Source of the DNA: Candidatus Obscuribacterales bacterium
GTDB taxonomy: Bacteria; Cyanobacteriota; Vampirovibrionia; Obscuribacterales; Obscuribacteraceae
Assembly: GCA_038322035.1 (NCBI GenBank)
Contig: JBBQFO010000001.1
Span: 17,366-81,365, forward strand
Direction of reading: 5' to 3'
Length of the DNA stretch: 64,000 nucleotides
This document shows, piece by piece, positions 1-64,000 of the stretch. The position numbers were made by a program, and so were the translations under genes. The notes beneath the pieces were generated by a model. The model searched no databases. It saw only the letters and a program-made list of their open reading frames with translations, and was not told the origin of the DNA. Positions within the stretch are counted from its first letter, which is position 1. Each line of letters starts with the position of its first letter.

Positions 1-690
1 CTGCGCTTAGTGGATGCAAAATTAAAGGCTCTCTCTGGTCAAGCTGTGAATGTGGCGAAAATTCCTCTTCCCCAATCTGATGCAGATCGCCCTGCCTTTG
101 CCGAATGTTTAATGGCGCAAGGCAAATACAACGAAGCAACAGATCAAATGTACAAAGCTATTAACTCGACTAGTGACACCGCAAAATTGTTCGCAATCGG
201 AGATCTTGCCTTGCTGATCAAAGATTTGCCGTCAGCTGAACTCGCTTACAAGCGCGCCTCGAGCTTCGTCGGACAGGCTGAGAGGGCTCATCGGGGCATG
301 GATTTGATCTTCAAGGCGAGAGAAGAGGCAAAGCAGAATTTGAATCTGGCCAACGATTTAGCCCGCAGTCGTCAATTCCCTAGCTCCATTGATAAGTTTC
401 GATTGGCTGCATATCAGGATCCTAAGGTGGCTGACACTCATCTTTTCTTTGCTCAAACGCTCGAAAAGATTTCTGAACAAACAAGCAAGACAATCCGAGA
501 AACAATTGCTCAATACAAGGCTTATTTAGAACTGGCACCTGGTGTACCCGCAGCAACACAGGACAAATTGCAAAAGCGTGTCGCTAAGTTAGAATCTAAA
601 GCACTCAAAATTGAACAATCTGCTGTTCAACCTGGTCAGCCAAAACCGAGTTTATTTCAGCGTCTTTCCATTTTGAAGTCTGTAGACTAG
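1..690 (+). CDS. Helical-repeat (TPR-like) protein, 5'-truncated by window edge
   Basis: ORF 10..690 stays open back to base 1 (CTG CGC TTA, no stop). Ala/Leu/Lys-rich helical repeats such as 'AECLMAQGKYNEATDQMYKAI' and 'AIAQYKAYLELAP'. No catalytic motif seen. Confidence 0.5.
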   Translation: MRLVDAKLKALSGQAVNVAKIPLPQSDADRPAFAECLMAQGKYNEATDQMYKAINSTSDTAKLFAIGDLALLIKDLPSAELAYKRASSFVGQAERAHRGMDLIFKAREEAKQNLNLANDLARSRQFPSSIDKFRLAAYQDPKVADTHLFFAQTLEKISEQTSKTIRETIAQYKAYLELAPGVPAATQDKLQKRVAKLESKALKIEQSAVQPGQPKPSLFQRLSILKSVD

Positions 691-1042
691 ATCTGCATGT
701 AGCTCTAGTGTGATCTGGCGATCGCGCGCTATGTAGCCACTCTTAGCTGTGCTGTTGAGCGTATGATTGCCTGCAGTGTAGTATACTAGTCTATGGTCTC
801 TATTGGCGCTACGTCGCGGTATCAAATATGGTGAATGTGATGCTGATCGGTGCGTCGTCGGAGCGAATATTTCAACAAATTTGTTGGAAGCGATGCGATA
901 ACTTTTAATGTGGATATAGGTTTGAGTGTTTGTATTTATCCCCCTTCCTACGTTCTAGTTCGTTTTGCTTGGTCATAATGGTAGTGGTGAGCAACCTGGA
1001 AGCTATCGCTTGATTTAATTTTGCCTGCAACGGTGGTCACGA

Positions 1043-4000
1043 ATGCGCGGGTTCTTTAAAAGTTCGTGGAAGATTCTGAGACGATTGAGTTCTTCGCCGC
1101 AGAGCGATGCCGCTCCCTCTTCTGATCATTCGCCGTCAGGTGCTGATACTGAAACTAGCAAAGCCGAGACTGATCAGCAGCAGCTCAAAGTTGGCTTTCT
1201 TGGCGAAGAAGAGATTAAGGCAAAAGAAGATCGAAGAGACCGCAGATCGACTTTGCTGGCCACTGTGTCGACAGAGTTGCGCACCCCCTTGACTCTGATC
1301 TTGGCGCCGCTCGAGTCGCTGCTCATGGGCAATCATGGCACCTTGACTGAAGATCAGAGCGCCTTGCTGCGTACCATCCACAACAACTCAGTCAGATTGC
1401 TGCAGATGGTTTCTGGGATGCTTGATTTTTCAGATGCTCAATCTGGTTCGATTCAGGTCAGTCGACAGCCGGTTGACGTCGCTGCTTTGACAGGCGCTGT
1501 TGTGTCTGACTTCCAGTCGATTATTGCCTCAAGAAATGTGAATTTGACTTACGATCCACAATCGGCGAATTTGCTGGTCAATATCGATCGATATTTATAC
1601 GAACGAATCGTCTCCAATTTGATATCAAATGCGGTGAAGTTTACGATGGCGGGCGGGCAGGTCAAAGTTTCATTGCGCTACGATAACGCTCGGCTGGTGC
1701 TATCTGTGCTTGATACTGGAGTAGGTATCCCAGATGAAACGTTGAAGTCTTTATTTCAGGAGTTCAAACAGCTGAATGAAGTATCGTCGAGGCACGTCGA
1801 AGGCGTCGGACTTGGGCTATCGCTGGTTAAAGAGTATGCGGACCTGTTAGACGGTACGGTGACTGTGCGCAGTGGTACCGGTCAGGGCAGCCTGTTCACA
1901 GTGGACGTCTTTGCACCTTTGACCGAATTGCCGGCAGCACTACTGCCCCATGTCGACACAGCCATTACGCAGGCTGTCACCGTTGCTCCCTTTCAGCAAA
2001 AATCTGATACCAACAAACATTTGCCTCGCGTATTGATTGCGGAAAACAATACTGAGTTGGCATCCTATATTCAGGGACTGCTCAGTGAAATGTGCATGAC
2101 CAAACTTGCCGCCGATGGTGAGGATGCGTTGACAATTGTGAATGAGTGGCACCCGGACTTGATTTTGGCAGCGGTAATGCTGCCTAAGCGAGATGGACTG
2201 AGTTTCTGTCGAGAGGTCAAATCTCGTTCAGACACCTCAGTAATCCCAGTTGTCTTGCTGACACCATTGACCCAACGCGAGGCCATGCTTCAGGGCTGGG
2301 AAGCTGGTGCAGATGAGTATCTGTTCAAGCCATTCCACCCTGCTGAACTGGTTACACGGGTTCGATCGCTTCTGCGCAGCGTGCAACAGCGTAAGCGTGC
2401 ACAAGAGCAAATTGAACGATTGAACGAAGCTCTGGAAAAACGAGTAATCGAATTGGCAAACGCCAATCGTGAGTTGAAGTCGCTGGCATCCAAGCTGGAA
2501 CAGGCTCGCGACCAGGCTTTGGAAGCATCCCGATTCAAGTCTGTGTTTCTTGCCAACATGAGTCATGAAATTCGAACACCTATTAATGGCGTAATCAGCA
2601 TGAGCGATATGTTGATGCGAACTCGTTTGAATGATGAGCAAGTTGAAGTCGCCAATATCATTCAAGACTCCGCAAAAGCCCTGCTCGACATTATCAACGA
2701 TATTCTCGACTTCTCGAAAATTGAAGCCGGCAAGTTGGAGTTGGAAATTGTAGACTTCGAACTTTTGCATGTTGTTGAAGGAACAGCAGAACTGATCGCC
2801 GACCAGGCGCGACAGAAAAAATTATCTCTGATGACCTATGTGGCGCCTGATGTGCCGACTTCATTGCGTGGTGATCCTGGTCGCCTGCGTCAGATTCTTC
2901 TCAACCTTCTCAGTAACGCAATTAAGTTTACCGAAGGCGGTGAGGTGGTTGTCGAGGCAACTTTAGATGTGATGGACGATAAGCGCTGTCGCGTCAAATT
3001 CTCGGTGCGTGATACTGGTATAGGCATGCCCCAAGCAGCAGTCTACAGGCTGTTTCAACCATTCACACAAGCGGACGGTTCGATCACGCGTCGATATGGT
3101 GGTACTGGACTGGGATTGTCGATTGCCAAACTCCTGGTCGAGCTACTCGGTGGCAGAATCGGCGTGCGCAGCACCGAAGGAAGAGGGTCGACTTTCTGGT
3201 TCTCCGTACCGCTTGAACGCTCACATGAAGAGCCTGAGCAACCGATTGATCACGGCAAATTCGATCTTGAAAATACAAAAGTTCTGTTGGTTGAGACTTT
3301 GGAAGGCACCGCCAAAATCATTCAAGACTACACTGCAAGCTGGGGCATGACTTGTCAAACAGTGCCGGGAGTGACAGAAGCTCTTGCGGCTATGCGAGCC
3401 GCTGTTGAATTGGGCGAGCGATTCGATGTGGCGATTGTCGAGTTGATCATGCCTGATTCTGTAGGCCTGGAATTTGCCCAAACAGTTCAAGCTGATCCTG
3501 TTTTGAGCAAAACTAAATTGATTCTCTGCACAGCTGAAGACAAAGGCAGACTTGGGGAAGGGGCTCTAAAAGCTGGTTTCTCCGCATATCTAATCAAGCC
3601 TTTGAAACAATCCCGACTCTTCGATTGCATCGCGTTAGTTCTCAACGCCTCAACAGAAACAGAAACGGAAGCACTGGCGGCCTACAAACCTCCTCGTCTG
3701 AATACAACCGCAGAAATGACAGTCTTTCAAAAGACAGGAATGGTGCTGGTGGCAGAGGACAATCCAGTCAATCAAAAAGTAGCGATGATGTTGCTGAAAG
3801 AACTCGGTTTCTCTGCGCATGTTGTTGGCAGCGGTTTAGAGGCGGTGGAGGTTCTCAACCACACGCCCTATTCTCTGATTCTTATGGACTGCCAGATGCC
3901 GGAAATGGACGGTTTTGAGGCTACGGGGGCGATTCGAAAAGCCGAGGTGTTGACCGGTCGTCATATCCCGATTATTGCGATGACGGCTCACGCGATGCAG

Positions 4001-4522
4001 GGAGATCGAGAAAAATGCATCGCCTCAGGTATGGATGACTACGTCAGTAAGCCTGTCACTGCAGCAAAGCTAAAGGAAGTGTTAGTGCGTTGGTTTAAGA
4101 CTGACACAGCTGCCTGGCGAGGCGTTCAGCCAGTATCACAGAATAAATCTGATAGCGGTGGCAGTGGACGTCCGCCGGGCCTGATCAATTATGAGTCTTT
4201 GAAAGAAACTTGTGGCGAAGACGGCGCTATTGAGCTGATCGGTGTTTTCACGTCATCTACCGATACGTTATTGGTTCGCATCTACGACGCCATCACAGCC
4301 AAAGATTCAATTAAGCTGAAGTCGTCTGCCCATGAACTTAAGGGGTCATGCGGCTCGATGGGCTCTACTGATATGGCTGCACTTTGTAAAGAGTTGGAAC
4401 AGTGCACAGTCGCTCAGAATTGGGACCTGGCGCCGACTCTATATATGCAACTGAACAGCGTCTACGAGAACGTGCAGGCGTATTGTAAAGAGTTGTTAGA
4501 CGCCTACAGTCCCTCTGCATGA
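1043..4522 (+). CDS. Hybrid sensor histidine kinase with two kinase cores: degenerate HisKA-HATPase-degenerate REC / coiled coil / HisKA-HATPase-degenerate REC-REC-HPt
   Basis: Core 1: H-box 'VSTELRTPL' (Thr77 where the phospho-His normally sits), ATP-lid boxes 'NLISNAVKF','DTGVGI','GVGLGLSLV'. REC1 '[15 protein letters not shown]' has Ala at the acceptor-Asp position. Core 2 is canonical: '[12 protein letters not shown]','[10 protein letters not shown]','DTGIGM','[10 protein letters not shown]'. REC2 '[12 protein letters not shown]' has Glu at the acceptor position. REC3 is canonical: '[13 protein letters not shown]'. HPt '[13 protein letters not shown]'. No TM or sensor domain seen. Confidence 0.9.
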
Positions 4523-4620
4523 CCTTCTCGGGAACTGTTCCGCTAAATTGGTCGTCAACTTGTATTGTTATGTCCTTCATTCACACGGTATTGGTGGAAT
4601 GAACGCAGCGATCGGCTGAG

Positions 4621-5097
4621 GTGAAGATGATGTTGAATAGATATGCGAAAGCCGCAGGAACCGCACTTTCTCTTGTTTGCGCGTTGCAGATAGGTAGTGT
4701 TCAAGTCGCGGATGCTGCAAGCACTTACTATAGTGCCGGTGCTACAAGAGTTCGTGTCGCTCAGAAAAAAACATATTGGCAGCGCCATCCTAAAGTCAAA
4801 GCCGCTGCAATAGGCGGTGGTGTGGGTGCTGCCGGTGGCGCACTCGTTGGTGGGCTGACCGGACATGGTGTCGTGCGCGGTGCGGCGATTGGGGCGGGCA
4901 CCGGCGCTGGTGTCGGGCTGATTCGCTCTAGTCATACCCTGAAGCGTCATCCAATCGCTCGAGATGCGGCGACTGGAACCGTTGCTGGACTCGGTGTCGG
5001 CTGGGCCGGTGGTAGAGGCGGCAGCCGCGCCTTCAAAGGTGCCGCTATCGGTGGTGCAGTCGGTTTAGGCGTTGGCTTATTTAAAAATCTGCGCTAG
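4621..5097 (+). CDS. Secreted/outer-membrane glycine-zipper protein
   Basis: Signal-peptide-like N-terminus 'AAGTALSLVCALQIGSVQVADA'. Gly-zipper runs 'GGGVGAAGGALVGGLTG', 'GAAIGAGTGAGVGL', 'GAAIGGAVGLGVGL'. Confidence 0.6.
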   Translation: MKMMLNRYAKAAGTALSLVCALQIGSVQVADAASTYYSAGATRVRVAQKKTYWQRHPKVKAAAIGGGVGAAGGALVGGLTGHGVVRGAAIGAGTGAGVGLIRSSHTLKRHPIARDAATGTVAGLGVGWAGGRGGSRAFKGAAIGGAVGLGVGLFKNLR

Positions 5098-5125
5098 TTG
5101 TTTCGTCAGTTCTTAGAAATGGTGA

Positions 5126-5503
5126 CTAGTCGTTGACGCCGATTTCGGTAAATTTGTATTTGCCATGGTCCTTGGCAAATACATATATGGCTTCGCCACA
5201 GAAAACAAACACAGCGTCTTTGTCGGCTACCGGTTTTTCTTTGAGAAGACATTTTCTAACTGCGGTCGAAAAAATCTTCCCAGATTGAGCAATAAATGCC
5301 GCTCGGTCCAATTTCTTCTCCTCTAAGACATAAGGCAGCTTCGTCATCGATGCTAAAGCGGCTCTGTCGTTCTTCTGTATTGCACCTTTGAAACCAGACC
5401 AGAAGTCGAGGAAGTCTTTATCCAGCGGTTTGGTGGCGGCGTAAGCTGAGCTGCACACGACTGCGCACATGGCAATTGTCATTAGGATTATTCTGAGATT
5501 CAT
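5126..5503 (-). CDS. Secreted hypothetical protein
   Basis: Internal ATG at 5503 is preceded by GGAGGA and gives the signal peptide '[22 protein letters not shown]'. The ORF-track start at 5527 adds 8 aa. Confidence 0.55.
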
Positions 5504-5601
5504 TGTTCCTCCGAGCTTGGCAGGCATATTCTATAATCGATCCACAATTTGCGCTGGTAAGAACTCCAGACTCTTGCAACTACGTCTCGGAGCTATCGAC
5601 T

Positions 5602-7479
5602 ATGACCAAAGAAGCTGAAGAAGAAGCACTAACATTCGACCGAATGCAGGTAGATCTGTTCGCTGCTTTGGCGGCATGGAGTGTTCCGTGGCAGCAGAGT
5701 TGGCGTTCAATTGGAATGTTGGAGAGACGGTGGCCAGCCGAAGAAATTCAGAAAATGGTTTCTGAAGGCGAAGCTGAGCACAAAGCCCAACCATCCATCT
5801 CTTTTCCCACACGTGGTTGGCTCAATGATTTGTTGTACAAGACTAAACCCGGAATGTTGGCGTCGGCTTTTCTTGGCACCGAAATCATGCATATCGCAGA
5901 TGCTATGTCTGAGGACATGCGTGTTGCTTCCGGTATTAAGAAGGCTGAAGAAATCGAGAACCGCGAGCTGGTAGAGCCGCTCTATCGCGAAGCTCTCGAG
6001 ACTTTTTCAGATTACTTGCCAGAAGGGTTGAACGAGACTGAACGCGACTTATACAAGTTTCAACGCGAGCATCTTATCCAGTCGTTAAAGATGGCACTCT
6101 CAGCGCATTTGTTGCTCAGTGGGCAGGTTCGCACTGGGGCTCGGATGTATCCACCGATGCCTGCCAATCCGATGGTGGGCTTTGCTGGAATTGTCGAAAA
6201 GGTAATGGAGACAACAACCGACCCTTCTTCATCCATTTACGAAGATTCTTCGAAAACGAGTTCTGTGAACGTACAAACTTTGGCGGCAGTAGCTAAAAAC
6301 GAATCCAATGCCAAGCATTTAATTCGCACTGCCAATGACGATCTCTTGTCGCATAAGCCGCGGTCGTCGATATTGGAGAAATACACGCAAGCTCTGTTAT
6401 TGCTAGGTTTGACTGACACCAAAGATAGTGCCAGTCTGGAATCCGAGTTGGACAAAGCTGCACGTCGATTCGTCGACACACCATATCCAATGCCTATCGT
6501 CGGTGGATTGTTTTTCGCCGCTGACATAATTCTTTCGTTGCGAGACTCTCACTTGTCACGAATTTATCTAATGCTTGATGACAAAGTAAGAGCCCTCGAA
6601 AACGATCAGTCGTATGGGTTTTCGAAGTATCTAAATCAGTTCATGCACAGTTTTACTCTAGCAAAAGCTCTGATGCAGCTTGGAAAAACTGAAGAGGCTG
6701 CGAAGATTGTTGGCCAGTGGGCTAAATCAGCAGAAACCTACGAGACGCCGCAAGATGTGACAGGGCGCACCCTCGGTTCGCTGCTCGTGACGCGAATTCT
6801 TGCTCGTTATGCTTTGCTGTTAGATTTAAGTGGCAAAGAAAACGAGAGTGCAACATGGTGGCAAAAAGTTTTGACTCGTTCTGAATGTTTATCTGCGCTT
6901 TGTGAGCTTTGCGCAGATCGGCTCGAAGTCAATGATTCAGTCAGTGTGACAAAAATGCTCAGTCAACTTAAGGACCATGCGCTAAAAGACGCCAAAACAA
7001 GCGACTTGATCTTTTATTGGTGGATTCTTCAGCAAGCTAAAGCCGATACTGCTGCTGCGGTTTTCGCAATTGCTAGTCAAAGAGATGATTTCATCAACAG
7101 CCTGGCCGATTTTACAAGTCTGGAGCTTTTGAGTCAGCGTCACGAATGTGCGGCTGCGGAGCAGTTGGTCAAGACTATTGAGGAGGCGATTTCTAAACCA
7201 ACCGGCGTTGATGGGGCGTCATTTGAATATGAATTGATCGGCGTTTATTTGCGACTTGCACTGGAATATCAACAACTAGAACTTACGCAAAATGCGGAAG
7301 ACAGTTATAAAAAAGGCCTGGCTTTGATGGAGTCGATGGTCACTAAAATAGAGACAGATCCAAGAAAGACAATGAAGCTAACTTATTTGCGAACCGAATT
7401 GATTCGCGAGTATGCTTTGTTTTTGGAGATGTTCAATCGTCGAAACGAGGCTCAGTGGCTGCGCCGGAAATTTAGTTGA
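5602..7479 (+). CDS. Hypothetical helical-repeat protein (TPR-like C-terminus)
   Basis: Long ORF. The in-frame ATG at 5602 ('MTKEAEEE') avoids overlap with the divergent 5126..5503 gene. The C-terminal region is helical-repeat-like ('[15 protein letters not shown]'). Confidence 0.55.
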
Positions 7480-7520
7480 TTGGGTTTGATTGATTCATTG
7501 ATCCGGCAAAGTCGGCCGAT

Positions 7521-7976
7521 TTACTGTCTTGGTGGAGCTTTGTAATACTGAATCATTAGTTCGGACTTGTAGTGATCCGCGAGTGGTATTTCGTTTACGA
7601 TAACCATAATCGTGCCATCACTCCTACTTCCGGTGACGGTGCCTTTCGTCGCCACCGCAATTTTCCATCCCGCATTGCTCAACGCTGTCTTGTACCAGCC
7701 AACAGCTTCTGCTCGTCCTTCTCTGATATGCCAGGTCTGCCGGATACTGTCTCCATCATGATTGTCCGTCTTTTCGCCACACATGAAACGAGCTTGTCCA
7801 GTGTACTGCGGAACATCTGGTAGCATCTGTGGTGCTGATAATTGTTTTACCGGAATTGGTGGTGCAGACTTTTTCGTCTGACCATATTGTTGTGCGGTTA
7901 CAGCCAGTTGTAGAGTAAGAGTCGCAGCCAGAGCGGCAACAATCGTCTTGTTAACAAATTGCATAGAGACCTTCAT
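7521..7976 (-). CDS. Secreted hypothetical protein
   Basis: Signal peptide 'VNKTIVAALAATLTLQLAVTAQ'. Starts 4 nt downstream of the 7981..10230 gene's stop, so the two are probably co-transcribed. Confidence 0.55.
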   Translation of the reverse strand: MKVSMQFVNKTIVAALAATLTLQLAVTAQQYGQTKKSAPPIPVKQLSAPQMLPDVPQYTGQARFMCGEKTDNHDGDSIRQTWHIREGRAEAVGWYKTALSNAGWKIAVATKGTVTGSRSDGTIMVIVNEIPLADHYKSELMIQYYKAPPRQ

Positions 7977-7980
7977 CTGT

Positions 7981-10230
7981 TTAGTTGATATGAGTGAATG
8001 TGGATTGTCCTAATCCGATTTCAGAAAATGTCATTCTACCAAAATTGTTGTCCGCTCCTGAACCCGGCTGCCAGTCAGCATGATCGATGCATCTGAGCGG
8101 ATTTCCTGAGTCGATTTCAAGATAAGGTCTCATGTGCACTTTTTGATCGTTGGTCGAATCAACAATCGAACCATCCAAAAAGTATGTGTTTGTATAGCAA
8201 GCATTGTTGGTGTTCGGATATGAGCAGCAGCCATCAGGGGCGGTGCCTGTCAATTTTGGCGGTGGCGATTCACTTATTATGAGTGGCGCGCTCAAGTCAC
8301 CCCCTGGAAGATAAATGTACATCTTGTGTGCATTGTCCCATTTAGGGGAGTTAGGGGCTGACATTGACAGTGTCGTATCCAGCAATCTGTCTACGTCCGC
8401 ATCTGTAGTTTGAGGCTGTATTTGTTTACAGCGATTGGCGATGGCAGCGATCGTATCGGTTGCACAGCCTGGTGACTGCACCGCTTGGATCAACTTTTTG
8501 ATGCTACCTGGAGACTGCAGTGGAAGTGGATTATCTGGCGTCGGCATGTTCGGAGGAGTGGATGGCACCTGACCAGGTACAAGACTGGCAGGGTACAGTC
8601 CTAATCCCGAACTCGGAGCTCCCGAGGTTAAGTTCACAGTGGCAGAATTGTTGTAGGTAGGGACGCCGTTTCTGTCGAGGTTTCTCGCATTCCGTCCTTC
8701 GAATTCCGTCAAAAGGGTCGCCTTCGCCCAATCTGCTTGTGAGAAAAGCTGCGCTCCTCCTTGATTCAAGTAGGGAACCTTGTGGCTGTAGGTAGACTGA
8801 ATAGCTGGCAACGCCGCCACGCAGGCTCCCATCAAACCACCTTCAAATGCAAGGTCAGCGTAACAAAATTCTGGTTTTGATTGGTTCATCCGCGCCAGTA
8901 TGTCGATAGTAGCTTGATCTGGTGGATTGGATGACGATATCGGCTTGCTTTTCAAGTCAGCATTATATGCACCAGCATAAGTTATGCCGGGAATCCCAGT
9001 CGGCGGCGCCATGATTGTCGGGTCAGAGGTGTCCGGCGGGGACTTTTTCATGTTATCCGCTATCTGTTTCGCTTGATCGCTTTTTACTCCTTTCGCATAA
9101 TCGATCCACAGTGCCGGCGCGATTAAATTTGTGCTGAAGGTAACATAATCGCTGTTTTGAGTAGCGGAGTTGTCACCAAAGGCGTTAAAGCCAGCCTCCA
9201 TCAATTCGTTGTTGAAAATATTATCGCCATAGTCTTTCGGGTCATATCCAGGCGGTGTCTGGTTGGCCGGGAAATTTCCGAACTCAAGATATCCAAATGA
9301 CGAAGCTGCCGGAAATTGAAAGCCGCTGCCCAGCAATGACTTTCCAACATTGGACCCTCCCGAGCCTGGGGTGCCATTTTCAACTGCTCCTACTATCGCG
9401 CAAGCAATTGCTCCCGTTAACATATTCGTCTTCATCTCGGTAGTCTGTGAGCCGAGTTCCACCGCATTTGGTGGCGCCGATCCAAATGTTTTTGCGGAGC
9501 TGTTGAAATCGAAGCCCGACACCAGGTGGGGGTTCTGTTGTGGAAAGACAGGAACGCCGTAAATCGTTCTTCCCATCACCGAGATGGGTGCGTATCCTGC
9601 CATGTAGCCCTGACCTGTGCCAGCTGCTACATACGTGTTTTGATTTTTTGGTCCCAGTGAAGTAGTTGAAATTGGAATCGTCACGCCGTTGAGAAGCTGT
9701 TGACCACTGAAAAATATATTCGTCGGTCCAGAGGCCTTCATGTAAGCAACGTTGCAAGGAACAGTATTTTTGATGCCAATCAGTGAAGCCATGTGTACGG
9801 AGTTGTTGACGTCATTGAAATAGAGGTTTGAGTCTTTAATCTTTTGCGCTAGCCCCTTTCCCATCGCTTCCAGTTTGTCGACAACTTCATTAGCGTGGGC
9901 TTTATAATCGCCAGGCCCAGTCATGTTTGCTGCGTTTCCGGCAATCATGATCGCTTTTGCCACGCACCGGTTGTAAGTCAATAAATTGATGTAGTTGCAG
10001 CCGAGTGGATATTCGCAATCCTGAAATGGCGTTAGCGTGTCGACTCTCGCATCTCTGATGATGTGTTTAGCGACGTTCAGAGCACCAGCGTCAGTGGCGT
10101 TGGCAATCTCTCTTCCGCCACCAAGTATTTTCACGAGAAAGTAGACTGCAGTTCCGATCACGACTAGGACCAGAACACAAACTGCCACTAATCCAAGAGT
10201 GGCGCCTTTTCGGCGACGTGGTGTCATCAC
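7981..10230 (-). CDS. Large membrane-anchored/secreted protein with TadE/TadG-like N-terminal region
   Basis: N-terminus 'RRRKGATLGLVAVCVLVLVVIGTAVYFL...IANATDAGALNVAK' resembles the TadG-like N-terminal module (TM helix followed by an 'NAADAAALAGA'-like helix). The remaining ~690 aa are Gly/Asn/Pro/Ser-rich with no recognised domain. Confidence 0.6.
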   Translation of the reverse strand: MMTPRRRKGATLGLVAVCVLVLVVIGTAVYFLVKILGGGREIANATDAGALNVAKHIIRDARVDTLTPFQDCEYPLGCNYINLLTYNRCVAKAIMIAGNAANMTGPGDYKAHANEVVDKLEAMGKGLAQKIKDSNLYFNDVNNSVHMASLIGIKNTVPCNVAYMKASGPTNIFFSGQQLLNGVTIPISTTSLGPKNQNTYVAAGTGQGYMAGYAPISVMGRTIYGVPVFPQQNPHLVSGFDFNSSAKTFGSAPPNAVELGSQTTEMKTNMLTGAIACAIVGAVENGTPGSGGSNVGKSLLGSGFQFPAASSFGYLEFGNFPANQTPPGYDPKDYGDNIFNNELMEAGFNAFGDNSATQNSDYVTFSTNLIAPALWIDYAKGVKSDQAKQIADNMKKSPPDTSDPTIMAPPTGIPGITYAGAYNADLKSKPISSSNPPDQATIDILARMNQSKPEFCYADLAFEGGLMGACVAALPAIQSTYSHKVPYLNQGGAQLFSQADWAKATLLTEFEGRNARNLDRNGVPTYNNSATVNLTSGAPSSGLGLYPASLVPGQVPSTPPNMPTPDNPLPLQSPGSIKKLIQAVQSPGCATDTIAAIANRCKQIQPQTTDADVDRLLDTTLSMSAPNSPKWDNAHKMYIYLPGGDLSAPLIISESPPPKLTGTAPDGCCSYPNTNNACYTNTYFLDGSIVDSTNDQKVHMRPYLEIDSGNPLRCIDHADWQPGSGADNNFGRMTFSEIGLGQSTFTHIN

Positions 10231-10640
10231 AAATCCTCTTTGGTCTTGTTGTTCTATGGGCGGAGTAAGGTTGGTCTTCTAAAATAAGAAGTGCTGTGCA
10301 AGGTCGAGCAGAGAACGAGGATGCCAAACAACGGAAGAGTAAATTTTAAGGGCGGGTTTCCGTAGTCAGAAATTAGAGGGCGGCAATTCTAGTCGAGCGC
10401 CATTATGAAATCTGGTTAATCCTAATTTATCCCATCTATGTATATTGTTCAACCATGGCAGGCGCCATTTTTCGCGCTAAAAGCTTGTAAAGTGGCGCTG
10501 AAAGTCAGTCTTTCGCTTACATTAAAAGTGATTGGCTATTTGCTGTCCGACTGGGCCAGGGCAGATTTCCCCGGATGATATGATCACGGTGCCGTTTCAG
10601 CTCCATTTTTCAGTGTACGTTCCTGCTGCTTTCTGGGCAG

Positions 10641-12905
10641 GTGGACAAAATGCCACTTAAATTCACATTAGCGCGTCAGGTTTACCTGCTGATTTGTATT
10701 CCTCTGGTGTTTCAAATCTGCTTTGTTCTGGCGCTCATAGTTTTGGTCAAAGAAGCAAATGAACAGGCTGCGATTCAGACTAAGTTGAAAGAAAAAATTG
10801 GCTTCCTGGAAGATTTATATTCCTTGCCTGTTCAGATGCGCACCGCTGGTAAAGCTTACGTTCTCAGCTTCAGCCAAAGCGATTTGGCCGAGATTGAAAA
10901 TGCTCGACAACAGATGCGCATCGATCTGGACAAGCTTTTGAAAATGACGGAGACCGTCCCCGCCCAACTTACTTTGATCAAAAGATTGGATCGCGATATT
11001 ACCGAAGGCTTGCGGCGAGTCGATGATTTTATAGCGCTCACTCAGGATGACAAAAATAACATCAACGAACGGTTCAATGAGTTGATGCAAGTGATGATTC
11101 CAGTGGAAATTGACGACGTTAAGTTGATTCGCAGCTTTGTCGCAGAGTTGAAAAATGAAGATAGCAAACGCCCGAACATTCAGAAATCTTTGAGCGATCA
11201 AGTCGTGATTCTTATTTTAATCGGAGTGTCTGCCAATGTTCTTGCAGACATCGCACTTGCAGTTTGGTTCAGCAATGGCACCGCTAAAAGATTGGGCATT
11301 CTTATGGACAATACCACCAAACTTGCGTTGGGCAAAGAACTGAATCCCCTTACGAAAGGCTCTGATGAAATTACGGATCTCGATCAAGTTTTCCATAACA
11401 TGACTGCTTTTCTGCGAGAAGCAGAGCAGAAGGAACGAGCCATGGTTGAAAATGCCGTTGATGTAATCTGTTCGCTGGACAGTGACGGAAAATTTCTCAG
11501 GGTCAGTCCAGCTGCAGCTACTGTTTGGCATGTAGATCCAGAGCAGTTGATTGGCCAGCGAGTTATTCAACTTTTTGCGCCAGAGCAACGCGAACAGTTT
11601 GTGCAAACTTTGAAATCGTTAGTTGATCGACCAAACAAATCTGAGTTCGAAAGTCTGATGCTTTTGCCGGATGGAACGACCCGACATATCTTGTGGTCTG
11701 TGCAGTGGTCGCGCGCAGAAAAGGCACTGTTTTGTGTCGCTCACGATATAACCGAACGCAAGAAAAACGAAGAGGCCCTGCGTGAATCTGAAGCACGAAT
11801 CCGATCGATTATCGAGACAATGCCTGTCGGTTTGATGTTGTTGGATCGCCTTGGCCAAATTGAATTGGTTAATCCGATGATGAGAAAGCTATTCCAACGT
11901 TATCGCTCTGATGCATTAGAAGGATCGCAATTGACTGATTTGTATTCCACGGGAATTGCGGAGAACCAAACTTCTACGGATCGATTGTCGGAATTGTTTG
12001 AAAAGGCGACTGGGCGGTTTCAGGAGGTGACAGCTAAGCGCGCCAACGGTTCTGAATTCCCTGCCGAAATTCTCGTCACGCCATTCGGGGGACCTAATTC
12101 TGGCAGGTTGCTCGGGATGATCATGGATGTCACAGAGCGCCATGAAATCGAACGATTCAAAAACGAATTTCTCGGTGTCGTCAGTCACGAATTGCGTAAC
12201 CCCCTGACAGCGATTCGCGGTTCGCTTAAGATGTTGATGGTTGGCGCTTTGGGACAACAAACAGAACAAGCTCAGAAAGCGATCACCATAGCTGAGCGAA
12301 GCGCAACGCGTTTGATTGGCCTCGTCAACGACTTGTTGGATGCTGAAAAGCTGGAAGCCGGGAAGCTCGATATGCAGTTTGAGTTGCGGCCGCTCTATCC
12401 AATTTTGGAGATGGGAGTTGAATCGGTAAAAGCGTTTGCTGACGACCACCAGGTAATAGTGCACTACGAGCAGACCGAAAGCCTTGTTTACGCCGACGAT
12501 CATCGTGTCGTTCAAGTTTTGATCAACTTGTTGTCTAACGCCATCAAGTATTCTCCGAAGGGATCGACTGTGCGCATTGATGTTGTTTCAAGAGGCGTGA
12601 TGGACGAGATTAGAATCAAAGATCAGGGACGCGGAATTCCTGCCTCTCATGTGAATTCACTTTTTCAGCGATTTAAGCAAGTAGAGCGAAGCGATGCGAC
12701 AACCAAAGGCGGTACGGGCCTAGGCCTCGTTATTTGCAAAGCAATCGTCGAACAACATATGGGCACGATTGGAGTGGAGAGTGAGCCGGGGCAAGGTAGT
12801 ACATTCTGGTTTACGTTGCCGAATCAAATTGCCTCGCACCAATCCGAGCAGTCGAGATTACTGGTAACATCTGGAGAAAGGCAAGGTCAACCTGAAATTT
12901 TGTAG
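10641..12905 (+). CDS. Sensor histidine kinase (TM-HAMP-like-PAS-PAS-HisKA-HATPase)
   Basis: TM 'VYLLICIPLVFQICFVLALIVLV' and a second TM 'VVILILIGVSANVLADIALAVWF'. Two PAS-like blocks end in 'HDITERKKNEE' and 'MDVTERHEIE'. H-box 'VSHELRNPLTAI'; '[10 protein letters not shown]','DQGRGI','GGTGLGLVICK'. ATG at 10650 is an alternative start. Confidence 0.9.
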   Translation: MDKMPLKFTLARQVYLLICIPLVFQICFVLALIVLVKEANEQAAIQTKLKEKIGFLEDLYSLPVQMRTAGKAYVLSFSQSDLAEIENARQQMRIDLDKLLKMTETVPAQLTLIKRLDRDITEGLRRVDDFIALTQDDKNNINERFNELMQVMIPVEIDDVKLIRSFVAELKNEDSKRPNIQKSLSDQVVILILIGVSANVLADIALAVWFSNGTAKRLGILMDNTTKLALGKELNPLTKGSDEITDLDQVFHNMTAFLREAEQKERAMVENAVDVICSLDSDGKFLRVSPAAATVWHVDPEQLIGQRVIQLFAPEQREQFVQTLKSLVDRPNKSEFESLMLLPDGTTRHILWSVQWSRAEKALFCVAHDITERKKNEEALRESEARIRSIIETMPVGLMLLDRLGQIELVNPMMRKLFQRYRSDALEGSQLTDLYSTGIAENQTSTDRLSELFEKATGRFQEVTAKRANGSEFPAEILVTPFGGPNSGRLLGMIMDVTERHEIERFKNEFLGVVSHELRNPLTAIRGSLKMLMVGALGQQTEQAQKAITIAERSATRLIGLVNDLLDAEKLEAGKLDMQFELRPLYPILEMGVESVKAFADDHQVIVHYEQTESLVYADDHRVVQVLINLLSNAIKYSPKGSTVRIDVVSRGVMDEIRIKDQGRGIPASHVNSLFQRFKQVERSDATTKGGTGLGLVICKAIVEQHMGTIGVESEPGQGSTFWFTLPNQIASHQSEQSRLLVTSGERQGQPEIL

Positions 12906-13034
12906 TGCTGTGTTTTGTGAAACAACACCGACAATTGAAGCGGCTACAGCCGTTGTGGTATCGCATATGGTGGCATTATCGGTAATTTTTTTTGCAGGGA
13001 GTTCGGGAATACGAGTTGGGCGCTCAAGAATGCA

Positions 13035-13065
13035 GGCTACCTACCGATAATTCCGGTAGGTAGCC
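13035..13065. terminator. Perfect 12-bp-stem hairpin between convergent genes (putative bidirectional terminator)
   Basis: GGCTACCTACCG-ataattc-CGGTAGGTAGCC lies between the stop of the kinase gene (12905) and the stop of the M16 gene (13110). No clean U-tract on either strand. Confidence 0.45.
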
Positions 13066-13109
13066 TAGCGGCTGGCTAAGATCTATCCAGCCTTAATTTG
13101 AACCAACAG

Positions 13110-15776
13110 CTACAAACTTCCGGCGACCACTGTCAACGCTTTGTCTGCACGGAAGTACTTGCCGATGGCGATGTTGACTTCTTCCTTCGTGACGGCGGCC
13201 AACTTCGACTGGTACGCGTCAATCGCGGCAAGACCGCGCTTTGAGTGCGCAAAGTTTGTGATTGTGGCGGCGATGCTCAGTGTGTTGTCGAGTTGCATAT
13301 CGAAGCTTGTGTTTAGCCCAATCTTTTCGCTCGCTAGTTCTGCTTCGCTGATGCCTTCGAGTACGAATGAGTTCACGACCATAGCGATAAGCGTGATTGC
13401 GCGTTCGACCTTGTCTCGGTTGGTCGTCATGCGCACAGTCCAAAGTGCGCCACCGAAGCTGGTGTCACCTAAGCCGCTACTGATGCCGTAGGTGAGTCCT
13501 TGTCTTTCGCGAACCTCCCTGCCCAATCTGGAGTTAAGCGTGTCGCCGCCAAGAGCTTTGTTGGCGATTACTGCCGCCAAGTAATCAGGGGCGGTCGTGA
13601 GCAGATCGATGGGGCACGCAAACAGTATCGTCAAGTTATCTTTGCCGTCGATTTGCACATTGATTCGGCGCGCCTGTTCTGGCGGCAAAACCGCCAAGAG
13701 TGGCTCAGCGCGAGAGACACCGCCAGTCCATGTGCCAAACTTCGACTTGATAAGTGTGAACATGGCAGCGCCATTGAATTTGCCAACCAGTGTCAGCACG
13801 GCGTCTTTTGGGCCATAGAAAGCCTGATGGAAAGCTCGTAGATCCGCTACTGTGACTGCCTGAATTTGGGACACCTTCTCCTCAACTGAGAGGGCATAGA
13901 ACGGGCTTTCCGGTGCATACACCGACTGCCGCAGGGCCGTTGCAGCGCGAGCATCGGGATTCTTCGCTGCCTCCGAGAGCGAGGCAAGCATATTTTTCTT
14001 GAGCAGTTCAAGCTCAGGCTCGCGGAAGAGAGGTTGCCGCAGCGTATCAGCCAGCAAATCGAGGAACTCGCCGAGCTTGGACGGCACCAGTGTGCTGCTC
14101 ACAGTTCGAAATGCGTCACTGCTGAATGCCAACCCTTGACCCATGCGTGTCGCCAAATTAGCGATCTGGGCTTTGCTGTATTTGGCTGATCCCTCAGTCA
14201 GCATTGCTGCCACCATAAATGCCACCATTCGATTCGAAGAATCACAGTGGCTGCCAGCGTTTAGGGCCAGGCTGACACCGACTGCCGCCGTAGTCGTGGG
14301 CAAGAGCATAATGGTGAAACCATTCGGCAGCACTAGTTTCTTCACATCATTCTCATAGCTGCTGGTCGCCGGCTGTGGAGTTAGGAGCAGCAAAGGTCTT
14401 TCGCTCACAGGGACTGCCTTGGGCACCACAAATAGTGGCTGCTGGATGGGCGCATGTTTGTCCGCACTCTGCTGTTCAGATGGCAAGAAATATCCCACTG
14501 TGCGATTGCTTGCCTTCAGGTATTTCGCCGCCACTGCGATAATGCTTTCTCTAGTGACGCGCTCGAAATTGGCGTCCCACTCTTCGCCCCACAGCCAGTC
14601 AGCGTTGGCCTCATGTGCACTGATGCTGAGCGCGAACTGGAGATTGTTGGCACGCAGTAAGATCGTGCCGTTTCGATTCAACTCCATAACCTGCTGCAAT
14701 TCTCGCTTGCTTACGAGCTTACGCGAGATGCGCTCCACTTCTTCGAGAAAGATCTTTTCGACAAGGCTGGGTTTTGTGCCCGGTGTCAACTTGGCGTAGA
14801 AAAGGAAAGCGCCAGGGTCGTGGCTCAACTGGCTGCCGCAGCCCGCTGCCGATGCCAGACCCTGATTCACTAGCTTGCGAAACAGACGGCTGGACTGGCC
14901 GCCTCCCAAAATCAAGGCGAGAGCTTGGAGCGCGTAAGAGTCTTCATGCTTTGCCTCTGGAACATGAAAGCCCAGCATGAGGCGCGGCAAATCTCCTGGT
15001 TTGTTAATCTGGAAGCGGCGCTCTCCGAATTGCTCCGGTTCTACAGTATACGGCTCGGGAATCGGTTGGGCCGAGGGCGGAATTTCGCCGTAGAGCTCGG
15101 CGATGTCTTTCAATACTGTCGCTGTGTCAAACCCACCGACAATGATCAGGGTCGTGTTGTTGGGGTGGTAATAGAGATCATAAAGCCGCTCCTTGAGCGC
15201 CTTCGCCGTCACTTTGATCACTTCCGAACGAGAGCCAATCGTCGATCCCTTATATGGATGCTCCGTGAACATCGTCGCCATCAGCAACTTTTGTAGCACA
15301 CGGTCAGGATTGTTCTCGCCTATATCGAACTCATCTAAAACCACTGGCATCTCAGTGCGCAGGTCGTCGTCAGTGAGATTGACATTGCGAAGCCGATTGG
15401 CCTCATAAGCCAGGTATTGCCGCAAGAAGGCAGACGGCACCACAGCGTAGTAGTTGGTGCGATCCGCTGAAGTGGTGGCATTGTAATTACCACCCATCAG
15501 TTTCATAAACTGGACGTAACTGTTTCCCAGTGCCTGCTTGTATATATCGGTGTCTTTGAAGTTCTCGTGTTCAAGCAGGTGAGAGTAGCCCGTGTTGCCA
15601 GCACCTTCGTGGCGGGAGCCGACGCGAATGTGCTGAACAACTGCCGCCACTCGTGCGCTTGGGTCGACTGCAAGAATGATTCTCAGCGAATTAGAATTGA
15701 GCCTGAATTCGCATATACCGGCATGCTTTCTGACGAACGTGATACCAAATCTTCGGTGAGACACTTTGGCTGGCAT
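13110..15776 (-). CDS. Fused two-unit M16 (pitrilysin/insulinase) family zinc peptidase
   Basis: Inverted zinc motif HxxEH in 'GYSHLLEHENFK'. The ~888-aa length corresponds to two tandem M16 units (PqqL-like architecture). ATG at 15776 has GGAGGG 4 nt upstream. The longer ORF-track start (15983) overlaps the upstream ABC gene. Confidence 0.85.
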   Translation of the reverse strand: MPAKVSHRRFGITFVRKHAGICEFRLNSNSLRIILAVDPSARVAAVVQHIRVGSRHEGAGNTGYSHLLEHENFKDTDIYKQALGNSYVQFMKLMGGNYNATTSADRTNYYAVVPSAFLRQYLAYEANRLRNVNLTDDDLRTEMPVVLDEFDIGENNPDRVLQKLLMATMFTEHPYKGSTIGSRSEVIKVTAKALKERLYDLYYHPNNTTLIIVGGFDTATVLKDIAELYGEIPPSAQPIPEPYTVEPEQFGERRFQINKPGDLPRLMLGFHVPEAKHEDSYALQALALILGGGQSSRLFRKLVNQGLASAAGCGSQLSHDPGAFLFYAKLTPGTKPSLVEKIFLEEVERISRKLVSKRELQQVMELNRNGTILLRANNLQFALSISAHEANADWLWGEEWDANFERVTRESIIAVAAKYLKASNRTVGYFLPSEQQSADKHAPIQQPLFVVPKAVPVSERPLLLLTPQPATSSYENDVKKLVLPNGFTIMLLPTTTAAVGVSLALNAGSHCDSSNRMVAFMVAAMLTEGSAKYSKAQIANLATRMGQGLAFSSDAFRTVSSTLVPSKLGEFLDLLADTLRQPLFREPELELLKKNMLASLSEAAKNPDARAATALRQSVYAPESPFYALSVEEKVSQIQAVTVADLRAFHQAFYGPKDAVLTLVGKFNGAAMFTLIKSKFGTWTGGVSRAEPLLAVLPPEQARRINVQIDGKDNLTILFACPIDLLTTAPDYLAAVIANKALGGDTLNSRLGREVRERQGLTYGISSGLGDTSFGGALWTVRMTTNRDKVERAITLIAMVVNSFVLEGISEAELASEKIGLNTSFDMQLDNTLSIAATITNFAHSKRGLAAIDAYQSKLAAVTKEEVNIAIGKYFRADKALTVVAGSL

Positions 15777-15839
15777 GTTGCCCTCCATGCATAAACTTTG
15801 AGCCGAGCTTGAGAAATGACAAAAAAACGATGGAACGAG

Positions 15840-15874
15840 AAAAAAACTGGTATCACCCTTGGTGGTGATACCAG
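15840..15874 (-). terminator. Rho-independent terminator after the ABC transporter gene
   Basis: On the minus strand the stem CTGGTATCACC/GGTGATACCAG (11 bp, 6-nt loop) is followed directly by TTTTTTT. Confidence 0.75.
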
Positions 15875-15924
15875 TTATAGTGGCATCCGCTAATCTTGCG
15901 GAGCCTTGGCGGTCTGGCAGGAGG

Positions 15925-18051
15925 CTAGGCGATTTCTGGGTGCCGCGCCTTGTAGAACTCGGCTGGGTAAGTCTCCCAGCCACCGTTTCCGTTTAGCTGC
16001 AAAACCGTAGTGTGGAAAGGCACCAGCGTCGGTCGGTGACCGACACTAATGACTGTCGCGCCTGTGTTCTTGATGATTTCGTACATAGCGCGTTCGTTGG
16101 CAGTGTCCAGAGCAGAGGTCGCTTCATCGAGCATGATCAGCATCGGCTTGTTCGCCTTGCCGATTGCTAGCCAAGCACGCGCGAACGCCAGGCGTTGCTG
16201 CTCGCCCAAACTGAGAACCGTTGACCAGTTGGTAACAGCATCAAATCCACCTTCGAACCGATCGGGCAGATCAGCTAAGTTGAACTTGGCGAGCACGGCG
16301 CGGGCGGCACTATCAGTCAATTTGGTTGTGTGTCCGTACTCCAGTTGGTGACGCAGATTTCCCAGCGGCATGTATGGTTTCTGGGGCAACGTTAAGACGT
16401 TGTCGGCGTCTGGGGAAATGATTTTGCCGCTGCCACCTGTCCAAAGTTCAGCGATGGTGCGGATTAGTGAAGATTTGCCAACTCCGCTTGATCCGACTAC
16501 CAGTGTGCTCGACCCTTCCTGCGCTAAGAAATTGAGGTCTTTGACGAGCGTTTGTGCTCCGTCAGGCGTTGTTATCGTCCCTTTGGTAATCTCAACGGCA
16601 GCGTTGGTCACATGAGCAAATGAGATTTGCCCGACGGTGTAGGAGTCCGCATCCAACTTCTCGGTGAACGGATACAGACGATCGATGTTGGCTTTGAAGC
16701 TTGCCAATCCTTTGATGTTATCGACCACGATGGTCAGACTTCCCAGCACTGCAGAGAAAGCTGTGCTGGCCTGGATGAATTGCCCGAATTCGATCTTGCC
16801 GGCGAACCACAGGGTGGCTAGCACACCTGCAGGCACCAGGTTGATGAAGAAGCCGTAGGGTGTCGAGAAGAGTGAGAACAGGAAGTTAAGACCGATCACT
16901 CTTCGTATGTTTTGCCACGCTTCTTTGAAGGCGACGAGGACCTGGAATTTTTCTTGTTCCTCGCCGTGATAGAGCGCAATTTGCTCAGTGTTGTCACGCA
17001 CTCGCACGAGTGAGTAGCGGAAGTTCGCCTCCAATTTGGCTTGCAGGTAGTTGAGTATTGAGAACTGGCGTCCGAAGAGCAGCGAGATCGCTGTGCCTAT
17101 GCCGGCGTAGACGATCGCGGCTAGTACCAGTACTGGTGCGATCAAATAGAGAATGGCTGCGTAGGTGAACAGTGTCGCTGTCGCATCGATGACTGCCATG
17201 AATATACTTAAGGCTGCACTGGGGAAGGCATCGGCATCGTTGGTGAGTCGTTCATCAACGTTGTCGACTTGTTGTGCTTCGTTGACGAGCCGGTAGTAGT
17301 TGTGATTCGCCATGAACTTGCCAACCAGTGTGTTGGTTAGCCAAATTCGCCATGAGAGTGTCAGGCGTGATTTGATCCAGGCGTAGAATACGATTATCGG
17401 AGTGGCAACGAGCAGAACGGTTGCGTAGCGCGAGAAGTTTAGCCAGAATACTGGCTCATTTTTACTTTGCAGTGCTTCGTAGAAGTCCCTGCCCGTGAAT
17501 GAAATTACCACGTTCAGGTAGTTCACCGCGGCTAAGCCGATGAGCAAGAATGCGATGAAAGCTCCGGCTTTCCATCTTGTTTCCTTGGAAGTCCAATAAC
17601 CGGCACCGATTTTCCACACGGCAGTCTTTGACACCCGGCGAATTATGTAACGCCCGATTAGGAAGATCGGTATCCAGAGCAGAAATGGTGAGCCAAGCAT
17701 AACGAGGAGCCATGCCGGTTCCCCTAGCGCCGGGGAAACTTGATGGACCACGTAAGCGGCCACGTCGTTCAGCAACCCATGTTCGATGTTGGCCCAATTT
17801 CCCACAGCAAGAGTGGCGATAATCGAGATGCCGATGAAAATCCATTTGGCCCAACGCTCGACGAATGCTTGGAATTTAGCGAAGAGCCGTCGAGCCGGTT
17901 GCTCCGCCTTGCCAACAAACCAAGCTAGCGGTGATTTTGCTTTTGCTGCGATCCACAGTGCGATTGCTTTGGCGACCCTGAATGGGAACGTAATGACAGC
18001 GATGAGCGCGGTCAGTAACCACGTCAACGACGCCTTCAACAAGTGTTTCAT
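15925..18051 (-). CDS. ABC transporter, fused permease/ATPase of the ABCD (SbmA/BacA-like) type with extra N-terminal membrane region
   Basis: Walker A 'GSSGVGKSS', signature 'LSLGEQQR', Walker B 'LIMLDEATSALD'. The TMD-NBD linker 'EANFRYSLVRVRDNTEQIALYHGEEQE' matches the ABCD/BacA hallmark. About 150 additional N-terminal aa carry 3-4 hydrophobic helices. GGAGAG precedes the ATG. Confidence 0.85.
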   Translation of the reverse strand: MKHLLKASLTWLLTALIAVITFPFRVAKAIALWIAAKAKSPLAWFVGKAEQPARRLFAKFQAFVERWAKWIFIGISIIATLAVGNWANIEHGLLNDVAAYVVHQVSPALGEPAWLLVMLGSPFLLWIPIFLIGRYIIRRVSKTAVWKIGAGYWTSKETRWKAGAFIAFLLIGLAAVNYLNVVISFTGRDFYEALQSKNEPVFWLNFSRYATVLLVATPIIVFYAWIKSRLTLSWRIWLTNTLVGKFMANHNYYRLVNEAQQVDNVDERLTNDADAFPSAALSIFMAVIDATATLFTYAAILYLIAPVLVLAAIVYAGIGTAISLLFGRQFSILNYLQAKLEANFRYSLVRVRDNTEQIALYHGEEQEKFQVLVAFKEAWQNIRRVIGLNFLFSLFSTPYGFFINLVPAGVLATLWFAGKIEFGQFIQASTAFSAVLGSLTIVVDNIKGLASFKANIDRLYPFTEKLDADSYTVGQISFAHVTNAAVEITKGTITTPDGAQTLVKDLNFLAQEGSSTLVVGSSGVGKSSLIRTIAELWTGGSGKIISPDADNVLTLPQKPYMPLGNLRHQLEYGHTTKLTDSAARAVLAKFNLADLPDRFEGGFDAVTNWSTVLSLGEQQRLAFARAWLAIGKANKPMLIMLDEATSALDTANERAMYEIIKNTGATVISVGHRPTLVPFHTTVLQLNGNGGWETYPAEFYKARHPEIA

Positions 18052-18092
18052 GTCACTCTCCTTGAAACTTTGAACCGATCAATGAATGAGAA

Positions 18093-18116
18093 GGTGGTAT
18101 CGCATGCGATACCACC
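18093..18116 (-). terminator. Palindromic hairpin terminator after the S41 peptidase gene
   Basis: Perfect 24-nt palindrome GGTGGTATCGCATGCGATACCACC. On the minus strand it is followed by TTCTCATTCATT. Confidence 0.55.
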
Positions 18117-18140
18117 TAGGCAAGCGAATCTGCTGCCGAA

Positions 18141-19601
18141 CTAGTGACCGGCCATCGCTGCGGCGACGTAACGCAGCGAGTTCTGAAGTTGAATGTCACC
18201 TTTATGACCACGAGGCTGGTAGATAAAAATGTTGGGCCGAATGCCGCGACCTTGCACATTAGAACCGTTCGGTGTGCGCAGTCCCTCAACTGTAATCTGT
18301 AAGAGTCCGCCAGTTGGAAGGGTCGCGTATGGTCCTGACTGCTGATCGTAGTCAACGTATCCTACGCCTTTGCCCCAAGTGGTGTTACCGATCAAGATCG
18401 CCCGGTGGTTGTCTTTGAAACCACCGGCGGTTACTTCTGCTGCCGAGGCGCTGTTTTCGTCAACTAACAGATACAGAGGCACGCGCTCAACGAACTTGGC
18501 AAATTCGCTTGGCTGACCGCCTGCAACGTCTGGCGCAACGACACTCAGTTGAGATGTGGTCAGCAGCCGGCCCTGACGTGTAAGCTGGGACATGACGATG
18601 CCCTTCTGCATGAACGCAGAGACGAAGCTTATCGCTTCGCTGCCGAGTCCGCCTGGGTTTCCGCGAAGGTCGATGACGAGCGCACTAAAGTGTTTGGGGG
18701 CAGATGCGTCGTACATATCCTTCAATTGCTTGACAAAGTCGTCCAGCAAATTGGGATCGTCGAAATTCGGGAAGCGAATGTAAGCGATTCCATGTGAGTC
18801 GAGGTGCGATTCGACTTCTGGTGTCGCAGCAGCGGCCGCAGTCAGTTCGATCTTTTCGGTGGTGCTTCCGTGTTGATCCACGATCGTCACTTTGGTGCCT
18901 TGCGCCTGCATCAGCAGCGCGTCCACTTGATCTTGGCTGGTTTTGTTTGTGATCTGGGTGCCTGCAATCGCCGTGATAATGTCTCCACGACGAATGTCAG
19001 CCGCCCACGCAACACTGCCCCATTCAACATACCAGACACGGTAGGCGTCGTTTTCCAGCTTCAACATCATGCCGAGATCAACGACATTAGCCTTAAACTG
19101 GTTGTAATTCTTGACTCGCTCTGCGTAGGGCGTATAACTCGTCCAATGATCGCCGATGCTGGCGACCATTTGCTGCAGCGCTGCTTCCAAGTCTTCAACT
19201 GTCTTGAGCTTGCCGTCGAATTTGTGTTCCCAGTCTCCCCAATGAGTCAGGGCTGCCGGGTTGTAGTAGGTTGCGCCGACCAGCTGCCAGATGTGCTCGT
19301 AAAAGTTCTCCAGTTGCGCTGGAGTAGGAGGAGTCTGAGCAGGTTGTGCAGTCGCTTCCGCAGTCGGCTCGGCTGTTGGCTCGGCAGTGGGTGCGCCAAT
19401 CGCTTCCACCCCGTTACGCAACTGAAGGCTTTCGCTCAAGGCAAAAAGCTGCAGATTCTCACGCGCCGAGGCCGGTAGCCATTGCGCCACATTGCCAGTT
19501 AAGTTGGTCGGCGCGGCAGTCGTTGCCGCACCACCGGCGGAACCAATGTTGCTGCCCATTACGAGCAGCAACAACAGTACGATACCTAGCTGTTTCTTCA
19601 C
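18141..19601 (-). CDS. S41 family C-terminal processing (tail-specific) peptidase with PDZ domain
   Basis: 'LVIDLRGNPGGL' and 'SASAAEVTAGGF...GNTTWGKG' (Ser/Lys dyad region). PDZ-like 'RRGDIITAIAGTQI'. GTG at 19601 with GGAG upstream yields the signal peptide 'VKKQLGIVLLLLLVMGS'. Low-complexity 'AEPTAEPTAEATAQP' linker. Confidence 0.85.
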   Translation of the reverse strand: MKKQLGIVLLLLLVMGSNIGSAGGAATTAAPTNLTGNVAQWLPASARENLQLFALSESLQLRNGVEAIGAPTAEPTAEPTAEATAQPAQTPPTPAQLENFYEHIWQLVGATYYNPAALTHWGDWEHKFDGKLKTVEDLEAALQQMVASIGDHWTSYTPYAERVKNYNQFKANVVDLGMMLKLENDAYRVWYVEWGSVAWAADIRRGDIITAIAGTQITNKTSQDQVDALLMQAQGTKVTIVDQHGSTTEKIELTAAAAATPEVESHLDSHGIAYIRFPNFDDPNLLDDFVKQLKDMYDASAPKHFSALVIDLRGNPGGLGSEAISFVSAFMQKGIVMSQLTRQGRLLTTSQLSVVAPDVAGGQPSEFAKFVERVPLYLLVDENSASAAEVTAGGFKDNHRAILIGNTTWGKGVGYVDYDQQSGPYATLPTGGLLQITVEGLRTPNGSNVQGRGIRPNIFIYQPRGHKGDIQLQNSLRYVAAAMAGH

Positions 19602-20766
19602 GATGTACTCCCTGTGAGCATATGCGCCCACATACAGTCAGTCAGAGATTGACCGACCGTTTAGAACGAACGAATCGCAAGCCAAAACAAGCAGTCCTGA
19701 TACGCAGATTTCGGCGCGTTGATCCTTTCTCTCAAGTGCGCCGAAAATTTCCAGCCAACTACTGCTTGCCTGTCAGCAAAACTAAATCAATAGTGATTTG
19801 AGAGCGGGTGGATTTATCGGTAGGTTTGATGACTGGAAAGGAGTTGGCGGCGGATTTGATCTAACGCTAACGATCTTAAGGTCTCCATAACAATATGGAA
19901 TGCTCGCTTCCGCCCCACTCTGAGAGAACATTAAGCGCCTGAAAAATGCAGCAATTCGCGGTCTACCGCAACTGCGCCCGAAATGATTTCAGTGCGCAAC
20001 ATCTATCTCCGCTCGCGACGTGCACCAGGGGCGATGCTAATAGTATCCCTTGTCTAGCTTGGCTAGATTTTCGTAGTGATCGGCTTCTAATTTTTCCATG
20101 CTCGTATAGCTGCGCGCGATTGTGTTTGCAGAACGATTCACACCAGTCGGGTTGAGGAGACCTGTCGAACTGGATTTGATACTGTCGATGGTGGCACTGC
20201 GGCTGAGAGTTCCAGTGTCTTGGCAATCAATTTGAGGCGTGATTTCTTTTTACCTCAAGATCGCTTTGACCGCTCGTGCGAAGTTTGCTGGTTATAAACT
20301 GGTATTTAACTATGTATCATTCTGAAGATGAGCGCTATTCGCGCTAGATTCTGCTCGTCGGTGATGTCCATTCTGTGCGAAATTGTCTCAGCAGTGTCCG
20401 TATTTCTTGACTGGCTGCGAGACATAGCGCTAACAAAGATTCTTAGATCAATCACTGAACAGACTTGTCTCGCCTGAATGATTTATTTAGATTGAAGTTA
20501 TTACTTTCATCCTCAATTCACCGCTGGCAACACCACCCATAAACACAATCCAAACTTAAAAACAAATCCCGGCTTAACTGAAACGGTTGCCATCAACAAC
20601 TGCAGTTCCGTTTGTTTTGTTCGGTACATGTCATCTCATCTGTCGATTCTTGCAGGCAGATGGCTGTTGCCTTGAAGTGCATTGATTCAAGCATGATTGA
20701 CGTTGTCAGAGATGCCTTATCGCACTCAGCGATTGTCTTGTTCAAAATAAGTGATTGGAGGTCAAA

Positions 20767-21738
20767 ATGAGATTGGTGCACCCTGAAATCGGGGGTCTCC
20801 TTCTGTTTGTTCTAGGCCTGACGTGGCTAGTGAGCAGACGCCGTGTAACCACGTTGGGACATTCTGAATTGGGCATACACACGAAGTTGTTTATGCCGTT
20901 TGCCGGACGTTTGTCAACCGTTTGCTTCGCAGGCATGTGGTTGATGTTAGCGGTGGCGTTATGTCAACCAGAGCTAATCACACCTGCTGAGACGCAACCT
21001 GTTCTGGCGCGTAACATCGTCATTACTGTCGATAACTCCGGCTCAATGCTGGAATTTATTTCGACGACGTCGGTTCCGCTTGGTAATAGCTATCCGAGTG
21101 CTAAGTCTTCAGAGTCGAAGTCGGATGCAGCCAAAGCCGGAGTCAAGTATTTCATCGAGCAGCGTCCGGATGATCGCATCGCTCTCTTGACTTTCGGCGA
21201 TCAGGTTTTTTACGTCTGGCCACTGACGACCGATCACGCCTATCTTTTGGGATTGCTTGACGTAATCAAAGGAGATGGTACCCAAGGTACCAACTTTGCT
21301 GGTCCAATCGGATTGTCGAAGATTGGTGCCATCGAAGGATCGATCATTCACCTCCGTGAAACTGACACGCTTGCCGGCAAAGTAGTGATCATCGTCACCG
21401 ATGGAGAAGATTCGATCCCGCAAGAACGGCGCATCGAATTGGAGAACGAACTGGTTCACGAAAACATTTCGTTGTACGTGCTTGGTGTTGGCTGGGATGT
21501 GACTCGGCCTCACGATCTGGCGACGCTAGTCAAAGACATTGGCGGCAAGGTGATTCTGGTCGATGATGCGCCGGCAATGATGGACGCTTTTGCTCAAATA
21601 GACAAAATCGAGAAGGGCGTCACCTATGTCGACGGCGGACAAATTCACCATGATTTTTACCAGTGGTTTGTCTACGCAGCGATCGCGTTGTTGGGTGGAT
21701 ACCTTCTGTCCGTCACTTTCACCCACGAGGACACATAG
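20767..21738 (+). CDS. Membrane-anchored vWA domain protein (BatA-like)
   Basis: ATG at 20767 with GGAGG 5 nt upstream. Two N-terminal TM helices, MIDAS 'VITVDNSGSM', 'VTDGEDS', and a C-terminal TM. Confidence 0.8.
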   Translation: MRLVHPEIGGLLLFVLGLTWLVSRRRVTTLGHSELGIHTKLFMPFAGRLSTVCFAGMWLMLAVALCQPELITPAETQPVLARNIVITVDNSGSMLEFISTTSVPLGNSYPSAKSSESKSDAAKAGVKYFIEQRPDDRIALLTFGDQVFYVWPLTTDHAYLLGLLDVIKGDGTQGTNFAGPIGLSKIGAIEGSIIHLRETDTLAGKVVIIVTDGEDSIPQERRIELENELVHENISLYVLGVGWDVTRPHDLATLVKDIGGKVILVDDAPAMMDAFAQIDKIEKGVTYVDGGQIHHDFYQWFVYAAIALLGGYLLSVTFTHEDT

Positions 21739-21753
21739 AGAGGAGAGGCGGGA

Positions 21754-22398
21754 ATGAACGCGTATAAGCGTGTGCTCGGGCGCAAGCGCACCAAGTGGGT
21801 GCTGCTTTCGCTGATACTTGGGTTTCTGTTATTGAGATTCGCCATCCAGCTAGACCGCTGGTCTAATGACCAGGCGTTTTTCTACAACGAAGCTATGGTT
21901 GCTTATCAACACGGTGATATGGAACAAGCGGTTCAGCTTTTTGGTAAGTCTCAATCGGCCTATCAAGATGCCAGGCATCGGCAAAAGGACTGGCTCAGCC
22001 AGTTAATTTATCCCATGCCTGATTCTGGGCTTGCCGCTCAGGCAAGCTTTCAAATGGCTAAAATCTTTCTTCAGTCTGGAGAGATACCACGGGCGGTGCA
22101 AGCGTTCAATCAGTCGCTGCAATTCAATCCCGGAAATGGTTACGACTCTCTTGACCCACAAAAAGCAGAACAGCTGCATCAGGCAGCCATGATCGTGAAA
22201 TACGATCTTGAGCAGCTGTACAAACAAAACCAGAGTCAGATGCAGCAGCCATCAGAAGGGAACGGCCCGCCCGCCGATGGCGATCCACAATCGTCAGGTC
22301 GTGATCCATCGAACAATCCCGGGCAGCCGAATTCGTCTGGCGCACCTGGGCAGCCAGGTGGCTCCAGTTCTGGTGATAACCAGGGCGGCGACATGTAG
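21754..22398 (+). CDS. Membrane-anchored TPR protein (BatC-like) with Gly/Pro/Ser-rich tail
   Basis: TM 'WVLLSLILGFLLLRFAI'. TPR-like 'AMVAYQHGDMEQAVQLFGKS' and 'AKIFLQSGEIPRAVQAFNQSLQFNPGN'. Confidence 0.7.
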   Translation: MNAYKRVLGRKRTKWVLLSLILGFLLLRFAIQLDRWSNDQAFFYNEAMVAYQHGDMEQAVQLFGKSQSAYQDARHRQKDWLSQLIYPMPDSGLAAQASFQMAKIFLQSGEIPRAVQAFNQSLQFNPGNGYDSLDPQKAEQLHQAAMIVKYDLEQLYKQNQSQMQQPSEGNGPPADGDPQSSGRDPSNNPGQPNSSGAPGQPGGSSSGDNQGGDM

Positions 22399-22413
22399 AA
22401 GGAGGAACATCGA

Positions 22414-23493
22414 ATGGAAGCACTAATCTTTCTTAGACCCGCTGTGACGATCATTGGCTTGCCATTGATACTGATTACGGTGGCTCTTTACTATCTGAAC
22501 TATCGCTCGCGGCTGAAAGCTCGTAGCCGATATGGTCAAGGAAAGCTGATCGATAGGTTCTCGCGTCCGATTTCGATCAAGCAAGAGCGGCTTTTGGCGC
22601 TCGCATGGGTGTCGGTCATGGCACTGTTTGTAATGGCAGCCGCCGGCCCGAGCCTTCCCGATGCTCCTGTGCGTGCTGATAGCGGTGCCCTGCAGATAGT
22701 TGTCGTCAGCGACGTTTCCAACAGTATGCGAGCTGAAGACTATCGTTCTCAGATGCCGTTCAAAGATGGACTGCCACCAAATCTGGTGACAGAAGCTTAC
22801 GGCTCGCGTCTCGATATGGTCAAATCTGTAATCATTAACCAGATTATGCCTGCGGTGGCAGGCAACAAGATGGGCATCGCCACCTACAAGGGGCAGGGAT
22901 TTCAGCAGGCTGATCTAACCAGTGATTTCATCGCCCTGCAATGGATCATGAATCACTGGTTCAGTGTAGGTGATGCTCCTGGTGAGGGGTCAAACGTGGC
23001 GGCGGGACTGTCGACGGCGCTCACCATTTTTGACAAGGAGAAAACGTCGGGGCAAGAGCGAGTGATCGTGCTCTTTTCAGACGGAGGTTTCACGGATGAC
23101 AGGCAGGCCATTGCTGACGTAGTAGACAAAATTCGCCAGCAAGGCATTCGTGTCGTCATCGTTGGTGTCGGCTCGGAGCAGCCTCAGGAAGTTCCATTTT
23201 GGGCAGATGGTAAGCCCAATTTTGCAGTCGATAAAGATGGCAAGGTGATAACTGTTGCTATCAATGAGTTGGCTCTTCATGAGCTGGTCAGTGCAGTGAA
23301 CGGTCAATATGTCCATATCACAGGTGGACTGCTCGATGCGAATTGGGCTGTTCAATTGGCGGGTTCGCAGACAGTGCAGAAAACCGCAGACATATTCTAC
23401 ATTCCGCTGGCACTGGCTCTCTTGATTCTTACCATGATTAGGGTGCGAGGGCTGGCAATCAGCCGTCGCACTTTCGCCACCTTCGCTCGCTAG
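22414..23493 (+). CDS. Membrane-anchored vWA domain protein (BatB-like)
   Basis: AAGGAGGA RBS. N-terminal TMs, MIDAS 'VVVSDVSNSM', 'LFSDGGFTDD', and a C-terminal TM. Confidence 0.8.
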   Translation: MEALIFLRPAVTIIGLPLILITVALYYLNYRSRLKARSRYGQGKLIDRFSRPISIKQERLLALAWVSVMALFVMAAAGPSLPDAPVRADSGALQIVVVSDVSNSMRAEDYRSQMPFKDGLPPNLVTEAYGSRLDMVKSVIINQIMPAVAGNKMGIATYKGQGFQQADLTSDFIALQWIMNHWFSVGDAPGEGSNVAAGLSTALTIFDKEKTSGQERVIVLFSDGGFTDDRQAIADVVDKIRQQGIRVVIVGVGSEQPQEVPFWADGKPNFAVDKDGKVITVAINELALHELVSAVNGQYVHITGGLLDANWAVQLAGSQTVQKTADIFYIPLALALLILTMIRVRGLAISRRTFATFAR

Positions 23494-23563
23494 CTCATAA
23501 AGTCGGCGATCGAACTATTCAAAAAAAGTGGTCCAGTTAAGCAACTGGCCGTAAGGAGATAAA

Positions 23564-24577
23564 ATGGGTACCATGTATGCAGTGCAAAGGGACCAAGTGT
23601 CCAGGCTCTTGCAACAGACCGGCGTAGTTAAGGGACAAGAGCAGGGCAAAGAGGCTATCCTTGCCACCATATTGGCGCGAGGACACGGTTATCTTTTAGC
23701 ACCTCCCGGTCTTGCCAAGACAACGCTCGTCAAAGTTCTGCAACGGGCGATCAAAGGCTCTGTGTCGCGTCGTCTTCAAATGACGGCAGACGTGCGTCCG
23801 CGCGATATCATCGGTCACCGCGAATTTGACCTGTCTACGCAGCAGTATGTTTTTCACCCCGGACCGTTGGTTGGTGCGAACATCGTTCTGGTCGACGAAA
23901 TTTCACGCGCTCTTGGCTTGACACATGCAGCTTTGCTGGAAGCCATGCAGGAAGGTACCATTACTCACGTCGATCAGTTAGGAGCGATTGATCTACCACC
24001 TTTCTTCACGGTTCTGGCAACCGGCAATCCTCTCGAAAATGAGGGTGTAAATCCGCTGCCGGAAGCGTTGAAAGATCGGTTCATGACACAAATCACAATG
24101 GGCTATGGTTCGCGTGAAGACGAGCTGGCGATGCTATCTGATCTCGATGCTGTCTTCAATCCCACGATGGGTGTGCTGGAAGTGATGAGTGTTGACGATG
24201 TATTAGTGGCTCAACAGGTCGTTCTCAACATCGCTAAGAATGTCAGCGCCCAGGCAATGGGTTATGTAGTTGATGTGAACCGAGCTGCTCGCCCCGGCAC
24301 AGAATTTTTCAAAATGGTGCACGGAGACGATGCTAAACGGATCAGCGACTACGTGGCAGTCGGTCCTTCTCCACGTGGTGAAATCGCTACGCTGCTAATT
24401 GCGGCCGCGTTGGTTTTGATTCGCGGTGACGAATACATCGAGCCGCACCATATCAAAGATGCTTTCCGATACACGCTGCCCGTGCGCGTAATCATGCGTC
24501 CGGAAGCTGCTATTGATGACTTCACCACGAGTGATTTGGTCAACATCACGCTCGACCGCGTCAAGGTCATCGCCTGA
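23564..24577 (+). CDS. MoxR-type AAA+ ATPase
   Basis: Walker A 'APPGLAKTT', Walker B 'IVLVDEISRA', sensor region 'VLATGNPLE'. AAGGAG RBS. Confidence 0.85.
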   Translation: MGTMYAVQRDQVSRLLQQTGVVKGQEQGKEAILATILARGHGYLLAPPGLAKTTLVKVLQRAIKGSVSRRLQMTADVRPRDIIGHREFDLSTQQYVFHPGPLVGANIVLVDEISRALGLTHAALLEAMQEGTITHVDQLGAIDLPPFFTVLATGNPLENEGVNPLPEALKDRFMTQITMGYGSREDELAMLSDLDAVFNPTMGVLEVMSVDDVLVAQQVVLNIAKNVSAQAMGYVVDVNRAARPGTEFFKMVHGDDAKRISDYVAVGPSPRGEIATLLIAAALVLIRGDEYIEPHHIKDAFRYTLPVRVIMRPEAAIDDFTTSDLVNITLDRVKVIA

Positions 24578-24666
24578 GCGCCCACATCTTAGACGGCAGA
24601 AGGCTGGCTTCGCCAGCTCTTCTGTCTAAGAGCAGGCACTACAGGTGACACTAGGAGAGAACAAAC

Positions 24667-25593
24667 ATGAACCAAGAAAACCGCGACGTTATAAGAGAGA
24701 TTCGTCGTCGCATTGTCACATATCCGATTGTGACGCGATGGCGTTCCTCAGATCCCGCTTCCGGGAATCGAAAGGGCGCACTCAAGGACATGGGTGGCTT
24801 CGAATTCGTCGGACAGAGCCCCTTTGTCCCGGGCGACAATTATCGCGATGTTGACTGGGTAACTTCGCTGCCCGGCACTGAACTTGTGGTCAACCGGTAT
24901 CGCGATTTCCATCCGATGAAGTTATTTGTCCTCGCTTACGTTGGGTCTGGAATGTCTTTTGGTACTCAACGTGTTACGAAGAAGGAACTGGCCGCAGAAG
25001 TGGCCGGTTCTGCAATCACCTCAGTCTTCAGAACACAAGACTCGGCCGCCGTGATCGCATACAACGATCACGACGTAGTTCACTACACCAAACCCGGCAA
25101 TCCGCGCAATGCGCTGGTAACGGGGCTGAACGGCATTATCAATTCGCCCGTCGATGGACCGCATAACGAAGGCAGCGGCTTGGTGAAAGCAATTTCCTGC
25201 TTGCCGCAAAATGAGAGGTGTCTTGTGTTTTTGATCATGAGTTATAAAGAACTCGAAGATCAAGAACGGCGGGCTTTGAAGTTTGCAATTGGCCGCCATG
25301 ATGTGCGTTGCGTGCTTGTGCAGGACCTGCGAGAAAGAGAGTTGCCGCAGGGGAGAGGGATCTATACGCTGGAGAGCATTGCCACCGGCGAGCGCCGCAT
25401 GATTTGGCTCAGCGACAAGGCGCGAGCGCAATTCGCCGGGGAAGCCGCTCGTCACCATGCCGTGCTCACTGACTTTCTCGAAAAGGCTGGTGCGATCACA
25501 ACTATCCTCAGTACTGAGATGGACCGGCCCGCAGCGACTAAAACGCTCAGGCGGCTCTTTGGCGAAATTCGCCGAGAACGGAGCACCGTATGA
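24667..25593 (+). CDS. DUF58 (vWA-like, MoxR-associated) protein
   Basis: DUF58 core 'FVPGDNYRDVDW'. The position immediately after MoxR is the classic arrangement. Confidence 0.75.
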   Translation: MNQENRDVIREIRRRIVTYPIVTRWRSSDPASGNRKGALKDMGGFEFVGQSPFVPGDNYRDVDWVTSLPGTELVVNRYRDFHPMKLFVLAYVGSGMSFGTQRVTKKELAAEVAGSAITSVFRTQDSAAVIAYNDHDVVHYTKPGNPRNALVTGLNGIINSPVDGPHNEGSGLVKAISCLPQNERCLVFLIMSYKELEDQERRALKFAIGRHDVRCVLVQDLRERELPQGRGIYTLESIATGERRMIWLSDKARAQFAGEAARHHAVLTDFLEKAGAITTILSTEMDRPAATKTLRRLFGEIRRERSTV

Positions 25594-26804
25594 CTTTCCA
25601 ACATAAATTCAGATTTCTATGGGTGCCTCTTGTTTCGCTGCTGATGGCGGCGATGATTGTGGCTCCTTCGGCCCTCGCTGGTGCGAATTTAGCAACAGTA
25701 AGCCCCGCAACAAGAGCGACTTTAGCAGCAACTTCTAGCGCCTCACCGACATCAAGTGCGACTGCTTCCACCGTAGCCACCACTACGCCGACTGCCACCA
25801 CTGTGCCGGGTGCCACCGCTACGCCGAGTGCCACCATGGACGTAAATGGGGAAGATGTTTGTAGCACCGTTGTGCTCGGCAAACGAGGCGTAGTGCCCAA
25901 TCCGACTCCGTCGACGCCAGTGCAGTCGGCAGCCAAGGTCTGCGATGGTGGGAATATCGAAGTTGAAGTCTCCAGTTCAAGTCGGTTCGGTAATCGCATC
26001 GGCGACGTGATCAATGTGGACGTCAAAATAACGGTTGACCCCGAAATTCTGCTTGATTTCACCTCGCTATCACAAGGGGTGCTCAAACTTCAGGCAAAAT
26101 CTCAACTCACTCTCGCGCTTGAGAATCCGGTCACTATCGTTGGTCCGGAGCTCAAAGACGGGAAAAACGTTTATCACATTCAGGTCCGAGTGCAAAATAT
26201 GTTGCCGGTGCCAGCTTCGTTCAGCCTTGACCTTCGCTACAGGATCGGCTCGGACTCCTCAGGCTGGAAGGTTCTGACGACACCAGACTATCTCTTGACC
26301 AACTCGATTACGGTTGACAGTGGTGCCAATATGTTGGACGGCGATCTGAGCACAGTGCCTGTGAATCAGCCATGGCCGCTGAAGCCCTTGCTTTTCGCTG
26401 TGTTTTTACTGATCGCCTTGCCGTTGGCAAATGAAATTCGCATCTGGGCTATTCGTCAGCGTCCTGGCTATGTGCCGACCGCGACCGAAGCGGCTTGGCG
26501 CATGCTCAATCCGGTCTTGAACAATAGCCAACCTGGATTCACCATCGGGCACGCCCAAATCATCGAGCTGGCTTTACGCAGGTATCTGGTGCAGGACTAC
26601 CCTGCTATGCCTTCGATGACGCGGCAGGAGGTCGCCGCACGCATGGCTCAGGATGCGAGGAGCGAGAAGGTTATCAGAGTATTGTCTCTCTGTGATCATG
26701 TTTTGTATCAGGTCAACTCTGAAGGAACACTGATCGTCATCGCAGGCGATGATGCTGATGAGTTGAAAACTCTCCTCAAGCAACTGATCCCGGAAGAAGG
26801 ATGA
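25590..26804 (+). CDS. Secreted/membrane protein, BatD-like by position and topology
   Basis: The ATGA overlap with the DUF58 gene indicates translational coupling. Signal peptide, Thr/Ser/Ala-rich linker, beta-rich region, one late TM 'LLFAVFLLIALPLA', and a cytosolic tail. Confidence 0.6.
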   Translation: MTFQHKFRFLWVPLVSLLMAAMIVAPSALAGANLATVSPATRATLAATSSASPTSSATASTVATTTPTATTVPGATATPSATMDVNGEDVCSTVVLGKRGVVPNPTPSTPVQSAAKVCDGGNIEVEVSSSSRFGNRIGDVINVDVKITVDPEILLDFTSLSQGVLKLQAKSQLTLALENPVTIVGPELKDGKNVYHIQVRVQNMLPVPASFSLDLRYRIGSDSSGWKVLTTPDYLLTNSITVDSGANMLDGDLSTVPVNQPWPLKPLLFAVFLLIALPLANEIRIWAIRQRPGYVPTATEAAWRMLNPVLNNSQPGFTIGHAQIIELALRRYLVQDYPAMPSMTRQEVAARMAQDARSEKVIRVLSLCDHVLYQVNSEGTLIVIAGDDADELKTLLKQLIPEEG

Positions 26805-27151
26805 ACGCTCCGTGAATGTGCCGCTTCCCTTAAGTAAAGGAGGCGGCATTCCCGGAATTGCCATAATAGGCTTCTCTCCTAACTCATTTTTTCGTTTCTA
26901 TTATTATTGCCTTTAAAAGTTGTTTTAAGTAATAATAATACAAGCGAAACCCCGTGACGTTCTTGTGCGGTTCGCACGAGCCGCGCAAAGGTCGCGTGAT
27001 TAATTTCGTCTGGGCTCTGCACCATGGACGGATCAACACACTTGCTGCAATATCTGAGACAAGCAAGGAAATCTGTTGGTTTGCGCTTTTTTTCAGCGTT
27101 GACAGCAAGCTTTGCGGTGATGCCACCACTTGTGCCAACGAGGACTTATAT

Positions 27152-28411
27152 ATGTCGGGTATTTTTTCCGCTTTCCAAACTTGGTCTAGAAGCGACTTTC
27201 AGAGCGATGATAATCGGCACACACCTGTGCCGGAAACGAATTTCAACTACGGCTCTTTAAATCCTATAGAGCCGAAGACGGCGAATGATGCTTCGCTGTT
27301 TTCTATTGGTAATTTGGGTTTTGAAAGCAGAACGTCGATGGCATCAGATGATTCACTCTATTCCCTGAATGGACAAGATTCGTCAAGCAGTAAGAACTAC
27401 GATCGATCGATCATGCTAGATAGATCATTGCCTGTTCTGGTGACAAACGGAATGAATATGCGCGATCTATGCAGCGCCATTTACGGTGGGCACTTCCCTC
27501 TAGCGGCAATTTGTGAACTGAACGGTTTAAGTCCAGACATCGTCTCGGTTGACTCGGGCGAGCAAATTATAGAGCCCGCTTTTAGTACGGGCCGAGCGTA
27601 TAGGTTACCTGCATCTACGGATATTGAGAAGCTCACCGAAATGTTTTGGAAGCGCATGGTCTGTGGCTACGATGACGAGAAGGATTATATTGATATTCCG
27701 CTCATGCCTGTCGATCTGAAGCCACCTATCTGCCAGATCCCGGAGAAGCCACCAACGTGTCCGCCGCGGGAGAAGCCACCAACTTGTCCGCCACCGGAGA
27801 AGCCACCAACTTGTCCGCCGCCGGAGAAGCCACCAACTTGTCCGCCACCGGAGAAGCCACCAACTTGTCCGCCGCCGGAGAAACCACCAACTTGTCCGCC
27901 ACCGGAAAAGCCACCAACTTGTCCGCCACCGGAGAAGCCACCAACCTGTCCGCCACCGGAGAAGCCACCAACCTGTCCGCCACCGGAGAAGCCGCCAGAG
28001 CGTCCATCACCAGACAAACCTCCTGAGAAACCACCTGTGTGCTTTCCACCCGGGGGACAGAAGGGCCCGCCACCTAAAAAGGATGAGCCTAAATCAGGCG
28101 ATGGTCCGAAGGAGCCAGAAAACAAGGACAAACTTAAATCAGGCGAGCAACCAAAGAAACCAGAACACAAGGATAAGCCTAAACCAGCCGATCCAGCAAA
28201 GGAGCCAGAACACAAAGAGCAGCCTAAACAGGCAGATCCACCAAAGGCTTCCGAACCAAAAGCGCCCGAAACAAAAGCGCCCGAGCAGAAGAAGCCAGAA
28301 CAGAAGGAGTCCGAACGCAAGGAGCCGGAACACAAGGAGCAATCTAAACCGGCAGATCCTCCCAAAGAGGAGCATCACGACAAGCCTTGGTCTGAAAGTA
28401 AAAAGGGCTGA
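27152..28411 (+). CDS. Repeat protein: possible LysM-like segment, 9x PEKPPTCPP repeats, K/E/P-rich disordered tail
   Basis: Start moved to ATG 27152 ('MSGIFSAFQ'). 'MRDLCSAIYGGHFPLAAICELNGL...GEQIIEP' is LysM-like (uncertain). Tandem repeats span 27740-27982. The tail is 'KEPEHKDKPKPADP...'. Confidence 0.65.
   Translation: MSGIFSAFQTWSRSDFQSDDNRHTPVPETNFNYGSLNPIEPKTANDASLFSIGNLGFESRTSMASDDSLYSLNGQDSSSSKNYDRSIMLDRSLPVLVTNGMNMRDLCSAIYGGHFPLAAICELNGLSPDIVSVDSGEQIIEPAFSTGRAYRLPASTDIEKLTEMFWKRMVCGYDDEKDYIDIPLMPVDLKPPICQIPEKPPTCPPREKPPTCPPPEKPPTCPPPEKPPTCPPPEKPPTCPPPEKPPTCPPPEKPPTCPPPEKPPTCPPPEKPPTCPPPEKPPERPSPDKPPEKPPVCFPPGGQKGPPPKKDEPKSGDGPKEPENKDKLKSGEQPKKPEHKDKPKPADPAKEPEHKEQPKQADPPKASEPKAPETKAPEQKKPEQKESERKEPEHKEQSKPADPPKEEHHDKPWSESKKG
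27740..28051 (+). repeat. In-frame 27-bp tandem repeat array (9 near-identical units plus about 2.5 degenerate units)
   Basis: Unit ccggagaagccaccaacttgtccgccR repeated head-to-tail from 27740 to 27982. Differences between units are almost all synonymous third-position changes (cca/ccg, gag/gaa, aag/aaa, act/acc/acg). Degenerate units follow to 28051. Confidence 0.95.
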
Positions 28412-28471
28412 ATCACGTAGATTAGCTACTAAAGCCAACCCAAAAGTCAGACGGCAAGAAATTGCGACCGG

Positions 28472-29152
28472 CTAATCGTCGGTAATTTCAAGCTTATAAC
28501 CAACTCCATGAACGGTTTGAAGCATTGATTTCTTGCCTTCAACGTCGAGTTGTTTTCGTAACCGCTTGATGTAGGTGCGTATTACTTCTGGCGACGCTTC
28601 TGATTCCGAATTCCAGACGCGTTCGATCAGCGCTTCGGAACTAAAAACTTTGTTTTGATGCTTGAGGAGGAATTCCAGCAAGGCGAATTCTTTGGGTAGA
28701 AGTTGAAGCTCTGCCCCGTTAAATAATACTTTGCGGGTGCTGCTATCAAGTTCTAGGGGACCTGCTTGAAGCACTGAGCCGCTGAAAATTTGCGGTCTGC
28801 GCAAAAGTGCCCGGATGCGCGCAGAAAGTTCTTTCATATCAAATGGTTTGGTCAGATAGTCATCAGAGCCGGCGTCAAGACCGGCTTCTTTTTCGTTAAT
28901 CATGGTCTTGGCAGTTAAGAACAAAATTGGAGTTGTACCGCCTCTCGCCCGATATTCACGACAAACGTCCAGTCCTGTCAATCCTGGCAGAATCCAATCC
29001 AGAATTACCACGTCATATTTATAGAACTTCAGCCTATCGACCGCGTCCTCGCCATTACTAACTACTTCGACTACATGTTTTTCAGTCTTAAGCCACTCGT
29101 GAATGAGTTGAGAAAGGTCTATTTCGTCTTCTACTAGCAGTATTTTTGCCAT
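28472..29152 (-). CDS. OmpR-family response regulator (REC + winged helix)
   Basis: 'ILLVEDE', acceptor 'VVILDWILPGLTG', 'LTKPF', and wHTH 'LLPKEFALLEFL...VHGVGYKLE'. Confidence 0.9.
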   Translation of the reverse strand: MAKILLVEDEIDLSQLIHEWLKTEKHVVEVVSNGEDAVDRLKFYKYDVVILDWILPGLTGLDVCREYRARGGTTPILFLTAKTMINEKEAGLDAGSDDYLTKPFDMKELSARIRALLRRPQIFSGSVLQAGPLELDSSTRKVLFNGAELQLLPKEFALLEFLLKHQNKVFSSEALIERVWNSESEASPEVIRTYIKRLRKQLDVEGKKSMLQTVHGVGYKLEITDD

Positions 29153-29176
29153 TGGTCTCTTCCATCCTGTCCAACA

Positions 29177-29587
29177 TCAAAACGACTTGGGTTCGTGGGG
29201 GCTCCTTGCTGATTGCCCTTTAAAAGCATTTAGAATCTCAGTGATTTGTGCCCCAAGCGTAGTCGGTTCGAACGGTTTCTGCATAACCGCCAGCGCTCCT
29301 AACCCCATTAGTCTGTCAATCTCTGATGGAATATTTTTTACCGTCAGGAATATCACAGGAATAGAGGCTGTTTGAGGATTTTCTTGGAGCTTTTGAATGG
29401 TCTCAGCGCCATCCATTTCGGGCATCATTAAGTCGAGAAGAATGACGTCAGGAGGATTAGAGGCTGCCAGTTTGAGCCCCTCGCTTCCGCTTGAGGCTGT
29501 CAGTACCTCGGCGTTATCAAGAAGCCCTAGGCACATGCTGGCAATATCGCGCACATCGTCTTCATCATCAACAATCAATACTTTCAT
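29177..29587 (-). CDS. Single-domain (CheY-like) response regulator
   Basis: 'MKVLIVDDEDD', acceptor 'VILLDLMMPEMDG', 'MQKPF'. The ORF-track start at 29623 adds 12 aa; which start is used is uncertain. Confidence 0.8.
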   Translation of the reverse strand: MKVLIVDDEDDVRDIASMCLGLLDNAEVLTASSGSEGLKLAASNPPDVILLDLMMPEMDGAETIQKLQENPQTASIPVIFLTVKNIPSEIDRLMGLGALAVMQKPFEPTTLGAQITEILNAFKGQSARSPHEPKSF

Positions 29588-29863
29588 GAAATTGCCATTT
29601 TTAGCGAAGGGCGATTTTAACATCTTCCCACGAAACTTGCACGAACAGACGAAGGCCAGAGCAATTATCCTCCTCTATCGAATCACGCATTCTGATCGGT
29701 CTTCTGGAAAAAAAGACCAGTCTTTTTTGTTAGCCGGATTTTTTGTTTTGGGGATGCCACTGAATCAAGTGCTTTTATTTCTTACACGTTTATTCCATGG
29801 CGCTGCTCTAGCATCCGAATATTCAGTTGACTGGTAGTTTGCTTTGAAGAGCGGGAGGTTTAC

Positions 29864-30196
29864 ATGCAGTCTTATACCGAAGTGAATAATAAGATCCTCT
29901 TAAATGCGGTTGAGAACCCTGATAAATTAAGGTCCCCGGCAAGAGACGTGACTCAAATCTTGGCATTATCTGCGCTGGTAACTGCTCTTGCTTTTCAAAC
30001 AGTGAAAGTCTTTGGTCTAGCCTATGGTATTGACGAACATGTTCGCTTAACTTTGTCGTATCTAGGGCTTGGCATGTGTTTGGTAGCGGCACCAACATTT
30101 TTGATTTTCGGTCGCCACATGTCGGCGAGGACTGGATTTACTGTCGCCGCTTTGTTTATCTTTTCGGTAACGCTTGTGGCATCAATGGTGGTGTGA
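29864..30196 (+). CDS. Small integral membrane protein (hypothetical)
   Basis: Three hydrophobic helices ('ILALSALVTALAF', 'LGLGMCLVAAPTFLIF', 'VAALFIFSVTLVASMVV'). Followed by a terminator at 30332. Confidence 0.5.
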   Translation: MQSYTEVNNKILLNAVENPDKLRSPARDVTQILALSALVTALAFQTVKVFGLAYGIDEHVRLTLSYLGLGMCLVAAPTFLIFGRHMSARTGFTVAALFIFSVTLVASMVV

Positions 30197-30331
30197 CCAA
30201 TTTATTCGTTTGGAACTAAGCTCCTCTCAGAAATCCGACAAATTCTACGACTTTTCCATCTTTGAGGCATAGAATTCAAACAGTCAAACCAATTGCTACC
30301 GTATTCGGTGCGACAAACTTTAGGGGTAGAG

Positions 30332-30368
30332 GACGAACTCATTCGAATGGGTTCGTTTCTCATTTGCA
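30332..30368 (+). terminator. Rho-independent terminator
   Basis: Extended hairpin GACGAACTCATTCGAATGGGTTCGT followed by TTCTCATTTGC. Confidence 0.6.
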
Positions 30369-30492
30369 AGCATTTGAAATATAGCTTTGCTAGCCGCGCA
30401 AACTAGTTAACGTGAATCATTTGTTAGATCGAGTTAGCAGTCAAATTTATTTCCAGACACTAAAATCAACTACGTGAGATGGAGTTGTTAGT

Positions 30493-31071
30493 GTGAACGA
30501 TTTGGAAGCTCAAGTGCTGATTCAGTTGCGTTCCATCGCTCGATGGCAAGCAATGAATTATACGCATTCTCGTTTCTGTGCTTTAGATGATGTCGATAAA
30601 GCCTGCAATGCCCCCGAATTGCTTGAGCTTCTGAACCAATTTTCGGTCTCAGATTTGCTCCCGACTTCCGGGAACGTACTGTCCCGTTTTTTTCGCACAG
30701 ATGCTTTCGAGTTTTTGATAGCGATGAGTGCTAGCCCTCACTGGCTGTGGGTACTCGTCGCAGGGGCTGCACGGAACAAGCTGCCGATTTCCAAAAGCGA
30801 TGTCGATCGCGCCGTCGCTGTTGTCAGGCAAGATCTACTTTGTGTCGTTCAATCTTTGTCCAGTCGTACCGGCCAATTTAGTGTTTATGAACTCGCTCAT
30901 CTAATAGGACTTGGAGCGATTCTTTTGATTAGAGACGCGGGGGTGGAAGGTGAAACGACTATGTTGGTTAATCCGATGGTGAAAGATGCCTTGGTCCGTG
31001 CCCCTGATTTTACCGAATTTACTTTGCCATCGAATATGGTGCAAATCAACTTGGTCACTAACGGCTTTTAG
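30493..31071 (+). CDS. Hypothetical protein
   Basis: GTG start with GGAG 8 nt upstream. Globular-looking composition, no recognised motif. Confidence 0.5.
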   Translation: MNDLEAQVLIQLRSIARWQAMNYTHSRFCALDDVDKACNAPELLELLNQFSVSDLLPTSGNVLSRFFRTDAFEFLIAMSASPHWLWVLVAGAARNKLPISKSDVDRAVAVVRQDLLCVVQSLSSRTGQFSVYELAHLIGLGAILLIRDAGVEGETTMLVNPMVKDALVRAPDFTEFTLPSNMVQINLVTNGF

Positions 31072-31097
31072 CTAATCACCGATCGTCATGAGCAGGT

Positions 31098-31928
31098 CTA
31101 GGCGATTTTTTTTGCCCAAACTGATTGGATATTGTGAATTGTCACGGCCGGCATTTCACTATTTGCAAGTTGGTCCGCCAAATCTGCATACTTTTGATCT
31201 AGCTGTGCGGCTTTGTTCATATCCTGAGCCGCCAGATCGAACTCCATCATGTATTGGTATGCACATGCCCTTGCATAGTAGATTTCTGCCGCATCTGGAG
31301 CTAATTCCAGGGCTAAGTCAAAGTCTGAAATTGCCGCCGCGTAGTCCAAAGTATTGTAATGCGACAGGCCCCGCAAGTAGTGCGCGCAAGCAAAATCAGA
31401 TTGAAAGGCCAAGGCGTAAGTGCAATCTTCAATTGTATTCTCGAAATCGTTGAGCATGAAGTAGGCAAAGGCTCTTTTGGCAAATATCAGCGCACTGACT
31501 TCGTCTTGCAAGGCATGGCTTAGATCATCAATAGCAGCTTCGAAAGACTCGAGGCGCATGTTTAGGCTCGCTCTGTTGATGTACGCGGTGACGCAATGTT
31601 CATCTATTCGAATTGAACTCTTGAAATCAGCTAGCGCCTCTGAGTAGTCTCCGACGATGGCGAAGATCGCACCACGGTTTGCATAAGCTTCGGCGTTAGC
31701 AGGGTCGGACGCTATCAGTCTGTTGAAAAAGTACAAGGCACTATCATAATTGAGGCACGTCCAGCTCACGACCCCTGCTCCCATCAAGGCCTCACAACAG
31801 TCGTTGTCTAAAGAAAGGGCTTGTTCAAATTGTTCCAGCGCCTTCACAGGTTGAGCTTCAAATGTATATAACCATCCGCGCCTAGCATAGAATTTGGCAT
31901 CACAGACGATATCATTGATTTCAAACAT
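31098..31928 (-). CDS. TPR repeat protein
   Basis: Seven to eight consecutive ~34-aa repeats with the A/Y/F...A...F..A..LDP pattern (for example 'AEAYANRGAIFAIVGDYSEALADFKSSIRIDE'). Confidence 0.8.
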   Translation of the reverse strand: MFEINDIVCDAKFYARRGWLYTFEAQPVKALEQFEQALSLDNDCCEALMGAGVVSWTCLNYDSALYFFNRLIASDPANAEAYANRGAIFAIVGDYSEALADFKSSIRIDEHCVTAYINRASLNMRLESFEAAIDDLSHALQDEVSALIFAKRAFAYFMLNDFENTIEDCTYALAFQSDFACAHYLRGLSHYNTLDYAAAISDFDLALELAPDAAEIYYARACAYQYMMEFDLAAQDMNKAAQLDQKYADLADQLANSEMPAVTIHNIQSVWAKKIA

Positions 31929-32288
31929 ACAATTTGTATTCCTTTTATAAGCGGCTTAGGAAGCTCAGTTCACATGCCTAATTTCAACATGGAGTTATCG
32001 ATGTGTCACTGGTGAAATGCGCACGTCGAGTTCACTTGTGAGACTAGCGCGCCTCGCGTCAGTCGATGATGTTGAAGAGGTAGATGCCATGTGTGTCTCG
32101 CGCGACCTAGTTGCACATTTTTTCCACATCTTGTGATTGAAGTTTTCAATATAAGTTATGGATTGGTGGCAAAGAGATTTTGAAGTGATTTGAAAAATTC
32201 ACATCTTTTCCATTCTTGCAATTTATAGTTACTCAGTTAACGCACCGCGACTGTTTATGGTGCTTTAAAAGAATTTGTAAGCAGGGGG

Positions 32289-32316
32289 CGGACTCACTTT
32301 GGTGGGTCCGTTTCTT
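32289..32316 (+). terminator. Orphan plus-strand terminator-like hairpin in an intergenic region
   Basis: CGGACTCAC-tttg-GTGGGTCCG (9 bp including one G-U pair) followed by TTTCTTAATG. No annotated plus-strand gene lies upstream. Confidence 0.45.
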
Positions 32317-32800
32317 AATGACCGCTTTTATTGCAGTTTAGAATTTCAATTCCTTCTATTGAGGTTGATTGATTATTTCGGCGCATTTATATTGATGTCC
32401 GAATTGATAGAAAGAGGATGCAGGCAGAACGTTGCAACAGCGCACGAGCTTCGCTAACTAGTTAAGTGAGAAAGGATGCTCTTTACATTCTGTTCTAACG
32501 GACGAAAATCTGCCTGCACACGGCGATAATTGAGAGTGAATAGTGCTACCTGTGGTACCAGTGTTTTTACGCTAGCGCAACCTTTCCGACCCTAAAATTC
32601 ATCATCACAGGTACGTACAAACCATGCTGACAACTGACTAATTGATGCTTAGAATGCTTCGTATTGAAACGCAGTTGTTCGGAATTGCTAAGCCGCGTCG
32701 GCGACCTGTCTAGTCGGACAGAACGACGGTATCTGCAAAAGGCTGCAAGTTCAACTGTGCGGAAATTTGTTCACTACAACGAAGAGGGAGGATAAAATCC

Positions 32801-33283
32801 ATGGTTAGCAGTTTCGATAGTCGGATCAATGTCTCGCAAGAGAGGCAAGACCCAGGAGTATGGAATACGAAAATAGCTGCAGAAATGTATGGCAAATCAG
32901 AACGAACCATTAGACGTCTATTAAAAGATGGTGTCATTGAAGGATATAAAATAGAAGGACCTTGTGGTCCCGAGTGGCGAATTAAGCCTGATGCCAGCGT
33001 AATCGGTGCAATTAAGCACGAATCCGCAGTCGGGATGTTTGCAAAAATCGATAACGATAAAGAGATTATCGCTCAGCTTGAGATCCGCATCGCAGAGCTT
33101 GAGCGAAGTCTGCAATTACAAGGACAGCATTTCCGGGTACAGAGGCTGCACCTGGTGGCAAATCAACCGGCCCCCATTGTGGCACGCTCGCCTATCGCAA
33201 GTACCGTATCTCAATTCTGGCAATCCATGCGCAGCACCGTCGGCGCGATTTTTAATGCTTGTCGTCTCGCGCCGAGCAAATGA
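32801..33283 (+). CDS. Excisionase/MerR-type helix-turn-helix DNA-binding protein with coiled-coil tail
   Basis: GGGAGGA RBS. 'IAAEMYGKSERTIRRLLKDGVIEGYKIEGPCGPEWRI' matches the HTH_17/excisionase-type pattern. It is followed by the coiled coil 'IIAQLEIRIAELERSLQLQ'. Confidence 0.65.
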   Translation: MVSSFDSRINVSQERQDPGVWNTKIAAEMYGKSERTIRRLLKDGVIEGYKIEGPCGPEWRIKPDASVIGAIKHESAVGMFAKIDNDKEIIAQLEIRIAELERSLQLQGQHFRVQRLHLVANQPAPIVARSPIASTVSQFWQSMRSTVGAIFNACRLAPSK

Positions 33284-33784
33284 GGTGGTGTGGAAACAAA
33301 ATTATCTATTGGCAGTGCTGGATAATTTTTTGACTTCCACACTCTTTGTGCATTAACTGTGCAGTGCCTCACTGCATACGGTGCGCACTTTTCGATCAAG
33401 CACCTTTGAGTCGGTCCTCTGACTGATCACCCGATGCTCCAGTACCCCGCTGAACTCCCTTGTTCACAAGCATTTGGTGCGACGTCTGTCGCTTTCGTTC
33501 CAAGCCACTACTATTGTTCATTGATGTGCGTGTTCGTTGCGTAGTCTTTTCTTGCGCGCTCGCGTCAAATTCCATCTGTGCTTTTCGTGGAAATTTTTTC
33601 AATGCGATGACACGAAAACGCGCATGCACGAAAACTTTTATGATGATCTTATCTTCCGCAAGCCGCGCTAACGTCGCAAGTGAGTCGGGCTGCGCACTTC
33701 ACCAGTGACTCAATGCACATTGCATGTTGCAATAAGGCATGTAAACAGAATTTGTGTTTTGCATTGTTGCAAAGGATATATTGT

Positions 33785-36700
33785 ATGTGCATTTGGCGAG
33801 AGAAATATTTCCATTCGTTGTGCGCTTGCTTAACGCTAACACTCTTGCTTAGTTCGTTCACTGCGGCCCTGGCTCAAACGGTACCCCCGCCACCAGGAGT
33901 TGGTACTGGTATTGATGGCGGTGCTGCCGCTCTCGCTCCCCCAGCACGTCGGACCCAATCGACCGTGCCCGCCGCTCCCTACGTCGATGCTATTGGTCAA
34001 ACCAGCCTGATCGTTCAAAGTGCTGAGCAAAATGAGCAGAGCGTGATTGCAAATGTCAACACTCAGCTGCTGCAAGGCAGTGAGCTGGGAGCGTACAACG
34101 AGACTTATATGGGATTGAAAAACTTTTGGAGCGATGACATCGTCAGTAATCTATTTCAAAACATCGGACAGCTTATTGGTCGCTGGGTAACTGAATTGAT
34201 TAACGGTTGGGTATCGGATACGGTGCAGTTCCTGACCGCATTTTTGAGAACGTTCGTGCTAAATCCGAATGTCGCCGTCAACGGTTTACGAGGGCTTCCC
34301 GGGGCGGGCACCGGCAGTGATGATATATCGCCTTACATTCGTCAGGCAGCCGATGTAATGTATTCGATTGCCGTCGATCTATTGTTGCTATTGTTCATTC
34401 TAAGTATATGGAAGTACTGGGTTGATGCCGCCTGGCGCGGTGGTGTCAACCTTATGGGTGCGGTTGGAAGATTGATCTTCACTTCCGGACTCTTGCTCGC
34501 CTGGCCTACGATTTATGCCTTTGAAATTCAAATCACAAATGAAATGATAAAAGCTATTTTTTTCAGCTCGGCTGATCAGGTGGCGATGCTTGATGGCGCC
34601 ATGGCGGCTGCAGTTAAAGGAGGGTTAGTTGCCGGAGCCGGTTTGCTTGCCAGTGCTTTCGCCCCAGTCGTCGGTGGTCTCGCCGGTGGTGCATTGGTAG
34701 GTGGCGGTGGTGGCTTGGTTCTGGGTACAGTGGGTGAAGTCGTCGCTTTTGCGGGACTGATCATTTATTTGTTTCTGGGAGTGGTGCTGATTACACAGCT
34801 TATTTACATTCTGGTTTTGAAGGCAATTCAAACGGCTCTTCTGACTGCTCAATATATGTTCGCTCCGTTTTTCCTTGTCTTCTTTGCCACACCAAGTACG
34901 GAAAGTATAACCTCAGGATTTATCAGATCTTTTGTTGAAGTGAGCTTATGGACATTTTGTTGGGTTGGCTTGCTGAAAATCATGGTGATTTTGCTGTTTT
35001 CCGATTTCAATCCCTGGGGCAAAATCATTATGTCCATAGGCGTTCTTCAGCTGATGATTTCGGTTCCTGATTTTCTGTCGCGGGCAAGAATCAGCCCGAT
35101 GTCTAGTTTTATCTCGGCGGGCATGATTTCAGGCGGACTGATGAGCGGAATGAAAGCTTTGGGTGGCGCTGCAAAATTTAGAACTGGTCAAGCAATTGAC
35201 TATCACACCAATCAAAAATATGCAGCGAGAGGATTAGAACAGTCAAACTCTGTCGGTCTTAATGGGGTAAATCCAAATGTCCAAGATCCGGCATTATTGA
35301 AATCATTGAAGGATGTTAAAAACCAGAGCGGCGCTACACCCCCTACAACACCGCCAAAAACATCTACACCACCGCTAGAGACTGATCCTAATGCGCCTAA
35401 ATCACCAGGCGATGGCGGCGTGCCTGGCGATAAGCCCTTAAAACCTACAGGCGATCAGCCTGCAGGAGCCGAAGCAGCCACGCCCCCGTTGAAAAAGGCT
35501 GATGGGCACGGAATTCAGAAGGACGTTCCTCCGAGCACCATCCACGGTGTTGCGGTAGATTCGAGCAAAGGAAATCCAGGTAGTTCTGACGCTGCTGACG
35601 CATTGAAGTCCGGGGCAGTTGCAGGCGATGAATCTGCCACGCTGAATACGGCGATAGTCCAGAAATCCAGCGGCGCCAACCATGGGCCAGAAGATATCAA
35701 TTTTGCACCGCCCGGCAAAGATGTAAATGCCGCAGGCGGCGTGCCCCCTGTTGGTGCGGGCGGGAAGTCGAAGCCCCTTACCCCGGCTCCAAACGCATAC
35801 ACTGCGCGACAAATAGCTGGCACTGTGCCAGTGGCAACGGATCTGGATAGAAAACAGGGTAACTACATCGACCCGAGCACCATGATTTTGCAGTCAGGCG
35901 ATGGTGATGATGGCGGTGTCGCTGTGCCCCCTCCACCTCAGTCGGCAACGCCACTAACGAATCCGCCTTCAGCGGCACCGGCGGTCACGGAGAGCCCCTA
36001 CGATAAATATGACAGAGCCAACTATAGAAACGTTCCAGTTCGAAATTTCCTTACTGATATTAGAACCGCAGTGAGAAGCATGGGCACACACAGTGGCACG
36101 AGCAGCATTATTGGTGACACCAAGGGTAATGTTCATCACGCCCGCTTCAACGAAGACGACACCCCTGAACAAAAAGCGCAGTTACTTGCAACAGGTGGCT
36201 TTGCTCAAAAATATTCAACCGACCCTGTCGGCTTCGATGCGGCAAGGCAATCAGCGATTGATGCAGGTGCCGACAGTCCACAAGGGTTCTTTGAAAATAT
36301 GTCTGCCGGTTTTCTAGCGCACAATGGGAAAAGTTTCAAGCAAACTGCACTGGCTAAACAAAGATTTCAAAAGGCGCTTCTTCAACAGGCGGTAGTTGGT
36401 TCGCAGGCGTACGTTGGCATGGACTCGGAAAATGCCAACGCTTACACTGGCTATCTAAATTCCACGTATGGGGAGATGACTTCGGATAGACAAGCTCAAA
36501 TGATCTATCTAATTGAAGACGAAGGAAATGCTGATTCAGGCTGGAATCCCAATCGACCTGCCGCGATCGACTTGCTCACCAGAACAGGTTTGGGAGTCAC
36601 GAACACGCGCATTGCGGCCGCATCAGTTGAAGGTGTTAAGGGTCTAGCACCATGGGCGAAGAACGCAGGCATTTTGAGTGTGTCTGCGCTGCTCGATCAA

Positions 36701-37855
36701 AAAGCAGACTCACATTTTGCTGGACAAAATGATGTTCACCCGATGGTACGAGATGCTTTTGTTGGTCAAATAGCAGACACAATTACACCGTCAGATGTTG
36801 CTAGTTGTTTAGCGATCATGATCGAGGCTCCCAATGCCCAGGCTGGCACAGAATTATGCCGCAATGAAGCATTAGTTCAATCGGTTTCCAGCTTGGTCTC
36901 AGGCGGCTATCAAAGAGATCATGCCACGGCAGTAAAGAGTTTGGGCGAAATTGCGAGACAATTGCAATCAGGCTCGGCACCGCCTCCTGGTGGAAGAATG
37001 GGCAACATTCCTCAGAACTCTTCGCCTCCTTACGTGCCACCATATGTGCCGCCTTACGCACCGTCGAATCCGCAATCTGCAAATACGTTCACTCCAGTTG
37101 AGATCATTGTGGATCAACAGGATGATTTTTATTCGGCTGCAAATGGAGGAGCCGATCTCTCGTTCGATACCGTGAATCCAGCCATGATCGATTATACGTC
37201 TCGCGACAGTTTTCAATCTGGCAGTGCTCAATCAGGACCTGCAGCCAATCGGCCGATAAGACAAACTATTGTATCGGGCGGTTCCAGTTCAAGTTTATCG
37301 ACATCGGCAGCACTCAGTGGTAGTTCGCAAGAACAGATTTTGCATGCCCATCAAATTATCATGCAAGCGCATGATGCAGGTTTTGATGATCGGCAGTTGC
37401 GCGTTCCAAACATCGCCAAGGCTGTAGTTTCAATTCACAATCAGCCACATCTGATGCGACCTGCCGCTATGGCTGCTGCAGTATTGTCTCCAGAAGAATT
37501 AACGGTTGATACCATCAAGGCAGCCGATCAAATGGTTGCAGCTAATTGGAACCAAATTGGTCGCGAAGATTTGATTGCTGGACAATCAATCGTGCAACAA
37601 AATGGTTATCCCGACAGACAAGCTGTGCAAATTGTTAGGCAGAATCCTGATTACACACCAACGCTTTCGCAATCTCCTGGTGGCGATTGGCAGGTTCCTG
37701 TCGTTCCTAACCAGGCCGTTCAAGACGTCAACAAGGTGCACCAAGGCCGGTATGGCTTCTCAAGTTTGCAACCTAGTAGTTCCGGTCTTGGCTCCGGTCC
37801 ATCAGCCACAAGTACACCGCCATCGACACCGCCTGTGCAGCTGAATCTTTTTTGA
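33785..37855 (+). CDS. Giant (1356 aa) polytopic membrane protein with long Pro-rich hydrophilic C-terminal region (VirB6/TrbL-like topology, tentative)
   Basis: ATG at 33785 is preceded by AAGGA. Signal-like 'CACLTLTLLLSSFTAALAQ'. About 8 hydrophobic helices, including the Gly-rich 'GGLVAGAGLLASAFAPVVGGLAGGALVGGGGGLVLG'. Then ~870 hydrophilic aa with linkers 'PPTTPPKTSTPP' and 'PPYVPPYVPPYAP'. The family call rests on topology only. Confidence 0.7.
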   Translation: MCIWREKYFHSLCACLTLTLLLSSFTAALAQTVPPPPGVGTGIDGGAAALAPPARRTQSTVPAAPYVDAIGQTSLIVQSAEQNEQSVIANVNTQLLQGSELGAYNETYMGLKNFWSDDIVSNLFQNIGQLIGRWVTELINGWVSDTVQFLTAFLRTFVLNPNVAVNGLRGLPGAGTGSDDISPYIRQAADVMYSIAVDLLLLLFILSIWKYWVDAAWRGGVNLMGAVGRLIFTSGLLLAWPTIYAFEIQITNEMIKAIFFSSADQVAMLDGAMAAAVKGGLVAGAGLLASAFAPVVGGLAGGALVGGGGGLVLGTVGEVVAFAGLIIYLFLGVVLITQLIYILVLKAIQTALLTAQYMFAPFFLVFFATPSTESITSGFIRSFVEVSLWTFCWVGLLKIMVILLFSDFNPWGKIIMSIGVLQLMISVPDFLSRARISPMSSFISAGMISGGLMSGMKALGGAAKFRTGQAIDYHTNQKYAARGLEQSNSVGLNGVNPNVQDPALLKSLKDVKNQSGATPPTTPPKTSTPPLETDPNAPKSPGDGGVPGDKPLKPTGDQPAGAEAATPPLKKADGHGIQKDVPPSTIHGVAVDSSKGNPGSSDAADALKSGAVAGDESATLNTAIVQKSSGANHGPEDINFAPPGKDVNAAGGVPPVGAGGKSKPLTPAPNAYTARQIAGTVPVATDLDRKQGNYIDPSTMILQSGDGDDGGVAVPPPPQSATPLTNPPSAAPAVTESPYDKYDRANYRNVPVRNFLTDIRTAVRSMGTHSGTSSIIGDTKGNVHHARFNEDDTPEQKAQLLATGGFAQKYSTDPVGFDAARQSAIDAGADSPQGFFENMSAGFLAHNGKSFKQTALAKQRFQKALLQQAVVGSQAYVGMDSENANAYTGYLNSTYGEMTSDRQAQMIYLIEDEGNADSGWNPNRPAAIDLLTRTGLGVTNTRIAAASVEGVKGLAPWAKNAGILSVSALLDQKADSHFAGQNDVHPMVRDAFVGQIADTITPSDVASCLAIMIEAPNAQAGTELCRNEALVQSVSSLVSGGYQRDHATAVKSLGEIARQLQSGSAPPPGGRMGNIPQNSSPPYVPPYVPPYAPSNPQSANTFTPVEIIVDQQDDFYSAANGGADLSFDTVNPAMIDYTSRDSFQSGSAQSGPAANRPIRQTIVSGGSSSSLSTSAALSGSSQEQILHAHQIIMQAHDAGFDDRQLRVPNIAKAVVSIHNQPHLMRPAAMAAAVLSPEELTVDTIKAADQMVAANWNQIGREDLIAGQSIVQQNGYPDRQAVQIVRQNPDYTPTLSQSPGGDWQVPVVPNQAVQDVNKVHQGRYGFSSLQPSSSGLGSGPSATSTPPSTPPVQLNLF

Positions 37856-38000
37856 TTGATAACCTGCACTAGCTCGCTGGGGTGCCTTGCAAAATCCAGG
37901 GATTTGTTCGCCTTGATTTTCTACGCTCAACTACTTACTACTATTCGACATCAGTCTCTGTCGACAATCGCTACCATTCGTATCCGGAGTTCTTACTGGT

Positions 38001-38210
38001 TCACCAATATTTGTAGGGAAGACGCACTCGATCAATGCCGCACCATGCTAATGTCGTTCCGCTTGCGAGCAAGCCGACTGCCACCAAAAGCAGTACCAAC
38101 CCAAGCGGTCTGCCCTCACCTGTTGCGCAGGCAAACAGAAATGGCAGCCCCCAGCATCCCAGTCCGAAGCCGGTGAGCACGGTTTTCTTGTTCTTCAGCT
38201 CACCGAGCAA
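38001..38210 (-). CDS. Possible small membrane protein or gene remnant (no ATG/GTG start)
   Basis: The frame is open for ~95 codons with three hydrophobic helices ('AVGLAYILVAILL','GFGLGCWGLPFLFACA','LGLVLLLVAVGLLASG'). Only TTG/CTG starts are available and there is no SD. Confidence 0.25.
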   Translation of the reverse strand: MLGELKNKKTVLTGFGLGCWGLPFLFACATGEGRPLGLVLLLVAVGLLASGTTLAWCGIDRVRLPYKYW

Positions 38211-38837
38211 AATAGCAACGAGGATGTAGGCGAGGCCGACGGCGAAAAAACGTTGCCCGTGAGGCAGTGCAAGCCGCGCGAGGTCCAGGTAATAGACAGA
38301 GATAATCGCTTAATCTAGCCGGTACTAGCGGCGCGAAGATCGAACATTAGCTTGCTGCCTCTGCCAAACAGCACTTTCCTCTGAACGCTGAGTTAGCGAC
38401 GTTAGTCGCGTTGACCGGCATCGCGAGAGATAGCGCACCACATCTGATTAGTTTGCTCTGGTTTTCATCCTGGAAAAGCCCAAATGCAGGAACATTCTAC
38501 CTGCTAAATTGGTTCACATTCGCAAACATTCGATGCAAAGAGTGGTCGAACATTCATAGGGTATGCGTATCTGCTTTTCCCACCCAATCAAACGCCAAAG
38601 GTTCTCAATCCACCCATTATGACGGTTCTTCTATCTTCACTTCTTCAATGCGCACCAGCGCAATGTAGGGAGGTGCGAGTGCAAGTGTTATAAGTTTCAT
38701 CGCTGGTTAAGCTGGCAGATGGGCAGGGATTAAGCAGATCGGACATGACTGGAGACAGATTGTGTTCGCCGTCAAATTTGAATCTTCATTTTCAGTCCTG
38801 GAGAAAGGCGGTTAGCTGAACCTTACGATCAGGTTTA

Positions 38838-38859
38838 CCCGACTGTTTCTGCAGTCGGG
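38838..38859 (+). promoter_or_regulatory. Hairpin immediately upstream of the nicotinamidase-like gene (terminator or leader structure)
   Basis: CCCGACTG-tttctg-CAGTCGGG. A U-tract (TTTTCGTT) begins 5 nt after the stem, 30 nt before the start codon. Confidence 0.4.
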
Positions 38860-38890
38860 CACAGTTTTCGTTCGTACCTATGAAAGGATA

Positions 38891-40009
38891 TTGAAGTTGG
38901 CTAATCAACAGAAGTATGAGACGCAATTGCCGGCATCTTTCGATCAGAATAACGTCGGGCTTTTCGACGAAATCGACTTCCGGGAAAACATTGACCAGGC
39001 GGAAGCGTACGAAATCGCTAACCACATCGAACAGCGTGAAAACGACGCTGCCGACGAAGTCGTCAAACTGGCGATCATCGACAATCAGGTCGACTTCGAT
39101 CTCAAAGAAGGGCGCTTGACCATATTCCCGGCAGCTGTGCGGGACCTGATCAACTTGCTGCTCTTCATCTTCCACAATCTGCGCATCATCTCTGACATCA
39201 TTGTCACCTTAGACAACCACCTTCTGGCCCACATCTTCTCGCCTATCTTCTGGGTGTCAGCCGCTGACGGCAAGACTCACCCATGGCCCGGTTCCAAAGG
39301 CGAGCTGACCGCTATCTTCCCCGACGACGTGGGAACCAAGTGGAATGTAAACCCGAAGATGGTGTGGATCTGCCTGGGCAAGAAGGCAACGCCGGAAAAT
39401 ATCGCCGAACTACAAAAGTATGCGAAGTGGTATTGCGCGGAGTTGCTCCGTCAGGGCAAGCCACCGCTGGTGGTGTGGCCCGTGCATTGCCGTCTGGGCA
39501 GCAAAGGCGCAGCACTTGTCCCGGCTCTGATGCGTGCCGTTGACTTCTTCGACGTCGTTCGCGGGAGCGTCAGCACTTGGCGCGTCAAAGGACTGAACAA
39601 GCTCACTGAAGGCTACAGCCCGTTTGGCGACGAAATCAAAATGTACGGCAAGACGAAGGTCGGCGAAGACTCGGTTGCCGTCATTCAGGATTTGCTAAAC
39701 TGCGCCATGCTGATCATCGCTGGTCAGGCCCTCAGCCACTGCGTGCGGGCGGCTATCTATGACATCATGCGCCAGATTTTGGAAATGGAGAAGGCTCAGG
39801 GCATTGATCCATCACAGTCTTTGACACGCAAAATCTACATTCTCGTCGACGCCTCCTCACCTGTGCCGACCTTCGAAAAGCAGGCTCAGGATGCACTCAT
39901 CGACTTCAAGAATGCGGGCATGAACGTGGTCCTGACCACAACTCCGATTCGCGACTGGCCCAATCTGCCAAAGGGCGTCGCCGCGAAGATTGATCGGTTA
40001 GCGGCCTAG
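38891..40009 (+). CDS. Expanded PncA-type nicotinamidase / isochorismatase-fold cysteine hydrolase
   Basis: Ordered motifs: 'AIIDNQVDF' (Asp), 'LDNHLLAH' (DxH..H metal-site-like), 'VVWPVHCRLGSKGAAL' (WPxHC), 'VKGLNKLTEGYSPF' (Lys, YSxF), 'IIAGQALSHCVRAAIYD' (nucleophile Cys). TTG start at 38891 or 38897 (AAGGA at 38884-38888). About 150 aa longer than canonical PncA, with an acidic N-terminal extension, an internal insertion and a C-terminal extension. Confidence 0.75.
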   Translation: MKLANQQKYETQLPASFDQNNVGLFDEIDFRENIDQAEAYEIANHIEQRENDAADEVVKLAIIDNQVDFDLKEGRLTIFPAAVRDLINLLLFIFHNLRIISDIIVTLDNHLLAHIFSPIFWVSAADGKTHPWPGSKGELTAIFPDDVGTKWNVNPKMVWICLGKKATPENIAELQKYAKWYCAELLRQGKPPLVVWPVHCRLGSKGAALVPALMRAVDFFDVVRGSVSTWRVKGLNKLTEGYSPFGDEIKMYGKTKVGEDSVAVIQDLLNCAMLIIAGQALSHCVRAAIYDIMRQILEMEKAQGIDPSQSLTRKIYILVDASSPVPTFEKQAQDALIDFKNAGMNVVLTTTPIRDWPNLPKGVAAKIDRLAA

Positions 40010-40034
40010 ACCGCACCATTGTCGGCTCACAACT

Positions 40035-40062
40035 GCACCGGGATTGGTATCACTCCCGGTGC
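40035..40062 (+). terminator. Hairpin between the nicotinamidase-like and vWA genes (weak terminator/attenuator)
   Basis: Perfect 9-bp stem GCACCGGGA/TCCCGGTGC with a 10-nt loop, followed by CTTATTCG. Confidence 0.45.
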
Positions 40063-40097
40063 CTTATTCGACTCTATTGATAAGGAAGGTGAATACC

Positions 40098-40958
40098 TTG
40101 AGCGATCTCAATCTGCAAGATATCGATTTGGACGCCTTGACTGCTGATAACGAAGGCACAGACGCACTTGGCTTCGAAGCATCGAACTTGATCAACACGC
40201 TGGGGGCACAAATCGCGGCCACCCAGTCTCCCATCGATCTGGGCGCCGACCCCGGAGAAGCTAAGCTGCTGATCGGTCTGGAATTGGACAACAGCCCTTC
40301 GATGGGATGGCACTATGCATGTGGTGATGCTAGCTGGATCACCACTCTGAAATACCATGGATTGGTGGCGAAAACCCTTCTCGAAAAGAAAGTCCCCGGC
40401 GACAGCGAAATGCTGACGTTCTTGCTCAACCAGTACCCTGGCTATGTTCAGCAGGTGCTGGGCTCAGGGCACGCTGAATTCACATGGGCGAACCTGAGCA
40501 AGGTACCGATCATGCTCATCCCCACCGAAGTATCACAGTATCTGACCGGCGGCACGCCTCTCTACGAACGCTCTCGCATTTTCCTCGCCAGCATCAAGAC
40601 GCGCGCGCTCTATTGGCAGCAGACTGAAAACATCCCGTGCCGGAGTGTGTCGGCGATCATCTCTGACGGTGGCAGCACTGATGACGTGCGGTACCGCGAT
40701 CAGTATGCCGATGAGTGCAAACTTCTGATCGCCGAACTTCGCAAGAATCGTATGCACCGTGTCCTGTTCGTCGGCATTGACGACGGCTCAACGGACTTCG
40801 TCGCGGTTGCCACACGCATGGGCATTCCGGCCCACGACATCCGCGTCATCAGTCAGAATACCGACGATCTGGGCGAGTTCTTCCTGCAATTCAGCCAGAT
40901 GTCAGTCACAGCCAGCCAGACTGCCGGCCCAATCGATCACATCAAACTCGGTAACTAG
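40098..40958 (+). CDS. TerY-like vWA domain protein (triad component 1)
   Basis: MIDAS 'LELDNSPSM' (DxSxS), 'TGGTPL', 'IISDGGSTDD'. TTG at 40098 is preceded by AAGGAAGGTG. The ORF-track start at 40044 lies inside the 40035-40062 hairpin. Confidence 0.75.
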   Translation: MSDLNLQDIDLDALTADNEGTDALGFEASNLINTLGAQIAATQSPIDLGADPGEAKLLIGLELDNSPSMGWHYACGDASWITTLKYHGLVAKTLLEKKVPGDSEMLTFLLNQYPGYVQQVLGSGHAEFTWANLSKVPIMLIPTEVSQYLTGGTPLYERSRIFLASIKTRALYWQQTENIPCRSVSAIISDGGSTDDVRYRDQYADECKLLIAELRKNRMHRVLFVGIDDGSTDFVAVATRMGIPAHDIRVISQNTDDLGEFFLQFSQMSVTASQTAGPIDHIKLGN

Positions 40959-40981
40959 ACCTGCGCTCCGTGTTCTTGGTT

Positions 40982-41014
40982 GTGGACCGGCGGATTTCCG
41001 CTGGTCCACTTTTT
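40982..41014 (+). terminator. Canonical Rho-independent terminator between the vWA and PP2C genes
   Basis: 12-bp stem GTGGACCGGCGG-attt-CCGCTGGTCCAC (one G-U pair) followed directly by TTTTT. Confidence 0.75.
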
Positions 41015-41055
41015 CACCTTTAAGAGCCGGATGCGCGATCGAACAGGAGGAACGC

Positions 41056-41922
41056 ATGGAATTACCTTTCAGTCTATCGGGTGGCACTTTTCCCGGTTAC
41101 AAATCGACGGGTACAGACATACCTAAAGGTGGGCGCAATCAAGACAGTCTGATGGGTGTTATCGGAGATGGCTACATTGTTATCGCCGTCAATGACGGTT
41201 GCAGTGGTAATCCCGAACAACACTTGCAGTCAGAACTCGGAGCGCTCGCCGGTAGTCAAATTGTTTGCAGTGTATTTGCAGACATCATCGAATCGGGACA
41301 GCCACTATGGGAAACTGTCACCGATGAAATTGTCGATCAACTCAGCCTTATCGCCGTTGCCTTAAGTCACGGGCGCAAAGAGCGCCTTGAACATGTGGTT
41401 CGCAAATACCTGATGTTCACCAGCGTCGTAGCTGTGATTGGACCTGAGGAAACAACGATCGCCACCGTCGGTGATGGCTACTATGCAATTAACGGTGGTG
41501 ATTTGAAACGTATTGGCCCTTACCCGGATAATCAGCCTCCCTATCTCGGATACTTGCTCTACCCCAACAACTATCCTCGGGAATTGCTGACGTTTCAAAA
41601 GCAAGTGCAGCTACCTACCGCAGACTTGCAATCGTTGATCATGGGCAGCGATGGGCTGGGTGAAGTGGCGGCTAGCGCTAATAAACGTTTGCCCGGCAAG
41701 TCTAGCCTTGTTGGCTCTCTCACTTCGCTTTTGGACAATCCGCGGTTTTTCAGAGGCGGTAAGAATCCTGAGAACGGAGCGCTTGTACCATGGTTGCGGG
41801 GGTTGAACAGTTCAGTTAGCAGAATTGTTTTCAATCCGGGGAACGGCAAGCCCGATATCGAGTACTCGGCTCCACTGATCGAAGACGACTACACCTGCGT
41901 ACTTGTAAAACGCACGCTCTAA
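41056..41922 (+). CDS. PP2C-family Ser/Thr phosphatase (triad component 2)
   Basis: ATG with AGGAGG 5 nt upstream. Blocks 'GGRNQDS','IAVNDGCSG','IMGSDGLGE','EDDYTCVLV'. The ORF-track 5' extension (40759-41055) overlaps the vWA gene and crosses the terminator. Confidence 0.8.
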   Translation: MELPFSLSGGTFPGYKSTGTDIPKGGRNQDSLMGVIGDGYIVIAVNDGCSGNPEQHLQSELGALAGSQIVCSVFADIIESGQPLWETVTDEIVDQLSLIAVALSHGRKERLEHVVRKYLMFTSVVAVIGPEETTIATVGDGYYAINGGDLKRIGPYPDNQPPYLGYLLYPNNYPRELLTFQKQVQLPTADLQSLIMGSDGLGEVAASANKRLPGKSSLVGSLTSLLDNPRFFRGGKNPENGALVPWLRGLNSSVSRIVFNPGNGKPDIEYSAPLIEDDYTCVLVKRTL

Positions 41923-41955
41923 GTATGAGGGGACCAAAGCTCGAAAGGAGTCTGC

Positions 41956-43947
41956 ATGTCTCAGCACATGACTGTCTATATCGCCGGAAAGCCATACACA
42001 TTTGACCCCGATGATGTGTGGAAAGAAGGCGGCGAAGCTTACATATACAAATATGGAAGCGACGCGCTTTTGCGATACTATCGTCGCCCTGACGATATTA
42101 GGTTTGCGGGTACAACACCGGAGGACAGGCAAAGACAACACTTTGTCGAGCTGAGGCTCGAAGAGTTACAGAGAAAGCTGCCTGTCTTTCCAAAAAATCT
42201 ACCGGAACGCGTCGTCACGGACAGGGAACTAGTTTGGAACTCGATCGACCAGCGCAGTAGACCCAGAATCGTGGGCAGCATTGTTCCGTTGATACCAGAT
42301 GCAGTGACTTTGCACGAGCTCGCCTCGGCCAAATTCCGGCGCGAAAACACGATTGGCGACGTAGCGGTGATCGACATCCTCAAGGACTTGTATGCCACCG
42401 TATGCGGCGTGCATAAAGCTGATGCTGTCATCGGAGACTTCAACACCGAGAACGTGCTCGTTCAGCCGTCATTGCTCCGTGCACCTTTGGTCGATGCTCA
42501 CGCTATGCAGTTTGGATCCTACCTGTGCGCTACCTATACGGCACGTTACGTCGATCCACTGGTGGCTCGGTGGGCAGCCAGCAAGGTCCCGGGCGAACCT
42601 GGTAGCGTCGAGATGATCGGCAGGCATTCACCGCTCACGGACTGGTATGCCTACCACTTGATGTTCTGGGAAATGTGGTATGCGCCGCTCTATGGAGGCG
42701 TCTATAGACCGAAGACAGGTGCCACCATGGTCGAGTTCGAGGAGCGTCCATTTCACAGCCCCAGGCTCTCCGTCTTGCATCCCGATGTTGCCTATCCAAA
42801 GCGTGGATTTCAAGATTACCACACGGCACCACCAGAGATACTGGAGCACTATCGTAATCTTGTCACAAAGGACCTTCGCGCCCCTTTTCCCGAGAAGTTT
42901 CTCGACAACCTCCGAGTCGCATACGGTGGCACATACTTGGCCACCCACACGCCCGTACCGGCTGTCCCAGTCGGCATCTCTATTATCAGGTCAGGGCCTG
43001 CATCATCGACGTTGATGTTTGAGACCACAGGCACCATCCTTGATGCTGCTTATCACGGTGGTAGACTGCGCTTTCTCTGCTCCAAAGATGGTCGATTCTA
43101 TCGTGAAGGGGCGAGAACCAAGGGCGACCTCGACATCGGAAAGGGATCATTCAACCCTAAGGTTGCCTACATCATCCAGGGCGATAGCACGATACTCGCC
43201 AAGGAAGGCGGTAAGGCCACACTAATTGCACCAGGGGCAGCGCCACTACAGCTTGATGCAGAGCGCTATCGTCAGGGCAAGCCGGTTGTGGCTACCAACG
43301 AAAACTTCTACTACTGGGCCGGACAGGGTAAAGTTCGGCGCAAGCCGAAGCCTGATCCTCAACTAGCCATGTTCGTCACGCCACAACCAGTCGAAATCTG
43401 CGAAGCGCTGCAGGAGCAAACCCGCATTTGGGTTGGTCCCAAGTTTGGTTTTGCCTTCAGTGCTACCGCCAATTTCGCCAAGGCGTTTGTTTTCGATGCC
43501 GAAAAAGCCGGAAATCTGCCTGTGGACTTGGAACCGCTGTCAGGCAATATTGTGGCTATCCGCTGTTACTTCAGTGACGATCGGCTCTGGCTGTTCACAA
43601 CTAAGAAAGTGAACGGCAGCAACGTCAACAAATGCACGTTGATCGATAGCAACGGTAAGCGGCTTGCTGCTTCGAAAACGGTGGCCGATGGAGACGATTC
43701 TTGGCTCGGCTCAATTGACGGCAAGTGCGCAGCTCTGTTGCCCGCGCCAGGCGGGAAGATCGAAGCGCTGCTTTCCGTTACCGCAGACGGTGTGGTTCTC
43801 GTGCAACAATCAGGCGTCAAGCTATCAGGAAGCTCGGCCTTCGAAGGAACCGCGACATTGGTGAATGCTGATGACAACCTGTTCTACAGCCCCGATGGTT
43901 TATATGCCTGGAACAGCAACAGCATCAGGTTGATCAAAACATCGTAG
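41956..43947 (+). CDS. Ser/Thr protein kinase-like protein with ~330-aa beta-rich C-terminal domain (triad component 3)
   Basis: Gly-rich loop 'KEGGEAYIYKYG', catalytic-loop-like 'VHKADAVIGDFNTENVLV', DFG-like 'LVDAHAMQFG'. AAGGAG RBS. The C-terminal half has no motif I recognise. Confidence 0.75.
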   Translation: MSQHMTVYIAGKPYTFDPDDVWKEGGEAYIYKYGSDALLRYYRRPDDIRFAGTTPEDRQRQHFVELRLEELQRKLPVFPKNLPERVVTDRELVWNSIDQRSRPRIVGSIVPLIPDAVTLHELASAKFRRENTIGDVAVIDILKDLYATVCGVHKADAVIGDFNTENVLVQPSLLRAPLVDAHAMQFGSYLCATYTARYVDPLVARWAASKVPGEPGSVEMIGRHSPLTDWYAYHLMFWEMWYAPLYGGVYRPKTGATMVEFEERPFHSPRLSVLHPDVAYPKRGFQDYHTAPPEILEHYRNLVTKDLRAPFPEKFLDNLRVAYGGTYLATHTPVPAVPVGISIIRSGPASSTLMFETTGTILDAAYHGGRLRFLCSKDGRFYREGARTKGDLDIGKGSFNPKVAYIIQGDSTILAKEGGKATLIAPGAAPLQLDAERYRQGKPVVATNENFYYWAGQGKVRRKPKPDPQLAMFVTPQPVEICEALQEQTRIWVGPKFGFAFSATANFAKAFVFDAEKAGNLPVDLEPLSGNIVAIRCYFSDDRLWLFTTKKVNGSNVNKCTLIDSNGKRLAASKTVADGDDSWLGSIDGKCAALLPAPGGKIEALLSVTADGVVLVQQSGVKLSGSSAFEGTATLVNADDNLFYSPDGLYAWNSNSIRLIKTS

Positions 43948-44082
43948 ATCATCGCTGCCCCGGGCTAGTACCAAATGTGGTGCAGGCGATAGCCCGCACC
44001 ACTGACTAACTTCAATCTGAATTCGTGACTGAGTAAGGAGTTTTCATGCGTCGTTTCCGCGTCGTCGCGACGAAAGTCTGCC

Positions 44083-44130
44083 GGAAGAAAGGCTTGGTGT
44101 ATCCAAGCCCTTTCTTTCTCTTTTCGTCAT
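44083..44130 (+). terminator. Strong Rho-independent terminator ending the PP2C-kinase transcription unit
   Basis: About 15-bp stem GGAAGAAAGGCTTGG-tgtat-CCAAGCC(C)TTTCTTTC followed by TCTTTTCGTCATTTC. Confidence 0.75.
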
Positions 44131-44231
44131 TTCATGCGCCTCTTTGTACTTTTTTGTACTTTTTCGACATTTGCTCACCTGTATTAACTCCTCTATATAG
44201 TATATTCTTTGGAAGAGTAACATTGGGGATC

Positions 44232-44269
44232 GAGGTAGAAACTGACGGCTTCTAAAATAAAGCCGTCAG
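44232..44269 (-). terminator. Terminator after the last gene of the NAD operon
   Basis: 10-bp stem CTGACGGCTT/AAGCCGTCAG with an 8-nt loop. On the minus strand it is followed by TTTCTACC. Confidence 0.55.
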
Positions 44270-44295
44270 CAACATCGTAGATTGGTGGCATCGAT

Positions 44296-44859
44296 TCAGA
44301 CCAGACTGATGCGTGGATCATTGAATCGACTCCAGTTTGATTTTTCAATCTGGCCTGTATGTTTATTTGTGTTTGTATCCTGATTGCAGGCTCCTTTGTG
44401 GACTTGAACGGTACAGCTCGGGACGAGGCTTAGAAGGCCAAGCACGGTTTCTAACACGCAATAGTTCGTGTTTACGCCGCAAGCGACGAACTGATCGATG
44501 CAGCAGCCCAAGTCTAAACATGATTCGATTACCTGGAGCGAGCCATCATTGTGTTTCTTTTCCGCTATCATTTGATTTTGATAGCCAGCTATGAGAGCCA
44601 TTAGCCTCTGCTGGGTGTGGCAGCCTAAGCACTCAAGCAAGACGATTCCTGCACCTTGTTGCCTCGCGTTCACCATTAAATTTGTGACAGCTGCCACAGT
44701 GTTTTCGTTCAAGCTTGCCGGAAATCGATCATCGAGCATGTCGACCACGACCAATGTGGCCGGTAAGTTGTTGGAGGAGACTGCTAGTCTTTGCTGTGCT
44801 TCAAACCAGATAGACCTTGCGTGCCTTTCAAACACGGTTGTTTTCCTTACTCTGGGCAC
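44296..44859 (-). CDS. Isochorismatase-fold cysteine hydrolase (nicotinamidase candidate)
   Basis: 'ATLVVVDMLDDRF' (Asp), 'AEKKHNDGS' (Lys), 'FVACGVNTNYCVLETV' (Cys). GTG start. Confidence 0.7.
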   Translation of the reverse strand: MPRVRKTTVFERHARSIWFEAQQRLAVSSNNLPATLVVVDMLDDRFPASLNENTVAAVTNLMVNARQQGAGIVLLECLGCHTQQRLMALIAGYQNQMIAEKKHNDGSLQVIESCLDLGCCIDQFVACGVNTNYCVLETVLGLLSLVPSCTVQVHKGACNQDTNTNKHTGQIEKSNWSRFNDPRISLV

Positions 44860-44977
44860 TGTCGATTACTTCTTTGATCCGTGGATTGTGCTCTCGCTTG
44901 CAAGATAGAAGGCTGTTTCTTAACCCTCGATCAAGCAAGCGAGTTGAGATCTAAACGCCGTGAAAGTTAGACCCTGA

Positions 44978-45262
44978 CTATTGCGAAGTCTCTACTTGCC
45001 CTGTCAGTCCACGTGTTTGCTGAGCCACTTTGAGCACTCGCTTTGGCAAACACAAGGCGGCGAACTTTGACCAAAGTTCTCCCTTTTCCGATGCAATTGC
45101 CTCGACGTAATTCTTATGCGCCGCTTTGAAGTGGGTGTTGAATTCGGCACAGAGAGATTCGAATTGTTGCTGGTCTAGTGCCAGCAACAATATCAACATG
45201 GCGCGAGGAGATTGATCGCCTCCGCCGCTTGCAAACGAGGCAAGATAAGTTGCCAGATTCAT
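44978..45262 (-). CDS. Hypothetical 94-aa protein within the NAD operon
   Basis: ATG at 45262 ('MNLATYLASF') is preceded by AAGAGGAA. The longer ORF-track start overlaps the upstream gene. No motif recognised. Confidence 0.5.
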   Translation of the reverse strand: MNLATYLASFASGGGDQSPRAMLILLLALDQQQFESLCAEFNTHFKAAHKNYVEAIASEKGELWSKFAALCLPKRVLKVAQQTRGLTGQVETSQ

Positions 45263-45311
45263 GGTTTGTTCCTCTTGATCTTGACCTGATGAAGCCTGAC
45301 CGCACGCCGGA

Positions 45312-46163
45312 CTAACAAGCATTCATCGCTCGAGCCCGATTGATGATCAATCTGTGATCGAAGGCGATGTCCTGGGTTAACAACCAGTCCGTTTCGACAA
45401 TCTCCAAACTCTCCGCATCGTCTGCAGCCAGCATGTTTGCGTAGATCTCGTGTTCCCGATGAGCCGGGACGAACCAAGCGTAACCATGGTCAACTACTTG
45501 CTGCCGGGAGTCACGACGTGGGCCTGAGCGCACGTCCACGAGAACGAGTTCATCAGGCGAGACGATTACGTGCGTTTCTTCTCCGGCTTCTCTCGCACCG
45601 CACTCATCAACCGTTTCCAACTGGCAGAGCAGGAAGCCTCCAGGCAAAGACCACTTTCCAGCATCCGGGTTGTGTTTGCGCTTGATCACGAGGATCTTTT
45701 TGCCACCTTCAAGAAAGATGGCTACAGATGAAGTAGTGTCGGCCTTGGCGAAGCGATACGTGTATAAGTCACTCCAGTTCTGCCCCAGAAGTGATGGCAC
45801 CTCGCCTGCATGGGCAAGCTGGAAAGATTTCTCATTGAGCAGCTTGAGAGCTGCCCAGAGACGGTCACTTTCCTCCTCGTCAGTGACCAATGCGTCGACG
45901 ACTACAATTGGCTTCATGCCTCGCTGATACACTTTCTCAACTGCATCAAGAAGCGTTTGGGCAGTAACAGCGCCGGCGATAAACACGATGCGCGGTCCAC
46001 CCCGACCCAGCGGAGGAAGGCGCTTGGTGTTTTTACCAACGGCGACGTGAACGCCTGATTTCTCACACAAAGCGGCAAGCTCTATGCCCGTGGCTGCATT
46101 TTGATTATCACCAGTAATGGAAGCAACTGTCGATACTAATAGCAGTGAGTATTTGAGTTTCAT
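45312..46163 (-). CDS. Fusion protein: degenerate (Cys-less) isochorismatase-like N-domain + Nudix hydrolase (ADPR-pyrophosphatase-like) C-domain
   Basis: Nudix box 'GGFLLCQLETVDECGAREAGEETHV' preceded by 'GKWSLPGGF'. The N-terminal 'IVFIAGAVTAQTLLDAVEKVYQRGMKPIVVVDAL' resembles the C-terminal half of the isochorismatase fold, with Gln where the nucleophile Cys sits. Confidence 0.7.
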   Translation of the reverse strand: MKLKYSLLLVSTVASITGDNQNAATGIELAALCEKSGVHVAVGKNTKRLPPLGRGGPRIVFIAGAVTAQTLLDAVEKVYQRGMKPIVVVDALVTDEEESDRLWAALKLLNEKSFQLAHAGEVPSLLGQNWSDLYTYRFAKADTTSSVAIFLEGGKKILVIKRKHNPDAGKWSLPGGFLLCQLETVDECGAREAGEETHVIVSPDELVLVDVRSGPRRDSRQQVVDHGYAWFVPAHREHEIYANMLAADDAESLEIVETDWLLTQDIAFDHRLIINRARAMNAC

Positions 46164-46185
46164 TTTGCCATCCCTTCTTATTCGT

Positions 46186-46213
46186 GAGCGCGCCGACTCT
46201 CCCCGGCGCGCTC
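46186..46213. other. GC-rich perfect hairpin between nadE and the Nudix-fusion gene
   Basis: GAGCGCGCCG-actctccc-CGGCGCGCTC. No U-tract on either strand, so it may be an mRNA processing or stability element. Confidence 0.4.
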
Positions 46214-46237
46214 TGTTGATCGAGGATTTAATAGAAA

Positions 46238-48259
46238 CTAGTTGGCACTAATGCTCTGTGCGTGATCCATAGCCGCGTACTCGCGCATCGTGGCAAGCTC
46301 TTCTCCGTATCCCCCGGAAAGAATGGGTGAGCGCCGCCACGTACGCGGATCCAGATTGCGCGTGTCGCAGTGCAGGGCGGGCGCCAGTCGTTCCCGTTTC
46401 CACTGGTTGATGCTCCACTTCGTGAAGAACTTGTTTACCCAGTCGCTAATCTGCAGAGGTGCATACTGTGCGAAGCTGACGCGAATAAGCTGATAGCACT
46501 CGATTGGCGAGCGATTGTTTTCGATCGCCTCCTCTTCGATGGCATTCAGCACGTCGTAAGGCATCAAGTCTTTCTCGTCTGTCTGCGCCTGCTCGAGTGG
46601 ACGAAGTTCTGCCGTTGGTTGCTGCTTGGTGATGTAAATCAACTCTGGAATTGGACCAACTGCGACTGGACCTTCGTTCTGCAACCAGAGCAGCCACCAC
46701 TTGAGGAAGCATTTATCGATTCCTGCCACTGGCGATAGACCACCGGCAGTGTCACCGTCCATGGTGCAATAGCCGACTGCCCCTTCTGAGCGATTGCTCG
46801 TCGATAGAAGCAGCATGCCGAAGATGTTAGCGAGAAGCCAAATCATTGGTGCGCGCACGCGAGCTTGAACGTTCTGTAAGGGAATGTCGTCTTGCTGCCA
46901 AGTCAACTCTCGGCCGATTACCTTTTCGGCAAGCTTGATGTATAGACGGACAATTGGCTCAATGTTGAGCGCGAAGAATCTAGCACCGACGGACTCCGCC
47001 ACTTTCTTGGCGGCATTGCGCGTGGTGCGTGAACTTTGCTTGGTGGCCTGGTAGGCGCAAACCAACAAACGATTAACCAGTTGCTCCTTTGTCATGCACC
47101 TGTCGAGACCCTTGATGTGAGCCAGCTTGGCCTTGAAACCATCCAGTCCAAGGTCGGCGACACCGAAGTCCACCATCAATTTTACCTGGCAAGCCACTGC
47201 GGCGGAATCGGCACCACCACTAATTGAGAGCATGAAGCCGTTCGACATGCTCTTGCGCAGGTAGTCGAAAAGTCCAAGCGGAATAACCCGCGAGAATTCT
47301 TCTTCCTTGATTCGAACACTGGTCTCCCAGGGCTCCTGAATGATTGGAGCCTGAGCTTCGGGGTGCAGGGGTGGGAAAGTGAAATCAATCTCCACACAGC
47401 GCTCATCTTGCTTGCCCGTGATCTCAGGCTTGAAGCTGCCAATGCGAGATTGCATCATTCGTGTGTGCTCGATGTCCACGACCGCTGTGGTGAGCACGTG
47501 ATTGTGATATGAGAAGCGCGGGCCAATGGCGGCGAACTTGCCAGCTTGAGCGATGAGGACGTCACCATCGTAGATGGCTCGACCGGCTTCGTTGCCGATC
47601 AAGTTGACGAAAATGTAGGTGCAGCCGAAGGCTCTTGAGCCCTCCAGCACAAGTCGATTTCGCGTCTTCACTTTAGCGAAACTGAAGTGACTGGCTGACG
47701 GATTGATAATGACATCAACAGCTATTCCGACCAGATGTGTGCCGTCTCGCTTGCCTTTCCATGCGCCTTCGCAGATTTCGAAACCGAGTGTTATGTCGCC
47801 GACGCGGAAGTACAAATCACCAATCAGGTAAGTCTGCCCATCCTTTTCGAACTGCTCGACCAGGTCTTCGGGCCAGGCTTCGAACTGCCGAGCCTCATAG
47901 TGAATGCCGTCGTTTGCCAGCGCCTTCTTGGCGACGAAACCGCAGATGGTGCCGTCTACAACCACTGCAACGCAGTTGTAGATTTTGTTCTTGTGCAAAA
48001 TCGGCAATCCGAATGAGACCACCATGCCGTGCGTCAGCGGCAGAAGTTCCTGCAGCATCTTCCATGCCCGTTCGCGCAGATCCGGGCGAAAGAAGTCGTC
48101 TTCGCAACCATAGCCCGTAGTGCACAGCTCAGGCAGGCCGAGGATCGTCACACCTGCCGCTCTTGCTTCGGCAATGGCGTTTTGAATGTTGAGCCGGTTA
48201 TTTGCCCAACCAAACGGAGTCTGATTAAGGGCAGCACCGGCAACTTTGATCAGTTTCAT
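46238..48259 (-). CDS. nadE: Glutamine-dependent NAD+ synthetase (CN-hydrolase + NAD synthetase domains)
   Basis: N-terminal nitrilase-type domain ('GLPELCTTGY','GFEICEGAW'). PP-loop 'SISGGADSAAVA'. The 673-aa length is typical of the fused glutamine-dependent form. Confidence 0.9.
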   Translation of the reverse strand: MKLIKVAGAALNQTPFGWANNRLNIQNAIAEARAAGVTILGLPELCTTGYGCEDDFFRPDLRERAWKMLQELLPLTHGMVVSFGLPILHKNKIYNCVAVVVDGTICGFVAKKALANDGIHYEARQFEAWPEDLVEQFEKDGQTYLIGDLYFRVGDITLGFEICEGAWKGKRDGTHLVGIAVDVIINPSASHFSFAKVKTRNRLVLEGSRAFGCTYIFVNLIGNEAGRAIYDGDVLIAQAGKFAAIGPRFSYHNHVLTTAVVDIEHTRMMQSRIGSFKPEITGKQDERCVEIDFTFPPLHPEAQAPIIQEPWETSVRIKEEEFSRVIPLGLFDYLRKSMSNGFMLSISGGADSAAVACQVKLMVDFGVADLGLDGFKAKLAHIKGLDRCMTKEQLVNRLLVCAYQATKQSSRTTRNAAKKVAESVGARFFALNIEPIVRLYIKLAEKVIGRELTWQQDDIPLQNVQARVRAPMIWLLANIFGMLLLSTSNRSEGAVGYCTMDGDTAGGLSPVAGIDKCFLKWWLLWLQNEGPVAVGPIPELIYITKQQPTAELRPLEQAQTDEKDLMPYDVLNAIEEEAIENNRSPIECYQLIRVSFAQYAPLQISDWVNKFFTKWSINQWKRERLAPALHCDTRNLDPRTWRRSPILSGGYGEELATMREYAAMDHAQSISAN

Positions 48260-48316
48260 GACTTTCCTCTCTGAATAGGATGAATGTCGATCAGCTTTTC
48301 GTCTTCACGTCAGTGA

Positions 48317-49801
48317 CTAGGCGCCGCGCGCAAGAAGCTGGAGCACCTGCTCGACGAGAATGTGGGATATTGGTCTAACTTTGAGGAAATCGTCAGCCAA
48401 TCTGACCGCATTTGGATGACTATCGCTGACGATCACTTCGTTGAATAGAGGCTCACCGCTCAGGTCTACTGCCGTGCGCAACCGCTCCAGCGCACCATCG
48501 GGAAAGATTCCGTGCGAAGCGACGAATCGAATCTTTTTGCAGCCGGAACCGACTACACCAGCGCTTCCGTTGCGGTAGCCTACGGCCGCCTCAATGGCTG
48601 TGGTGCCGCGCCTGATCATATCGTCGAAGAGGTCGATATCGCGCCCCGCCACATCACCAAGCACGCCCAGTAATTCCGTTTCTGAGCCACTCTTGCGATC
48701 TTTGAGGGCGAAGGCGGCTTGCCAAAATAAATCACTGCTGACGCCGCGAGCTTTCAGTCCTCTATTGATGTCTTTGACCAGCGACTCGGCCCACTTGCCG
48801 CGACCGGCATCGGTGGTGCAGATCCGTCCGTTGAGGCTGTCTTTTTCTTTCACCATATCCATGATGATGCGCTTGACGGAATACACGTGACTGGTGCGTA
48901 CGCGGTCAGAGAAGTATTGAGGGATTCCTTCCGAGTGCAAGTCATTGAGTACGATGCGATTGCCCAGAGGGCAAAGGGGAATCGACGAGAGTAGACGAGC
49001 ACGATAGGCTGCTTTCACAGCTTCATGCAGTTCAGGCTTGCCGCGCTCCATCGTCGAGTAGCCAAAGTATGGAATGACGATAGTCATGCTCAAGGCATCG
49101 GCCTCGAACACTGCGTTGGCTAGGACGTACAAGTCCAGTGTCTCGGTGTGATCGATGGTACCGCCAATGATGACAACATCCCGACCGGCGACAGAATCGC
49201 CGACTGCAGTGACGATGCCGGCTTTGTCGCGGAAACACACACCGGCTTCGAAGTCAGCTAGCGCCTCAAACTGCTTCAGCATGTAGCCGTAACTTTTCGT
49301 CGCTAGAAGCACCGGTTTGCCGCGCGATTCGAACAAGTCAATGGCCGCGCGTCGGGAGATTGGTTTGGCAGCTTGTCGACGCGCCACGGGCTTGTCGTAG
49401 AATGGCATCGCCGTCGATTGCGGATCAATCTGTATAAAGCGGTTTCCCATCGCTGTCTCAGGAATTGCCGAGAGCATGCGAACCTGAACTCGCTGAAGGA
49501 AGAGTTCCTGTCTGGTTTTGCCTCTACTTTCCGGACTCACTACGGTCAGTCCAAATGCGCCCTCAACGACAACCAGACTGGCGATGTCGAAGAGCTCGAA
49601 GGTCGCATCCGCATCTGAGAAGTTGAAATTACCAACCACTACCGCTTCGTTGTACCCGATTGGTGTGACAAGTTGTTGATGAATCTCGTGATCCGGGAAT
49701 GCCTCTTGCAAGACCTCACCGCAGATGGTGCCAGGTTTGGCTAGCAATCGGGTGGCGATAGCTGCGGAGCCACCCGCTGTCAGGAAAATTATCTTTTGCA
49801 T
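48317..49801 (-). CDS. Ribose-phosphate pyrophosphokinase (Prs)-family enzyme with additional degenerate N-terminal half-domain
   Basis: ATG at 49801 with GGAGAA upstream. Residues ~190-494 carry Prs blocks 'VIPYFGYSTMERGK','NDLHSEGIPQYF','LFDDMIRRGTTAIEAA'. Residues 1-~130 look like a second, degenerate Prs N-half ('FPDHEIHQQL','ELFDIASLVV'). Confidence 0.75.
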   Translation of the reverse strand: MQKIIFLTAGGSAAIATRLLAKPGTICGEVLQEAFPDHEIHQQLVTPIGYNEAVVVGNFNFSDADATFELFDIASLVVVEGAFGLTVVSPESRGKTRQELFLQRVQVRMLSAIPETAMGNRFIQIDPQSTAMPFYDKPVARRQAAKPISRRAAIDLFESRGKPVLLATKSYGYMLKQFEALADFEAGVCFRDKAGIVTAVGDSVAGRDVVIIGGTIDHTETLDLYVLANAVFEADALSMTIVIPYFGYSTMERGKPELHEAVKAAYRARLLSSIPLCPLGNRIVLNDLHSEGIPQYFSDRVRTSHVYSVKRIIMDMVKEKDSLNGRICTTDAGRGKWAESLVKDINRGLKARGVSSDLFWQAAFALKDRKSGSETELLGVLGDVAGRDIDLFDDMIRRGTTAIEAAVGYRNGSAGVVGSGCKKIRFVASHGIFPDGALERLRTAVDLSGEPLFNEVIVSDSHPNAVRLADDFLKVRPISHILVEQVLQLLARGA

Positions 49802-49842
49802 ATTTTCTCCAGTGCTCGTGATAGGAGATAAGAGAGAAGATC

Positions 49843-51342
49843 TCACGCTTCGGATTGAAGAAAAGCGAGGCGCTCTTCTTCGCGCTTGCCGCGGTAGACG
49901 TCCATGTAGTGCTGAATAAGCGGCGACACTTCGACGCGGGTGTATTTCCCCCACGTCTCATTGGCACGCTTGCCCTGTTCGACGAGCGACTCGTTGTAGA
50001 CGATGCGGCCCTGCTTGACCAACTGAACATAGAGGGGAATGCCATCCACAACCTCGGACTTGTCGGCGATATACATCACCTCGCCAATGCCGTAGACGCG
50101 TATAGTGCCGGGGTAAGACTCTTTGCCCGGGCTGTTCGAGAACTTGATGTTCGGGTTACCGTCGGTTGCGGACCGCTTGAAGGCAGCCGACACCGTGTCA
50201 CGATGAACCTTACGCCAGAAGTAACCGCCTGCTCCCGGGAAGAGGTTGTTTGCTTCTTCTCCTGTCTGGGCAACGAAGAAATCCTCCACCTCAATGCATT
50301 TGGTTGGATTGACCTCGTCTTCGTAAACAATGGTGCGGTCAGGAGTGATGCCAGCTTTGCGCATCGCCAGAAAGTACTGAACACATTGCGCGGCGATTTC
50401 TCCAGAGTCGATGCGACCGCCCGCCTTGATCGCTTCTGGATGCGCCAGGAGCGCTTTGATGAAGTTGCGCAAGCCGATTGTTTCCGCGTCGATTAGATCG
50501 CAGAGGAGCTTGCTGTCCGGCACTCGGGTGAGCGCCAGGTCCATCATCTCGTACTCGGCTTCGGACAGCGACTTGTCGAGCCGTTGGTTTGAGCACATCA
50601 GCTCGTGCCCCAGTGTGCCAATTGACTTGAACAGATCCGGCCACATGAATTCAGCCGTGTCATTCGAAGTCAGAATCGGTTTGCCGCCTCCGCCAACGAT
50701 CATGGCGTGCAGCAAGATGATGTTGTTCAGCTCGAGCACCGCAGCGCGCAGACCGAACTCGGCAAAGTTATGCGAAGATTGGCTCATCAGGCGAGTCTTA
50801 GTCGCCTGGATGACAGGCGCGAAGTAGCGGCACATGGCCGGCTCAATCAACGTGATCAGTCCGCCAATGCCTTCAAATGACATTGCCGGCACGTTTTTGA
50901 GCATCGTCTGCCCGCCGGGGAAGCCCCAGACATCGATGTCGAGGTCGATGTTGCGGCGGCGTGGATTGCGCGCCAGGACGTCGTCCCACAGTTCATGCGG
51001 GAACGCCTTGACGTTGGCCTCGGTGCTGCACCAGTAGCGTGCGATCTCAATGTCGCCGCGCTTAAGGGGCTGATTGAACCACTGCGCAAGCATCGCTTCG
51101 TGACCGGCCATGATCAACTGGTCACCGGCACCCGGCTCGTCCAGCCCGCGCCGGAAGGTGAGATGATAGGAAGCAGGCTTGAGCGAAAAATCAACCGATG
51201 CCGCACTCATGGTGCGTTTGTAAGTGTCGGTGGCCGTGATCATGCCACCGAGAATGAACATCCGGCGGTAGAATTCAGCAATCATTTCGGCGCGTTTTGC
51301 CTTGACGGCTTTTTCTATGCGTCCATTTTTGGCTTTACTCAT
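49843..51342 (-). CDS. Type II phosphoribosyltransferase of the NAPRT/NAMPT family
   Basis: ATG at 51342 with AGGAGA upstream. Blocks 'ATDTYKRTM','FAEFGLRAAV','SIGTLGHELM'. By eye it is closer to the long (~490 aa) nicotinate PRTases than to NadV. The substrate cannot be decided from sequence alone. Confidence 0.75.
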   Translation of the reverse strand: MSKAKNGRIEKAVKAKRAEMIAEFYRRMFILGGMITATDTYKRTMSAASVDFSLKPASYHLTFRRGLDEPGAGDQLIMAGHEAMLAQWFNQPLKRGDIEIARYWCSTEANVKAFPHELWDDVLARNPRRRNIDLDIDVWGFPGGQTMLKNVPAMSFEGIGGLITLIEPAMCRYFAPVIQATKTRLMSQSSHNFAEFGLRAAVLELNNIILLHAMIVGGGGKPILTSNDTAEFMWPDLFKSIGTLGHELMCSNQRLDKSLSEAEYEMMDLALTRVPDSKLLCDLIDAETIGLRNFIKALLAHPEAIKAGGRIDSGEIAAQCVQYFLAMRKAGITPDRTIVYEDEVNPTKCIEVEDFFVAQTGEEANNLFPGAGGYFWRKVHRDTVSAAFKRSATDGNPNIKFSNSPGKESYPGTIRVYGIGEVMYIADKSEVVDGIPLYVQLVKQGRIVYNESLVEQGKRANETWGKYTRVEVSPLIQHYMDVYRGKREEERLAFLQSEA

Positions 51343-51499
51343 CACGGGTCTCCTTTGCGAAGTCCAACCAGGCACTGTGGTTCTCTGGACTTGATATGAG
51401 GACAATAGGAACGACTAGGCACCACTGGTAGTGCGGTTGCTGCTGCAACTAAACTAACGAGGCAAGGTGTGTGAAAGTCCAAAGCAGTGCGTGTTTGGT

Positions 51500-52117
51500 C
51501 TAGCGATAGAGCCGATGTCGCACAGCGATGTTGCGGCAGTGAAAATTCGGGAAGAGATAGTCGGCGGAACGAGCGCGTCCGCTTTTTATCCAACTGCGGA
51601 TCAGTGTGCTGGAGATGTCACTACCGGGGCAGTCTATGATGTTGAAACGAGCTCCTGAGGGGAGCAGTTTGGCGATGATTTGATGGTCTGCATTCGCCGA
51701 ATCTCGAGGAGCGACGAGTAACTCACTGAGTTTGAAGATCTCGTCAGCTTCCATCCAGTGATTAATTGGCTCGATATTGTCCAGCCCGACGATCAAGAAG
51801 AATTCTGCATCGTCACCATACTGCGCCTTGAGAGCACGCAGTGTGTCGACGGTGTAAGATTTGCCCGGTCTGTCGATCTCGATGCGACTGGCGCGGAAAT
51901 GCTTTGCCCCTTTCGTGGCAGCTTTGACCATGCGGAAGCGAATTTCTTTTGGAGCGACATCGTTCTTGTGTGGTGGATCTCCGTTCGGAATGAACAGCAC
52001 AAAGTCCAGATGGAACTGATCCCAAGCACATTGCGCAACTTGCATGTGCCAGAGATGGATGGGATTGAAGGTGCCCATCGAAAGACCGATTCGCAACTTC
52101 TTCTTGCGAACCCGCAT
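51500..52117 (-). CDS. nadD: Nicotinate/nicotinamide-mononucleotide adenylyltransferase
   Basis: 'GTFNPIHLWH' ((H/T)xGH motif) and C-terminal 'ISSTLIR'. ATG at 52117 with GAAAGGG upstream is preferred over the TTG at 52180. Confidence 0.85.
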   Translation of the reverse strand: MRVRKKKLRIGLSMGTFNPIHLWHMQVAQCAWDQFHLDFVLFIPNGDPPHKNDVAPKEIRFRMVKAATKGAKHFRASRIEIDRPGKSYTVDTLRALKAQYGDDAEFFLIVGLDNIEPINHWMEADEIFKLSELLVAPRDSANADHQIIAKLLPSGARFNIIDCPGSDISSTLIRSWIKSGRARSADYLFPNFHCRNIAVRHRLYR

Positions 52118-52410
52118 ATGCGCCCTTTCTGCCAGGTCTTCGCCTGGTCCAATAGCTGGCGAGCCTTTCCGTTTGCTCAAGCAGCAAGCGGAAAAAAAAC
52201 AGATTGTTACTTGAAGTGCGTCTTAGAGAGAGTCTCGTTATATTGGGTTGTTGGAGGAAAGATGTTATGAGCTTACTTAATAACAAGCAGCACAAGCAAA
52301 TATTCTGGATGATTTGTCTCAGTCCTGAACGATTAATACGCAGTGATTACTACTTAAATCTAATTCCACTCACGTTCAGCGCTAGCGGAATTCGCGTGTA
52401 ATTATTGTTT

Positions 52411-52441
52411 TCAAAAGAACGGCAAAGCATCACTGCTTTGC
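52411..52441 (-). terminator. Terminator overlapping the stop codon of the GGDEF gene
   Basis: Stem GCAAAGCA/TGCTTTGC with the TGA stop in the loop. On the minus strand it is followed by CGTTCTTTTG. Confidence 0.55.
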
Positions 52442-54079
52442 TGGCGCGGCAATCGGTCCTTTGACGACTCTATTTCGTCCAGTCTGTTTAGCGTGCAGCA
52501 AAGCACCATCAGCGGCATTAACCCAATCTCCCAATTCCATGTTTGCTGAGTCGAGCATGGCCACGCCAGCGCTGAAGCTGGAGTGAAATTTCTCATCCTG
52601 CGCTGGGTGCTCAATTTCTGCGAAATCGGTTAGTAACCTTTCCGCTAAAGCGATAACTTCTGATTCACGCAAATCTTCCACGATAATGACAAACTCTTCC
52701 CCGCCGTAGCGACCGACCAGGTCTGATTTGCGCATTCTTCTTCTGAGCAAATTTGCCAAAGAAACAATCACTCTGTCGCCGACTGGATGTCCATATTTAT
52801 CATTGATTGACTTGAAGCTATCTATATCGATGATAATCAATCCGATACTTTTTTCTGGTTGTCTTACTTTGCGTGCTAACACCATTTTTGCCATACTCAT
52901 GAATGCTGAGTGTGTCAACAGTTTTGTCAGCCCATCTCTGTGGAGAAGAGACTTTAGAAATCTCGCCCTCTCAAGTTTGGCTGCCACTGTCGATAAGAGC
53001 AATGATGGCGGCACTGGTTTGATTAAATACTCATCGCCGCCAGCTTTCGCAGCTCGAATTTTGGCGTCGATTTTGGATTCTGTCGTCACAAATATGATTG
53101 GCAACGTGGCATAAGCCTCATTTTGGCGGAGATATTTGGCAAGTTCATACCCACTCACATCAGGGAGCATTATGTCCAACATAACAAGATCTGGTTGGTG
53201 GCTTGTTAGCGCCGCATCGAAAGTTTTTTCATTGCTGCATATTTCGATATCGTATCCGGCTGCCGACAAAACCACACGCACAAATTCTGATTGATAAGGG
53301 TCATCTTCGACGTAGAGCACTCGATAATCAGGAGCTTTGGGCACTTCCAGCAAAAAACGCATACGCTCAGCTAAGTCTTCTAAAACGAAAGGTTCCTCAA
53401 AAAATCCATCTGCTCCGCAGTGAATTGCTTGCACCTTATCTAGAAATCCCGCTTGCTGACCGACGATCAAAGCGGCCTGCGCATCACTTTCCGCTAAGCT
53501 TCTGAATTTTTCAACAAGTTCATAGCCGGACCCACCATCTAGTGGAATCGATACGATTAAGCCATCGAAAGTTTTCGAAGCCATCAGTGCGGCCGCCTCG
53601 GAATAATTGAGGGCGAACTCAATTCGAGCTGCATGCTCTTTGAATAAATCGTGAAATTTTGCGCGACGATTAGGGTCATGATCTACAACCAGAATATCTC
53701 TCGATTCTGTGTCTTCATCACGACTGACTTTGCTCTTTCCTGGTACGAGTTGCTCTCCCTCGGCAAAAGCGTTGCGCGCAGATTCGACAAATTTCTGCAA
53801 TTTCTGCCCAATTGATGCTGACGCGACACCTGCACTTTCCACGCAGTTTTCACAATATTGCTCTGCTTCTTTTCCTAAACTCGTCAGCTCAGGCATTCCG
53901 TAAATACCACCTGAACCTGCCAACCAGTGGAAGTGATGCCTGATCTGCTTGATGATCACTAATGGCTCTGACTGATCGTTCATCTGCGCGATCAAACTTT
54001 CAATTTGCTGTAACCGTTCGCGAGATTGAACCAAATATCGACGCTTGAGATCGTTATAAGCATTCTGCCATTCAATCAT
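52430..54079 (-). CDS. HPt - degenerate REC - REC - GGDEF diguanylate cyclase
   Basis: HPt-like 'HHFHWLAGSGGIYG'. REC1 'DGLIVSIPLDGGSG' has Ser at the acceptor position. REC2 is canonical ('DLVMLDIMLPDVSG','LIKPV'). The GGDEF domain has 'GGEEF' with the I-site 'RKSD' five residues upstream. Confidence 0.9.
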   Translation of the reverse strand: MIEWQNAYNDLKRRYLVQSRERLQQIESLIAQMNDQSEPLVIIKQIRHHFHWLAGSGGIYGMPELTSLGKEAEQYCENCVESAGVASASIGQKLQKFVESARNAFAEGEQLVPGKSKVSRDEDTESRDILVVDHDPNRRAKFHDLFKEHAARIEFALNYSEAAALMASKTFDGLIVSIPLDGGSGYELVEKFRSLAESDAQAALIVGQQAGFLDKVQAIHCGADGFFEEPFVLEDLAERMRFLLEVPKAPDYRVLYVEDDPYQSEFVRVVLSAAGYDIEICSNEKTFDAALTSHQPDLVMLDIMLPDVSGYELAKYLRQNEAYATLPIIFVTTESKIDAKIRAAKAGGDEYLIKPVPPSLLLSTVAAKLERARFLKSLLHRDGLTKLLTHSAFMSMAKMVLARKVRQPEKSIGLIIIDIDSFKSINDKYGHPVGDRVIVSLANLLRRRMRKSDLVGRYGGEEFVIIVEDLRESEVIALAERLLTDFAEIEHPAQDEKFHSSFSAGVAMLDSANMELGDWVNAADGALLHAKQTGRNRVVKGPIAAPAKQ

Positions 54080-54274
54080 TGGAAACCTTATTAGTTCGGG
54101 GGTGTAACCATTCTACTGCATCACCCTTTTTGATCGGTAGCTTATTCACTTCGGCAAACTTTAGTTCTGACTTCCACGACTTTTACACTTGCAAGAAATA
54201 GTATTCAGGTCGTAACGAGAGACGTCAGCGGTGGTCCACAGCAGGGCTGCTAGTAATTTGTGGTGGGAAGAATT

Positions 54275-54781
54275 ATGGAATTTACAGGCATTTGGAACAC
54301 ATATATAGAACTAAGTACTACCGCCTACGAGAGCGGTCATTATGATGTGGCAGAGACGATGCTAAGAGCGGCATACAAGCAAGCACCCAAATCCAGTGAT
54401 AACGGTCACGCGCAGATGGCAATCGTGCTTGAGAATCTCGCCGAAGTTTTTGTAAAGCAGACGAGATTCGACAAAGCGGAGCGCGTCTATAAGCGCGCTC
54501 TGGGCATGCATGAACGCAACAAGCATGATGGAGAGAGGCATTCAGCTCGTGTTTGCTTTAAAATGGCGCATCTTTATTTAGTCAGCGATCGGCATGCCAT
54601 GTTTGAGAAGTGGTATCACAAAGCAATCGAATTTTCCAAGAACTCTACTATGCCCATGGAAGAAAAAGCGCAGTACATGCTCACCTTAGTGCAGTTCCTC
54701 CATAAACAGGATAACCACGATGCTGCCTGGCGTATCTATAGAGAAGTTTTGTCGCTCAGGCAAGATATGCGTCCCGCGTGA
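54275..54781 (+). CDS. Small TPR-like protein
   Basis: 'YESGHYDVAETMLRAAYK' and 'FVKQTRFDKAERVYKRALGMHE' are TPR-like pairs. ATG at 54275 is preferred to GTG at 54260. Confidence 0.55.
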   Translation: MEFTGIWNTYIELSTTAYESGHYDVAETMLRAAYKQAPKSSDNGHAQMAIVLENLAEVFVKQTRFDKAERVYKRALGMHERNKHDGERHSARVCFKMAHLYLVSDRHAMFEKWYHKAIEFSKNSTMPMEEKAQYMLTLVQFLHKQDNHDAAWRIYREVLSLRQDMRPA

Positions 54782-54827
54782 TTTTGCTCTTGCTCTTGCT
54801 TGCATCAACTAATTTAAGGATCAATAA

Positions 54828-55091
54828 ATGAGTACCATCGACCATTTGTTTCAACTGCTTCGTGAGAAAAATCAGTGTGCTTCTTATCAGCTTTTTCGAC
54901 CGGAGCGGGGCACGGTGACTCAGCTTGCAGACGGCTCCAGGGTTATGACTGATCTGAACGATTGTATGGTGCAGGTCGAATATGGCAGTGGAGTAACAGT
55001 CGTTCGGCATGCAGATTATGTTCTGGTTCAAGCAAAAGATAACGCGTTTTGGTTCGGTAATTCGCAAGGACAGTGGTATTTATTTGACTGA
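54828..55091 (+). CDS. Hypothetical small protein (87 aa)
   Basis: Beta-rich composition. The C-terminal 'FWFGNSQGQWYLFD' motif is shared with the next gene. Confidence 0.45.
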   Translation: MSTIDHLFQLLREKNQCASYQLFRPERGTVTQLADGSRVMTDLNDCMVQVEYGSGVTVVRHADYVLVQAKDNAFWFGNSQGQWYLFD

Positions 55092-55158
55092 TTCGACAAC
55101 AATTCCATTTTTGATTTCTATTATTGTCATGCCATAATTCAAAATCGGTGTTGCGTTT

Positions 55159-55569
55159 ATGTCTCAAGATAGTACAAACTTTCTAGCCGCAGTGGATTCA
55201 GCAGGCACTGTCAGGTTTGTATATACCAAGCCTGTTGGTGCTCTAACTCAAGGTAATTTCGTCCAAATTTTGCTTGATGGAACAACGGTTTTCTCAAACA
55301 AGGACGGAAAGGTCTTGAAGGTTGTCTGCAACTCGTCAGGTGTATATGAATACTTCTATGATCGCAATTCAGGTCAATTGAATGAAATCTCTTTACCGGA
55401 TCTCTCTATTTGGTCTCTAGGCGCGGCGGGGAATTGGTACCTGATAAACCAAGACAAAGTAATTGTAAAACGGCTAAATTTTAAACCTTCTGTCGATCAA
55501 GACGGCACTCTCTGGCTGCGGGAGCGTGACGGAAGTTATCGTCATTACATCAGGCGGTCTGGAAGATAA
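55159..55569 (+). CDS. Hypothetical small protein (136 aa), related to the preceding ORF
   Basis: 'IWSLGAAGNWYLINQD' parallels 'FWFGNSQGQWYLFD' of the upstream ORF. Beta-rich. Confidence 0.45.
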   Translation: MSQDSTNFLAAVDSAGTVRFVYTKPVGALTQGNFVQILLDGTTVFSNKDGKVLKVVCNSSGVYEYFYDRNSGQLNEISLPDLSIWSLGAAGNWYLINQDKVIVKRLNFKPSVDQDGTLWLRERDGSYRHYIRRSGR

Positions 55570-55590
55570 TGACCAATAAAGGAGTTGAGA

Positions 55591-56112
55591 ATGAACAAAC
55601 ATGGTTGCCGAACGCGAATTTTTGTCTTTGGTTCAATACTGAATGCGGTGCTTTGGTTTTACCCCCAAGCAACCATTGCCCAGGCCGATCAAATAACTAG
55701 TTACCGCGTTAGCGGTTGGCAGGCTGATCTGGTGCAAGGGTCACCAAACTTGAAAAATTTCTACTGGGAACCACTTACTAAAAAAAGAAGAATATTGACC
55801 ACTCGTCATACCGGCAAGCAAGCTGAAAGTTCACCATTACCACATCGCAGCATCATCTATTGCAAAACACCTTTCGCTCTGTCGAAACCAGCGAAGCTGC
55901 CCTCGAAACCTAAGCTAGACTTACCTGAGTCGACTGCCCGAACTAGCGAGGCGTCGTGCGTGCTCACCTATAAGCAGGCTGAGCGGGCCGAGGTCAGTAA
56001 TTCTGCTTTGACCGTAAACGCCAAGCTCGCGCAAAGAAGCGTTGACGCGCAAGTGATGATCAAGGGACTGTCTGCCGGCCAATCATGTTTGTCGCTAACC
56101 TCAAGAAGATAG
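55591..56112 (+). CDS. Secreted hypothetical protein
   Basis: ATG at 55591 with AAGGAG upstream. Signal peptide 'IFVFGSILNAVLWFYPQATIAQA'. Confidence 0.5.
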   Translation: MNKHGCRTRIFVFGSILNAVLWFYPQATIAQADQITSYRVSGWQADLVQGSPNLKNFYWEPLTKKRRILTTRHTGKQAESSPLPHRSIIYCKTPFALSKPAKLPSKPKLDLPESTARTSEASCVLTYKQAERAEVSNSALTVNAKLAQRSVDAQVMIKGLSAGQSCLSLTSRR

Positions 56113-56402
56113 TCCCATTAGTGTCTCGACGATATCTGCACCTTTAGTGGTGGCACTATTCTCCTCGCTGTAAAGACCTGGCGCGCTATCGCTAATGTGT
56201 TGAGATGAGCAGTGTGTGTTCGCGTTGATCGGCTTGTGCGAACTTGCATAGCACTGCTAGCGATAAAAAAATGTTCGAAGCAGTACTCTCCACAGAGCGC
56301 TAATTGGATTCTCCATGCACAATACGGTGTAGAGATTCAAGGTATGCGTAACTTCGAGTGCCGTAAACGACTAATGTGCGCAATTGGATCTGAGGAGTTT
56401 TA

Positions 56403-58703
56403 ATGACAGCTGAAGTGAATAATCAAACTTCTGTCCATGAAGTTTATACCCGTACTTCCGTAGATAGTTCCGCATCGAATGACCATCTCCTGGCCTCAAG
56501 CGGTTATCAGGCACCGAAGCCTGGTTATCTCGACTCAGATATACAGCCACCGCCGCCAACACCAACGGGAATCAATGAGTATTCAGGCGATCCTAATTCG
56601 AATACAGCACAACCTTCAGTTGATACTGCATTTAGTGGCGCCGCGACGCCAGCGCCGGGAGCCTGGCGAGCCAGTCCATTTCTGAATGGTGCAGATAGCG
56701 CATTGGCTACACAATCGACGACTGCCGGAAGCAAGGCGACAGCGGACGCTGCAGGCGACGGACAGTCCGCTAATCAACCATGGAAAGGGGCACCGTACCA
56801 GATAGGTGCAGACTTGCCGCTGGCGAACCCTGCGCCTGCTCAAACCGGCGATCCAAATGCAGTTCAGCAGCAATGGCATCCCAAACCAGGGCCGAGTTGG
56901 AGCAGTCCAGGACCAGCTCCTGTCTCCGATGGATTGGGCGGCACTGGCACTACGCCCCAAGGCAACAGTCTAATCAGCTCTTCTCTTCAAGCCAATATAC
57001 AGCAGAGTCTAGTACCTCATTATGGCTTTGATGGATTGAGTGGACAGCTTGGTTATTTGAGCATGGGAGGCGTTGGTGGTGCTATCGGAAAAACAGTGCT
57101 TTCCAGCGTTCTGAACAGGAATGCTTGGTGGTTAGCCAATACCAGTGGCGATCTGTCACTTGGTCTTGCGCCTAAACCAGATTTTGGACCGACGGAAACA
57201 TCAGGCAAACTTGGAGATTTGCGCAGCGGCTTCATTGAAGGAGCCGCTTTTGCCGCTTTGTCATCTGGAATTTTGGATAATTCCCTTGACCGTTTCTTTA
57301 ATCAAAAGGATCACAAAGATAGCTGGTTCTTATCGGGATTGGCTGTGCCAATGGCCTTTTCCTCATCTGCTGATCTGAAAACCAAGATTATGTTAGGTGT
57401 GGGCAGTATCGTTGTAAGCAAAGGTTTAGACAGCTTGCTTCCTGCAAGTGACCACAAAGCGATTAGTCAAATATTTGCTCCCACTGGGATTGAGGCTGTG
57501 TCTATGGGAGCTGCTTGGGCGCTTCCAGCTCCAGCTGATTTGAAATTGCCTATTGTTGGTGGCACCTGGTTATTTAACAGAATGATTAACCTCGATGCAG
57601 GAGACTCATTAGCAGTATCCGGTGTAATTGCTGCTGGCGGTTTACTGCTGAAGGGGCTCAAGGTGGCCGAAAGTCTGCCTGTGTTGCCGTTTTTAGCACT
57701 CGATGGAGCGATTTGGCTGGGCAGCAGGCTCTTGCATAAAGATCAGCCTGACGACCAGGCCATAAACGAAGCTGCAAACAGATTGGTGTCTGAAGACAAG
57801 TCCACCCGAAGCGCGAAATCAATGACCGATGCTATTGATAAATATGTTCAGTTGGGCAACGACAAAGAGTTTGTGCTCAGAGCTTATTACGAAGAGTATC
57901 TAACTAAAACCAACTCTCAATTTGACGATATGCTGACGGCATATCGTGGTGCCATGATTCTGGGCACTTCTTTTGGTGAAAGCAGATTGAGCCACGGCAC
58001 CACAATACTTCCTGCGGAAAAGCCGACATACATATTGGCTGATCAAAATCTGGATTTAGGAGGGCAAGCGTTGAGAGGATTGATTATCGCCAACGTCAAT
58101 GCCGAGCGCGCGAAACTTGAGACTTTAAAATTAGTCGGTCAATCCAATCATGGTTCCAAAGTTGATAAATCTGAAGTCGATGGTATTACTCAGATTCAAG
58201 CGAGAACAAATGCTGATATCGCCAAGATTTATGGCAAGCATGATCTGACCAAAGCACTTTCAGATCTGACTGACTTTCAGAAGAGTAATCAGATGGGATT
58301 TGCGAAGTTAGAAATCGATCTGGTTTCAGGACTCTCATCAAACAGGCAGAGTGAGCCTCAATTTCAAGCCAAACTGTTTAGAGACTATGCTCTACTTTGT
58401 CTTACATATGCTTCCGTAAGCGCAGAAAAGTCATCTGATAACGCCGCAGCAGTTCTGTATGGAAGTGATAGCGGACGGCAAATTCCATATCCCGATGGAG
58501 CTCCTCGTGGCTTTGACGGAGCACTCGATGCAATTAAACTTGCCGCGCAGCTTGCTCCAGATAATCCGGACAATCAACAATTGCAAGCGATTGCAGCTGA
58601 TTTGGAAAAGCGAATTCCGGCAGCCCAACAAGTTCAGGATGCTAATCCTTTGTACAATCCACTCGCGATCACGGACTCGAGTAACACCTTCAAATATTCG
58701 TAA
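56403..58703 (+). CDS. Large hypothetical protein: disordered Pro/Gly/Ala-rich N-terminus, hydrophobic Gly-rich central segments, helical C-terminal domain
   Basis: 766-aa ORF. Hydrophobic segments 'GAAFAALSSGIL','FLSGLAVPMAF','IMLGVGSIVV','LAVSGVIAAGGLLL','LPVLPFLALDGAIWLG'. No catalytic motif recognised. Confidence 0.6.
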   Translation: MTAEVNNQTSVHEVYTRTSVDSSASNDHLLASSGYQAPKPGYLDSDIQPPPPTPTGINEYSGDPNSNTAQPSVDTAFSGAATPAPGAWRASPFLNGADSALATQSTTAGSKATADAAGDGQSANQPWKGAPYQIGADLPLANPAPAQTGDPNAVQQQWHPKPGPSWSSPGPAPVSDGLGGTGTTPQGNSLISSSLQANIQQSLVPHYGFDGLSGQLGYLSMGGVGGAIGKTVLSSVLNRNAWWLANTSGDLSLGLAPKPDFGPTETSGKLGDLRSGFIEGAAFAALSSGILDNSLDRFFNQKDHKDSWFLSGLAVPMAFSSSADLKTKIMLGVGSIVVSKGLDSLLPASDHKAISQIFAPTGIEAVSMGAAWALPAPADLKLPIVGGTWLFNRMINLDAGDSLAVSGVIAAGGLLLKGLKVAESLPVLPFLALDGAIWLGSRLLHKDQPDDQAINEAANRLVSEDKSTRSAKSMTDAIDKYVQLGNDKEFVLRAYYEEYLTKTNSQFDDMLTAYRGAMILGTSFGESRLSHGTTILPAEKPTYILADQNLDLGGQALRGLIIANVNAERAKLETLKLVGQSNHGSKVDKSEVDGITQIQARTNADIAKIYGKHDLTKALSDLTDFQKSNQMGFAKLEIDLVSGLSSNRQSEPQFQAKLFRDYALLCLTYASVSAEKSSDNAAAVLYGSDSGRQIPYPDGAPRGFDGALDAIKLAAQLAPDNPDNQQLQAIAADLEKRIPAAQQVQDANPLYNPLAITDSSNTFKYS

Positions 58704-58818
58704 AGGCACGAATAAGCTCCGTTGTATGATTTGCGCGTGCAGATAATCTTCGCTGACTTGCCCTATCGAGGATCTTCGAGATCTGCTTGTTTGCTCAGTT
58801 TCGGACCTTGGTAGTGGC

Positions 58819-58856
58819 TATGATATTATATCGTAAACGCACCATATTTAATATCA
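58819..58856. repeat. Conserved 38-nt AT-rich intergenic motif, copy A
   Basis: tatgatattAtatcgtaAaCgcaccAtatttaatatca is identical at 34/38 positions to 63388-63425. Its termini form the inverted repeat TGATATT...AATATCA. Upstream 'ttggtag' is also shared. Confidence 0.8.
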
Positions 58857-59068
58857 GACTGGTTAGGCGCCGAGATTTTGATCAAGGGTGTTATGTTGTG
58901 CCAAACCTAGAATTGCCGGTGAGTTCAGATAACGTCACGGTTCAAGCGGCCGTGGTAACGAACGGTGGTATTTTTCAACCACCGTTGTCGTTAACACGCG
59001 CATCACGGCATTTAGGGATCAAGTCCTGGGTTCAGGCTGATCCCTTGGTTTGCCCTCGGATACGATTC

Positions 59069-59998
59069 TCAGACGTTGAGCAGTCGAGCGCGAGATAGCA
59101 GGGTCTCAGGCATCTGCGACCAATCGCTGACAACAATATGCGCTCCGCGATTGAGCAGCTTGAGCGAGTGCAGCTCCTGCTCTTCTTCTGACACGGAGCC
59201 ACTGTAGCCGAGGATGATTCCGATATTGGCACCAGAGGCCGACTCGACTCCAGCACCTGAATCTTCTGTCGCGGCGCAGCGATTGGGATCGCGCCCCAGA
59301 ATTTCCGCCGCTTTCTTATAGACCAGAGCGTTCGGCTTTGAAGAGCCAAATTCTGCCGCGCTGAAGCGCATGGTCCGCGGGAAATATTCATCCAGCCCGA
59401 GCAGAAGAACTGACAGATTGATTCGATCCAGCGCACTGCTGGATACGATGGCTTGTTCGAAACCAACAGCCTGGCAGGCTATTATGAAGTTTCGGCTTCC
59501 CGGCGTCGGCACAATACCGCGGCATCTGAAGTTACGCATTACCATGCGCTTCTCCAGTCGGACGTAATAGTCGAGCTCCGCTTGGGAGAGATCAAAACCA
59601 TGTTGCGTCTGCAACAAGGTGGCCATGCCTTTGAAATTAAATCCGACGAACTCTCGCATCAGGCCCTCTGGCTCGAAGCGGCGCAACACACCTTTGCGCT
59701 TGCAGAGACGATTGACGACCATAGAGCATCCCTCGAAGGCCGGTGTCTCCGTGAGGCCAAGGTTGTTATCCATGTCGTGCAACAGCGTCGGCACCTTTCT
59801 GACAACCTCGAGCAGCATCAGAAGATGCTCCACAGGCATAATTCCTGTGTTGGCGCAGTCGATGATTTGAGCGATGTTTGATTGTGGAACCAGCGCTGCA
59901 GCAGCGCGCAATTTACGTTTGTCCAATTGAGAAATCATGTTGTTCAGTCCCTGACTTTCAGTGAATTTGGTTGGAGGCAAAAGAGAGAGCAGCGCCAT
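59069..59998 (-). CDS. HAD-superfamily hydrolase-like protein with atypical motif I
   Basis: Motif II 'AIVSSS', motif III 'SSKPNALVY', motif IV 'ATEDSGAGVESASGAN'. Motif I is 'IIDCANTG' (DxAxT instead of DxDxT). Confidence 0.65.
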   Translation of the reverse strand: MALLSLLPPTKFTESQGLNNMISQLDKRKLRAAAALVPQSNIAQIIDCANTGIMPVEHLLMLLEVVRKVPTLLHDMDNNLGLTETPAFEGCSMVVNRLCKRKGVLRRFEPEGLMREFVGFNFKGMATLLQTQHGFDLSQAELDYYVRLEKRMVMRNFRCRGIVPTPGSRNFIIACQAVGFEQAIVSSSALDRINLSVLLLGLDEYFPRTMRFSAAEFGSSKPNALVYKKAAEILGRDPNRCAATEDSGAGVESASGANIGIILGYSGSVSEEEQELHSLKLLNRGAHIVVSDWSQMPETLLSRARLLNV

Positions 59999-60073
59999 GC
60001 CCTTTTAATTCAGGCAAAGCTGGCAGGGCACCAATTACAGTGCCCTCTTTGTGTTGAAGCAGTGATTACGTTT

Positions 60074-61669
60074 TCATTTCGGCGCGAGGTCAGCAGCACT
60101 CCGGGCTAGGAGATTGCAGATCGCAGTCTTGGTGTCGCCAGTGGTGAGCTGGAGTAACGCCCAGGTGAGTTCGGAAAGGAAACCTTCCTTGCTTGCCATG
60201 ACTACGAATCGGTTGTCGCTGCAAATTTCACCGATGGTGCGCAGAAGGTGGGCAAGGGCGTGATGGCTATGATCCGGGGACCGTGTCCAAGCCAGTAACT
60301 GGTGATAGACGATGGAGAGTTTCGGCAGTTCTTTGTCATCCTGCTCGAAGCTGTTACCCAATTCGTCAGAGCAACCCATGTTGAGAAGCCAACATGCAAA
60401 TACGAACGTCGGAGCTTTCAGCACTTTTGCCCCATCTGTAATTTCGAGCGCACGTTCCACCGCATAGGCGATGCGCTCGGAGGCCTTGCTTGTTCCTCTT
60501 GCACCGACACGGCGGATCGTGTCCATCGGAGCGCTGTCCCGGAAGCGCTGCTGAATCTTTGCTCCGTATTCAGCCATCAACTGGTCGCCGAGGATCACGC
60601 CTAATTCTCGGTGGAAGAGTTCGAGCAGGGCTCCCACTTCGGCAATCAGTACCGCTTCGTGGATGAAGGTCGCACCGAGTCGCGGCCCAACCATAGCAGG
60701 CACCTGATGGGCGGCATTTAGGCCTAAGAATTTCAGTTCCCAGTACGAACTGATGTCATCCACCGTCTCGACACCGACGTCACTCCAATCGGGCATATCG
60801 AAACGACCAAGCTCAACCACGAACTGTTTGAACTTCTCAGTGCCAACCACAACCGGGGCATCGAAGCCGATTAATTCTGCGGTCTCCTTGCGGAAGGCGT
60901 TGGTCACTTCCGGTGTAATCCGGTCGACCAAGGTCGTTAACCAGTCCACATTGTCGTTGATCCACTCAATCAATTCCGCGCTGCTCTCGGTAGCCGCCTC
61001 GATGTATTGCAAGAGGGCGGTTTTGAGAGACTTTGAGTTCTGCGGAACATTGTCCAGAGATAAAATCGTCAGTGGGCTCGGAATGCCGCTTGCCAGCGCT
61101 TCAGCCTTCCGTTGTGCGAGACCTGCCATCAAATACCAGTGAACCGTCAGTGGTGCGTCGGTGCCGACGCGATTCTCGATCTGGAAGTCGAGGTCATGAA
61201 CCACTTCGTGCTTCGATGTATCGAGGGTCCCGTGTGCGTCGCTCACACAATACCCTTTATTTGTTACGGTCATAGAGACAATCTTGGTGCTTGCCGCTGC
61301 AATGGCATTGACTAGGGCGAGTGGGTTTTCCGGTGCGTAGATAGTTCCCACGATCGGTGCCAGCACTTGTGTGCTACGTTCAGTTCCTTCTCGCTCGACT
61401 AGGACAATTCGATTGTTCGCATTGCGAAGAGCCATGATGGTGCCGGGCGAACGCAATGAAGCAACGACGATGCCCCAGCGCAGATCGCCGGTTTTCGCCA
61501 TATATTCGTTGACGTATGCCGCCAGATGCGCGGCGAAAAAGCCTCCAGGCCCGATGTGAGTAATGCCAGGATGAACATCCGCAGTTTCATAGCCTGCAGG
61601 CTTGACGTGACTCGGCAGATTGTCGAAACCGAAGTCCGGGGTGGTTCGGATCAGAGCAGTCGGTGGCAT
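60074..61669 (-). CDS. Mannitol dehydrogenase family oxidoreductase (mannitol-2-DH / fructuronate / mannonate reductase type)
   Basis: 'THIGPGGFFAAHLA', 'TVTNKGY', 'ILSLDNVPQNS', and the signature 'LVDRITP'. Confidence 0.85.
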   Translation of the reverse strand: MPPTALIRTTPDFGFDNLPSHVKPAGYETADVHPGITHIGPGGFFAAHLAAYVNEYMAKTGDLRWGIVVASLRSPGTIMALRNANNRIVLVEREGTERSTQVLAPIVGTIYAPENPLALVNAIAAASTKIVSMTVTNKGYCVSDAHGTLDTSKHEVVHDLDFQIENRVGTDAPLTVHWYLMAGLAQRKAEALASGIPSPLTILSLDNVPQNSKSLKTALLQYIEAATESSAELIEWINDNVDWLTTLVDRITPEVTNAFRKETAELIGFDAPVVVGTEKFKQFVVELGRFDMPDWSDVGVETVDDISSYWELKFLGLNAAHQVPAMVGPRLGATFIHEAVLIAEVGALLELFHRELGVILGDQLMAEYGAKIQQRFRDSAPMDTIRRVGARGTSKASERIAYAVERALEITDGAKVLKAPTFVFACWLLNMGCSDELGNSFEQDDKELPKLSIVYHQLLAWTRSPDHSHHALAHLLRTIGEICSDNRFVVMASKEGFLSELTWALLQLTTGDTKTAICNLLARSAADLAPK

Positions 61670-62115
61670 AGATTTGTTCTCTCTTTCTTTTTTACCTTTG
61701 CTGGTTGATAAGAAACGAAGATTTGATGGACCAATGCGCGCAAAAACGAAATCAGCACCAACGCCGAACGCGGCATTTGGAGCACGACATCAATGCATAG
61801 ACATCACCATTGAACCGCCTGACGCGGTTCAATGGTGATGATTAATGGATTGATTTTCTGGGTGGATGTTTACTTGGAAAGGTTGAATGGATGGGTTGAT
61901 GGATAGGTGAAAGGTATCTGAACACTACTTTGACCGTCTGCGTGAAGTCAAGAAGCGAAAGGCAGCAGGTCTGCGCCTTTCTCGGGCACAGACCTGCTAT
62001 TCGTTCATTCAATTTGATAGGCGATTGAGCTTTTTACAGCTATAACAACGCGCGTGTCTAATGTAACTAGCTACTGGTAGCGCTGCTAGCTTCGGCAGTG
62101 TCACTGCAGATAGTG

Positions 62116-62856
62116 TCAGGCTTTATCGGATTCGAGTCGGTAGCCGACTGAGTGAATGGTTTTGAACATTGATTCCTTTCCAGGCTCATCAAGCTTGCGA
62201 CGAAGATTTTTGATGTAGGTGCGAATAGTGTCCGGTGATGCTTGAGCCTCTGACGCCCAAACGTTGTTCAGGATCTCCTCTGGGCTGAACACTTTGTCAG
62301 GGTGACGCATGAGGAATTCTAGCAAAGCAAATTCTCGCGGTAGTAAAGAAATTTCTGTGCCATTCTTTTTCAGTTTAAAAGTCCAAGAATCCAGTTCAAG
62401 ACTGCCAACCTTATGAATGAATCCCTTAAAAATACGTGGCCTTCTCAGCAACGCTCTAACACGTGCAGATAGTTCTCGAAGATTGAAAGGTTTGGTTAAG
62501 TAATCATCTGATCCAGAGTCCAAGCCCATTTCTTTCTCGTTGGCTTTTGATTTATTAGTCAGCATTATGATCAAGGAATTGCCGCGAGCCGCTCTAAATC
62601 GCTGGCATACTTCGAGTCCCGACACACCAGGCAACATCCAGTCCAGAATAATCAAATCGTAAGAGCGTTTTTGCAATGATTCCAGGGCTGATTCTCCTGA
62701 AGGAGCCACATCAACTTGATACGATTGTGATTGCAACCAGGCCCTAATAATTGAAGCCATTTCGGGCTCGTCTTCTACTAATAGAATTGATGGGGCATAT
62801 TCTCGCCCTTTATCGTCAACTATCTCGGTGCGGTTTTCGCTACAACTTGTATTCAC
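62116..62856 (-). CDS. OmpR-family response regulator (paralogue of 28472..29152)
   Basis: 'ILLVEDE', 'LIILDWMLPGVSG', 'LTKPF', 'LLPREFALLEFL...IHSVGYRLE'. GTG start. No cognate kinase is adjacent. Confidence 0.9.
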   Translation of the reverse strand: MNTSCSENRTEIVDDKGREYAPSILLVEDEPEMASIIRAWLQSQSYQVDVAPSGESALESLQKRSYDLIILDWMLPGVSGLEVCQRFRAARGNSLIIMLTNKSKANEKEMGLDSGSDDYLTKPFNLRELSARVRALLRRPRIFKGFIHKVGSLELDSWTFKLKKNGTEISLLPREFALLEFLMRHPDKVFSPEEILNNVWASEAQASPDTIRTYIKNLRRKLDEPGKESMFKTIHSVGYRLESDKA

Positions 62857-62970
62857 GTCATTTACCTCTGCGTCAATGTTTGATTGAGTTGCGCGAAGTG
62901 TCTCATCTGAACATGGAATAAATGTGGAAGAAAATCGTCAAGTGCGTCAGCGCATTCTCTATTTTGATTG

Positions 62971-63056
62971 CAAATGAAAACGGACCCTCTCAGGTCCGCC
63001 TTCTCCCCTAAAACTGTGTCGTCAACATCGTCAAGCTGAGTGTCTTCGACTGAAAA
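62971..63056 (-). ncRNA. Candidate small RNA or attenuator, unit 1 (ends in an intrinsic terminator)
   Basis: Minus strand: ...CAGTCGAAG...CGACACAGTTTTAGGGGAGAAGG-CGGACC-tgagag-GGTCCG-TTTTCATTTG. It is homologous to unit 2 block by block and ends 115 nt upstream of the regulator's start codon. Confidence 0.35.
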
Positions 63057-63200
63057 CAATTTGATTTCTCGTTGGTCAATTTCTTAAGTCTCAATATTAC
63101 AGTTCCACGTCCACACCGTATATGGTGACTTCCCGAGTTCCACTAATCATGCCGGTTTGCGTAGCTATTACAGGTGTGGGTAGTGCTAGTTGCCGTCGCT

Positions 63201-63284
63201 TAAATTGAAAACGGACCTTTTTCAAGGTCCGCTCTCTGCCCTAAATTTGTGTCGATTACTTTTTTGTGCGCCTTCGACTGAAGA
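63201..63284 (-). ncRNA. Candidate small RNA or attenuator, unit 2 (ends in an intrinsic terminator)
   Basis: Minus strand: ...CAGTCGAAG...CGACACAAATTTAGGGCAGAGAG-CGGACCTT-gaaa-AAGGTCCG-TTTTCAATTTA. Confidence 0.35.
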
Positions 63285-63387
63285 GAAGATAGTCGGGTTA
63301 CCTGGAATTTTTGTGGAAGAAGATATTCTCGCTTGGCGATTCAAGTTTTAGTTCTGTTTCTGATTGGTAGGGGCAAGGCTCCACTCT

Positions 63388-63425
63388 TATGATATTCTAT
63401 CGTATAAGCACCGTATTTAATATCA
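63388..63425. repeat. Conserved 38-nt AT-rich intergenic motif, copy B
   Basis: tatgatattCtatcgtaTaAgcaccGtatttaatatca; see copy A. It sits ~100 nt from candidate sRNA unit 2. Confidence 0.8.
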
Positions 63426-63563
63426 TCATCATCTGATAGTAGTTTGAATATGGGTGAGTGAGGTCTGCAAGCTGCAAGGACCTCACTCGTGGATCATTTA
63501 CTAGCCGGTGTAGCCAGTGGGTAATTCAAGGGAAGGCCATCTGAACCTCCTATATCTAAATCG

Positions 63564-64000
63564 TTAGTAAATGAAGAGGACCAAACCATCTGCGTGTGTA
63601 TGGTGAAGGTCCGATGTCAGCCCCCATTCGTTTAGCTGGCGTTGCAGAGTTGAAACCGATGCGACTTTGGCCATCCCTACTTGCACCACCCAGGGTGTGG
63701 TATCACCTTCAATCTGAGGTGCCTCCGCTCTGCACAACGAGGTGGAAGAGCAACGCTCAAAGAGACAATAATGCTGCTCGCCCAGCTCAATCAGCCGTCC
63801 AAGCGCTGCTCTCATTTGTTCCTGGTTGGCAGGCTGCAACTGAAGATCTCCTAGCCCTGACAGTTTTGCAATATAGGCGATTACTGCAATCGCATCGCTC
63901 TGAGCCTCAGTGTCGTCATCTGACAGTGGCAGATTTTTATGACGCAAGCGCTTCACAGACTCTATTGGCGCGGCGAAGACGATATTGAGTTGATCAAAAC
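63564..64000 (-). CDS. Hypothetical protein, 5'-truncated by window edge
   Basis: The minus-strand frame stays open from 63564 to the window end (no stop upstream of the GTG at 63956). Its composition is more protein-like than the overlapping plus-strand ORF 63596..63988. Confidence 0.4.
   Translation of the reverse strand, partial: FDQLNIVFAAPIESVKRLRHKNLPLSDDDTEAQSDAIAVIAYIAKLSGLGDLQLQPANQEQMRAALGRLIELGEQHYCLFERCSSTSLCRAEAPQIEGDTTPWVVQVGMAKVASVSTLQRQLNEWGLTSDLHHTHADGLVLFIY

Follow-up and report, generated by a model that had tools for sequence, protein, structure and literature searches.

Eleven open reading frames lie within 38.9-52.2 kb of the window (the whole 64-kb stretch of DNA analysed here), four on the plus strand and seven on the minus strand, in agreement with the first-pass annotation. 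They form two units arranged tail to tail, a plus-strand cassette (38.9-43.9 kb) and a minus-strand NAD+ salvage operon (45.3-52.2 kb):

38897-40009, plus strand: g1, a PncA-like nicotinamidase of 370 aa (AF2 model, Foldseek, active-site conservation)
40098-40958, plus strand: g2, a vWA-domain protein whose MIDAS motif is complete and whose SQS...GGFG tail is conserved (profile versus PDB, residue conservation)
41056-41922, plus strand: g3, a PP2C-type Ser/Thr phosphatase of 288 aa (Pfam PP2C_2, 2.3e-8)
41956-43947, plus strand: g4, a Ser/Thr protein kinase with a C-terminal beta-propeller (residue conservation, PDB profile matches, AF2/Foldseek)
43948-44295, no strand: intergenic gap between the converging arms (hairpin scan and sequence inspection)
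44296-44859, minus strand: 187-aa orphan that may be a highly divergent isochorismatase-like hydrolase (sub-threshold Pfam match)
44978-45262, minus strand: 94-aa orphan ORF (ATG with a GAGGAA ribosome-binding site)
45312-46163, minus strand: Nudix hydrolase of the ADP-ribose / NrtR-like kind with an N-terminal domain of about 140 aa (NUDIX, 1.3e-11)
46238-48259, minus strand: NadE, a glutamine-dependent NAD+ synthetase (CN_hydrolase and NAD_synthase domains; NF010588, 1.5e-70)
48317-49801, minus strand: Prs-like ribose-phosphate diphosphokinase of 494 aa (TIGR01251, 7e-30)
49843-51342, minus strand: divergent NAPRT-family phosphoribosyltransferase (PRTase) of 499 aa (TIGR01513, 2e-17)
51500-52180, minus strand: NadD, nicotinate-nucleotide adenylyltransferase (NF000840, 161 bits versus a cut-off of 150)

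The GC content is 0.539 in the cassette and 0.544 in the operon versus 0.47-0.48 in the flanks and 0.502 in the whole window. The block is richer in GC than its flanks, as had been noted by eye, but it is not anomalous, because values up to 0.55 occur in other parts of the window. The gap between the arms had been described as holding one terminator per strand, and a candidate hairpin was seen for each. On the plus strand, a terminator-like hairpin at 44091-44109 is the sole site passing a scan of the convergent gap, at a count not above shuffle expectation. A perfect 10-bp hairpin at 44242-44269, 27 nt beyond the minus-strand stop codon, could serve as terminator of the operon, its T-tract being weak on inspection of the sequence.

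The start of g1 was set as in NCBI protein P0128, and its product contains an N-terminal extension and an insertion. In a Foldseek search of the PDB with the AF2 model (pLDDT 95.1, pTM 0.92), the top 18 matches are all nicotinamidases (E 1e-9 to 2e-5). The catalytic Asp-Lys-Cys triad (D62/K231/C282) and the Asp/His/His metal site (D106/H108/H197) are invariant across 40 sequences, and the metal-site signature specific to nicotinamidases (DxH plus WPxHC) is retained in 40/40 members of the g1 family. The model and the conserved residues predict g1 to be a catalytically intact nicotinamidase. These data bear on the possibility that the adjacency at this locus is meaningless, with a housekeeping operon lying beside a generic triad that travels with an isochorismatase-family amidase acting on a substrate other than nicotinamide. 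Substrates in this family are many, and carbamoylsarcosine, biuret and maleamate amidases do appear among the lower-ranked Foldseek matches, but the invariant metal site and the uniformly nicotinamidase top matches argue against such a substrate. Since about 60 cyanobacterial g1 homologues occur without the triad, control by the triad is no inherent property of the enzyme. Stand-alone relatives of g1 (cyanobacterial and myxobacterial) adjoin NrtR, an ADP-ribose-responsive repressor, in six loci.

For g2 (start set as in P0168) no match was found in Pfam, but vWA proteins make up 11/12 matches of its profile against the PDB (best E 5.7e-5), and none of the MIDAS residues (DxSxS, T and D) varies among 103 relatives. 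The phosphatase gene g3 has an AGGAGG ribosome-binding site upstream of its ATG at 41056. In g4, the kinase domain spans about residues 1-320 and the beta-propeller about residues 350-663; the catalytic residues K40, D161, N166 and D180 are invariant, the family profile matches eukaryotic-type kinases in the PDB (E 3e-3), and a homologue, P0126, matches Pfam Pkinase (4.7e-6). Foldseek matches of the g4 AF2 model (pLDDT 69.5) are beta-propellers and the LRRK2 kinase-WD40. A Zn ribbon is present in about 13/30 kinase relatives and missing from the window's g4. The first-pass annotation did not list the beta-propeller.

The four-gene cassette of nicotinamidase, vWA protein, PP2C and Ser/Thr kinase recurs in many uncultured phages and in some diverse bacteria. 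Clustering of ORFs over the retrieved loci placed g1 in 159, g2 in 92, and PP2C and kinase in 85 each. All four genes are found in 62/80 viral loci and in 13 independent bacterial loci; among viral loci seeded with the kinase, g1 and g2 are present in 13/13 and PP2C as well in 12/13. PP2C-kinase and nicotinamidase-vWA are fixed pairs, the PP2C gene adjoining the kinase gene in every cassette and g2 adjoining g1 without exception. These observations establish a near-obligate module of four genes, mobile, patchily distributed and commonest among phage genomes. The nicotinamidase-like gene, formerly treated as separate from a TerY-P triad, is a member of the module, which the triad almost always accompanies; the vWA/PP2C/kinase architecture stands, but as part of a tetrad with no PADLOC TerY-P match.

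On the minus strand lies a conserved Preiss-Handler operon of Obscuribacterales-like bacteria, a lineage judged from a soil MAG. Seven independent relatives share the order nadD-PRTase-prs(about 493 aa)-nadE-isochorismatase, with nadD the first gene in all. The operon has its own pncA in 7/7 of these relatives and the cassette beside it in none of the seven, so this operon is no conserved partner of the cassette. The earlier proposal of the operon as a recovery arm is unsupported. A tblastn search of the window with the relatives' pncA genes found no operon-type pncA, the sole match being a weak one on g1; a pncA may still be encoded beyond the 64 kb of the window. NadD (alternative start possibly at 52117) scores above the NCBIfam equivalog cut-off. 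NadE, the PRTase and the Nudix fusion are 91%, 92% and 72% identical to their counterparts in loci L003/L004, and the Nudix part matches the NadM-Nudix and NrtR (NCBIfam: NtrR) models at 1e-7 to 1e-6. The Prs-like protein matches PRPP synthetases in the PDB at 1e-16 over residues 190-463 and weakly over 18-139, carrying an additional N-terminal Prs-N-like half-domain; it has about 30 full-length relatives, and every one with known context lies in the same operon. Most of the gene names given previously held. Exceptions are the N-terminal domain of the Nudix fusion, for which no isochorismatase-like relation was found (hhalign probability 1%), and the 187-aa orphan, which falls below the Pfam Isochorismatase cut-off (E 1.3e-3, 19 bits versus 27), reaches an hhalign probability of 0.1% against the nicotinamidase profile and has no tblastn match (E<=1e-4) across the 169 loci searched; of three isochorismatase-fold domains claimed, only g1 is solid. 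The 94-aa ORF has no family match and no tblastn match in the loci searched.

The deamidated route alone requires NadD and NadE. Their inclusion in the operon counts against reading the Prs-like protein and the PRTase as a bacterial NARP1 (Adps plus Namat), which would convert ADP-ribose and nicotinamide directly into NAD+ with no Preiss-Handler operon, and which we regard as very improbable. A Prs-like protein paired with a NAMPT/NAPRT-family enzyme is the NARP1 signature in the accessible part of PMC13586617, both proteins here diverge strongly from canonical Prs and PncB, and the nearest phage family of the PRTase in PHROGs is labelled nicotinamide PRTase. However, in L005-L007, L183 and L184 the PRTase slot is filled by a canonical 404-aa PncB, paired with a Prs-like protein 62-66% identical to that of the window; PDB matches are PRPP synthetases for the Prs-like protein and, although NAPRT-family matches are weak, exclusively NAPRTs for the PRTase; and the Prs-like protein retains its C-terminal helices, which Adps by definition has lost (PMC13586617).

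PncB, NadE or NadD is encoded within 10 kb in 17/41 cassette lineages (kinase lineages, defined as 60% identity clusters) versus 3/65 nicotinamidase-only loci (Fisher p = 4e-6), a contrast confounded by the cassette loci being mostly phage and the stand-alone loci mostly bacterial chromosomes. NAD genes or NrtR are adjacent in 7/13 bacterial cassette loci. Gene orders include NrtR-PP2C-kinase-g1-g2-PncB (L087), nadA-nadC-x-nadB-cassette (L027), PncB-NadE-g1-g2-x-PP2C-kinase with NrtR further on (L104) and PncB-NadE-PP2C-kinase-x-g1-g2 (L111); NrtR lies upstream and divergent in the L042 group, the neighbour is NadD in L016 and Prs in L008, and Macro and PARP genes are nearby in several phage cassette loci. 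A phospho-switch tied to nicotinamide/NAD metabolism had been proposed from linkage in a single window; because many-genome evidence now replaces that linkage, the connection of the kinase/PP2C/vWA switch to this metabolism is supported across genomes. Comparison across genomes, suggested at the time, supports co-localisation of the cassette with NAD genes, but not with this operon. Neither the NAD operon nor any other NAD gene lies on the short contigs of the two closest cassette relatives (L002 and L185), and the operon's relatives lack the cassette, so the adjacency in the window could be partly chance. That it is wholly meaningless appears quite unlikely, given that various NAD genes and NrtR recur as cassette neighbours in bacteria and phages unrelated to one another.

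The cassette might instead be a TerY-P-type anti-phage or superinfection-exclusion system, in which infection would trigger the kinase switch with the nicotinamidase as effector; nicotinamide removal would block phage NAD+ reconstitution, or relieve host NADases of inhibition, and the operon would serve host recovery through nicotinate. The vWA, PP2C and kinase architecture is that of the TerY-P triad, and TerY-P-like modules have been reported as defence (PMC10542128). The Zn ribbon of many kinase relatives is TerY-P-typical, the cassette's mobility and patchiness are consistent with defence, and NARP1 and NARP2 consume nicotinamide, according to the accessible part of PMC13464706. We nevertheless consider this reading unlikely: PADLOC TerY-P models match 0/34 cassette proteins, which hit only generic kinase models, the commonest Pfam families near bacterial cassettes are metabolic or housekeeping rather than defence, and NrtR control points to salvage. 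Moreover, because the cassette, commonest in phages, lies there amid genes for the phage's own NAD+ synthesis, rebuilding NAD+ fits better than blocking it. The earlier view of a triad without an effector, acting through NAD depletion or abortive infection, likewise fails, because the conserved fourth gene would make nicotinate from nicotinamide without destroying NAD+.

We therefore favour, with moderate confidence, a vertical Preiss-Handler operon joined by a mobile cassette whose kinase/PP2C-switched nicotinamidase feeds NAD+ salvage. The nicotinamidase would be the cassette's output, with nicotinamide, a by-product of NAD+ cleavage, converted to nicotinate via g1 and then processed by PncB, NadD and NadE, the Prs paralogue of the operon presumably supplying PRPP. 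The kinase/PP2C pair may switch or scaffold nicotinamidase activity via the vWA protein, a route suggested because the vWA gene adjoins the nicotinamidase gene in all cassettes, and the beta-propeller could read the input signal. During infection, phage cassettes would serve to restore or maintain NAD+. The operon of this bacterium would have been inherited vertically and lost its own pncA, and the cassette probably provides the missing nicotinamidase step.

No description of this cassette was found in the literature open to search. Bacterial NAD salvage regulons with PncA/Pnc1 and the Preiss-Handler pathway under NrtR control were reportedly described by Rodionov et al. in 2008. Like PncA/Pnc1, g1 has the fold, catalytic triad and metal site; g1 homologues and cassettes adjoin NrtR, PncB, NadD and NadE, as in NrtR-controlled salvage, and the other Preiss-Handler steps are covered by the operon in the window. 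Unlike canonical PncA, g1 is about 150 aa longer, with its extension and insertion, and is co-inherited with the kinase/phosphatase/vWA set; we know of no other nicotinamidase with such partners.

The TerY-P triad of TerY-like vWA protein, PP2C and Ser/Thr kinase was reportedly described by Anantharaman et al. in 2012, and TerY-P-like defence systems were described by Gao et al. 2020 (summarised in PMC10542128). The cassette shares a MIDAS-bearing vWA protein, PP2C and Ser/Thr kinase, a Zn ribbon that follows the kinase domain in many kinase relatives, and the attachment of the triad to a variable partner system. It differs in matching no PADLOC TerY-P model, in a kinase with a C-terminal beta-propeller beyond the Zn ribbon or OB fold, in its constant nicotinamidase partner, in neighbours from NAD metabolism rather than Ter or restriction genes, and in being mostly phage-borne. 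A vWA-STPK-FHA-PP2C operon of Deinococcus radiodurans, linked to DNA-damage signalling (bioRxiv 10.64898/2026.01.23.701218), likewise uses a vWA protein, Ser/Thr kinase and PP2C as a signalling module; in the accessible part of that preprint it includes an FHA protein, has no nicotinamidase and is chromosomal rather than phage-borne.

Phage NAD+ reconstitution comprises NARP1, NARP2 and NARP3 and, in 'NAD-jumbo phages', pncB-nadD-nadE clusters, as presented in the accessible parts of bioRxiv 10.1101/2024.02.11.579819, PMC13464706 and PMC11662467, where term searches found no mention of the cassette. As in these clusters, phage genes here would rebuild NAD+ from breakdown products, and the cassette lies inside or beside phage NAD clusters encoding PncB, NadE, NadD, NadM-like Nudix, Macro and PARP. 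Unlike NARP1-3, its entry point would be nicotinamide deamidation rather than Namat, NadV or NadR chemistry, and, unlike the described reconstitution pathways, it carries a kinase/PP2C/vWA switch.

The block at 38.9-52.2 kb holds, as the first-pass annotation had mapped it, eleven genes, four on the plus strand and seven on the minus strand, converging on a 348-bp gap:

38897-40009, plus strand: g1, nicotinamidase-like protein
40098-40958, plus strand: g2, vWA protein
41056-41922, plus strand: g3, PP2C phosphatase
41956-43947, plus strand: g4, kinase
44296-45262, minus strand: 94-aa and 187-aa ORFs
45741-46163, minus strand: N-terminal domain (~140 aa) of the Nudix protein
46238-48259, minus strand: NadE (673 aa)
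48317-49801, minus strand: Prs-like protein (494 aa)
49843-51342, minus strand: NAPRT-like PRTase (~500 aa)
44296-52180, minus strand: the whole converging arm, with nadD as its outermost gene

Most of the original gene names held (NadD, NadE, Prs-like, a weak NAPRT-family PRTase, Nudix and PP2C), but the three proposed isochorismatase folds did not all survive: that of g1 was confirmed, the Nudix N-terminal domain was not (hhalign probability 1%), and the 187-aa ORF, which has no relatives, gave only a sub-threshold "isochorismatase" match. The block is more GC-rich than its flanks, as had been noted by eye (0.54 vs. 0.47-0.48), but other parts of the window are equally so. As for the terminator proposed for each strand, one terminator-like hairpin on the plus strand of the convergent gap passes the scan, in a number no higher than chance, and a perfect 10-bp hairpin lies 3′ of the minus-strand stop codon.

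Flanking genes code for response regulators, TPR proteins, a GGDEF regulator, and large proteins without an assigned family. Just upstream of the cassette, an ORF of 1391 aa (33680-37855, plus strand) matches no Pfam family and, by tblastn, nothing in the loci searched; immediately beyond nadD lie an Hpt-receiver-GGDEF diguanylate cyclase (52430-54079, minus strand) and then a TPR protein (54260-54781). No tRNAs, phage structural genes, or integrase/prophage signals were seen around the cassette, and the closest relatives of the window's proteins come from Candidatus Obscuribacterales MAGs. The window is an ordinary bacterial chromosome.

The g1, g2, and g4 proteins have no Pfam match, and single-sequence searches of Pfam, PHROGs, PADLOC, and PDB with them returned nothing useful, so that family profiles and predicted structures had to be used. 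Among 40 g1 homologues, distant members are named "nicotinamidase-related amidase", some with PF00857. An AlphaFold2 model of g1 built from the homologue alignment (pLDDT 95.1, pTM 0.92) has an isochorismatase-like fold nearest to solved nicotinamidases, which occupy Foldseek ranks 1-18 (from Acinetobacter, yeast, Leishmania, Drosophila, Pyrococcus, and Streptococcus) with target-normalised TM-scores of 0.69-0.81, except 9u8m at 0.50. The Asp-Lys-Cys triad, D62, K231 (KG...YS motif), and C282 (SHCV), and the metal ligands D106, H108, and H197 (TLDxH and WPxHC motifs) are invariant in 40/40 sequences, and the metal-site motifs line up with PncA in an HMM alignment. Fold, catalytic triad, and metal site all match PncA/Pnc1, and g1 is thus a predicted nicotinamidase.

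The MIDAS residues of g2 (DxSxS, T, D) are invariant in 103 sequences, and its profile retrieves almost only vWA proteins from PDB (4cn8 at 5.7e-5, TRAP, integrin I-domains, CobT, and NorD); motifs and profile matches together identify g2 as a vWA protein with a MIDAS motif, and its SQS...GGFG tail is also conserved. PP2C_2 matches g3 at 2.3e-8 and its counterpart in the gut-phage locus L118 at 4e-10. The glycine loop, K40, D161, N166, and D180 of g4 are invariant, and its family profile matches eukaryotic-type kinases. In a model of moderate quality (pLDDT 69.5), the C-terminal half is all-beta and resembles beta-propellers, with LRRK2 matching over both its kinase and its WD40 part. A Zn ribbon lies between kinase domain and propeller in ~13/30 relatives and is absent from the window's g4. 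In the closest cassette relatives, a second kinase-propeller paralogue, 36-47% identical to g4, sits just upstream (L002 702-2981; L185 3336-5402); the window has no such gene.

Loci gathered with the g1 alignment (at least 574 relatives from species-representative genomes, cyanobacteria for the most part, plus 183 from IMG/VR) showed g2, g3, and g4 homologues adjoining those of g1. ORF clustering placed g1 in 159 loci, g2 in 92, and PP2C and kinase in 85 each. All four genes occur together in 62/80 viral loci and 10/80 genome loci, with partial sets in 10 more of the latter; g1 stands alone in 59 genome loci, largely cyanobacterial. A viral search seeded from a 7-sequence kinase alignment gave 13 loci, every one with g1 and g2 and 12 with PP2C. 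The order is PP2C-kinase-g1-g2 or, in the window and ~45 gut-phage contigs, g1-g2-PP2C-kinase. The cassette kinases form 41 clusters at 60% identity, and g2 forms 140 at 50% identity in a full HMMER scan. Only four GenBank phage records, all uncultured, carry the cassette, and three of the four are huge phages (460-595 kb); no cultured phage in GenBank does. The nicotinamidase, vWA, PP2C, and kinase-propeller genes thus constitute a near-obligate, mobile, mainly phage-borne module. Fusions between members were sought and none found, long ORFs being over-extensions in a high-GC contig. In L118 (8340-9791) and related gut-phage contigs (IMG/VR 3300045988_*), a DUF2828/DUF7788 (TROVE-like) vWA protein lies directly upstream of the nicotinamidase, which gives these phages two neighbouring vWA genes of different kinds. 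Cassette contigs also occur in a CPR bin (L036, Absconditabacterales) and in an archaeal one (L027, Candidatus Woesearchaeota); the bacterial-type nadA, nadC, and nadB on L027 suggest that its archaeal binning may be wrong.

The module is recurrently embedded in NAD metabolism. Phage cassettes neighbour canonical PncB, NadE, NadD, Macro, WGR-PARP, NrtR, and NAD-dependent ligase genes, and a Nudix protein of NadM-like appearance by eye, for which Pfam supports the Nudix domain only. Representative arrangements in phage and bacterial loci are as follows:

NAD-related genes beside the cassette (x as in the gene strings)
L104 (phage contig): PncB-NadE-g1-g2-x-PP2C-kinase
L111 (phage contig): PncB-NadE-PP2C-kinase-x-g1-g2
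L087 (Entotheonellaceae): NrtR-PP2C-kinase-g1-g2-PncB
Five cyanobacterial loci: cassette with a divergently oriented NrtR
L027: nadA-nadC-x-nadB directly upstream of the cassette
L016: NadD beside the cassette
L008: Prs beside the cassette
L078: divergent Nudix gene beside the cassette

NAD-type neighbours occur at 7/13 independent bacterial cassette loci, the window included (binomial p ~2e-5, against an expectation of 8% or less that is a rough estimate and not measured). PncB, NadE, or NadD lies within 10 kb in 17/41 cassette lineages vs. 3/65 g1-alone loci (Fisher p = 4e-6), a contrast confounded by phage vs. chromosome origin. Stand-alone g1 homologues adjoin NrtR in six loci, which indicates that the g1 enzyme family belongs to the NAD salvage regulon.

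Other genes near the cassette include a protein of eukaryote-like PARP architecture (WGR, PARP_reg, and PARP catalytic domains) on phage contigs (L096 1585-2871; L095, L109, L168) and Macro-domain genes within a few kb (the JGI 3300045391 contig of protein P0124; L090, L095, L101, L110, L111, L176, L180), the one in L180 sitting between g1 and g2. A faint LSDAT_prok (SLOG-family) match lies 5 kb upstream of the window-type cassette of L185 (107-970). SLOG domains are linked to NAD/ADP-ribose-derived ligands.

Within the minus-strand arm, the NadD score exceeds the equivalog cut-off; NadE combines CN_hydrolase and NAD_synthase domains and stays below its equivalog cut-offs. The PRTase is a weak NAPRT-family match (63 bits vs. 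a cut-off of 297), and its PDB matches are NAPRTs only (E 3e-3). The Prs-like protein has ~30 full-length relatives, and its PDB matches are PRPP synthetases (E 1e-16). Beyond a near-complete PRPP synthetase region (residues 190-463), it has an extra N-terminal region of which residues ~18-139 weakly match the Prs N-domain; this extension is kept in the ~30 relatives, always, where the context is known, in a nadD-PRTase-prs-nadE operon (L001, L003-L007, L183, L184).

The operon of nadD, a NAPRT-family PRTase, prs-like, nadE, and isochorismatase/pncA recurs on seven independent contigs in two versions, one with a canonical 404-aa PncB and a 776-aa NadE-like protein (L005-L007, L183, L184), the other, which is the window's type, with the very divergent PRTase and the 673-aa NadE. 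The PRTases of the two share no tblastn similarity and the NadEs are 23% identical; NadD and Prs-like are 62-66% identical. A pncA-type gene with readable nicotinamidase motifs is present in 7/7 relatives, after nadE (after prs in L001). By tblastn these genes have no counterpart in the window, only a weak match to g1 on the other strand. We read the minus-strand arm as the lineage's Preiss-Handler salvage operon, here apparently without its own nicotinamidase.

The window lacks, at 46164-46237, three genes that follow nadE in its closest relatives (L003 13812-15974): a pncA-like isochorismatase (226 aa), a thioredoxin-domain protein (239 aa), and a 179-aa protein; the Nudix gene directly follows nadE instead. 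The Nudix N-terminal domain is 68% identical in L003/L004 and matches no family, PADLOC giving a faint CARF-like match (3.7e-3); lacking the winged helix that in NrtR comes after the Nudix domain, the protein is not an NrtR. For the 94-aa and 187-aa ORFs, tblastn returned nothing from the 169 loci searched, and their stretch has a GC of 0.484, below the operon's 0.544.

The first-pass annotation had proposed the operon as a possible recovery or self-protection arm of the triad, with their linkage in related genomes as one test. None of the seven operon relatives carries a vWA, PP2C, or kinase gene, so that the specific adjacency is not conserved (0/7 with the cassette); the recovery-arm reading is not supported; no NAD operon was seen beside the closest cassette relatives, L002 and L185, on their 10-12 kb contigs. 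The proposed roles in defence and NAD depletion likewise find no support. The window's proteins matched no PADLOC TerY-P model with a threshold of E<=0.01, nor did 34 cassette proteins with the looser one of E<=0.1, generic kinase models being the only ones matched; the commonest bacterial neighbours of the cassette are metabolic or housekeeping genes, with no defence family among the 25 neighbour families listed. The idea of a phospho-switch tied to nicotinamide/NAD metabolism gains support from the near-obligate tetrad and its recurrent NAD-gene neighbourhood.

We infer that the nicotinamidase is the output and the vWA/PP2C/kinase triad its switch or scaffold; the vWA gene always adjoins the enzyme gene and the PP2C gene the kinase gene. 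Nicotinamidase output would be gated or scaffolded by kinase, PP2C, and vWA; phages would recycle nicotinamide to NAD+ via PncB, NadD, and NadE with the module's nicotinamidase; and in the window's genome the cassette may replace the operon's lost pncA. We think it possible, if rather doubtful, that the cassette is a fourth type of system by which phages reconstitute NAD+, one using the deamidated (Preiss-Handler) route, with nicotinamidase entry gated by a TerY-P-like switch sensing NAD+ cleavage or infection state, and that bacteria captured it to control nicotinamide recycling.

NAD+ depletion and its reversal (NARP1-3) are at the centre of present research on conflict between phages and bacteria, and we know of no identified target of TerY-P-like switches. 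If correct, our proposal would reveal an overlooked module (at least 41 kinase lineages and ~140 vWA clusters at 50% identity, in huge and human-gut phages) and give NAD+ rebuilding a regulated entry by nicotinamide deamidation. A TerY-P-like switch would gain a concrete output, with a metabolic enzyme as partner, in a case that lends itself to testing, the enzyme being small and simple to assay and the kinase and phosphatase one each, and the window's genome could still use nicotinamide despite a salvage operon without its pncA.

Phage NAD+ reconstitution is already known from NARP1 and NARP2 (bioRxiv 10.1101/2024.02.11.579819), NARP3 (PMC13464706), and the pncB-nadD-nadE clusters of NAD-jumbo phages (PMC11662467). 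NARP3 (PnuC and NadR) was set aside as unrelated. Adps of NARP1, which is paired with a Namat, is a PRPS-like enzyme without the C-terminal alpha11-alpha12 module (PMC13586617); the Prs-like protein keeps its C-terminal helices, and with PRPP synthetases and NAPRTs as PDB matches, the Prs-like/PRTase pair is not a NARP1. Two broad surveys, of phage NAD/ADP-ribose systems and of jumbo phages (PMC9503650, PMC7824862), make by term search no mention of nicotinamidase, PncA, isochorismatase, or PP2C, and of vWA and kinase only in unrelated uses; the searchable literature holds no description of a phage cassette joining nicotinamidase with vWA, PP2C, or kinase. Set against the TerY-P triad (PMC10542128), the cassette has the MIDAS-bearing vWA, the PP2C in the same cluster, and the Ser/Thr kinase, and its architecture therefore resembles that triad; TerY-P kinases carry a C-terminal Zn ribbon (or an OB fold in defence variants), which ~13/30 kinase relatives have, and in the window's g4 a beta-propeller follows instead. 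We class the cassette, not described before in the searchable literature, as a switch of the TerY-P-like type, partnered by a nicotinamidase and set in NAD salvage.

Follow-up and report, generated by a model that had tools for sequence, protein, structure and literature searches.

A conserved four-gene module joins TerY-P-like vWA, PP2C and kinase genes to a long-form nicotinamidase gene

The E. coli yegL-pphC-yegI genes, which we take to be an example of TerY-P, were used as the comparator triad for hhalign. A TerY-P triad consists of a TerY-like vWA protein, a PP2C phosphatase and a Ser/Thr kinase with a C-terminal Zn-ribbon, according to the passage of PMC11090510 that summarizes Anantharaman, Iyer and Aravind (2012). 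An earlier note had assigned such a triad to the DNA studied here, a stretch of 64,000 nucleotides referred to as the window. Its three ORFs and all the vWA, PP2C and kinase motifs that it quoted were present in the translations, on invariant or near-invariant family columns, and its domain calls (vWA, PP2C and kinase) were upheld. The triad does not stand alone, since a nicotinamidase gene adjoins it in all complete loci that were examined and mostly lies between the kinase and vWA genes, and the context is that of NAD salvage and NrtR. This conserved fourth gene already contradicts the stand-alone reading. Genes 38891-43947 are a single copy of a conserved four-gene module, G0-G3, as seen in Table 1, and no published description of this unit was found in the literature. 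Our best joint reading, held with moderate confidence, is a TerY-P-like phospho-switch tied to nicotinamide salvage, in which a hairpin attenuates the kinase/phosphatase pair.

Table 1. Features of the module and its surroundings in the window
Feature	Position	Strand	Description
Hairpin upstream of G0	38838-38872	+	9-bp stem CCCGACUGU/ACAGUCGGG, then U-rich stretch; RNA fold of 38800-38895
G0	38891-40009	+	372 aa; long-form PncA-type nicotinamidase, isochorismatase fold; previously overlooked fourth module member
Hairpin between G0 and G1	40035-40063	+	9-bp stem, z = -3.0, U-tract not clear; RNA fold of 40008-40100
G1	40098-40958	+	286 aa; TTG start, SD AAGGAAGG; divergent vWA, complete MIDAS
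Internal hairpin	40982-41014	+	Intrinsic-terminator-like; 12-bp stem, 4-nt loop, TTTTT; at G0-G1 / G2-G3 junction
G2	41056-41922	+	288 aa; ATG start, SD AGGAGG; PP2C-family Ser/Thr phosphatase (PP2C_2)
G3	41956-43947	+	663 aa; kinase plus beta-propeller
G3 N-terminal half	41956-42915	+	aa 1-320; YegI-like Hanks-type kinase domain plus helical extension
G3 C-terminal half	43000-43947	+	aa 349-663; seven-bladed beta-propeller, 28 strands; AF2 pLDDT 81.9
Closing terminator-like hairpin	~44083-44130	+	U-rich tail; dG -20.7 kcal/mol, z = -4.2; ends plus-strand unit
Nudix neighbor	45312-46163	-	Pfam: NUDIX only; NCBIfam NtrR-type match, E 1.5e-6

The four-gene set recurs across about 22 loci, which belong to Cyanobacteriota, Patescibacteria and Myxococcota or lie on ten huge IMG/VR viral contigs. 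It was found in eight genomes of the same phylum, in Haliangium and in two Patescibacteria, and all four proteins are orthologous between the window and the relative loci L001 and L002. The viral contigs are 42-545 kb long and hold all four genes in 9 of 10 cases; in contig L045, G2 is missing at the contig end. Orthologues of G0 adjoin the vWA, PP2C and kinase genes in every related locus, and among 401 sampled genomes of the phylum, the nine with a full-length vWA gene are exactly those with a full-length kinase gene. The common gene order is PP2C-kinase-PncA-vWA, of which the window order, PncA-vWA-PP2C-kinase, is a circular permutation, and the observed orders are all circular permutations of a single cycle. 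The module is made of two ancestral gene pairs, PncA with vWA and PP2C with kinase, and the window hairpin stands between them, at the junction made by the permutation.

The G0 family alignment has invariant D64, D108-x-H110, H199, K233 and S282-H283-C284, which correspond to the PncA catalytic triad and metal ligands, and the Asp/Lys/Cys triad of G0 is intact. The match of G0 to NCBIfam PncA was weak (E 1e-4). Source annotations of family members read isochorismatase or nicotinamidase, and stand-alone genes of the family lie directly 5' of pncB/NAPRTase. Of the 111 sampled genomes with a long-form PncA, 102 lack the trio and, therefore, the enzyme can do without the switch.

In G1, the MIDAS is formed by D64-x-S66-x-S68, T153 and D190, and DxSxS...T...D is invariant in a 42-sequence alignment. 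With the AF2 model (pLDDT 90.5, pTM 0.91), the top Foldseek matches were vWA domains at a probability of 1.0, and the family profile matched the integrin alpha1 I-domain at E 0.009. Alignment with E. coli YegL in hhalign gave 84.8% probability (E 6.6e-6). The earlier note had described an acidic N-terminal extension of about 70 residues. Acidic it is, with 11 Asp/Glu and K56 as the first basic residue, but only about 55 residues precede the first vWA beta-strand, and this subdomain, helical in the AF2 model, is a family feature and not a private extension because it is conserved across the family. G2 matched Pfam PF13672 at E 1e-8 and E. coli PphC at 94.7% probability in hhalign; its motif residues are Q29/D30, D47-G48, D199-G200 and D277-D278, D30, D47, D140, D199 and D277/D278 are invariant, and the metal-binding Asp residues are intact.

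The kinase motif residues of G3 are G25-G26-E27, D161, N166 and D180, and ordinary STKs match the family profile at positions 6-244. The family aligned with E. coli YegI at 98.6% probability in hhalign, and the alignment runs from the kinase domain through the helices that follow it and reaches the Zn-ribbon. Since G1-G3 are thus remotely homologous to the E. coli triad, the term TerY-P-like is fair. The window kinase departs from its relatives at several sites. R40 replaces the beta3 Lys, which is near-invariant among relatives (153/155), H182/A183 replace the family D/S, and the Zn-ribbon linker found in 115 of 155 relatives has been lost. YegI K39, equivalent to G3 position 40, is essential for activity (bioRxiv 10.1101/819920), and the K40R change could leave the window kinase inactive. 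With this substitution and without the Zn-ribbon, the kinase may be weakened or mostly a scaffold. A structure prediction had been called for in the earlier note, which described the C-terminal domain as beta-rich. Residues 349-663 were all-beta in the AF2 model, where they form a seven-bladed propeller joined to the kinase by a disordered linker without the family Zn-ribbon. Foldseek with this model returned LRRK2 (kinase plus WD40) as the top match, together with DDB1 and WD40 propellers.

The module usually has NAD-salvage genes for neighbors, and the genes at the flanks of its loci encode NadE, NadD-like, NAPRTase, Prs, Nudix/NrtR, ADP-ribosylglycohydrolase or Macro proteins. A 21-bp palindrome, TAGTGT-N7-ACACTA, was seen in 4 of 5 cyanobacterial nrtR-module intergenic regions examined and fits the published NrtR core, GT-N7-AC (PMC2330246); no NrtR operator was found in the window. 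The Nudix neighbor in the window matched, by tblastn, the NrtR genes that flank the module in cyanobacterial loci L024-L031, and Pfam detected no winged-helix DNA-binding domain in it. An ADP-ribosylglycohydrolase gene is inserted in several cyanobacterial module copies, and a Macro gene lies near the module in one phage-like contig. The ARH gene of the window genome is on another contig and is absent from the window.

The vWA/PP2C/kinase trio would be a TerY-P-like phospho-switch co-opted for the first enzyme in nicotinamide salvage. G0 would convert nicotinamide to nicotinate and so feed PncB, NadD and NadE. The G3 propeller may dock a partner or ligand, while the kinase and PP2C would control whether the vWA protein or PncA is phosphorylated. 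Depending on this, the vWA MIDAS would bind or release PncA or another client, and nicotinamide recycling would be gated during NAD consumption. In this scheme, the substrate of the kinase is inferred, as are any contact between vWA and PncA and the direction in which regulation runs.

Another possible explanation, although a rather doubtful one, is that the four genes are a conflict system and not a housekeeping regulator, serving as an anti-phage or stress module in cells and as counter-defense in huge phages. The TerY-P-like sensor switch would answer infection-linked NAD cleavage or ADP-ribosylation, with the nicotinamidase as an output arm that removes nicotinamide and drives NAD resynthesis. 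The module is sporadic (9/401 genomes, every one from a different family), and this patchy distribution, the carriage on ten large viral contigs and the links to ARH in several cyanobacterial copies and to Macro near the phage-like copy suit a conflict or defense role equally well. The module also resembles the predicted ARG-centered systems that combine a Nudix-HTH regulator with a phosphatase and a vWA chaperone, as outlined in section 3.8 of PMC9503650, and TerY-P-like modules are validated defenses (Gao et al. 2020, as cited in a passage of PMC11090510). However, the window proteins match no PADLOC model (the TerY-P models left their families almost unmatched as well, a weak test, since YegL and PphC of E. 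coli escape these models too). The module holds no nuclease or other toxic effector, it is surrounded by plain salvage enzymes both in the window and in Patescibacteria, and the window has neither the ARH gene nor the operator.

The internal hairpin and the one closing the unit were both present as previously claimed. The stem-loop at 40982-41009 has nine G-C pairs and one G-U (dG -25.2 kcal/mol, z = -7.8), and 0 of 200 shuffles folded as well. Just three hairpins of the 64 kb, this one included, satisfy a strict filter (≥8 bp, ≥5 GC pairs, T4 run), and it occurs once in the 4.6-Mb assembly. A T-run follows the stem on the coding strand only and not on the minus strand; thus, the hairpin reads as a plus-strand element. 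It is not conserved among relatives, no canonical terminator follows the vWA gene in any of them, and L001, the closest relative of the same gene order, has only a weak 6-bp candidate. No promoter-like site was found between 40098 and 41056, hence none between the hairpin and G2, which makes attenuation likelier than full uncoupling. The hairpin is, therefore, most probably a partial terminator, and partial termination would hold kinase/phosphatase levels below those of the enzyme/vWA pair. The hairpin upstream of G0 probably terminates the preceding unit, and the closing terminator faces a convergent NAD-salvage operon. It is unlikely that the internal hairpin instead serves mRNA stabilization or processing, or that it is a neutral inverted repeat specific to this lineage and of no regulatory effect. 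Its absence from all relatives would fit this, as would the other two hairpins near G0, one ahead of that gene and one, without a U-tract, between it and G1, which suggest that boundary stem-loops may be a local habit. Nevertheless, a perfect 12-bp GC-rich stem with five U directly after it is the canonical terminator form, this form is rare in the window, and the T-run keeps to the coding strand.

A canonical three-gene TerY-P triad, with a full terminator uncoupling the vWA substrate gene from the kinase/phosphatase pair and the nicotinamidase as a mere neighbor, is very improbable: the vWA-PP2C-kinase order, the remote homology to YegL, PphC and YegI, the post-kinase Zn-ribbon that most G3 relatives share with TerY-P kinases (as these are summarized in PMC11090510) and the terminator-like strength of the hairpin agree with it, but the constant adjacency of the nicotinamidase, the absence of Ter, restriction or DNA-processing genes nearby, a kinase with a propeller instead of an OB fold and, in the window copy, no Zn-ribbon, and the lack of a promoter-like element for G2 after the hairpin all speak against it.

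Compared with known systems, the module has the same three domain types as TerY-P and the E. coli triad, with adjacent kinase and phosphatase genes. Its PP2C is of the PP2C_2 type, as is PphC, its vWA protein has a MIDAS, and its kinase aligns with YegI. Unlike the TerY-P triad, it has a nicotinamidase as an obligate fourth gene, a kinase with a seven-bladed propeller (without the Zn-ribbon in the window copy) and a vWA protein too divergent for Pfam VWA, with a conserved acidic N-terminal subdomain and marginal similarity to YegL. It sits in a setting of NAD salvage and NrtR instead of one of Ter, restriction or DNA-processing genes. The TerY-P-like anti-phage systems (Gao et al. 2020; PADLOC) share the vWA, PP2C and kinase set and the patchy, mobile-looking spread, but their kinase is fused to an OB fold, which the module lacks, and the module has a metabolic enzyme attached. 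A kinase domain followed by a C-terminal propeller is also found in LRRK2/ROCO-type kinases with WD40. G3 has no Roc-COR, LRR or other ROCO domains, and the likeness, at 11-14% identity, is one of architecture and fold and, therefore, does not imply whole-protein homology.

Cyanobacterial module neighborhoods hold a Nudix-HTH regulator, an ADP-ribosylglycohydrolase, a phosphatase and a vWA protein, as do the predicted ARG-centered systems against viral ADP-ribosylation (Iyer, Burroughs, Anantharaman and Aravind 2022; PMC9503650, section 3.8). That section lists rhodanese-type, calcineurin-like, HD and HAD phosphatases and does not list PP2C, kinase or nicotinamidase, and the window copy has no ARG gene. 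The NrtR regulons of PMC2330246 are described without kinase, phosphatase or vWA genes, and the window differs from NrtR operons in its Nudix protein without a DNA-binding domain and in having no operator. As in the NrtR-controlled pncA-pncB (Preiss-Handler) operons (Rodionov et al. 2008; PMC2330246), the nicotinamidase gene of the module is linked to pncB, nadD, nadE, prs and Nudix/NrtR genes, and its relatives carry NrtR-type 21-bp palindromes upstream.

The vWA, PP2C and kinase genes of the window (G1, G2 and G3) were found to be part of a four-gene unit, as seen in the table, which also includes a gene for a PncA-type nicotinamidase (G0). All four ORFs run in the same direction, and the spacing between G2 and G3 is 33 nt. 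Genes of ~370 aa and ~270 aa were always found near homologues of the kinase, and BLAST identified them as orthologues of G0 and G1. The four genes co-occur in eight other genomes of the phylum, in Haliangium and in two Patescibacteria. Ten viral contigs in IMG/VR, 42-545 kb in length, carry the module as well, giving a spread of three bacterial phyla and huge phages. In every complete locus examined, the nicotinamidase gene belongs to the unit. Incomplete members were the viral locus L045, which lacks G2 and lies at a contig end, and locus L029, which has no PP2C gene in the locus. Neither blastn of the locus against the phage and plasmid collections nor tblastn of G3 against GenBank phages returned a match, but relatives were present in IMG/VR. 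In one genome (G334), the kinase, nicotinamidase and vWA genes lie on contigs C45, C4 and C8, and this was the only sampled genome with such dispersal; fragmentation of the assembly could explain this, or the module may be truly dispersed. The window's own assembly has 4.6 Mb in 291 contigs and is 70.6% complete.

Coordinates of the module, of neighboring features in the window and of features at related loci
Feature	Locus	Coordinates	Strand	Details
Nicotinamidase gene (G0)	window	38891-40009	+	ORF, 372 aa
vWA gene (G1)	window	40098-40958	+	ORF, 286 aa, TTG start after AAGGAAGG
PP2C gene (G2)	window	41056-41922	+	ORF, 288 aa, ATG after AGGAGG
Kinase-propeller gene (G3)	window	41956-43947	+	ORF, 663 aa
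Internal hairpin	window	40982-41014		G1-G2 spacer, 97 nt
Closing terminator-like hairpin	window	about 44083-44130
Hairpin upstream of G0	window	38838-38872		U-rich tail
Hairpin between G0 and G1	window	40035-40063		no U-rich tail
Other hairpin-plus-T5 site	window	15845-15876	-	overlap of ORFs 13110-15983 and 15925-18051
ORF upstream of cluster	window	33680-37855		1391 aa
Gap upstream of G0	window	37856-38890		1 kb
ORF at closing terminator	window	44046-44255		69 aa
Second kinase paralogue	L001	177-2456		759 aa
YegI (E. coli)	L039	4040-5986
ADP-ribosylglycohydrolase gene between PP2C and kinase	L024	8193-9005		PF03747
ADP-ribosylglycohydrolase gene between PP2C and kinase	L026	10651-11430		PF03747
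ADP-ribosylglycohydrolase gene between PP2C and kinase	L027	8405-9172		PF03747
Palindrome between divergent nrtR and module	L025	5390-5645		TAGTGT-N7-ACACTA
Palindrome between divergent nrtR and module	L027	10023-10150		TAGTGT-N7-ACACTA, two copies
Palindrome between divergent nrtR and module	L028	11665-11757		TAGTGT-N7-ACACTA
Palindrome between divergent nrtR and module	L029	8993-9090		TAGTGT-N7-ACACTA

Within a 401-genome sample of the phylum, full-length vWA and full-length kinase were found in an identical set of nine genomes, each from a different family, and neither was found in any of the 169 small genomes in the class to which the window belongs. G0 was found in 111 of the 401 genomes. 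The enzyme, long-form PncA, is therefore common, and the trio of G1-G3 is an optional attachment, never seen far from long-form PncA. The G0 family has >440 members, which their sources name isochorismatase or nicotinamidase, and in Zixibacteria and Chloroflexi its genes lie directly upstream of NAPRTase/pncB. Nine orthologues of G0 all keep the nicotinamidase catalytic triad (D64, K233 and C284) and the metal ligands (D108, H110 and H199). G0 itself had no Pfam match at E <= 0.01 and so did not reach PF00857, which some of its relatives carry; it scored 22 bits against NCBIfam PRK11609, short of the curated cut-off of 174, and its profile found no match among PDB sequences. G0 thus reads as a divergent, long-form PncA-type nicotinamidase with insertions, which gives the 372-aa protein an annotation.

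The motifs by which the earlier note had recognized the vWA, PP2C and kinase proteins were all found in G1-G3, each at alignment columns that do not vary within its family. On its own, G1 received no family assignment from Pfam, PADLOC, NCBIfam or PHROG. A weak match of G1 to Pfam Pribosyltran (E 0.0098, below the cut-off) was dismissed as chance since both profile and structure indicate a vWA domain. It has 45 homologues, for the most part from Patescibacteria, and the MIDAS (DxSxS...T...D) is invariant in the 42-sequence family alignment. The family profile matched the integrin alpha1 I-domain (E 0.009). The AlphaFold model of G1 (pLDDT 90.5, pTM 0.91) matched, by Foldseek, the vWA domains of TFIIH p44/Ssl1, CMG2/ANTXR, factor B and Ku80 with a probability of 1.0. 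This 286-aa family, until now 'hypothetical', can be annotated as vWA with a MIDAS. An acidic N-terminal extension of ~70 aa had been described for this protein; the acidic stretch is there, and ~55 residues precede the first beta-strand. Since the stretch is helical, confidently modelled and conserved family-wide, it is a subdomain of the family. G2 was assigned to PP2C_2 (PF13672, E 1e-8), and its metal-binding Asp residues are all invariant in the PP2C family alignment.

G3 had no Pfam match, scans with PADLOC, PHROGs and NCBIfam gave nothing useful for it or for G1, and phmmer of G3 against PDB sequences returned only noise. Its kinase family is large, with 836 representatives at E < 1e-30, and the G3 profile picks up ordinary Ser/Thr kinases throughout the phylum, over its positions 6-244, at E 1e-15 to 1e-23. 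In the G3 model (pLDDT 81.9), residues 1-320 form a kinase domain, 320-346 a disordered linker and 349-663 an all-beta domain of 28 strands, in agreement with the beta-rich C-terminal domain of ~330 aa that the sequence had suggested and for which a structure prediction had been proposed. We read the 28 strands as seven four-stranded blades of a beta-propeller; the Foldseek matches of the G3 model included LRRK2 (kinase and WD40), DDB1 and many WD40 propellers. The 663-aa family can thus be annotated as a YegI-like kinase with a predicted 7-bladed propeller.

The window copy of the kinase departs from its family at several positions. G25-G26-E27 and the catalytic residues Asp161, Asn166 and Asp180 are retained. 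In a 155-sequence alignment, the beta3 position is Lys in 153 of the 155 relatives and Arg only in G3 (R40) and its closest relative, P0002. The near-invariant D182 and S183 of the IDADS motif are His and Ala in G3, and His at 182 occurs only in the window. K39 of YegI, which is needed for autophosphorylation (bioRxiv 10.1101/819920), aligns with the beta3 Lys position by hhalign. Because of R40, H182/A183 and the essential K39 equivalent, the window kinase may be weakened, or may serve as a scaffold or pseudokinase. As a naturally occurring Lys-to-Arg variant, it can serve for comparison. In 115 of the 155 relatives, the kinase domain is succeeded by a Zn-ribbon-like linker (CxxC...CxxC), which G3 does not have, so that it was lost in the window lineage.

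The closest related locus, L001, has a second kinase paralogue just upstream of its nicotinamidase gene, in a layout that resembles a tandem duplication of part of the module. This paralogue keeps the beta3 Lys and has a ~100-aa Pro/Gln/Ser-rich insert between kinase and propeller. No second, Lys-bearing paralogue was found in the window genome. The gap upstream of G0 was considered as the leftover of such a gene and rejected since no similarity was found. Just upstream of the cluster is a long ORF whose product is hydrophobic in its N-terminal third and has a long Pro/Ser/Gly-rich stretch; it matched no Pfam, PADLOC or NCBIfam family, and its PHROG match was only marginal.

Gene orders and intergenic distances showed that the modules share a single cyclic order, opened at one of three points, with PP2C-kinase-PncA-vWA as the commonest form. 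PncA-vWA-PP2C-kinase was found in the window, in L001 and on the contig of the related protein P0004, and vWA-PP2C-kinase-PncA on two viral contigs. The window copy shows that the unit can withstand circular permutation. The most constant adjacencies are PP2C-kinase and PncA-vWA.

The earlier note had placed a terminator between the vWA and PP2C genes and a second one at the end of the unit, and both hairpins were confirmed. In the internal one, the stem is 12 bp long (9 of them GC pairs), the loop has 4 nt and TTTTT comes next; such a GC-rich stem directly before UUUUU on the transcribed strand has the form of an intrinsic terminator. Its folding energy is -25.2 kcal/mol (z = -7.8), and none of 200 shuffles folded as well. 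A strict hairpin-plus-T4 filter returned three sites in 64 kb, this hairpin among them; no further very strong hairpin-plus-T5 site in terminator form was returned except one on the - strand, where two ORFs overlap. Since the internal hairpin sits exactly at the vWA|PP2C junction, it parts the enzyme and its putative adaptor from the kinase-phosphatase pair. Stable hairpins also bracket G0, and with these and the two terminators, G2|G3 is the one gene boundary in the cluster that has no stem-loop. A 69-aa ORF overlapping the closing terminator is probably no gene.

The idea of the internal hairpin as a dispersed repeat was rejected since the hairpin is present in a single copy in the 4.6-Mb assembly. 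It could also have been a kept operon-end terminator of the ancestral order. This was unsupported because no canonical terminator follows the vWA gene in any relative examined, and the hairpin is not conserved; the 217-nt spacer of L001 at the same junction has only a weak 6-bp hairpin candidate. The earlier note had left the choice between uncoupling and attenuation. The distance from the U-tract to the G2 start codon is 42 nt, and no promoter-like site was found between them or within G1. Therefore, we favor partial termination over full uncoupling. Partial termination would lower the dosage of kinase and phosphatase.

The neighborhood of the module points to NAD metabolism. In the window, it converges on an operon of isochorismatase-like, Nudix, NadE, Prs-like and NAPRT/NAMPT-like genes, and in Patescibacteria it is flanked by NAPRTase and NadE. 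At the cyanobacterial loci, an NrtR gene (Nudix and winged-helix) is divergently adjacent, and an ADP-ribosylglycohydrolase gene (PF03747, E 1e-37 to 1e-39) often lies between the PP2C and kinase genes. One of these loci, L024, has a Bac_transf sugar-transferase gene between kinase and nicotinamidase and a Cache-PAS histidine kinase gene between nrtR and PP2C. A 21-bp palindrome was found in 4 of the 5 nrtR-module intergenic regions, within the stretches that the table lists. It fits the form reported for NrtR operators, which have 21-bp symmetry and the core GT-N7-AC (PMC2330246). The palindrome is a candidate NrtR operator, which would put the module in an ADP-ribose-responsive regulon. In the window, the palindrome had 0 matches at <=2 mismatches compared to 1.0 expected by chance, the Nudix protein is without a DNA-binding (HTH) domain, and the module has no ADP-ribosylglycohydrolase gene; the only one in the assembly is on contig C85.

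Nicotinamide salvage is usually seen as being under transcriptional control, by NrtR, NiaR or NadR. We tentatively propose, with rather less than even confidence, an undescribed post-translational switch on NAD recycling, in which the propeller-kinase and the PP2C act through the MIDAS-vWA adaptor to turn the nicotinamidase on and off during NAD breakdown. The switch would operate in several phyla under NrtR/ADP-ribose control, and huge phages would use it to restore NAD in infection. In the window, the kinase would be a pseudokinase scaffold in a unit rewired by permutation and an internal attenuator. What the analysis shows is the gene set with its conservation and co-occurrence, the folds, the active-site conservation, the NAD-salvage context, the NrtR-type sites in relatives and the hairpin itself. 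The remaining steps are conditional: the trio would regulate the nicotinamidase or be functionally coupled to it, the vWA protein could be an adaptor or a substrate, the propeller could be a docking or sensing surface, and the internal hairpin would attenuate. The main rival explanation is a conflict or defence role, with which the same module anatomy is compatible. NAD homeostasis is central to the conflict between phage and bacterium, in which there are NAD-depleting defences and phage NAD reconstitution. If the proposed switch on NAD recycling is true, a kinase/phosphatase/vWA trio tied to a nicotinamidase gene adds a signalling layer to NAD homeostasis, and the poorly understood TerY-P-type switch gains a concrete output that can be assayed, since the activity of the enzyme is simple to test.

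In the full-text literature, no paper joining a nicotinamidase with the vWA/PP2C/kinase set was found, and searches on vWA with nicotinamidase, nicotinamidase/PP2C/kinase and TerY/NAD gave nothing relevant. Closest to the module in print are TerY-P, NrtR regulons and the ARG-centred systems (PMC9503650). The latter have an ARG core with a Nudix-HTH/WYL regulator, whereas the window module is without both, and the cyanobacterial copies have ADP-ribosylglycohydrolase and Nudix-HTH genes.

TerY-P consists of a TerY-like vWA protein, a PP2C and an STK with a fused Zn-ribbon; the anti-phage systems of Gao et al. 2020 have an OB fold in its place (both as given in PMC11090510). The family profiles of the module were compared with the E. 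coli K-12 triad yegL-pphC-yegI by hhalign. The kinase profile matched YegI at 98.6% probability (E 4.8e-16, 284 columns, reaching the Zn-ribbon region), the PP2C profile matched PphC at 94.7% (E 6.2e-8, 178 columns), and the vWA profile matched YegL at 84.8% (E 6.6e-6) in the C-terminal half only. Like G3, YegI has no Pfam Pkinase match. The window proteins did not match the PADLOC TerY-P models at E <= 0.01, and the module families matched only generic kinase models, e.g. MkoA, PD-T4-6 and PglW. The PADLOC TerY model found 1 of 42 vWA family members (E 0.005) and also misses YegL. Since YegL and PphC match no PADLOC model, which leaves the E. coli triad outside the TerY-P models, the negative result excludes only Gao-type systems. 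The earlier assignment to a TerY-P-type triad thus holds for the domain types, with remote homology to YegI and PphC and a weak likeness of the vWA family to YegL and TerY; it does not hold for a self-contained triad, given the nicotinamidase gene in every complete locus. As in TerY-P, the PP2C gene lies beside that of a kinase, whose domain is YegI-like. Unlike TerY-P, the window kinase has a predicted beta-propeller in place of a Zn-ribbon or OB fold, and the four-gene module lies beside NAD-salvage genes rather than Ter, restriction or DNA-processing genes. By these comparisons, the trio is distantly related to TerY-P-type triads, in a unit that differs from them in composition, by the fourth gene and the propeller, and in context.

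Follow-up and report, generated by a model that had tools for sequence, protein, structure and literature searches.

In a Melainabacteria/Obscuribacterales genome, a long Prs-family protein and the divergent type II phosphoribosyltransferase (PRTase) encoded beside it probably form the centre of a chromosomal Preiss–Handler operon for NAD salvage and recycling. The pair was studied within a window of 64,000 nucleotides, the whole stretch of DNA analysed here. That it couples a PRPP synthetase to a nicotinate phosphoribosyltransferase (NAPRT) follows mainly from the operon context and from the in situ displacement of one gene by another; both proteins score below the cut-offs of the curated whole-protein families tested, and we therefore use 'NAPRT' and 'PRPP synthetase' as names of functions that we infer, all substrate specificities given below being predictions from sequence. 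An earlier note on this DNA had offered two readings, an ordinary Prs and NAPRT pair or a chromosomal counterpart of the phage NARP1 pathway. The first was essentially right except for the word ordinary, as neither protein lies in a housekeeping clade.

A seven-gene cluster on one strand

Seven genes follow one another on the minus strand in the order nadD – PRTase – prs – glutamine-dependent nadE – Nudix – small ORF – isochorismatase-like, with gaps of 41–157 nt or overlaps between them. The features, including a hairpin upstream and a more distant gene, are as follows.

52422..52441, minus strand: hairpin resembling a terminator, where the upstream GGDEF response-regulator gene ends (consensus match)
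51500..52180, minus strand: nadD, nicotinate-nucleotide adenylyltransferase, first gene of the cluster
49843..51342, minus strand: divergent type II PRTase, 499 aa, putative nicotinate phosphoribosyltransferase
49802..49842, minus strand: intergenic spacer, 41 nt, containing the GGAG ribosome-binding site of prs (read from the sequence)
48317..49801, minus strand: long Prs gene, 494 aa from the ATG
46238..48259, minus strand: nadE, glutamine-dependent NAD synthetase, 673 aa (Pfam CN_hydrolase and NAD_synthase)
45312..46163, minus strand: Nudix hydrolase, 283 aa, putative ADP-ribose pyrophosphatase (Pfam NUDIX)
44978..45322, minus strand: 114-aa ORF, with an 11-nt overlap with the Nudix stop
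44296..44859, minus strand: isochorismatase-like hydrolase, 187 aa, weak candidate nicotinamidase
38891..40009, plus strand: 372-aa protein, a possible PncA by its nicotinamidase-like motifs, separated from the cluster by 4.3 kb

The 494-aa and 499-aa ORFs lie where the earlier note had placed them, both on the minus strand, and contain every motif that it quoted. Its spacing is also exact: the PRTase gene is upstream of prs and its TGA stop codon occupies 49845–49843, which leaves precisely 41 nt, with the Shine–Dalgarno GGAG about 6 nt 5′ of the long-prs ATG. Consensus matching found no minus-strand terminator-like site between the hairpin at 52422..52441 and position 44296; such sites are consensus matches only, and the number found is not above the expectation from shuffled sequence.

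NadD exceeds the cut-offs of NCBIfam NF000840 (161 bits against 150) and TIGR00482 (141 against 112) and matches Pfam CTP_transf_like. The Nudix protein carries its Nudix domain at aa 145–267, with the REx2EE box intact, and has an uncharacterised 140-aa N-terminal domain; it weakly matches models and structures of the NadM Nudix domain and of NrtR (2qjt, 2qjo and 3gz5 among them), and no winged-helix domain is recognisable in its Pfam and NCBIfam matches. The 114-aa ORF has no family match. A 150-aa ORF without a Pfam match lies between nadE and the Nudix gene in the related locus L091, and similarity between these two small ORFs was not detectable.

Two proteins are weak candidates for the nicotinamidase. 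The 187-aa protein matches Pfam Isochorismatase at a sub-threshold E of 0.0013 and shows VVDMxxD and GVNTNYCV motifs by eye; a PDB search gave no match. The 372-aa protein has the motifs IIDNQVDF, WPVHC and MLIIAGQALSHCV and matches NCBIfam NF008623 (PncA) at E 1e-4, far below the cut-off, with no match in Pfam and PDB searches; its association with the NAD cluster is uncertain.

A duplicated half-domain in the long Prs

The earlier note had remarked on the atypical length of the Prs-like protein, rightly so in view of a canonical length of about 315 aa (E. coli prs). The protein has three parts.

49397..49801, minus strand: extra N-terminal domain, aa 1–135, duplicated Prs N-half
49331..49396, minus strand: low-complexity basic linker, about aa 136–157, differing between family members in both length and sequence
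48317..49330, minus strand: Prs core, aa 158–494, complete PRPP-synthetase fold of STMER/Class IV type

The alignments with family models and with solved Prs sequences cover residues ~190–491 only. The score against TIGR01251 is 104.7 (cut-off 113), and the Pfam N-terminal Prs domain model is the sole curated threshold passed of those tested. The core matches E. coli and human PRPS in Foldseek (TM 0.81–0.84 relative to the target, ~340 columns) and carries PYFGYSTMERGK, DLHSEG (His289), the catalytic loop K367-D-R369 and the ribose-5-phosphate (R5P) loop DDMIRRGTTA; its FLAG motif is gone and reads FRDKAG. Class IV PRPS, a class shown to make PRPP from R5P and ATP, is recognised by its STMER RF loop (bioRxiv 10.64898/2026.06.01.728777). 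Outside the long-Prs family the nearest relatives are ordinary ~300-aa STMER-type Prs proteins, and the one short relative of this type with its context examined adjoins a transketolase, outside any NAD cluster. Only T→R and G→S/T separate the long-form R5P loop, DDMIRRG[ST]T, from that of the short DDMIRTGGS group; the added Arg is invariant in long forms, G→S/T is also seen in short Prs and the basal long form P0030 retains T.

The extra domain is a copy of the N-half of the core. In hhalign the two align over 115 columns at 26% identity (probability 98.7%, E 3.6e-16), and the match takes in the subfamily-specific SAIPxTxxGNR segment. The earlier note had seen the duplication and called it decayed, a description that does not hold, as the domain is conserved across ~30 long-form clusters and many of its positions, F35, D37 and E39 among them, are invariant. 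In the predicted structure, pLDDT is ~77–94 per 10-residue block in the extra domain and falls below 50 in the linker (residues 135–156), and the pTM of the whole model, 0.88, suggests that the domains are arranged in a defined way relative to each other. The extra domain is without the PYFGYSTMER loop (RF loop) and the catalytic His and is therefore not catalytic alone. It keeps, however, the adenine-contacting FLAG motif that the core lacks (AFPDHE in the window protein, FPDGE in the family).

In Class I PRPS, the FLAG residue Glu39 touches adenine N6 from the adjacent subunit (bioRxiv 10.64898/2026.06.01.728777). The survival of FLAG in the extra domain alone, beside a core that is without it, is new and suggests a single-chain pseudo-dimer. 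We propose that a Class IV PRPS gave rise to the long Prs when its N-half was duplicated within the gene, after which the core would have lost FLAG and the extra copy its catalytic loops; the extra domain would then provide the glutamate otherwise supplied by a neighbouring subunit across the 'bent dimer', a geometry predicted from the distribution of motifs. It is rather unlikely that the extra domain is instead a regulatory or oligomerisation pseudo-domain, like the PRPS-associated pseudoenzymes, serving nucleotide or ADP-ribose (ADPR) sensing or an altered assembly. The missing RF loop and catalytic His would suit such a role, pseudoenzymes have reportedly formed repeatedly within the PRPS family (bioRxiv 10.64898/2026.06.01.728777), and a retained nucleotide-contacting motif fits ligand sensing equally well; yet the losses are complementary, FLAG being invariant in the extra domain while the core has only a degenerate version, as would be expected had the extra domain assumed an essential part of catalysis, and every short relative examined except L032 has FLAG in its single N-domain.

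The nearest known enzymes differ in distinct ways. PRPSAP1/2, inactive paralogs of Prs that form assemblies with PRPS, also combine a catalytically incomplete Prs-derived module with an active Prs, whereas the module here is only a half-domain, is fused in cis and retains a motif for substrate contact that has been lost from the active core. Class IV PRPS shares STMER, the catalytic-loop Lys and Arg and the catalytic His, and the window protein adds to these a ~135-aa N-terminal half-domain and linker, has the FLAG glutamate in the extra domain only and reads DDMIRRG[ST]T in the R5P loop; by word search, the Class IV paper (bioRxiv 10.64898/2026.06.01.728777) makes no mention of 'tandem' or 'N-terminal extension'.

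Displacement of PncB by the divergent PRTase

All five of the other long-Prs loci examined have the order NadD – canonical NAPRTase (PncB-type) – long Prs – NadE – isochorismatase, with the canonical enzyme (PF17767 and PF04095, 404–437 aa) in the exact slot of the PRTase. Locus L091 is a close relative of the window with PncB in this place (80% identity in NadE, 77% in NadD, 58% in the Nudix protein and 66% in the long Prs). In otherwise orthologous operons, PncB has been displaced in situ by the divergent PRTase. NadD holds the same position in L001, L091, L085, L092 and L093, and is fused to the PRTase in some relatives, including L090. The order NadD-PRTase-Prs-NadE recurs in most Obscuribacterales/Melainabacteria loci. 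Among the 80 genome loci examined, ~47 have a NadE beside or near the PRTase; the PRTase of Gemmataceae frequently has NadE as its neighbour and no NadD in the flank examined. An isochorismatase-family gene follows nadE in related clusters or, as in L091, is fused to it. The PRTase family also pairs with short Prs proteins whose R5P loops are of the unmodified Class IV kind, and three combinations of PncB or divergent PRTase with short or long Prs were observed. Partners exchangeable in this way imply a common intermediate, for which PRPP is the simplest candidate.

Likewise new is the large family to which the PRTase belongs, with more than 1200 clusters from Gemmataceae and Obscuribacterales, which passes none of the curated family thresholds tested. 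NAPRT is the best model for 25 of 25 members, and a PDB sequence search with the family profile returned NAPRTs only (2f7f, 1vlp, 3os4, 4yub and 1yir). The best sequence and fold matches of the PRTase are family II NAPRTs (E. faecalis 2F7F/4MZY, human 4YUB; TIGR01513), with which it shares the EFG(L/T)R, TSN, GTxxH(E/S) and R(I/V)DSGD motifs and a place beside NadD and NadE; it differs in its scores (63 bits against 297 for TIGR01513; 16.3 against 20.8 for Pfam NAPRTase), in an identity of ~18%, in a ~30-aa N-terminal helix and conserved KFSNSPGKES motif, and in a C-terminal phosphate-binding element that is NAMPT-like (GxGG…HRD) rather than of the NAPRT GIGT type. In the window protein the motifs read TDTYK, EFGLR, TSN, GTLGHE (the phospho-His motif), RIDSGE and GAGGYFWRKVHRD. 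TSN aligns with NAPRT 'ATSN', Ser on Ser, at an NAPRT-like spacing from the His motif; this Ser occupies what we take to be the position of NAMPT Asp219, associated with nicotinamide specificity. The AF2 model is poor exactly at residues 176–220 and 373–382, which makes a structural statement on the active-site entrance impossible.

Some of these features raise a second alternative, that the PRTase is a nicotinamide phosphoribosyltransferase (NadV/NAMPT-like) making NMN from nicotinamide and PRPP, with the adjacent adenylyltransferase acting as NMNAT. The C-terminal GAGGY[FW]W..VHRD element is aromatic-rich and finds its gapless match in the 'GS…TRD' element of NAMPT/Namat rather than in NAPRT; phrog_448 (nicotinamide PRTase) matches at E 1.3e-10, some relatives give faint PF18127 NAMPT_N matches, and Xcc and human NAMPT stand just behind the E. 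faecalis NAPRT structures at the top of a Foldseek ranking that does not clearly separate the two families. Operons of the prs-nadV type are also known in bacteria (PMC2330246). We nevertheless consider this assignment very unlikely: the linkage to NadE, needed only for the deamidated route, is tight and widespread; PncB, not NadV, is what the PRTase replaces; the neighbouring adenylyltransferase scores above cut-off as NaMN-specific NadD; the TSN motif, its spacing and the PDB sequence matches are all those of NAPRT; and nicotinamidase-type isochorismatase genes occur in related clusters, one of them fused to NadE.

NARP1 and the proposed pathway

Phage NARP1 (Adps and Namat; bioRxiv 10.1101/2024.02.11.579819; PMC12774641) likewise sets a Prs-family gene beside one of the type II PRTase family, the two serving to rebuild NAD from breakdown products, and in the corresponding reading of the window the long Prs would make ADPR-PP, which the PRTase would combine with nicotinamide to yield NAD, or with nicotinate to yield NaAD for amidation by NadE. 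This is the least probable reading. Besides the gene pair itself, it can draw on the invariant added Arg of the long-form R5P loop (the phage Adps-type loop DDICDGGRT also has an added Arg), on the gapless alignment of GGY[FW]W..VHRD with the Namat selectivity helix GS[FY]TYQY[VM]TRD (aromatics at two of the three X positions), on the Gemmataceae loci that often have no NadD in the flank examined, and on the existence of bacterial NARP1 modules. The published Namat signature, GSXΦXΦXΦTRD (bioRxiv 10.1101/2024.02.11.579819; PMC12774641), however, differs from the PRTase, which has GG for GS, no aromatic at X3 and H for T, and tblastn against 50,697 phage records found no match to the PRTase. 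In a rough tree the Prs core groups with STMER-type PRPP synthetases, apart from two phage Adps-type reference proteins; its score is 86 bits with E. coli Prs and ~51 with AhSzw-1, and FelixO1 is not among the matches listed. Ser instead of Asp at the presumed nicotinamide-specificity position, NadD directly upstream of or fused to the PRTase, arguing for a mononucleotide product, and a same-operon Nudix protein of the ADPR-binding NadM/NrtR subgroup, which would destroy ADPR, all count against it, as does the exchange of partners with canonical PncB and short Prs. Both proteins of the window pair, moreover, belong to clades other than those of Adps and Namat, and the pair is embedded with NadD, NadE and Nudix and is not a two-gene module. 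The outcome that the earlier note had named as speaking against NARP1, both proteins firmly inside the PrsA/PncB clades, is not literally what was found, since neither lies in a housekeeping clade; every sequence and context test run nonetheless left its NARP1-like proposal unsupported.

For the Preiss–Handler operon, we propose that nicotinamide released by NAD-consuming enzymes would be deamidated by an isochorismatase-type nicotinamidase and that the PRTase would convert nicotinate and PRPP to NaMN, probably coupled to ATP via His246; NadD would then yield NaAD and the glutamine-dependent NadE NAD. The Nudix hydrolase would probably cleave ADPR to AMP and R5P, from which the long Prs, as a Class IV-type PRPP synthetase, would make PRPP for the PRTase. 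Dedicated prs paralogs are known from NAD salvage operons, and ADPR recycling via Nudix, R5P and PRPP has been proposed (Rodionov et al. 2008, PMC2330246). Those operons (cyanobacterial pncB-nadD-nrtR-nadE; Shewanella/Acinetobacter prs-nadV) show the same clustering of a PRTase with NadD/NadE and a dedicated second Prs, whereas the window is without an NrtR regulator, its Nudix domain being C-terminal with no recognisable winged-helix domain, its Prs is the 494-aa duplicated form and its PRTase is neither canonical PncB nor NadV. The operon would be ordinary in function, but both of its central enzymes are uncharacterised variants: a Prs in which a half-domain is duplicated, and a PRTase of NAPRT type that has diverged very far.

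The gene pair and its neighbourhood

The 499-aa type II phosphoribosyltransferase (PRTase) and the 494-aa Prs-like protein (the long Prs) are encoded in tandem in a same-strand cluster that begins with nadD and ends with an isochorismatase-like ORF. Read from the window sequence, the PRTase ORF ends with TGA at 49845-49843 and the long-Prs ORF begins with ATG at 49801, preceded by GGAG, leaving exactly the 41 nt of spacing that the earlier note had reported; every motif quoted there was likewise found in the ORFs.

Genes of the NAD cluster in the window, in cluster order
51500-52180, minus strand: nadD, above the cut-off of NCBIfam NF000840; first gene of the cluster
49843-51342, minus strand: PRTase, 499 aa
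48317-49801, minus strand: long Prs, 494 aa
46238-48259, minus strand: glutamine-dependent nadE, 673 aa
45312-46163, minus strand: Nudix protein, 283 aa
minus strand, after the Nudix gene: 114-aa ORF
minus strand, last of the cluster: 187-aa isochorismatase-like ORF

The closest public locus (L001), on contig PLZS01000031.1 of a 'Candidatus Melainabacteria' MAG, has an identical gene order and a PRTase that is 92% identical. The window Nudix domain shows a weak relationship to those of NadM and NrtR, which bind ADPR; as it is C-terminal and a winged helix is absent, the protein is not of NrtR architecture. Its residues 1-140 form a conserved N-terminal domain with no family match; taken with the Nudix domain, it is 58% conserved in L091:12110-12973, a comparison locus that holds the true ortholog. 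A 283-aa gene of locus L085, considered for that role, proved unrelated.

The flanking genes are ordinary chromosomal ones, encoding a GGDEF response regulator, TPR proteins, mannitol dehydrogenase and an OmpR-type regulator. The gene immediately upstream of the operon (52430-54079, minus strand) encodes a 549-aa Hpt–receiver–receiver–GGDEF protein, and beside this gene is a terminator-like hairpin (52422-52441); the promoter and terminator scan gave results within noise. An Rfam search of the whole window matched no NAD riboswitch or other RNA. PADLOC, run on ten proteins of the cluster and its surroundings, returned no relevant match, and the locus is therefore not a defence island. A plus-strand block of four genes (38891-43947) encodes a 372-aa nicotinamidase-like protein, a 304-aa protein without a family, a PP2C-like phosphatase and a 663-aa protein without a family; the first of these carries the motifs IIDNQVDF, WPVHC and AGQALSHCV, matches the PncA model weakly and is a candidate PncA for the operon. 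PDB sequence searches returned nothing for this protein or for the 187-aa nicotinamidase candidate. Large ORFs without a Pfam family at E ≤ 0.001 lie on the plus strand at 33680-37855 (1391 aa), 56403-58703 (766 aa) and 26954-28411 (485 aa).

A divergent phosphoribosyltransferase in the place of PncB

The PRTase belongs to a tightly conserved family of more than 1200 clusters at E ≤ 0.001 (55-70% identity among the matches listed), found in Gemmataceae and other Planctomycetes and in Obscuribacterales/Melainabacteria. NCBI records frequently call its members 'hypothetical protein', and JGI calls them 'nicotinic acid phosphoribosyltransferase'. It scores under all curated nicotinate phosphoribosyltransferase (NAPRT) thresholds tested (PF04095, 16.3 versus 20.8; TIGR01513, 63.4 versus 297; TIGR01514, 24 versus 270), as do 25 of 25 sampled relatives, yet NAPRT models are the best match. 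For this reason we do not file it in the curated NAPRT families; the claim is that it works like a NAPRT.

A profile of the family searched against 177,635 distinct PDB sequences matched NAPRTs only. The NAPRT catalytic motifs (the Tyr of TDxY, EFGxR, TSN, the phospho-His motif GTxxH and RxDSGD) are all invariant across the family alignment, where they include TDTYK, EFGLR, GT(I/L)GHE at the phospho-His and R(I/V)DSG(D/E), and they can be aligned with those of the NAPRTs from E. faecalis, yeast and Yersinia. The TSN of the PRTase aligns with the ATSN motif of NAPRTs, and its Ser occupies what we take to be the position of Asp219 in NAMPT, the D219S mutant of which reportedly accepts nicotinate. 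From TSN to the His the distance is 20 residues in the PRTase, 18 in a canonical PncB (from L085) and about 30 in two phage Namat-type proteins. Foldseek assigned the predicted structure to the type II PRTase fold, with E. faecalis NAPRT structures at the top and NAMPTs close behind, at a TM score of ~0.42 and with E-values for the two so nearly equal that they make no call on specificity. The AF2 model is of low confidence at residues 176-220 and 373-382 (pLDDT <50 in the latter), regions that bear on a Namat-like clamp; PHROGs gave a weak NAMPT match.

Genomic context carries the assignment further. Among 80 genome loci, the comparison loci being mostly MAG or metagenome contigs, NadE is adjacent to or near the PRTase in about 47, and most of the Obscuribacterales/Melainabacteria loci show the order NadD-PRTase-Prs-NadE. 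Some relatives encode NadD::PRTase fusions followed by Prs and NadE. These fusions are 748-765 aa long (L090:6001-8247, which is P0140; P0187; P0207; P0213); in L090 the adenylyltransferase domain is N-terminal, and a short Prs and then a 958-aa NadE follow.

In the window the PRTase has NadD, NadE and candidate nicotinamidase neighbours and sits in the pncB position. In each of the five other long-Prs loci that were looked up, the order is NadD – canonical NAPRTase (PF17767 + PF04095, 404-437 aa) – long Prs – NadE – isochorismatase, and a sixth, on a truncated contig, reads long Prs – NadE – isochorismatase. Locus L091 has PncB in the slot of the divergent PRTase, and other proteins of its cluster are closely related to those in the window (identity 80% for NadE, 77% for NadD, 66% for the long Prs and 58% for the Nudix protein). 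The swap is an in-situ non-orthologous displacement, and this is the main reason for holding that the PRTase works as a nicotinate phosphoribosyltransferase, which the family appears to be in Gemmataceae and in Obscuribacterales/Melainabacteria. The L091 NadE (L091:8571-11390) is a 939-aa fusion of CN_hydrolase, NAD_synthase and isochorismatase (putative nicotinamidase) domains, the last of which ties nicotinamide deamidation to the same operon; the 673-aa window NadE is without this third domain. One of two readings offered by the earlier note, an ordinary Prs and NAPRT pair, is thus supported by context, with the correction that both proteins are uncharacterised variants below curated thresholds.

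Architecture and class of the long Prs

At 494 aa, versus 315 aa for E. coli Prs, the protein is as atypically long as had been noticed, and its Prs blocks are indeed confined to the C-terminal part: only residues ~190-491 of 494 are covered by alignments to Prs family models and to solved Prs sequences. The AF2 model (pLDDT 85, pTM 0.88) shows disorder only in the linker (residues 135-156) and the flexible loop (249-259), and by Foldseek it matches the E. coli and human PRPP synthetases over ~340 columns, one complete Prs fold (TM 0.81-0.84 relative to the target).

Within the core (residues 158-494), the catalytic residues H289 (in DLHSEG), K367, R369, D393 and D394 are invariant in the alignment of long forms, as is the regulatory flexible (RF) loop PYFGYSTMERGK, which contains STMER. 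This motif is diagnostic of Class IV PRPS, one enzyme of which was shown to make PRPP from R5P and ATP (bioRxiv 10.64898/2026.06.01.728777); a Class IV chain is a single two-domain one of ~300 aa, and the long Prs has three domains. It does not fit Class I (PrsA): TIGR01251 gives 104.7 versus 113, equivalog models fall far under their cut-offs, the RF loop carries STMER, not ARQDR, and the ribose-5-phosphate (R5P) loop reads RRGTT, not DTGGT. Of the species bearing Class IV, 74% also carry a Class I gene (bioRxiv 10.64898/2026.06.01.728777). Outside the long family, the proteins closest to it are STMER-type Prs of ~300 aa (39-45% identical); the one short STMER-type Prs whose context was examined lies beside a transketolase, outside any NAD cluster. 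In a rough distance (NJ) tree of 31 sequences, the long-form cores form one clade among STMER-type cellular Prs, and the Adps-type proteins of phages FelixO1 and AhSzw-1 fall on a separate branch. Comparison of R5P loops leaves a single Thr→Arg as the only long-form-specific change.

R5P-loop sequences of Prs types
Class I: DDMIDTGGT
Short STMER forms: DDMIRTG[GS]S
Long forms: DDMIRRG[ST]T
P0030 (basal long form): DDMLRTGTS
Adps-type proteins: DDICDGGRT

Two sets of insertions were observed. Short STMER-type Prs proteins beside the PRTase in Obscuribacterales (L002:9588-10715, L003, L004, L026, L029 and L090:8343-9479) reach 370-390 aa through a poorly conserved 40-70-aa insertion between the N- and C-domains, and the long Prs proteins P0022, P0024 and P0026 have an extra helical-looking insertion of ~25 aa just after the R5P loop ('IPAELR…L…'; columns 461-485 of the long-Prs alignment).

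The first ~130 residues had been described as a decayed duplicate of a Prs N-half. Residues 1-135 are a true internal duplicate, conserved rather than decaying: hhalign of the family N-terminal block against the core block gave a probability of 98.7% (E 3.6e-16, 26% identity) over a match that covers the subfamily-specific segment 'R(M/L)LS(A/S)IPxxxxGNR', and the duplicate is kept across ~30 clusters (482-537 aa) with many positions invariant. In all the short relatives examined except that of L032, the adenine-contacting FLAG motif FxDGE lies in the single N-domain. The long-form core reads x-R-[DE]-x-x-G, so that the catalytic chain's own N-domain is without the FLAG Glu of Class IV; the extra N-domain has an FxDGE region in which F35, D37 and E39 are invariant, and its RF loop and catalytic His are absent.

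In Class I PRPS the FLAG Glu reaches across the bent dimer, where it contacts the adenine N6 of the ATP in the neighbouring subunit (bioRxiv 10.64898/2026.06.01.728777). Because this residue acts across the dimer, the pattern of motifs suggests that the duplicated half-domain is a fused pseudo-subunit that would complete the ATP site of the core, and a fixed arrangement of domains would fit the high pTM. Alternatively, the extra N-domain may have a regulatory role instead of completing that site. The long Prs is a clear-cut example of duplication within a gene and complementary loss, the inter-subunit FLAG element having moved to the fused copy, the presumed pseudo-subunit; if that is confirmed, the protein would model the 'bent dimer' active site of PRPS in a single chain.

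Relation to NARP1 and NAD recycling

The earlier note had also proposed a chromosomal pair like that of NARP1, the phage route in which Adps pyrophosphorylates ADP-ribose (ADPR) and Namat joins ADPR-PP to nicotinamide. NARP1 is a two-gene phage module in which Adps constitutes a clade of its own, a linked Namat lies near 97% of Adps genes, and Namat combines a NAMPT-like core with an adenine clamp, whose selectivity helix GSXΦ1XΦ2XΦ3TRD contacts adenine through an aromatic X at positions 3 and 7; among bacteria, Paenibacillus foliorum has already been shown to possess NARP1 (bioRxiv 10.1101/2024.02.11.579819; PMC12774641). The proposal is unsupported, as none of the sequence and context features tested was found in the window pair. 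Whereas Adps stands apart from cellular Prs, the long-Prs core groups with STMER-type cellular Prs in the rough tree; whereas Adps neighbours a Namat homolog, the long Prs neighbours a PRTase without the Namat signature here and a canonical PncB in all five other loci. The Namat/NAMPT core (PF18127 + PF04095) has G[TS]D with the Asp219 equivalent, whereas the PRTase has TSN, no PF18127 match and a sub-threshold PF04095. Its C-terminal GAGGY[FW]W..VHRD aligns gap-free to the clamp helix of FelixO1 and AhSzw-1, known here from sequence and taken as Adps/Namat representatives by their Namat signature and Prs-PRTase gene pair. Their helices (GSYTYQYMTRD and GSFTYQYVTRD) both fit the Namat motif; the PRTase (GGYFWRKVHRD in the window, GGYWWKLVHRD as family consensus) misses it at four positions, namely S2, Φ1 (aromatic here), X3 (K or L) and T9 (H). 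Against 50,697 phage records, tblastn found no match for the PRTase and matches of ≤26% identity for the long Prs, for which PHROGs had no match.

In AhSzw-1 (an Aeromonas phage; MG676225.1, L082:2869-5487), the deposited 'nicotinate phosphoribosyltransferase' carries GSFTYQYVTRD and lies two genes downstream of a 259-aa Prs-like gene; the two genes probably make up a NARP1 module of a T5-like phage that has gone unrecognised.

A deamidated variant, in which the long Prs pyrophosphorylates ADP-ribose, the PRTase joins ADPR-PP to nicotinate to give NaAD and NadE amidates NaAD to NAD ('deamido-NARP1'), seems to us very improbable. It could draw on the extra Arg in the R5P loop and the extra nucleotide-contacting domain of the long Prs, on the aromatic-rich NAMPT/Namat-type helix of the PRTase and on the Gemmataceae loci, where the PRTase often adjoins NadE with no NadD in the fetched flank. 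The R5P-loop difference was rejected as too weak a sign of ADPR use: G→S/T occurs in ordinary short Prs as well, and the basal P0030 keeps Thr. If the variant were real, the phage pathway would have a chromosomal counterpart in cells, via the deamidated branch.

The reading that we favour is PRPP-based salvage. Three combinations were seen (PncB with long Prs, divergent PRTase with long Prs, and divergent PRTase with short Prs), which makes both Prs forms and both PRTases interchangeable modules around NadD and NadE; such interchangeability argues for a shared intermediate, for which PRPP is the simplest candidate. In an NAD recycling scheme set out in 2008, ADPR is turned by a Nudix enzyme into R5P and by Prs into PRPP, and nicotinamide passes through PncA, PncB, NadD and NadE; the paper also remarks on NAD operons that have a dedicated prs paralog (PMC2330246). 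With its Nudix and isochorismatase genes the window operon matches that scheme (PMC2330246). On these functional assignments, all of them inferential, ADPR would be converted by the Nudix protein to R5P and by the long Prs to PRPP, and nicotinamide would be deamidated by an isochorismatase-type enzyme, the nicotinate then passing through the PRTase, NadD and NadE to NAD.

The pathway is a textbook one and the view of NAD salvage is unchanged; a Prs and PRTase gene pair alone is a limited basis for inferring NARP1. Recognition of the PRTase family as NAPRT would close an apparent gap in the NAD metabolism of its host lineages, and the family is a natural intermediate between NAPRT and NAMPT architectures for studies of specificity.
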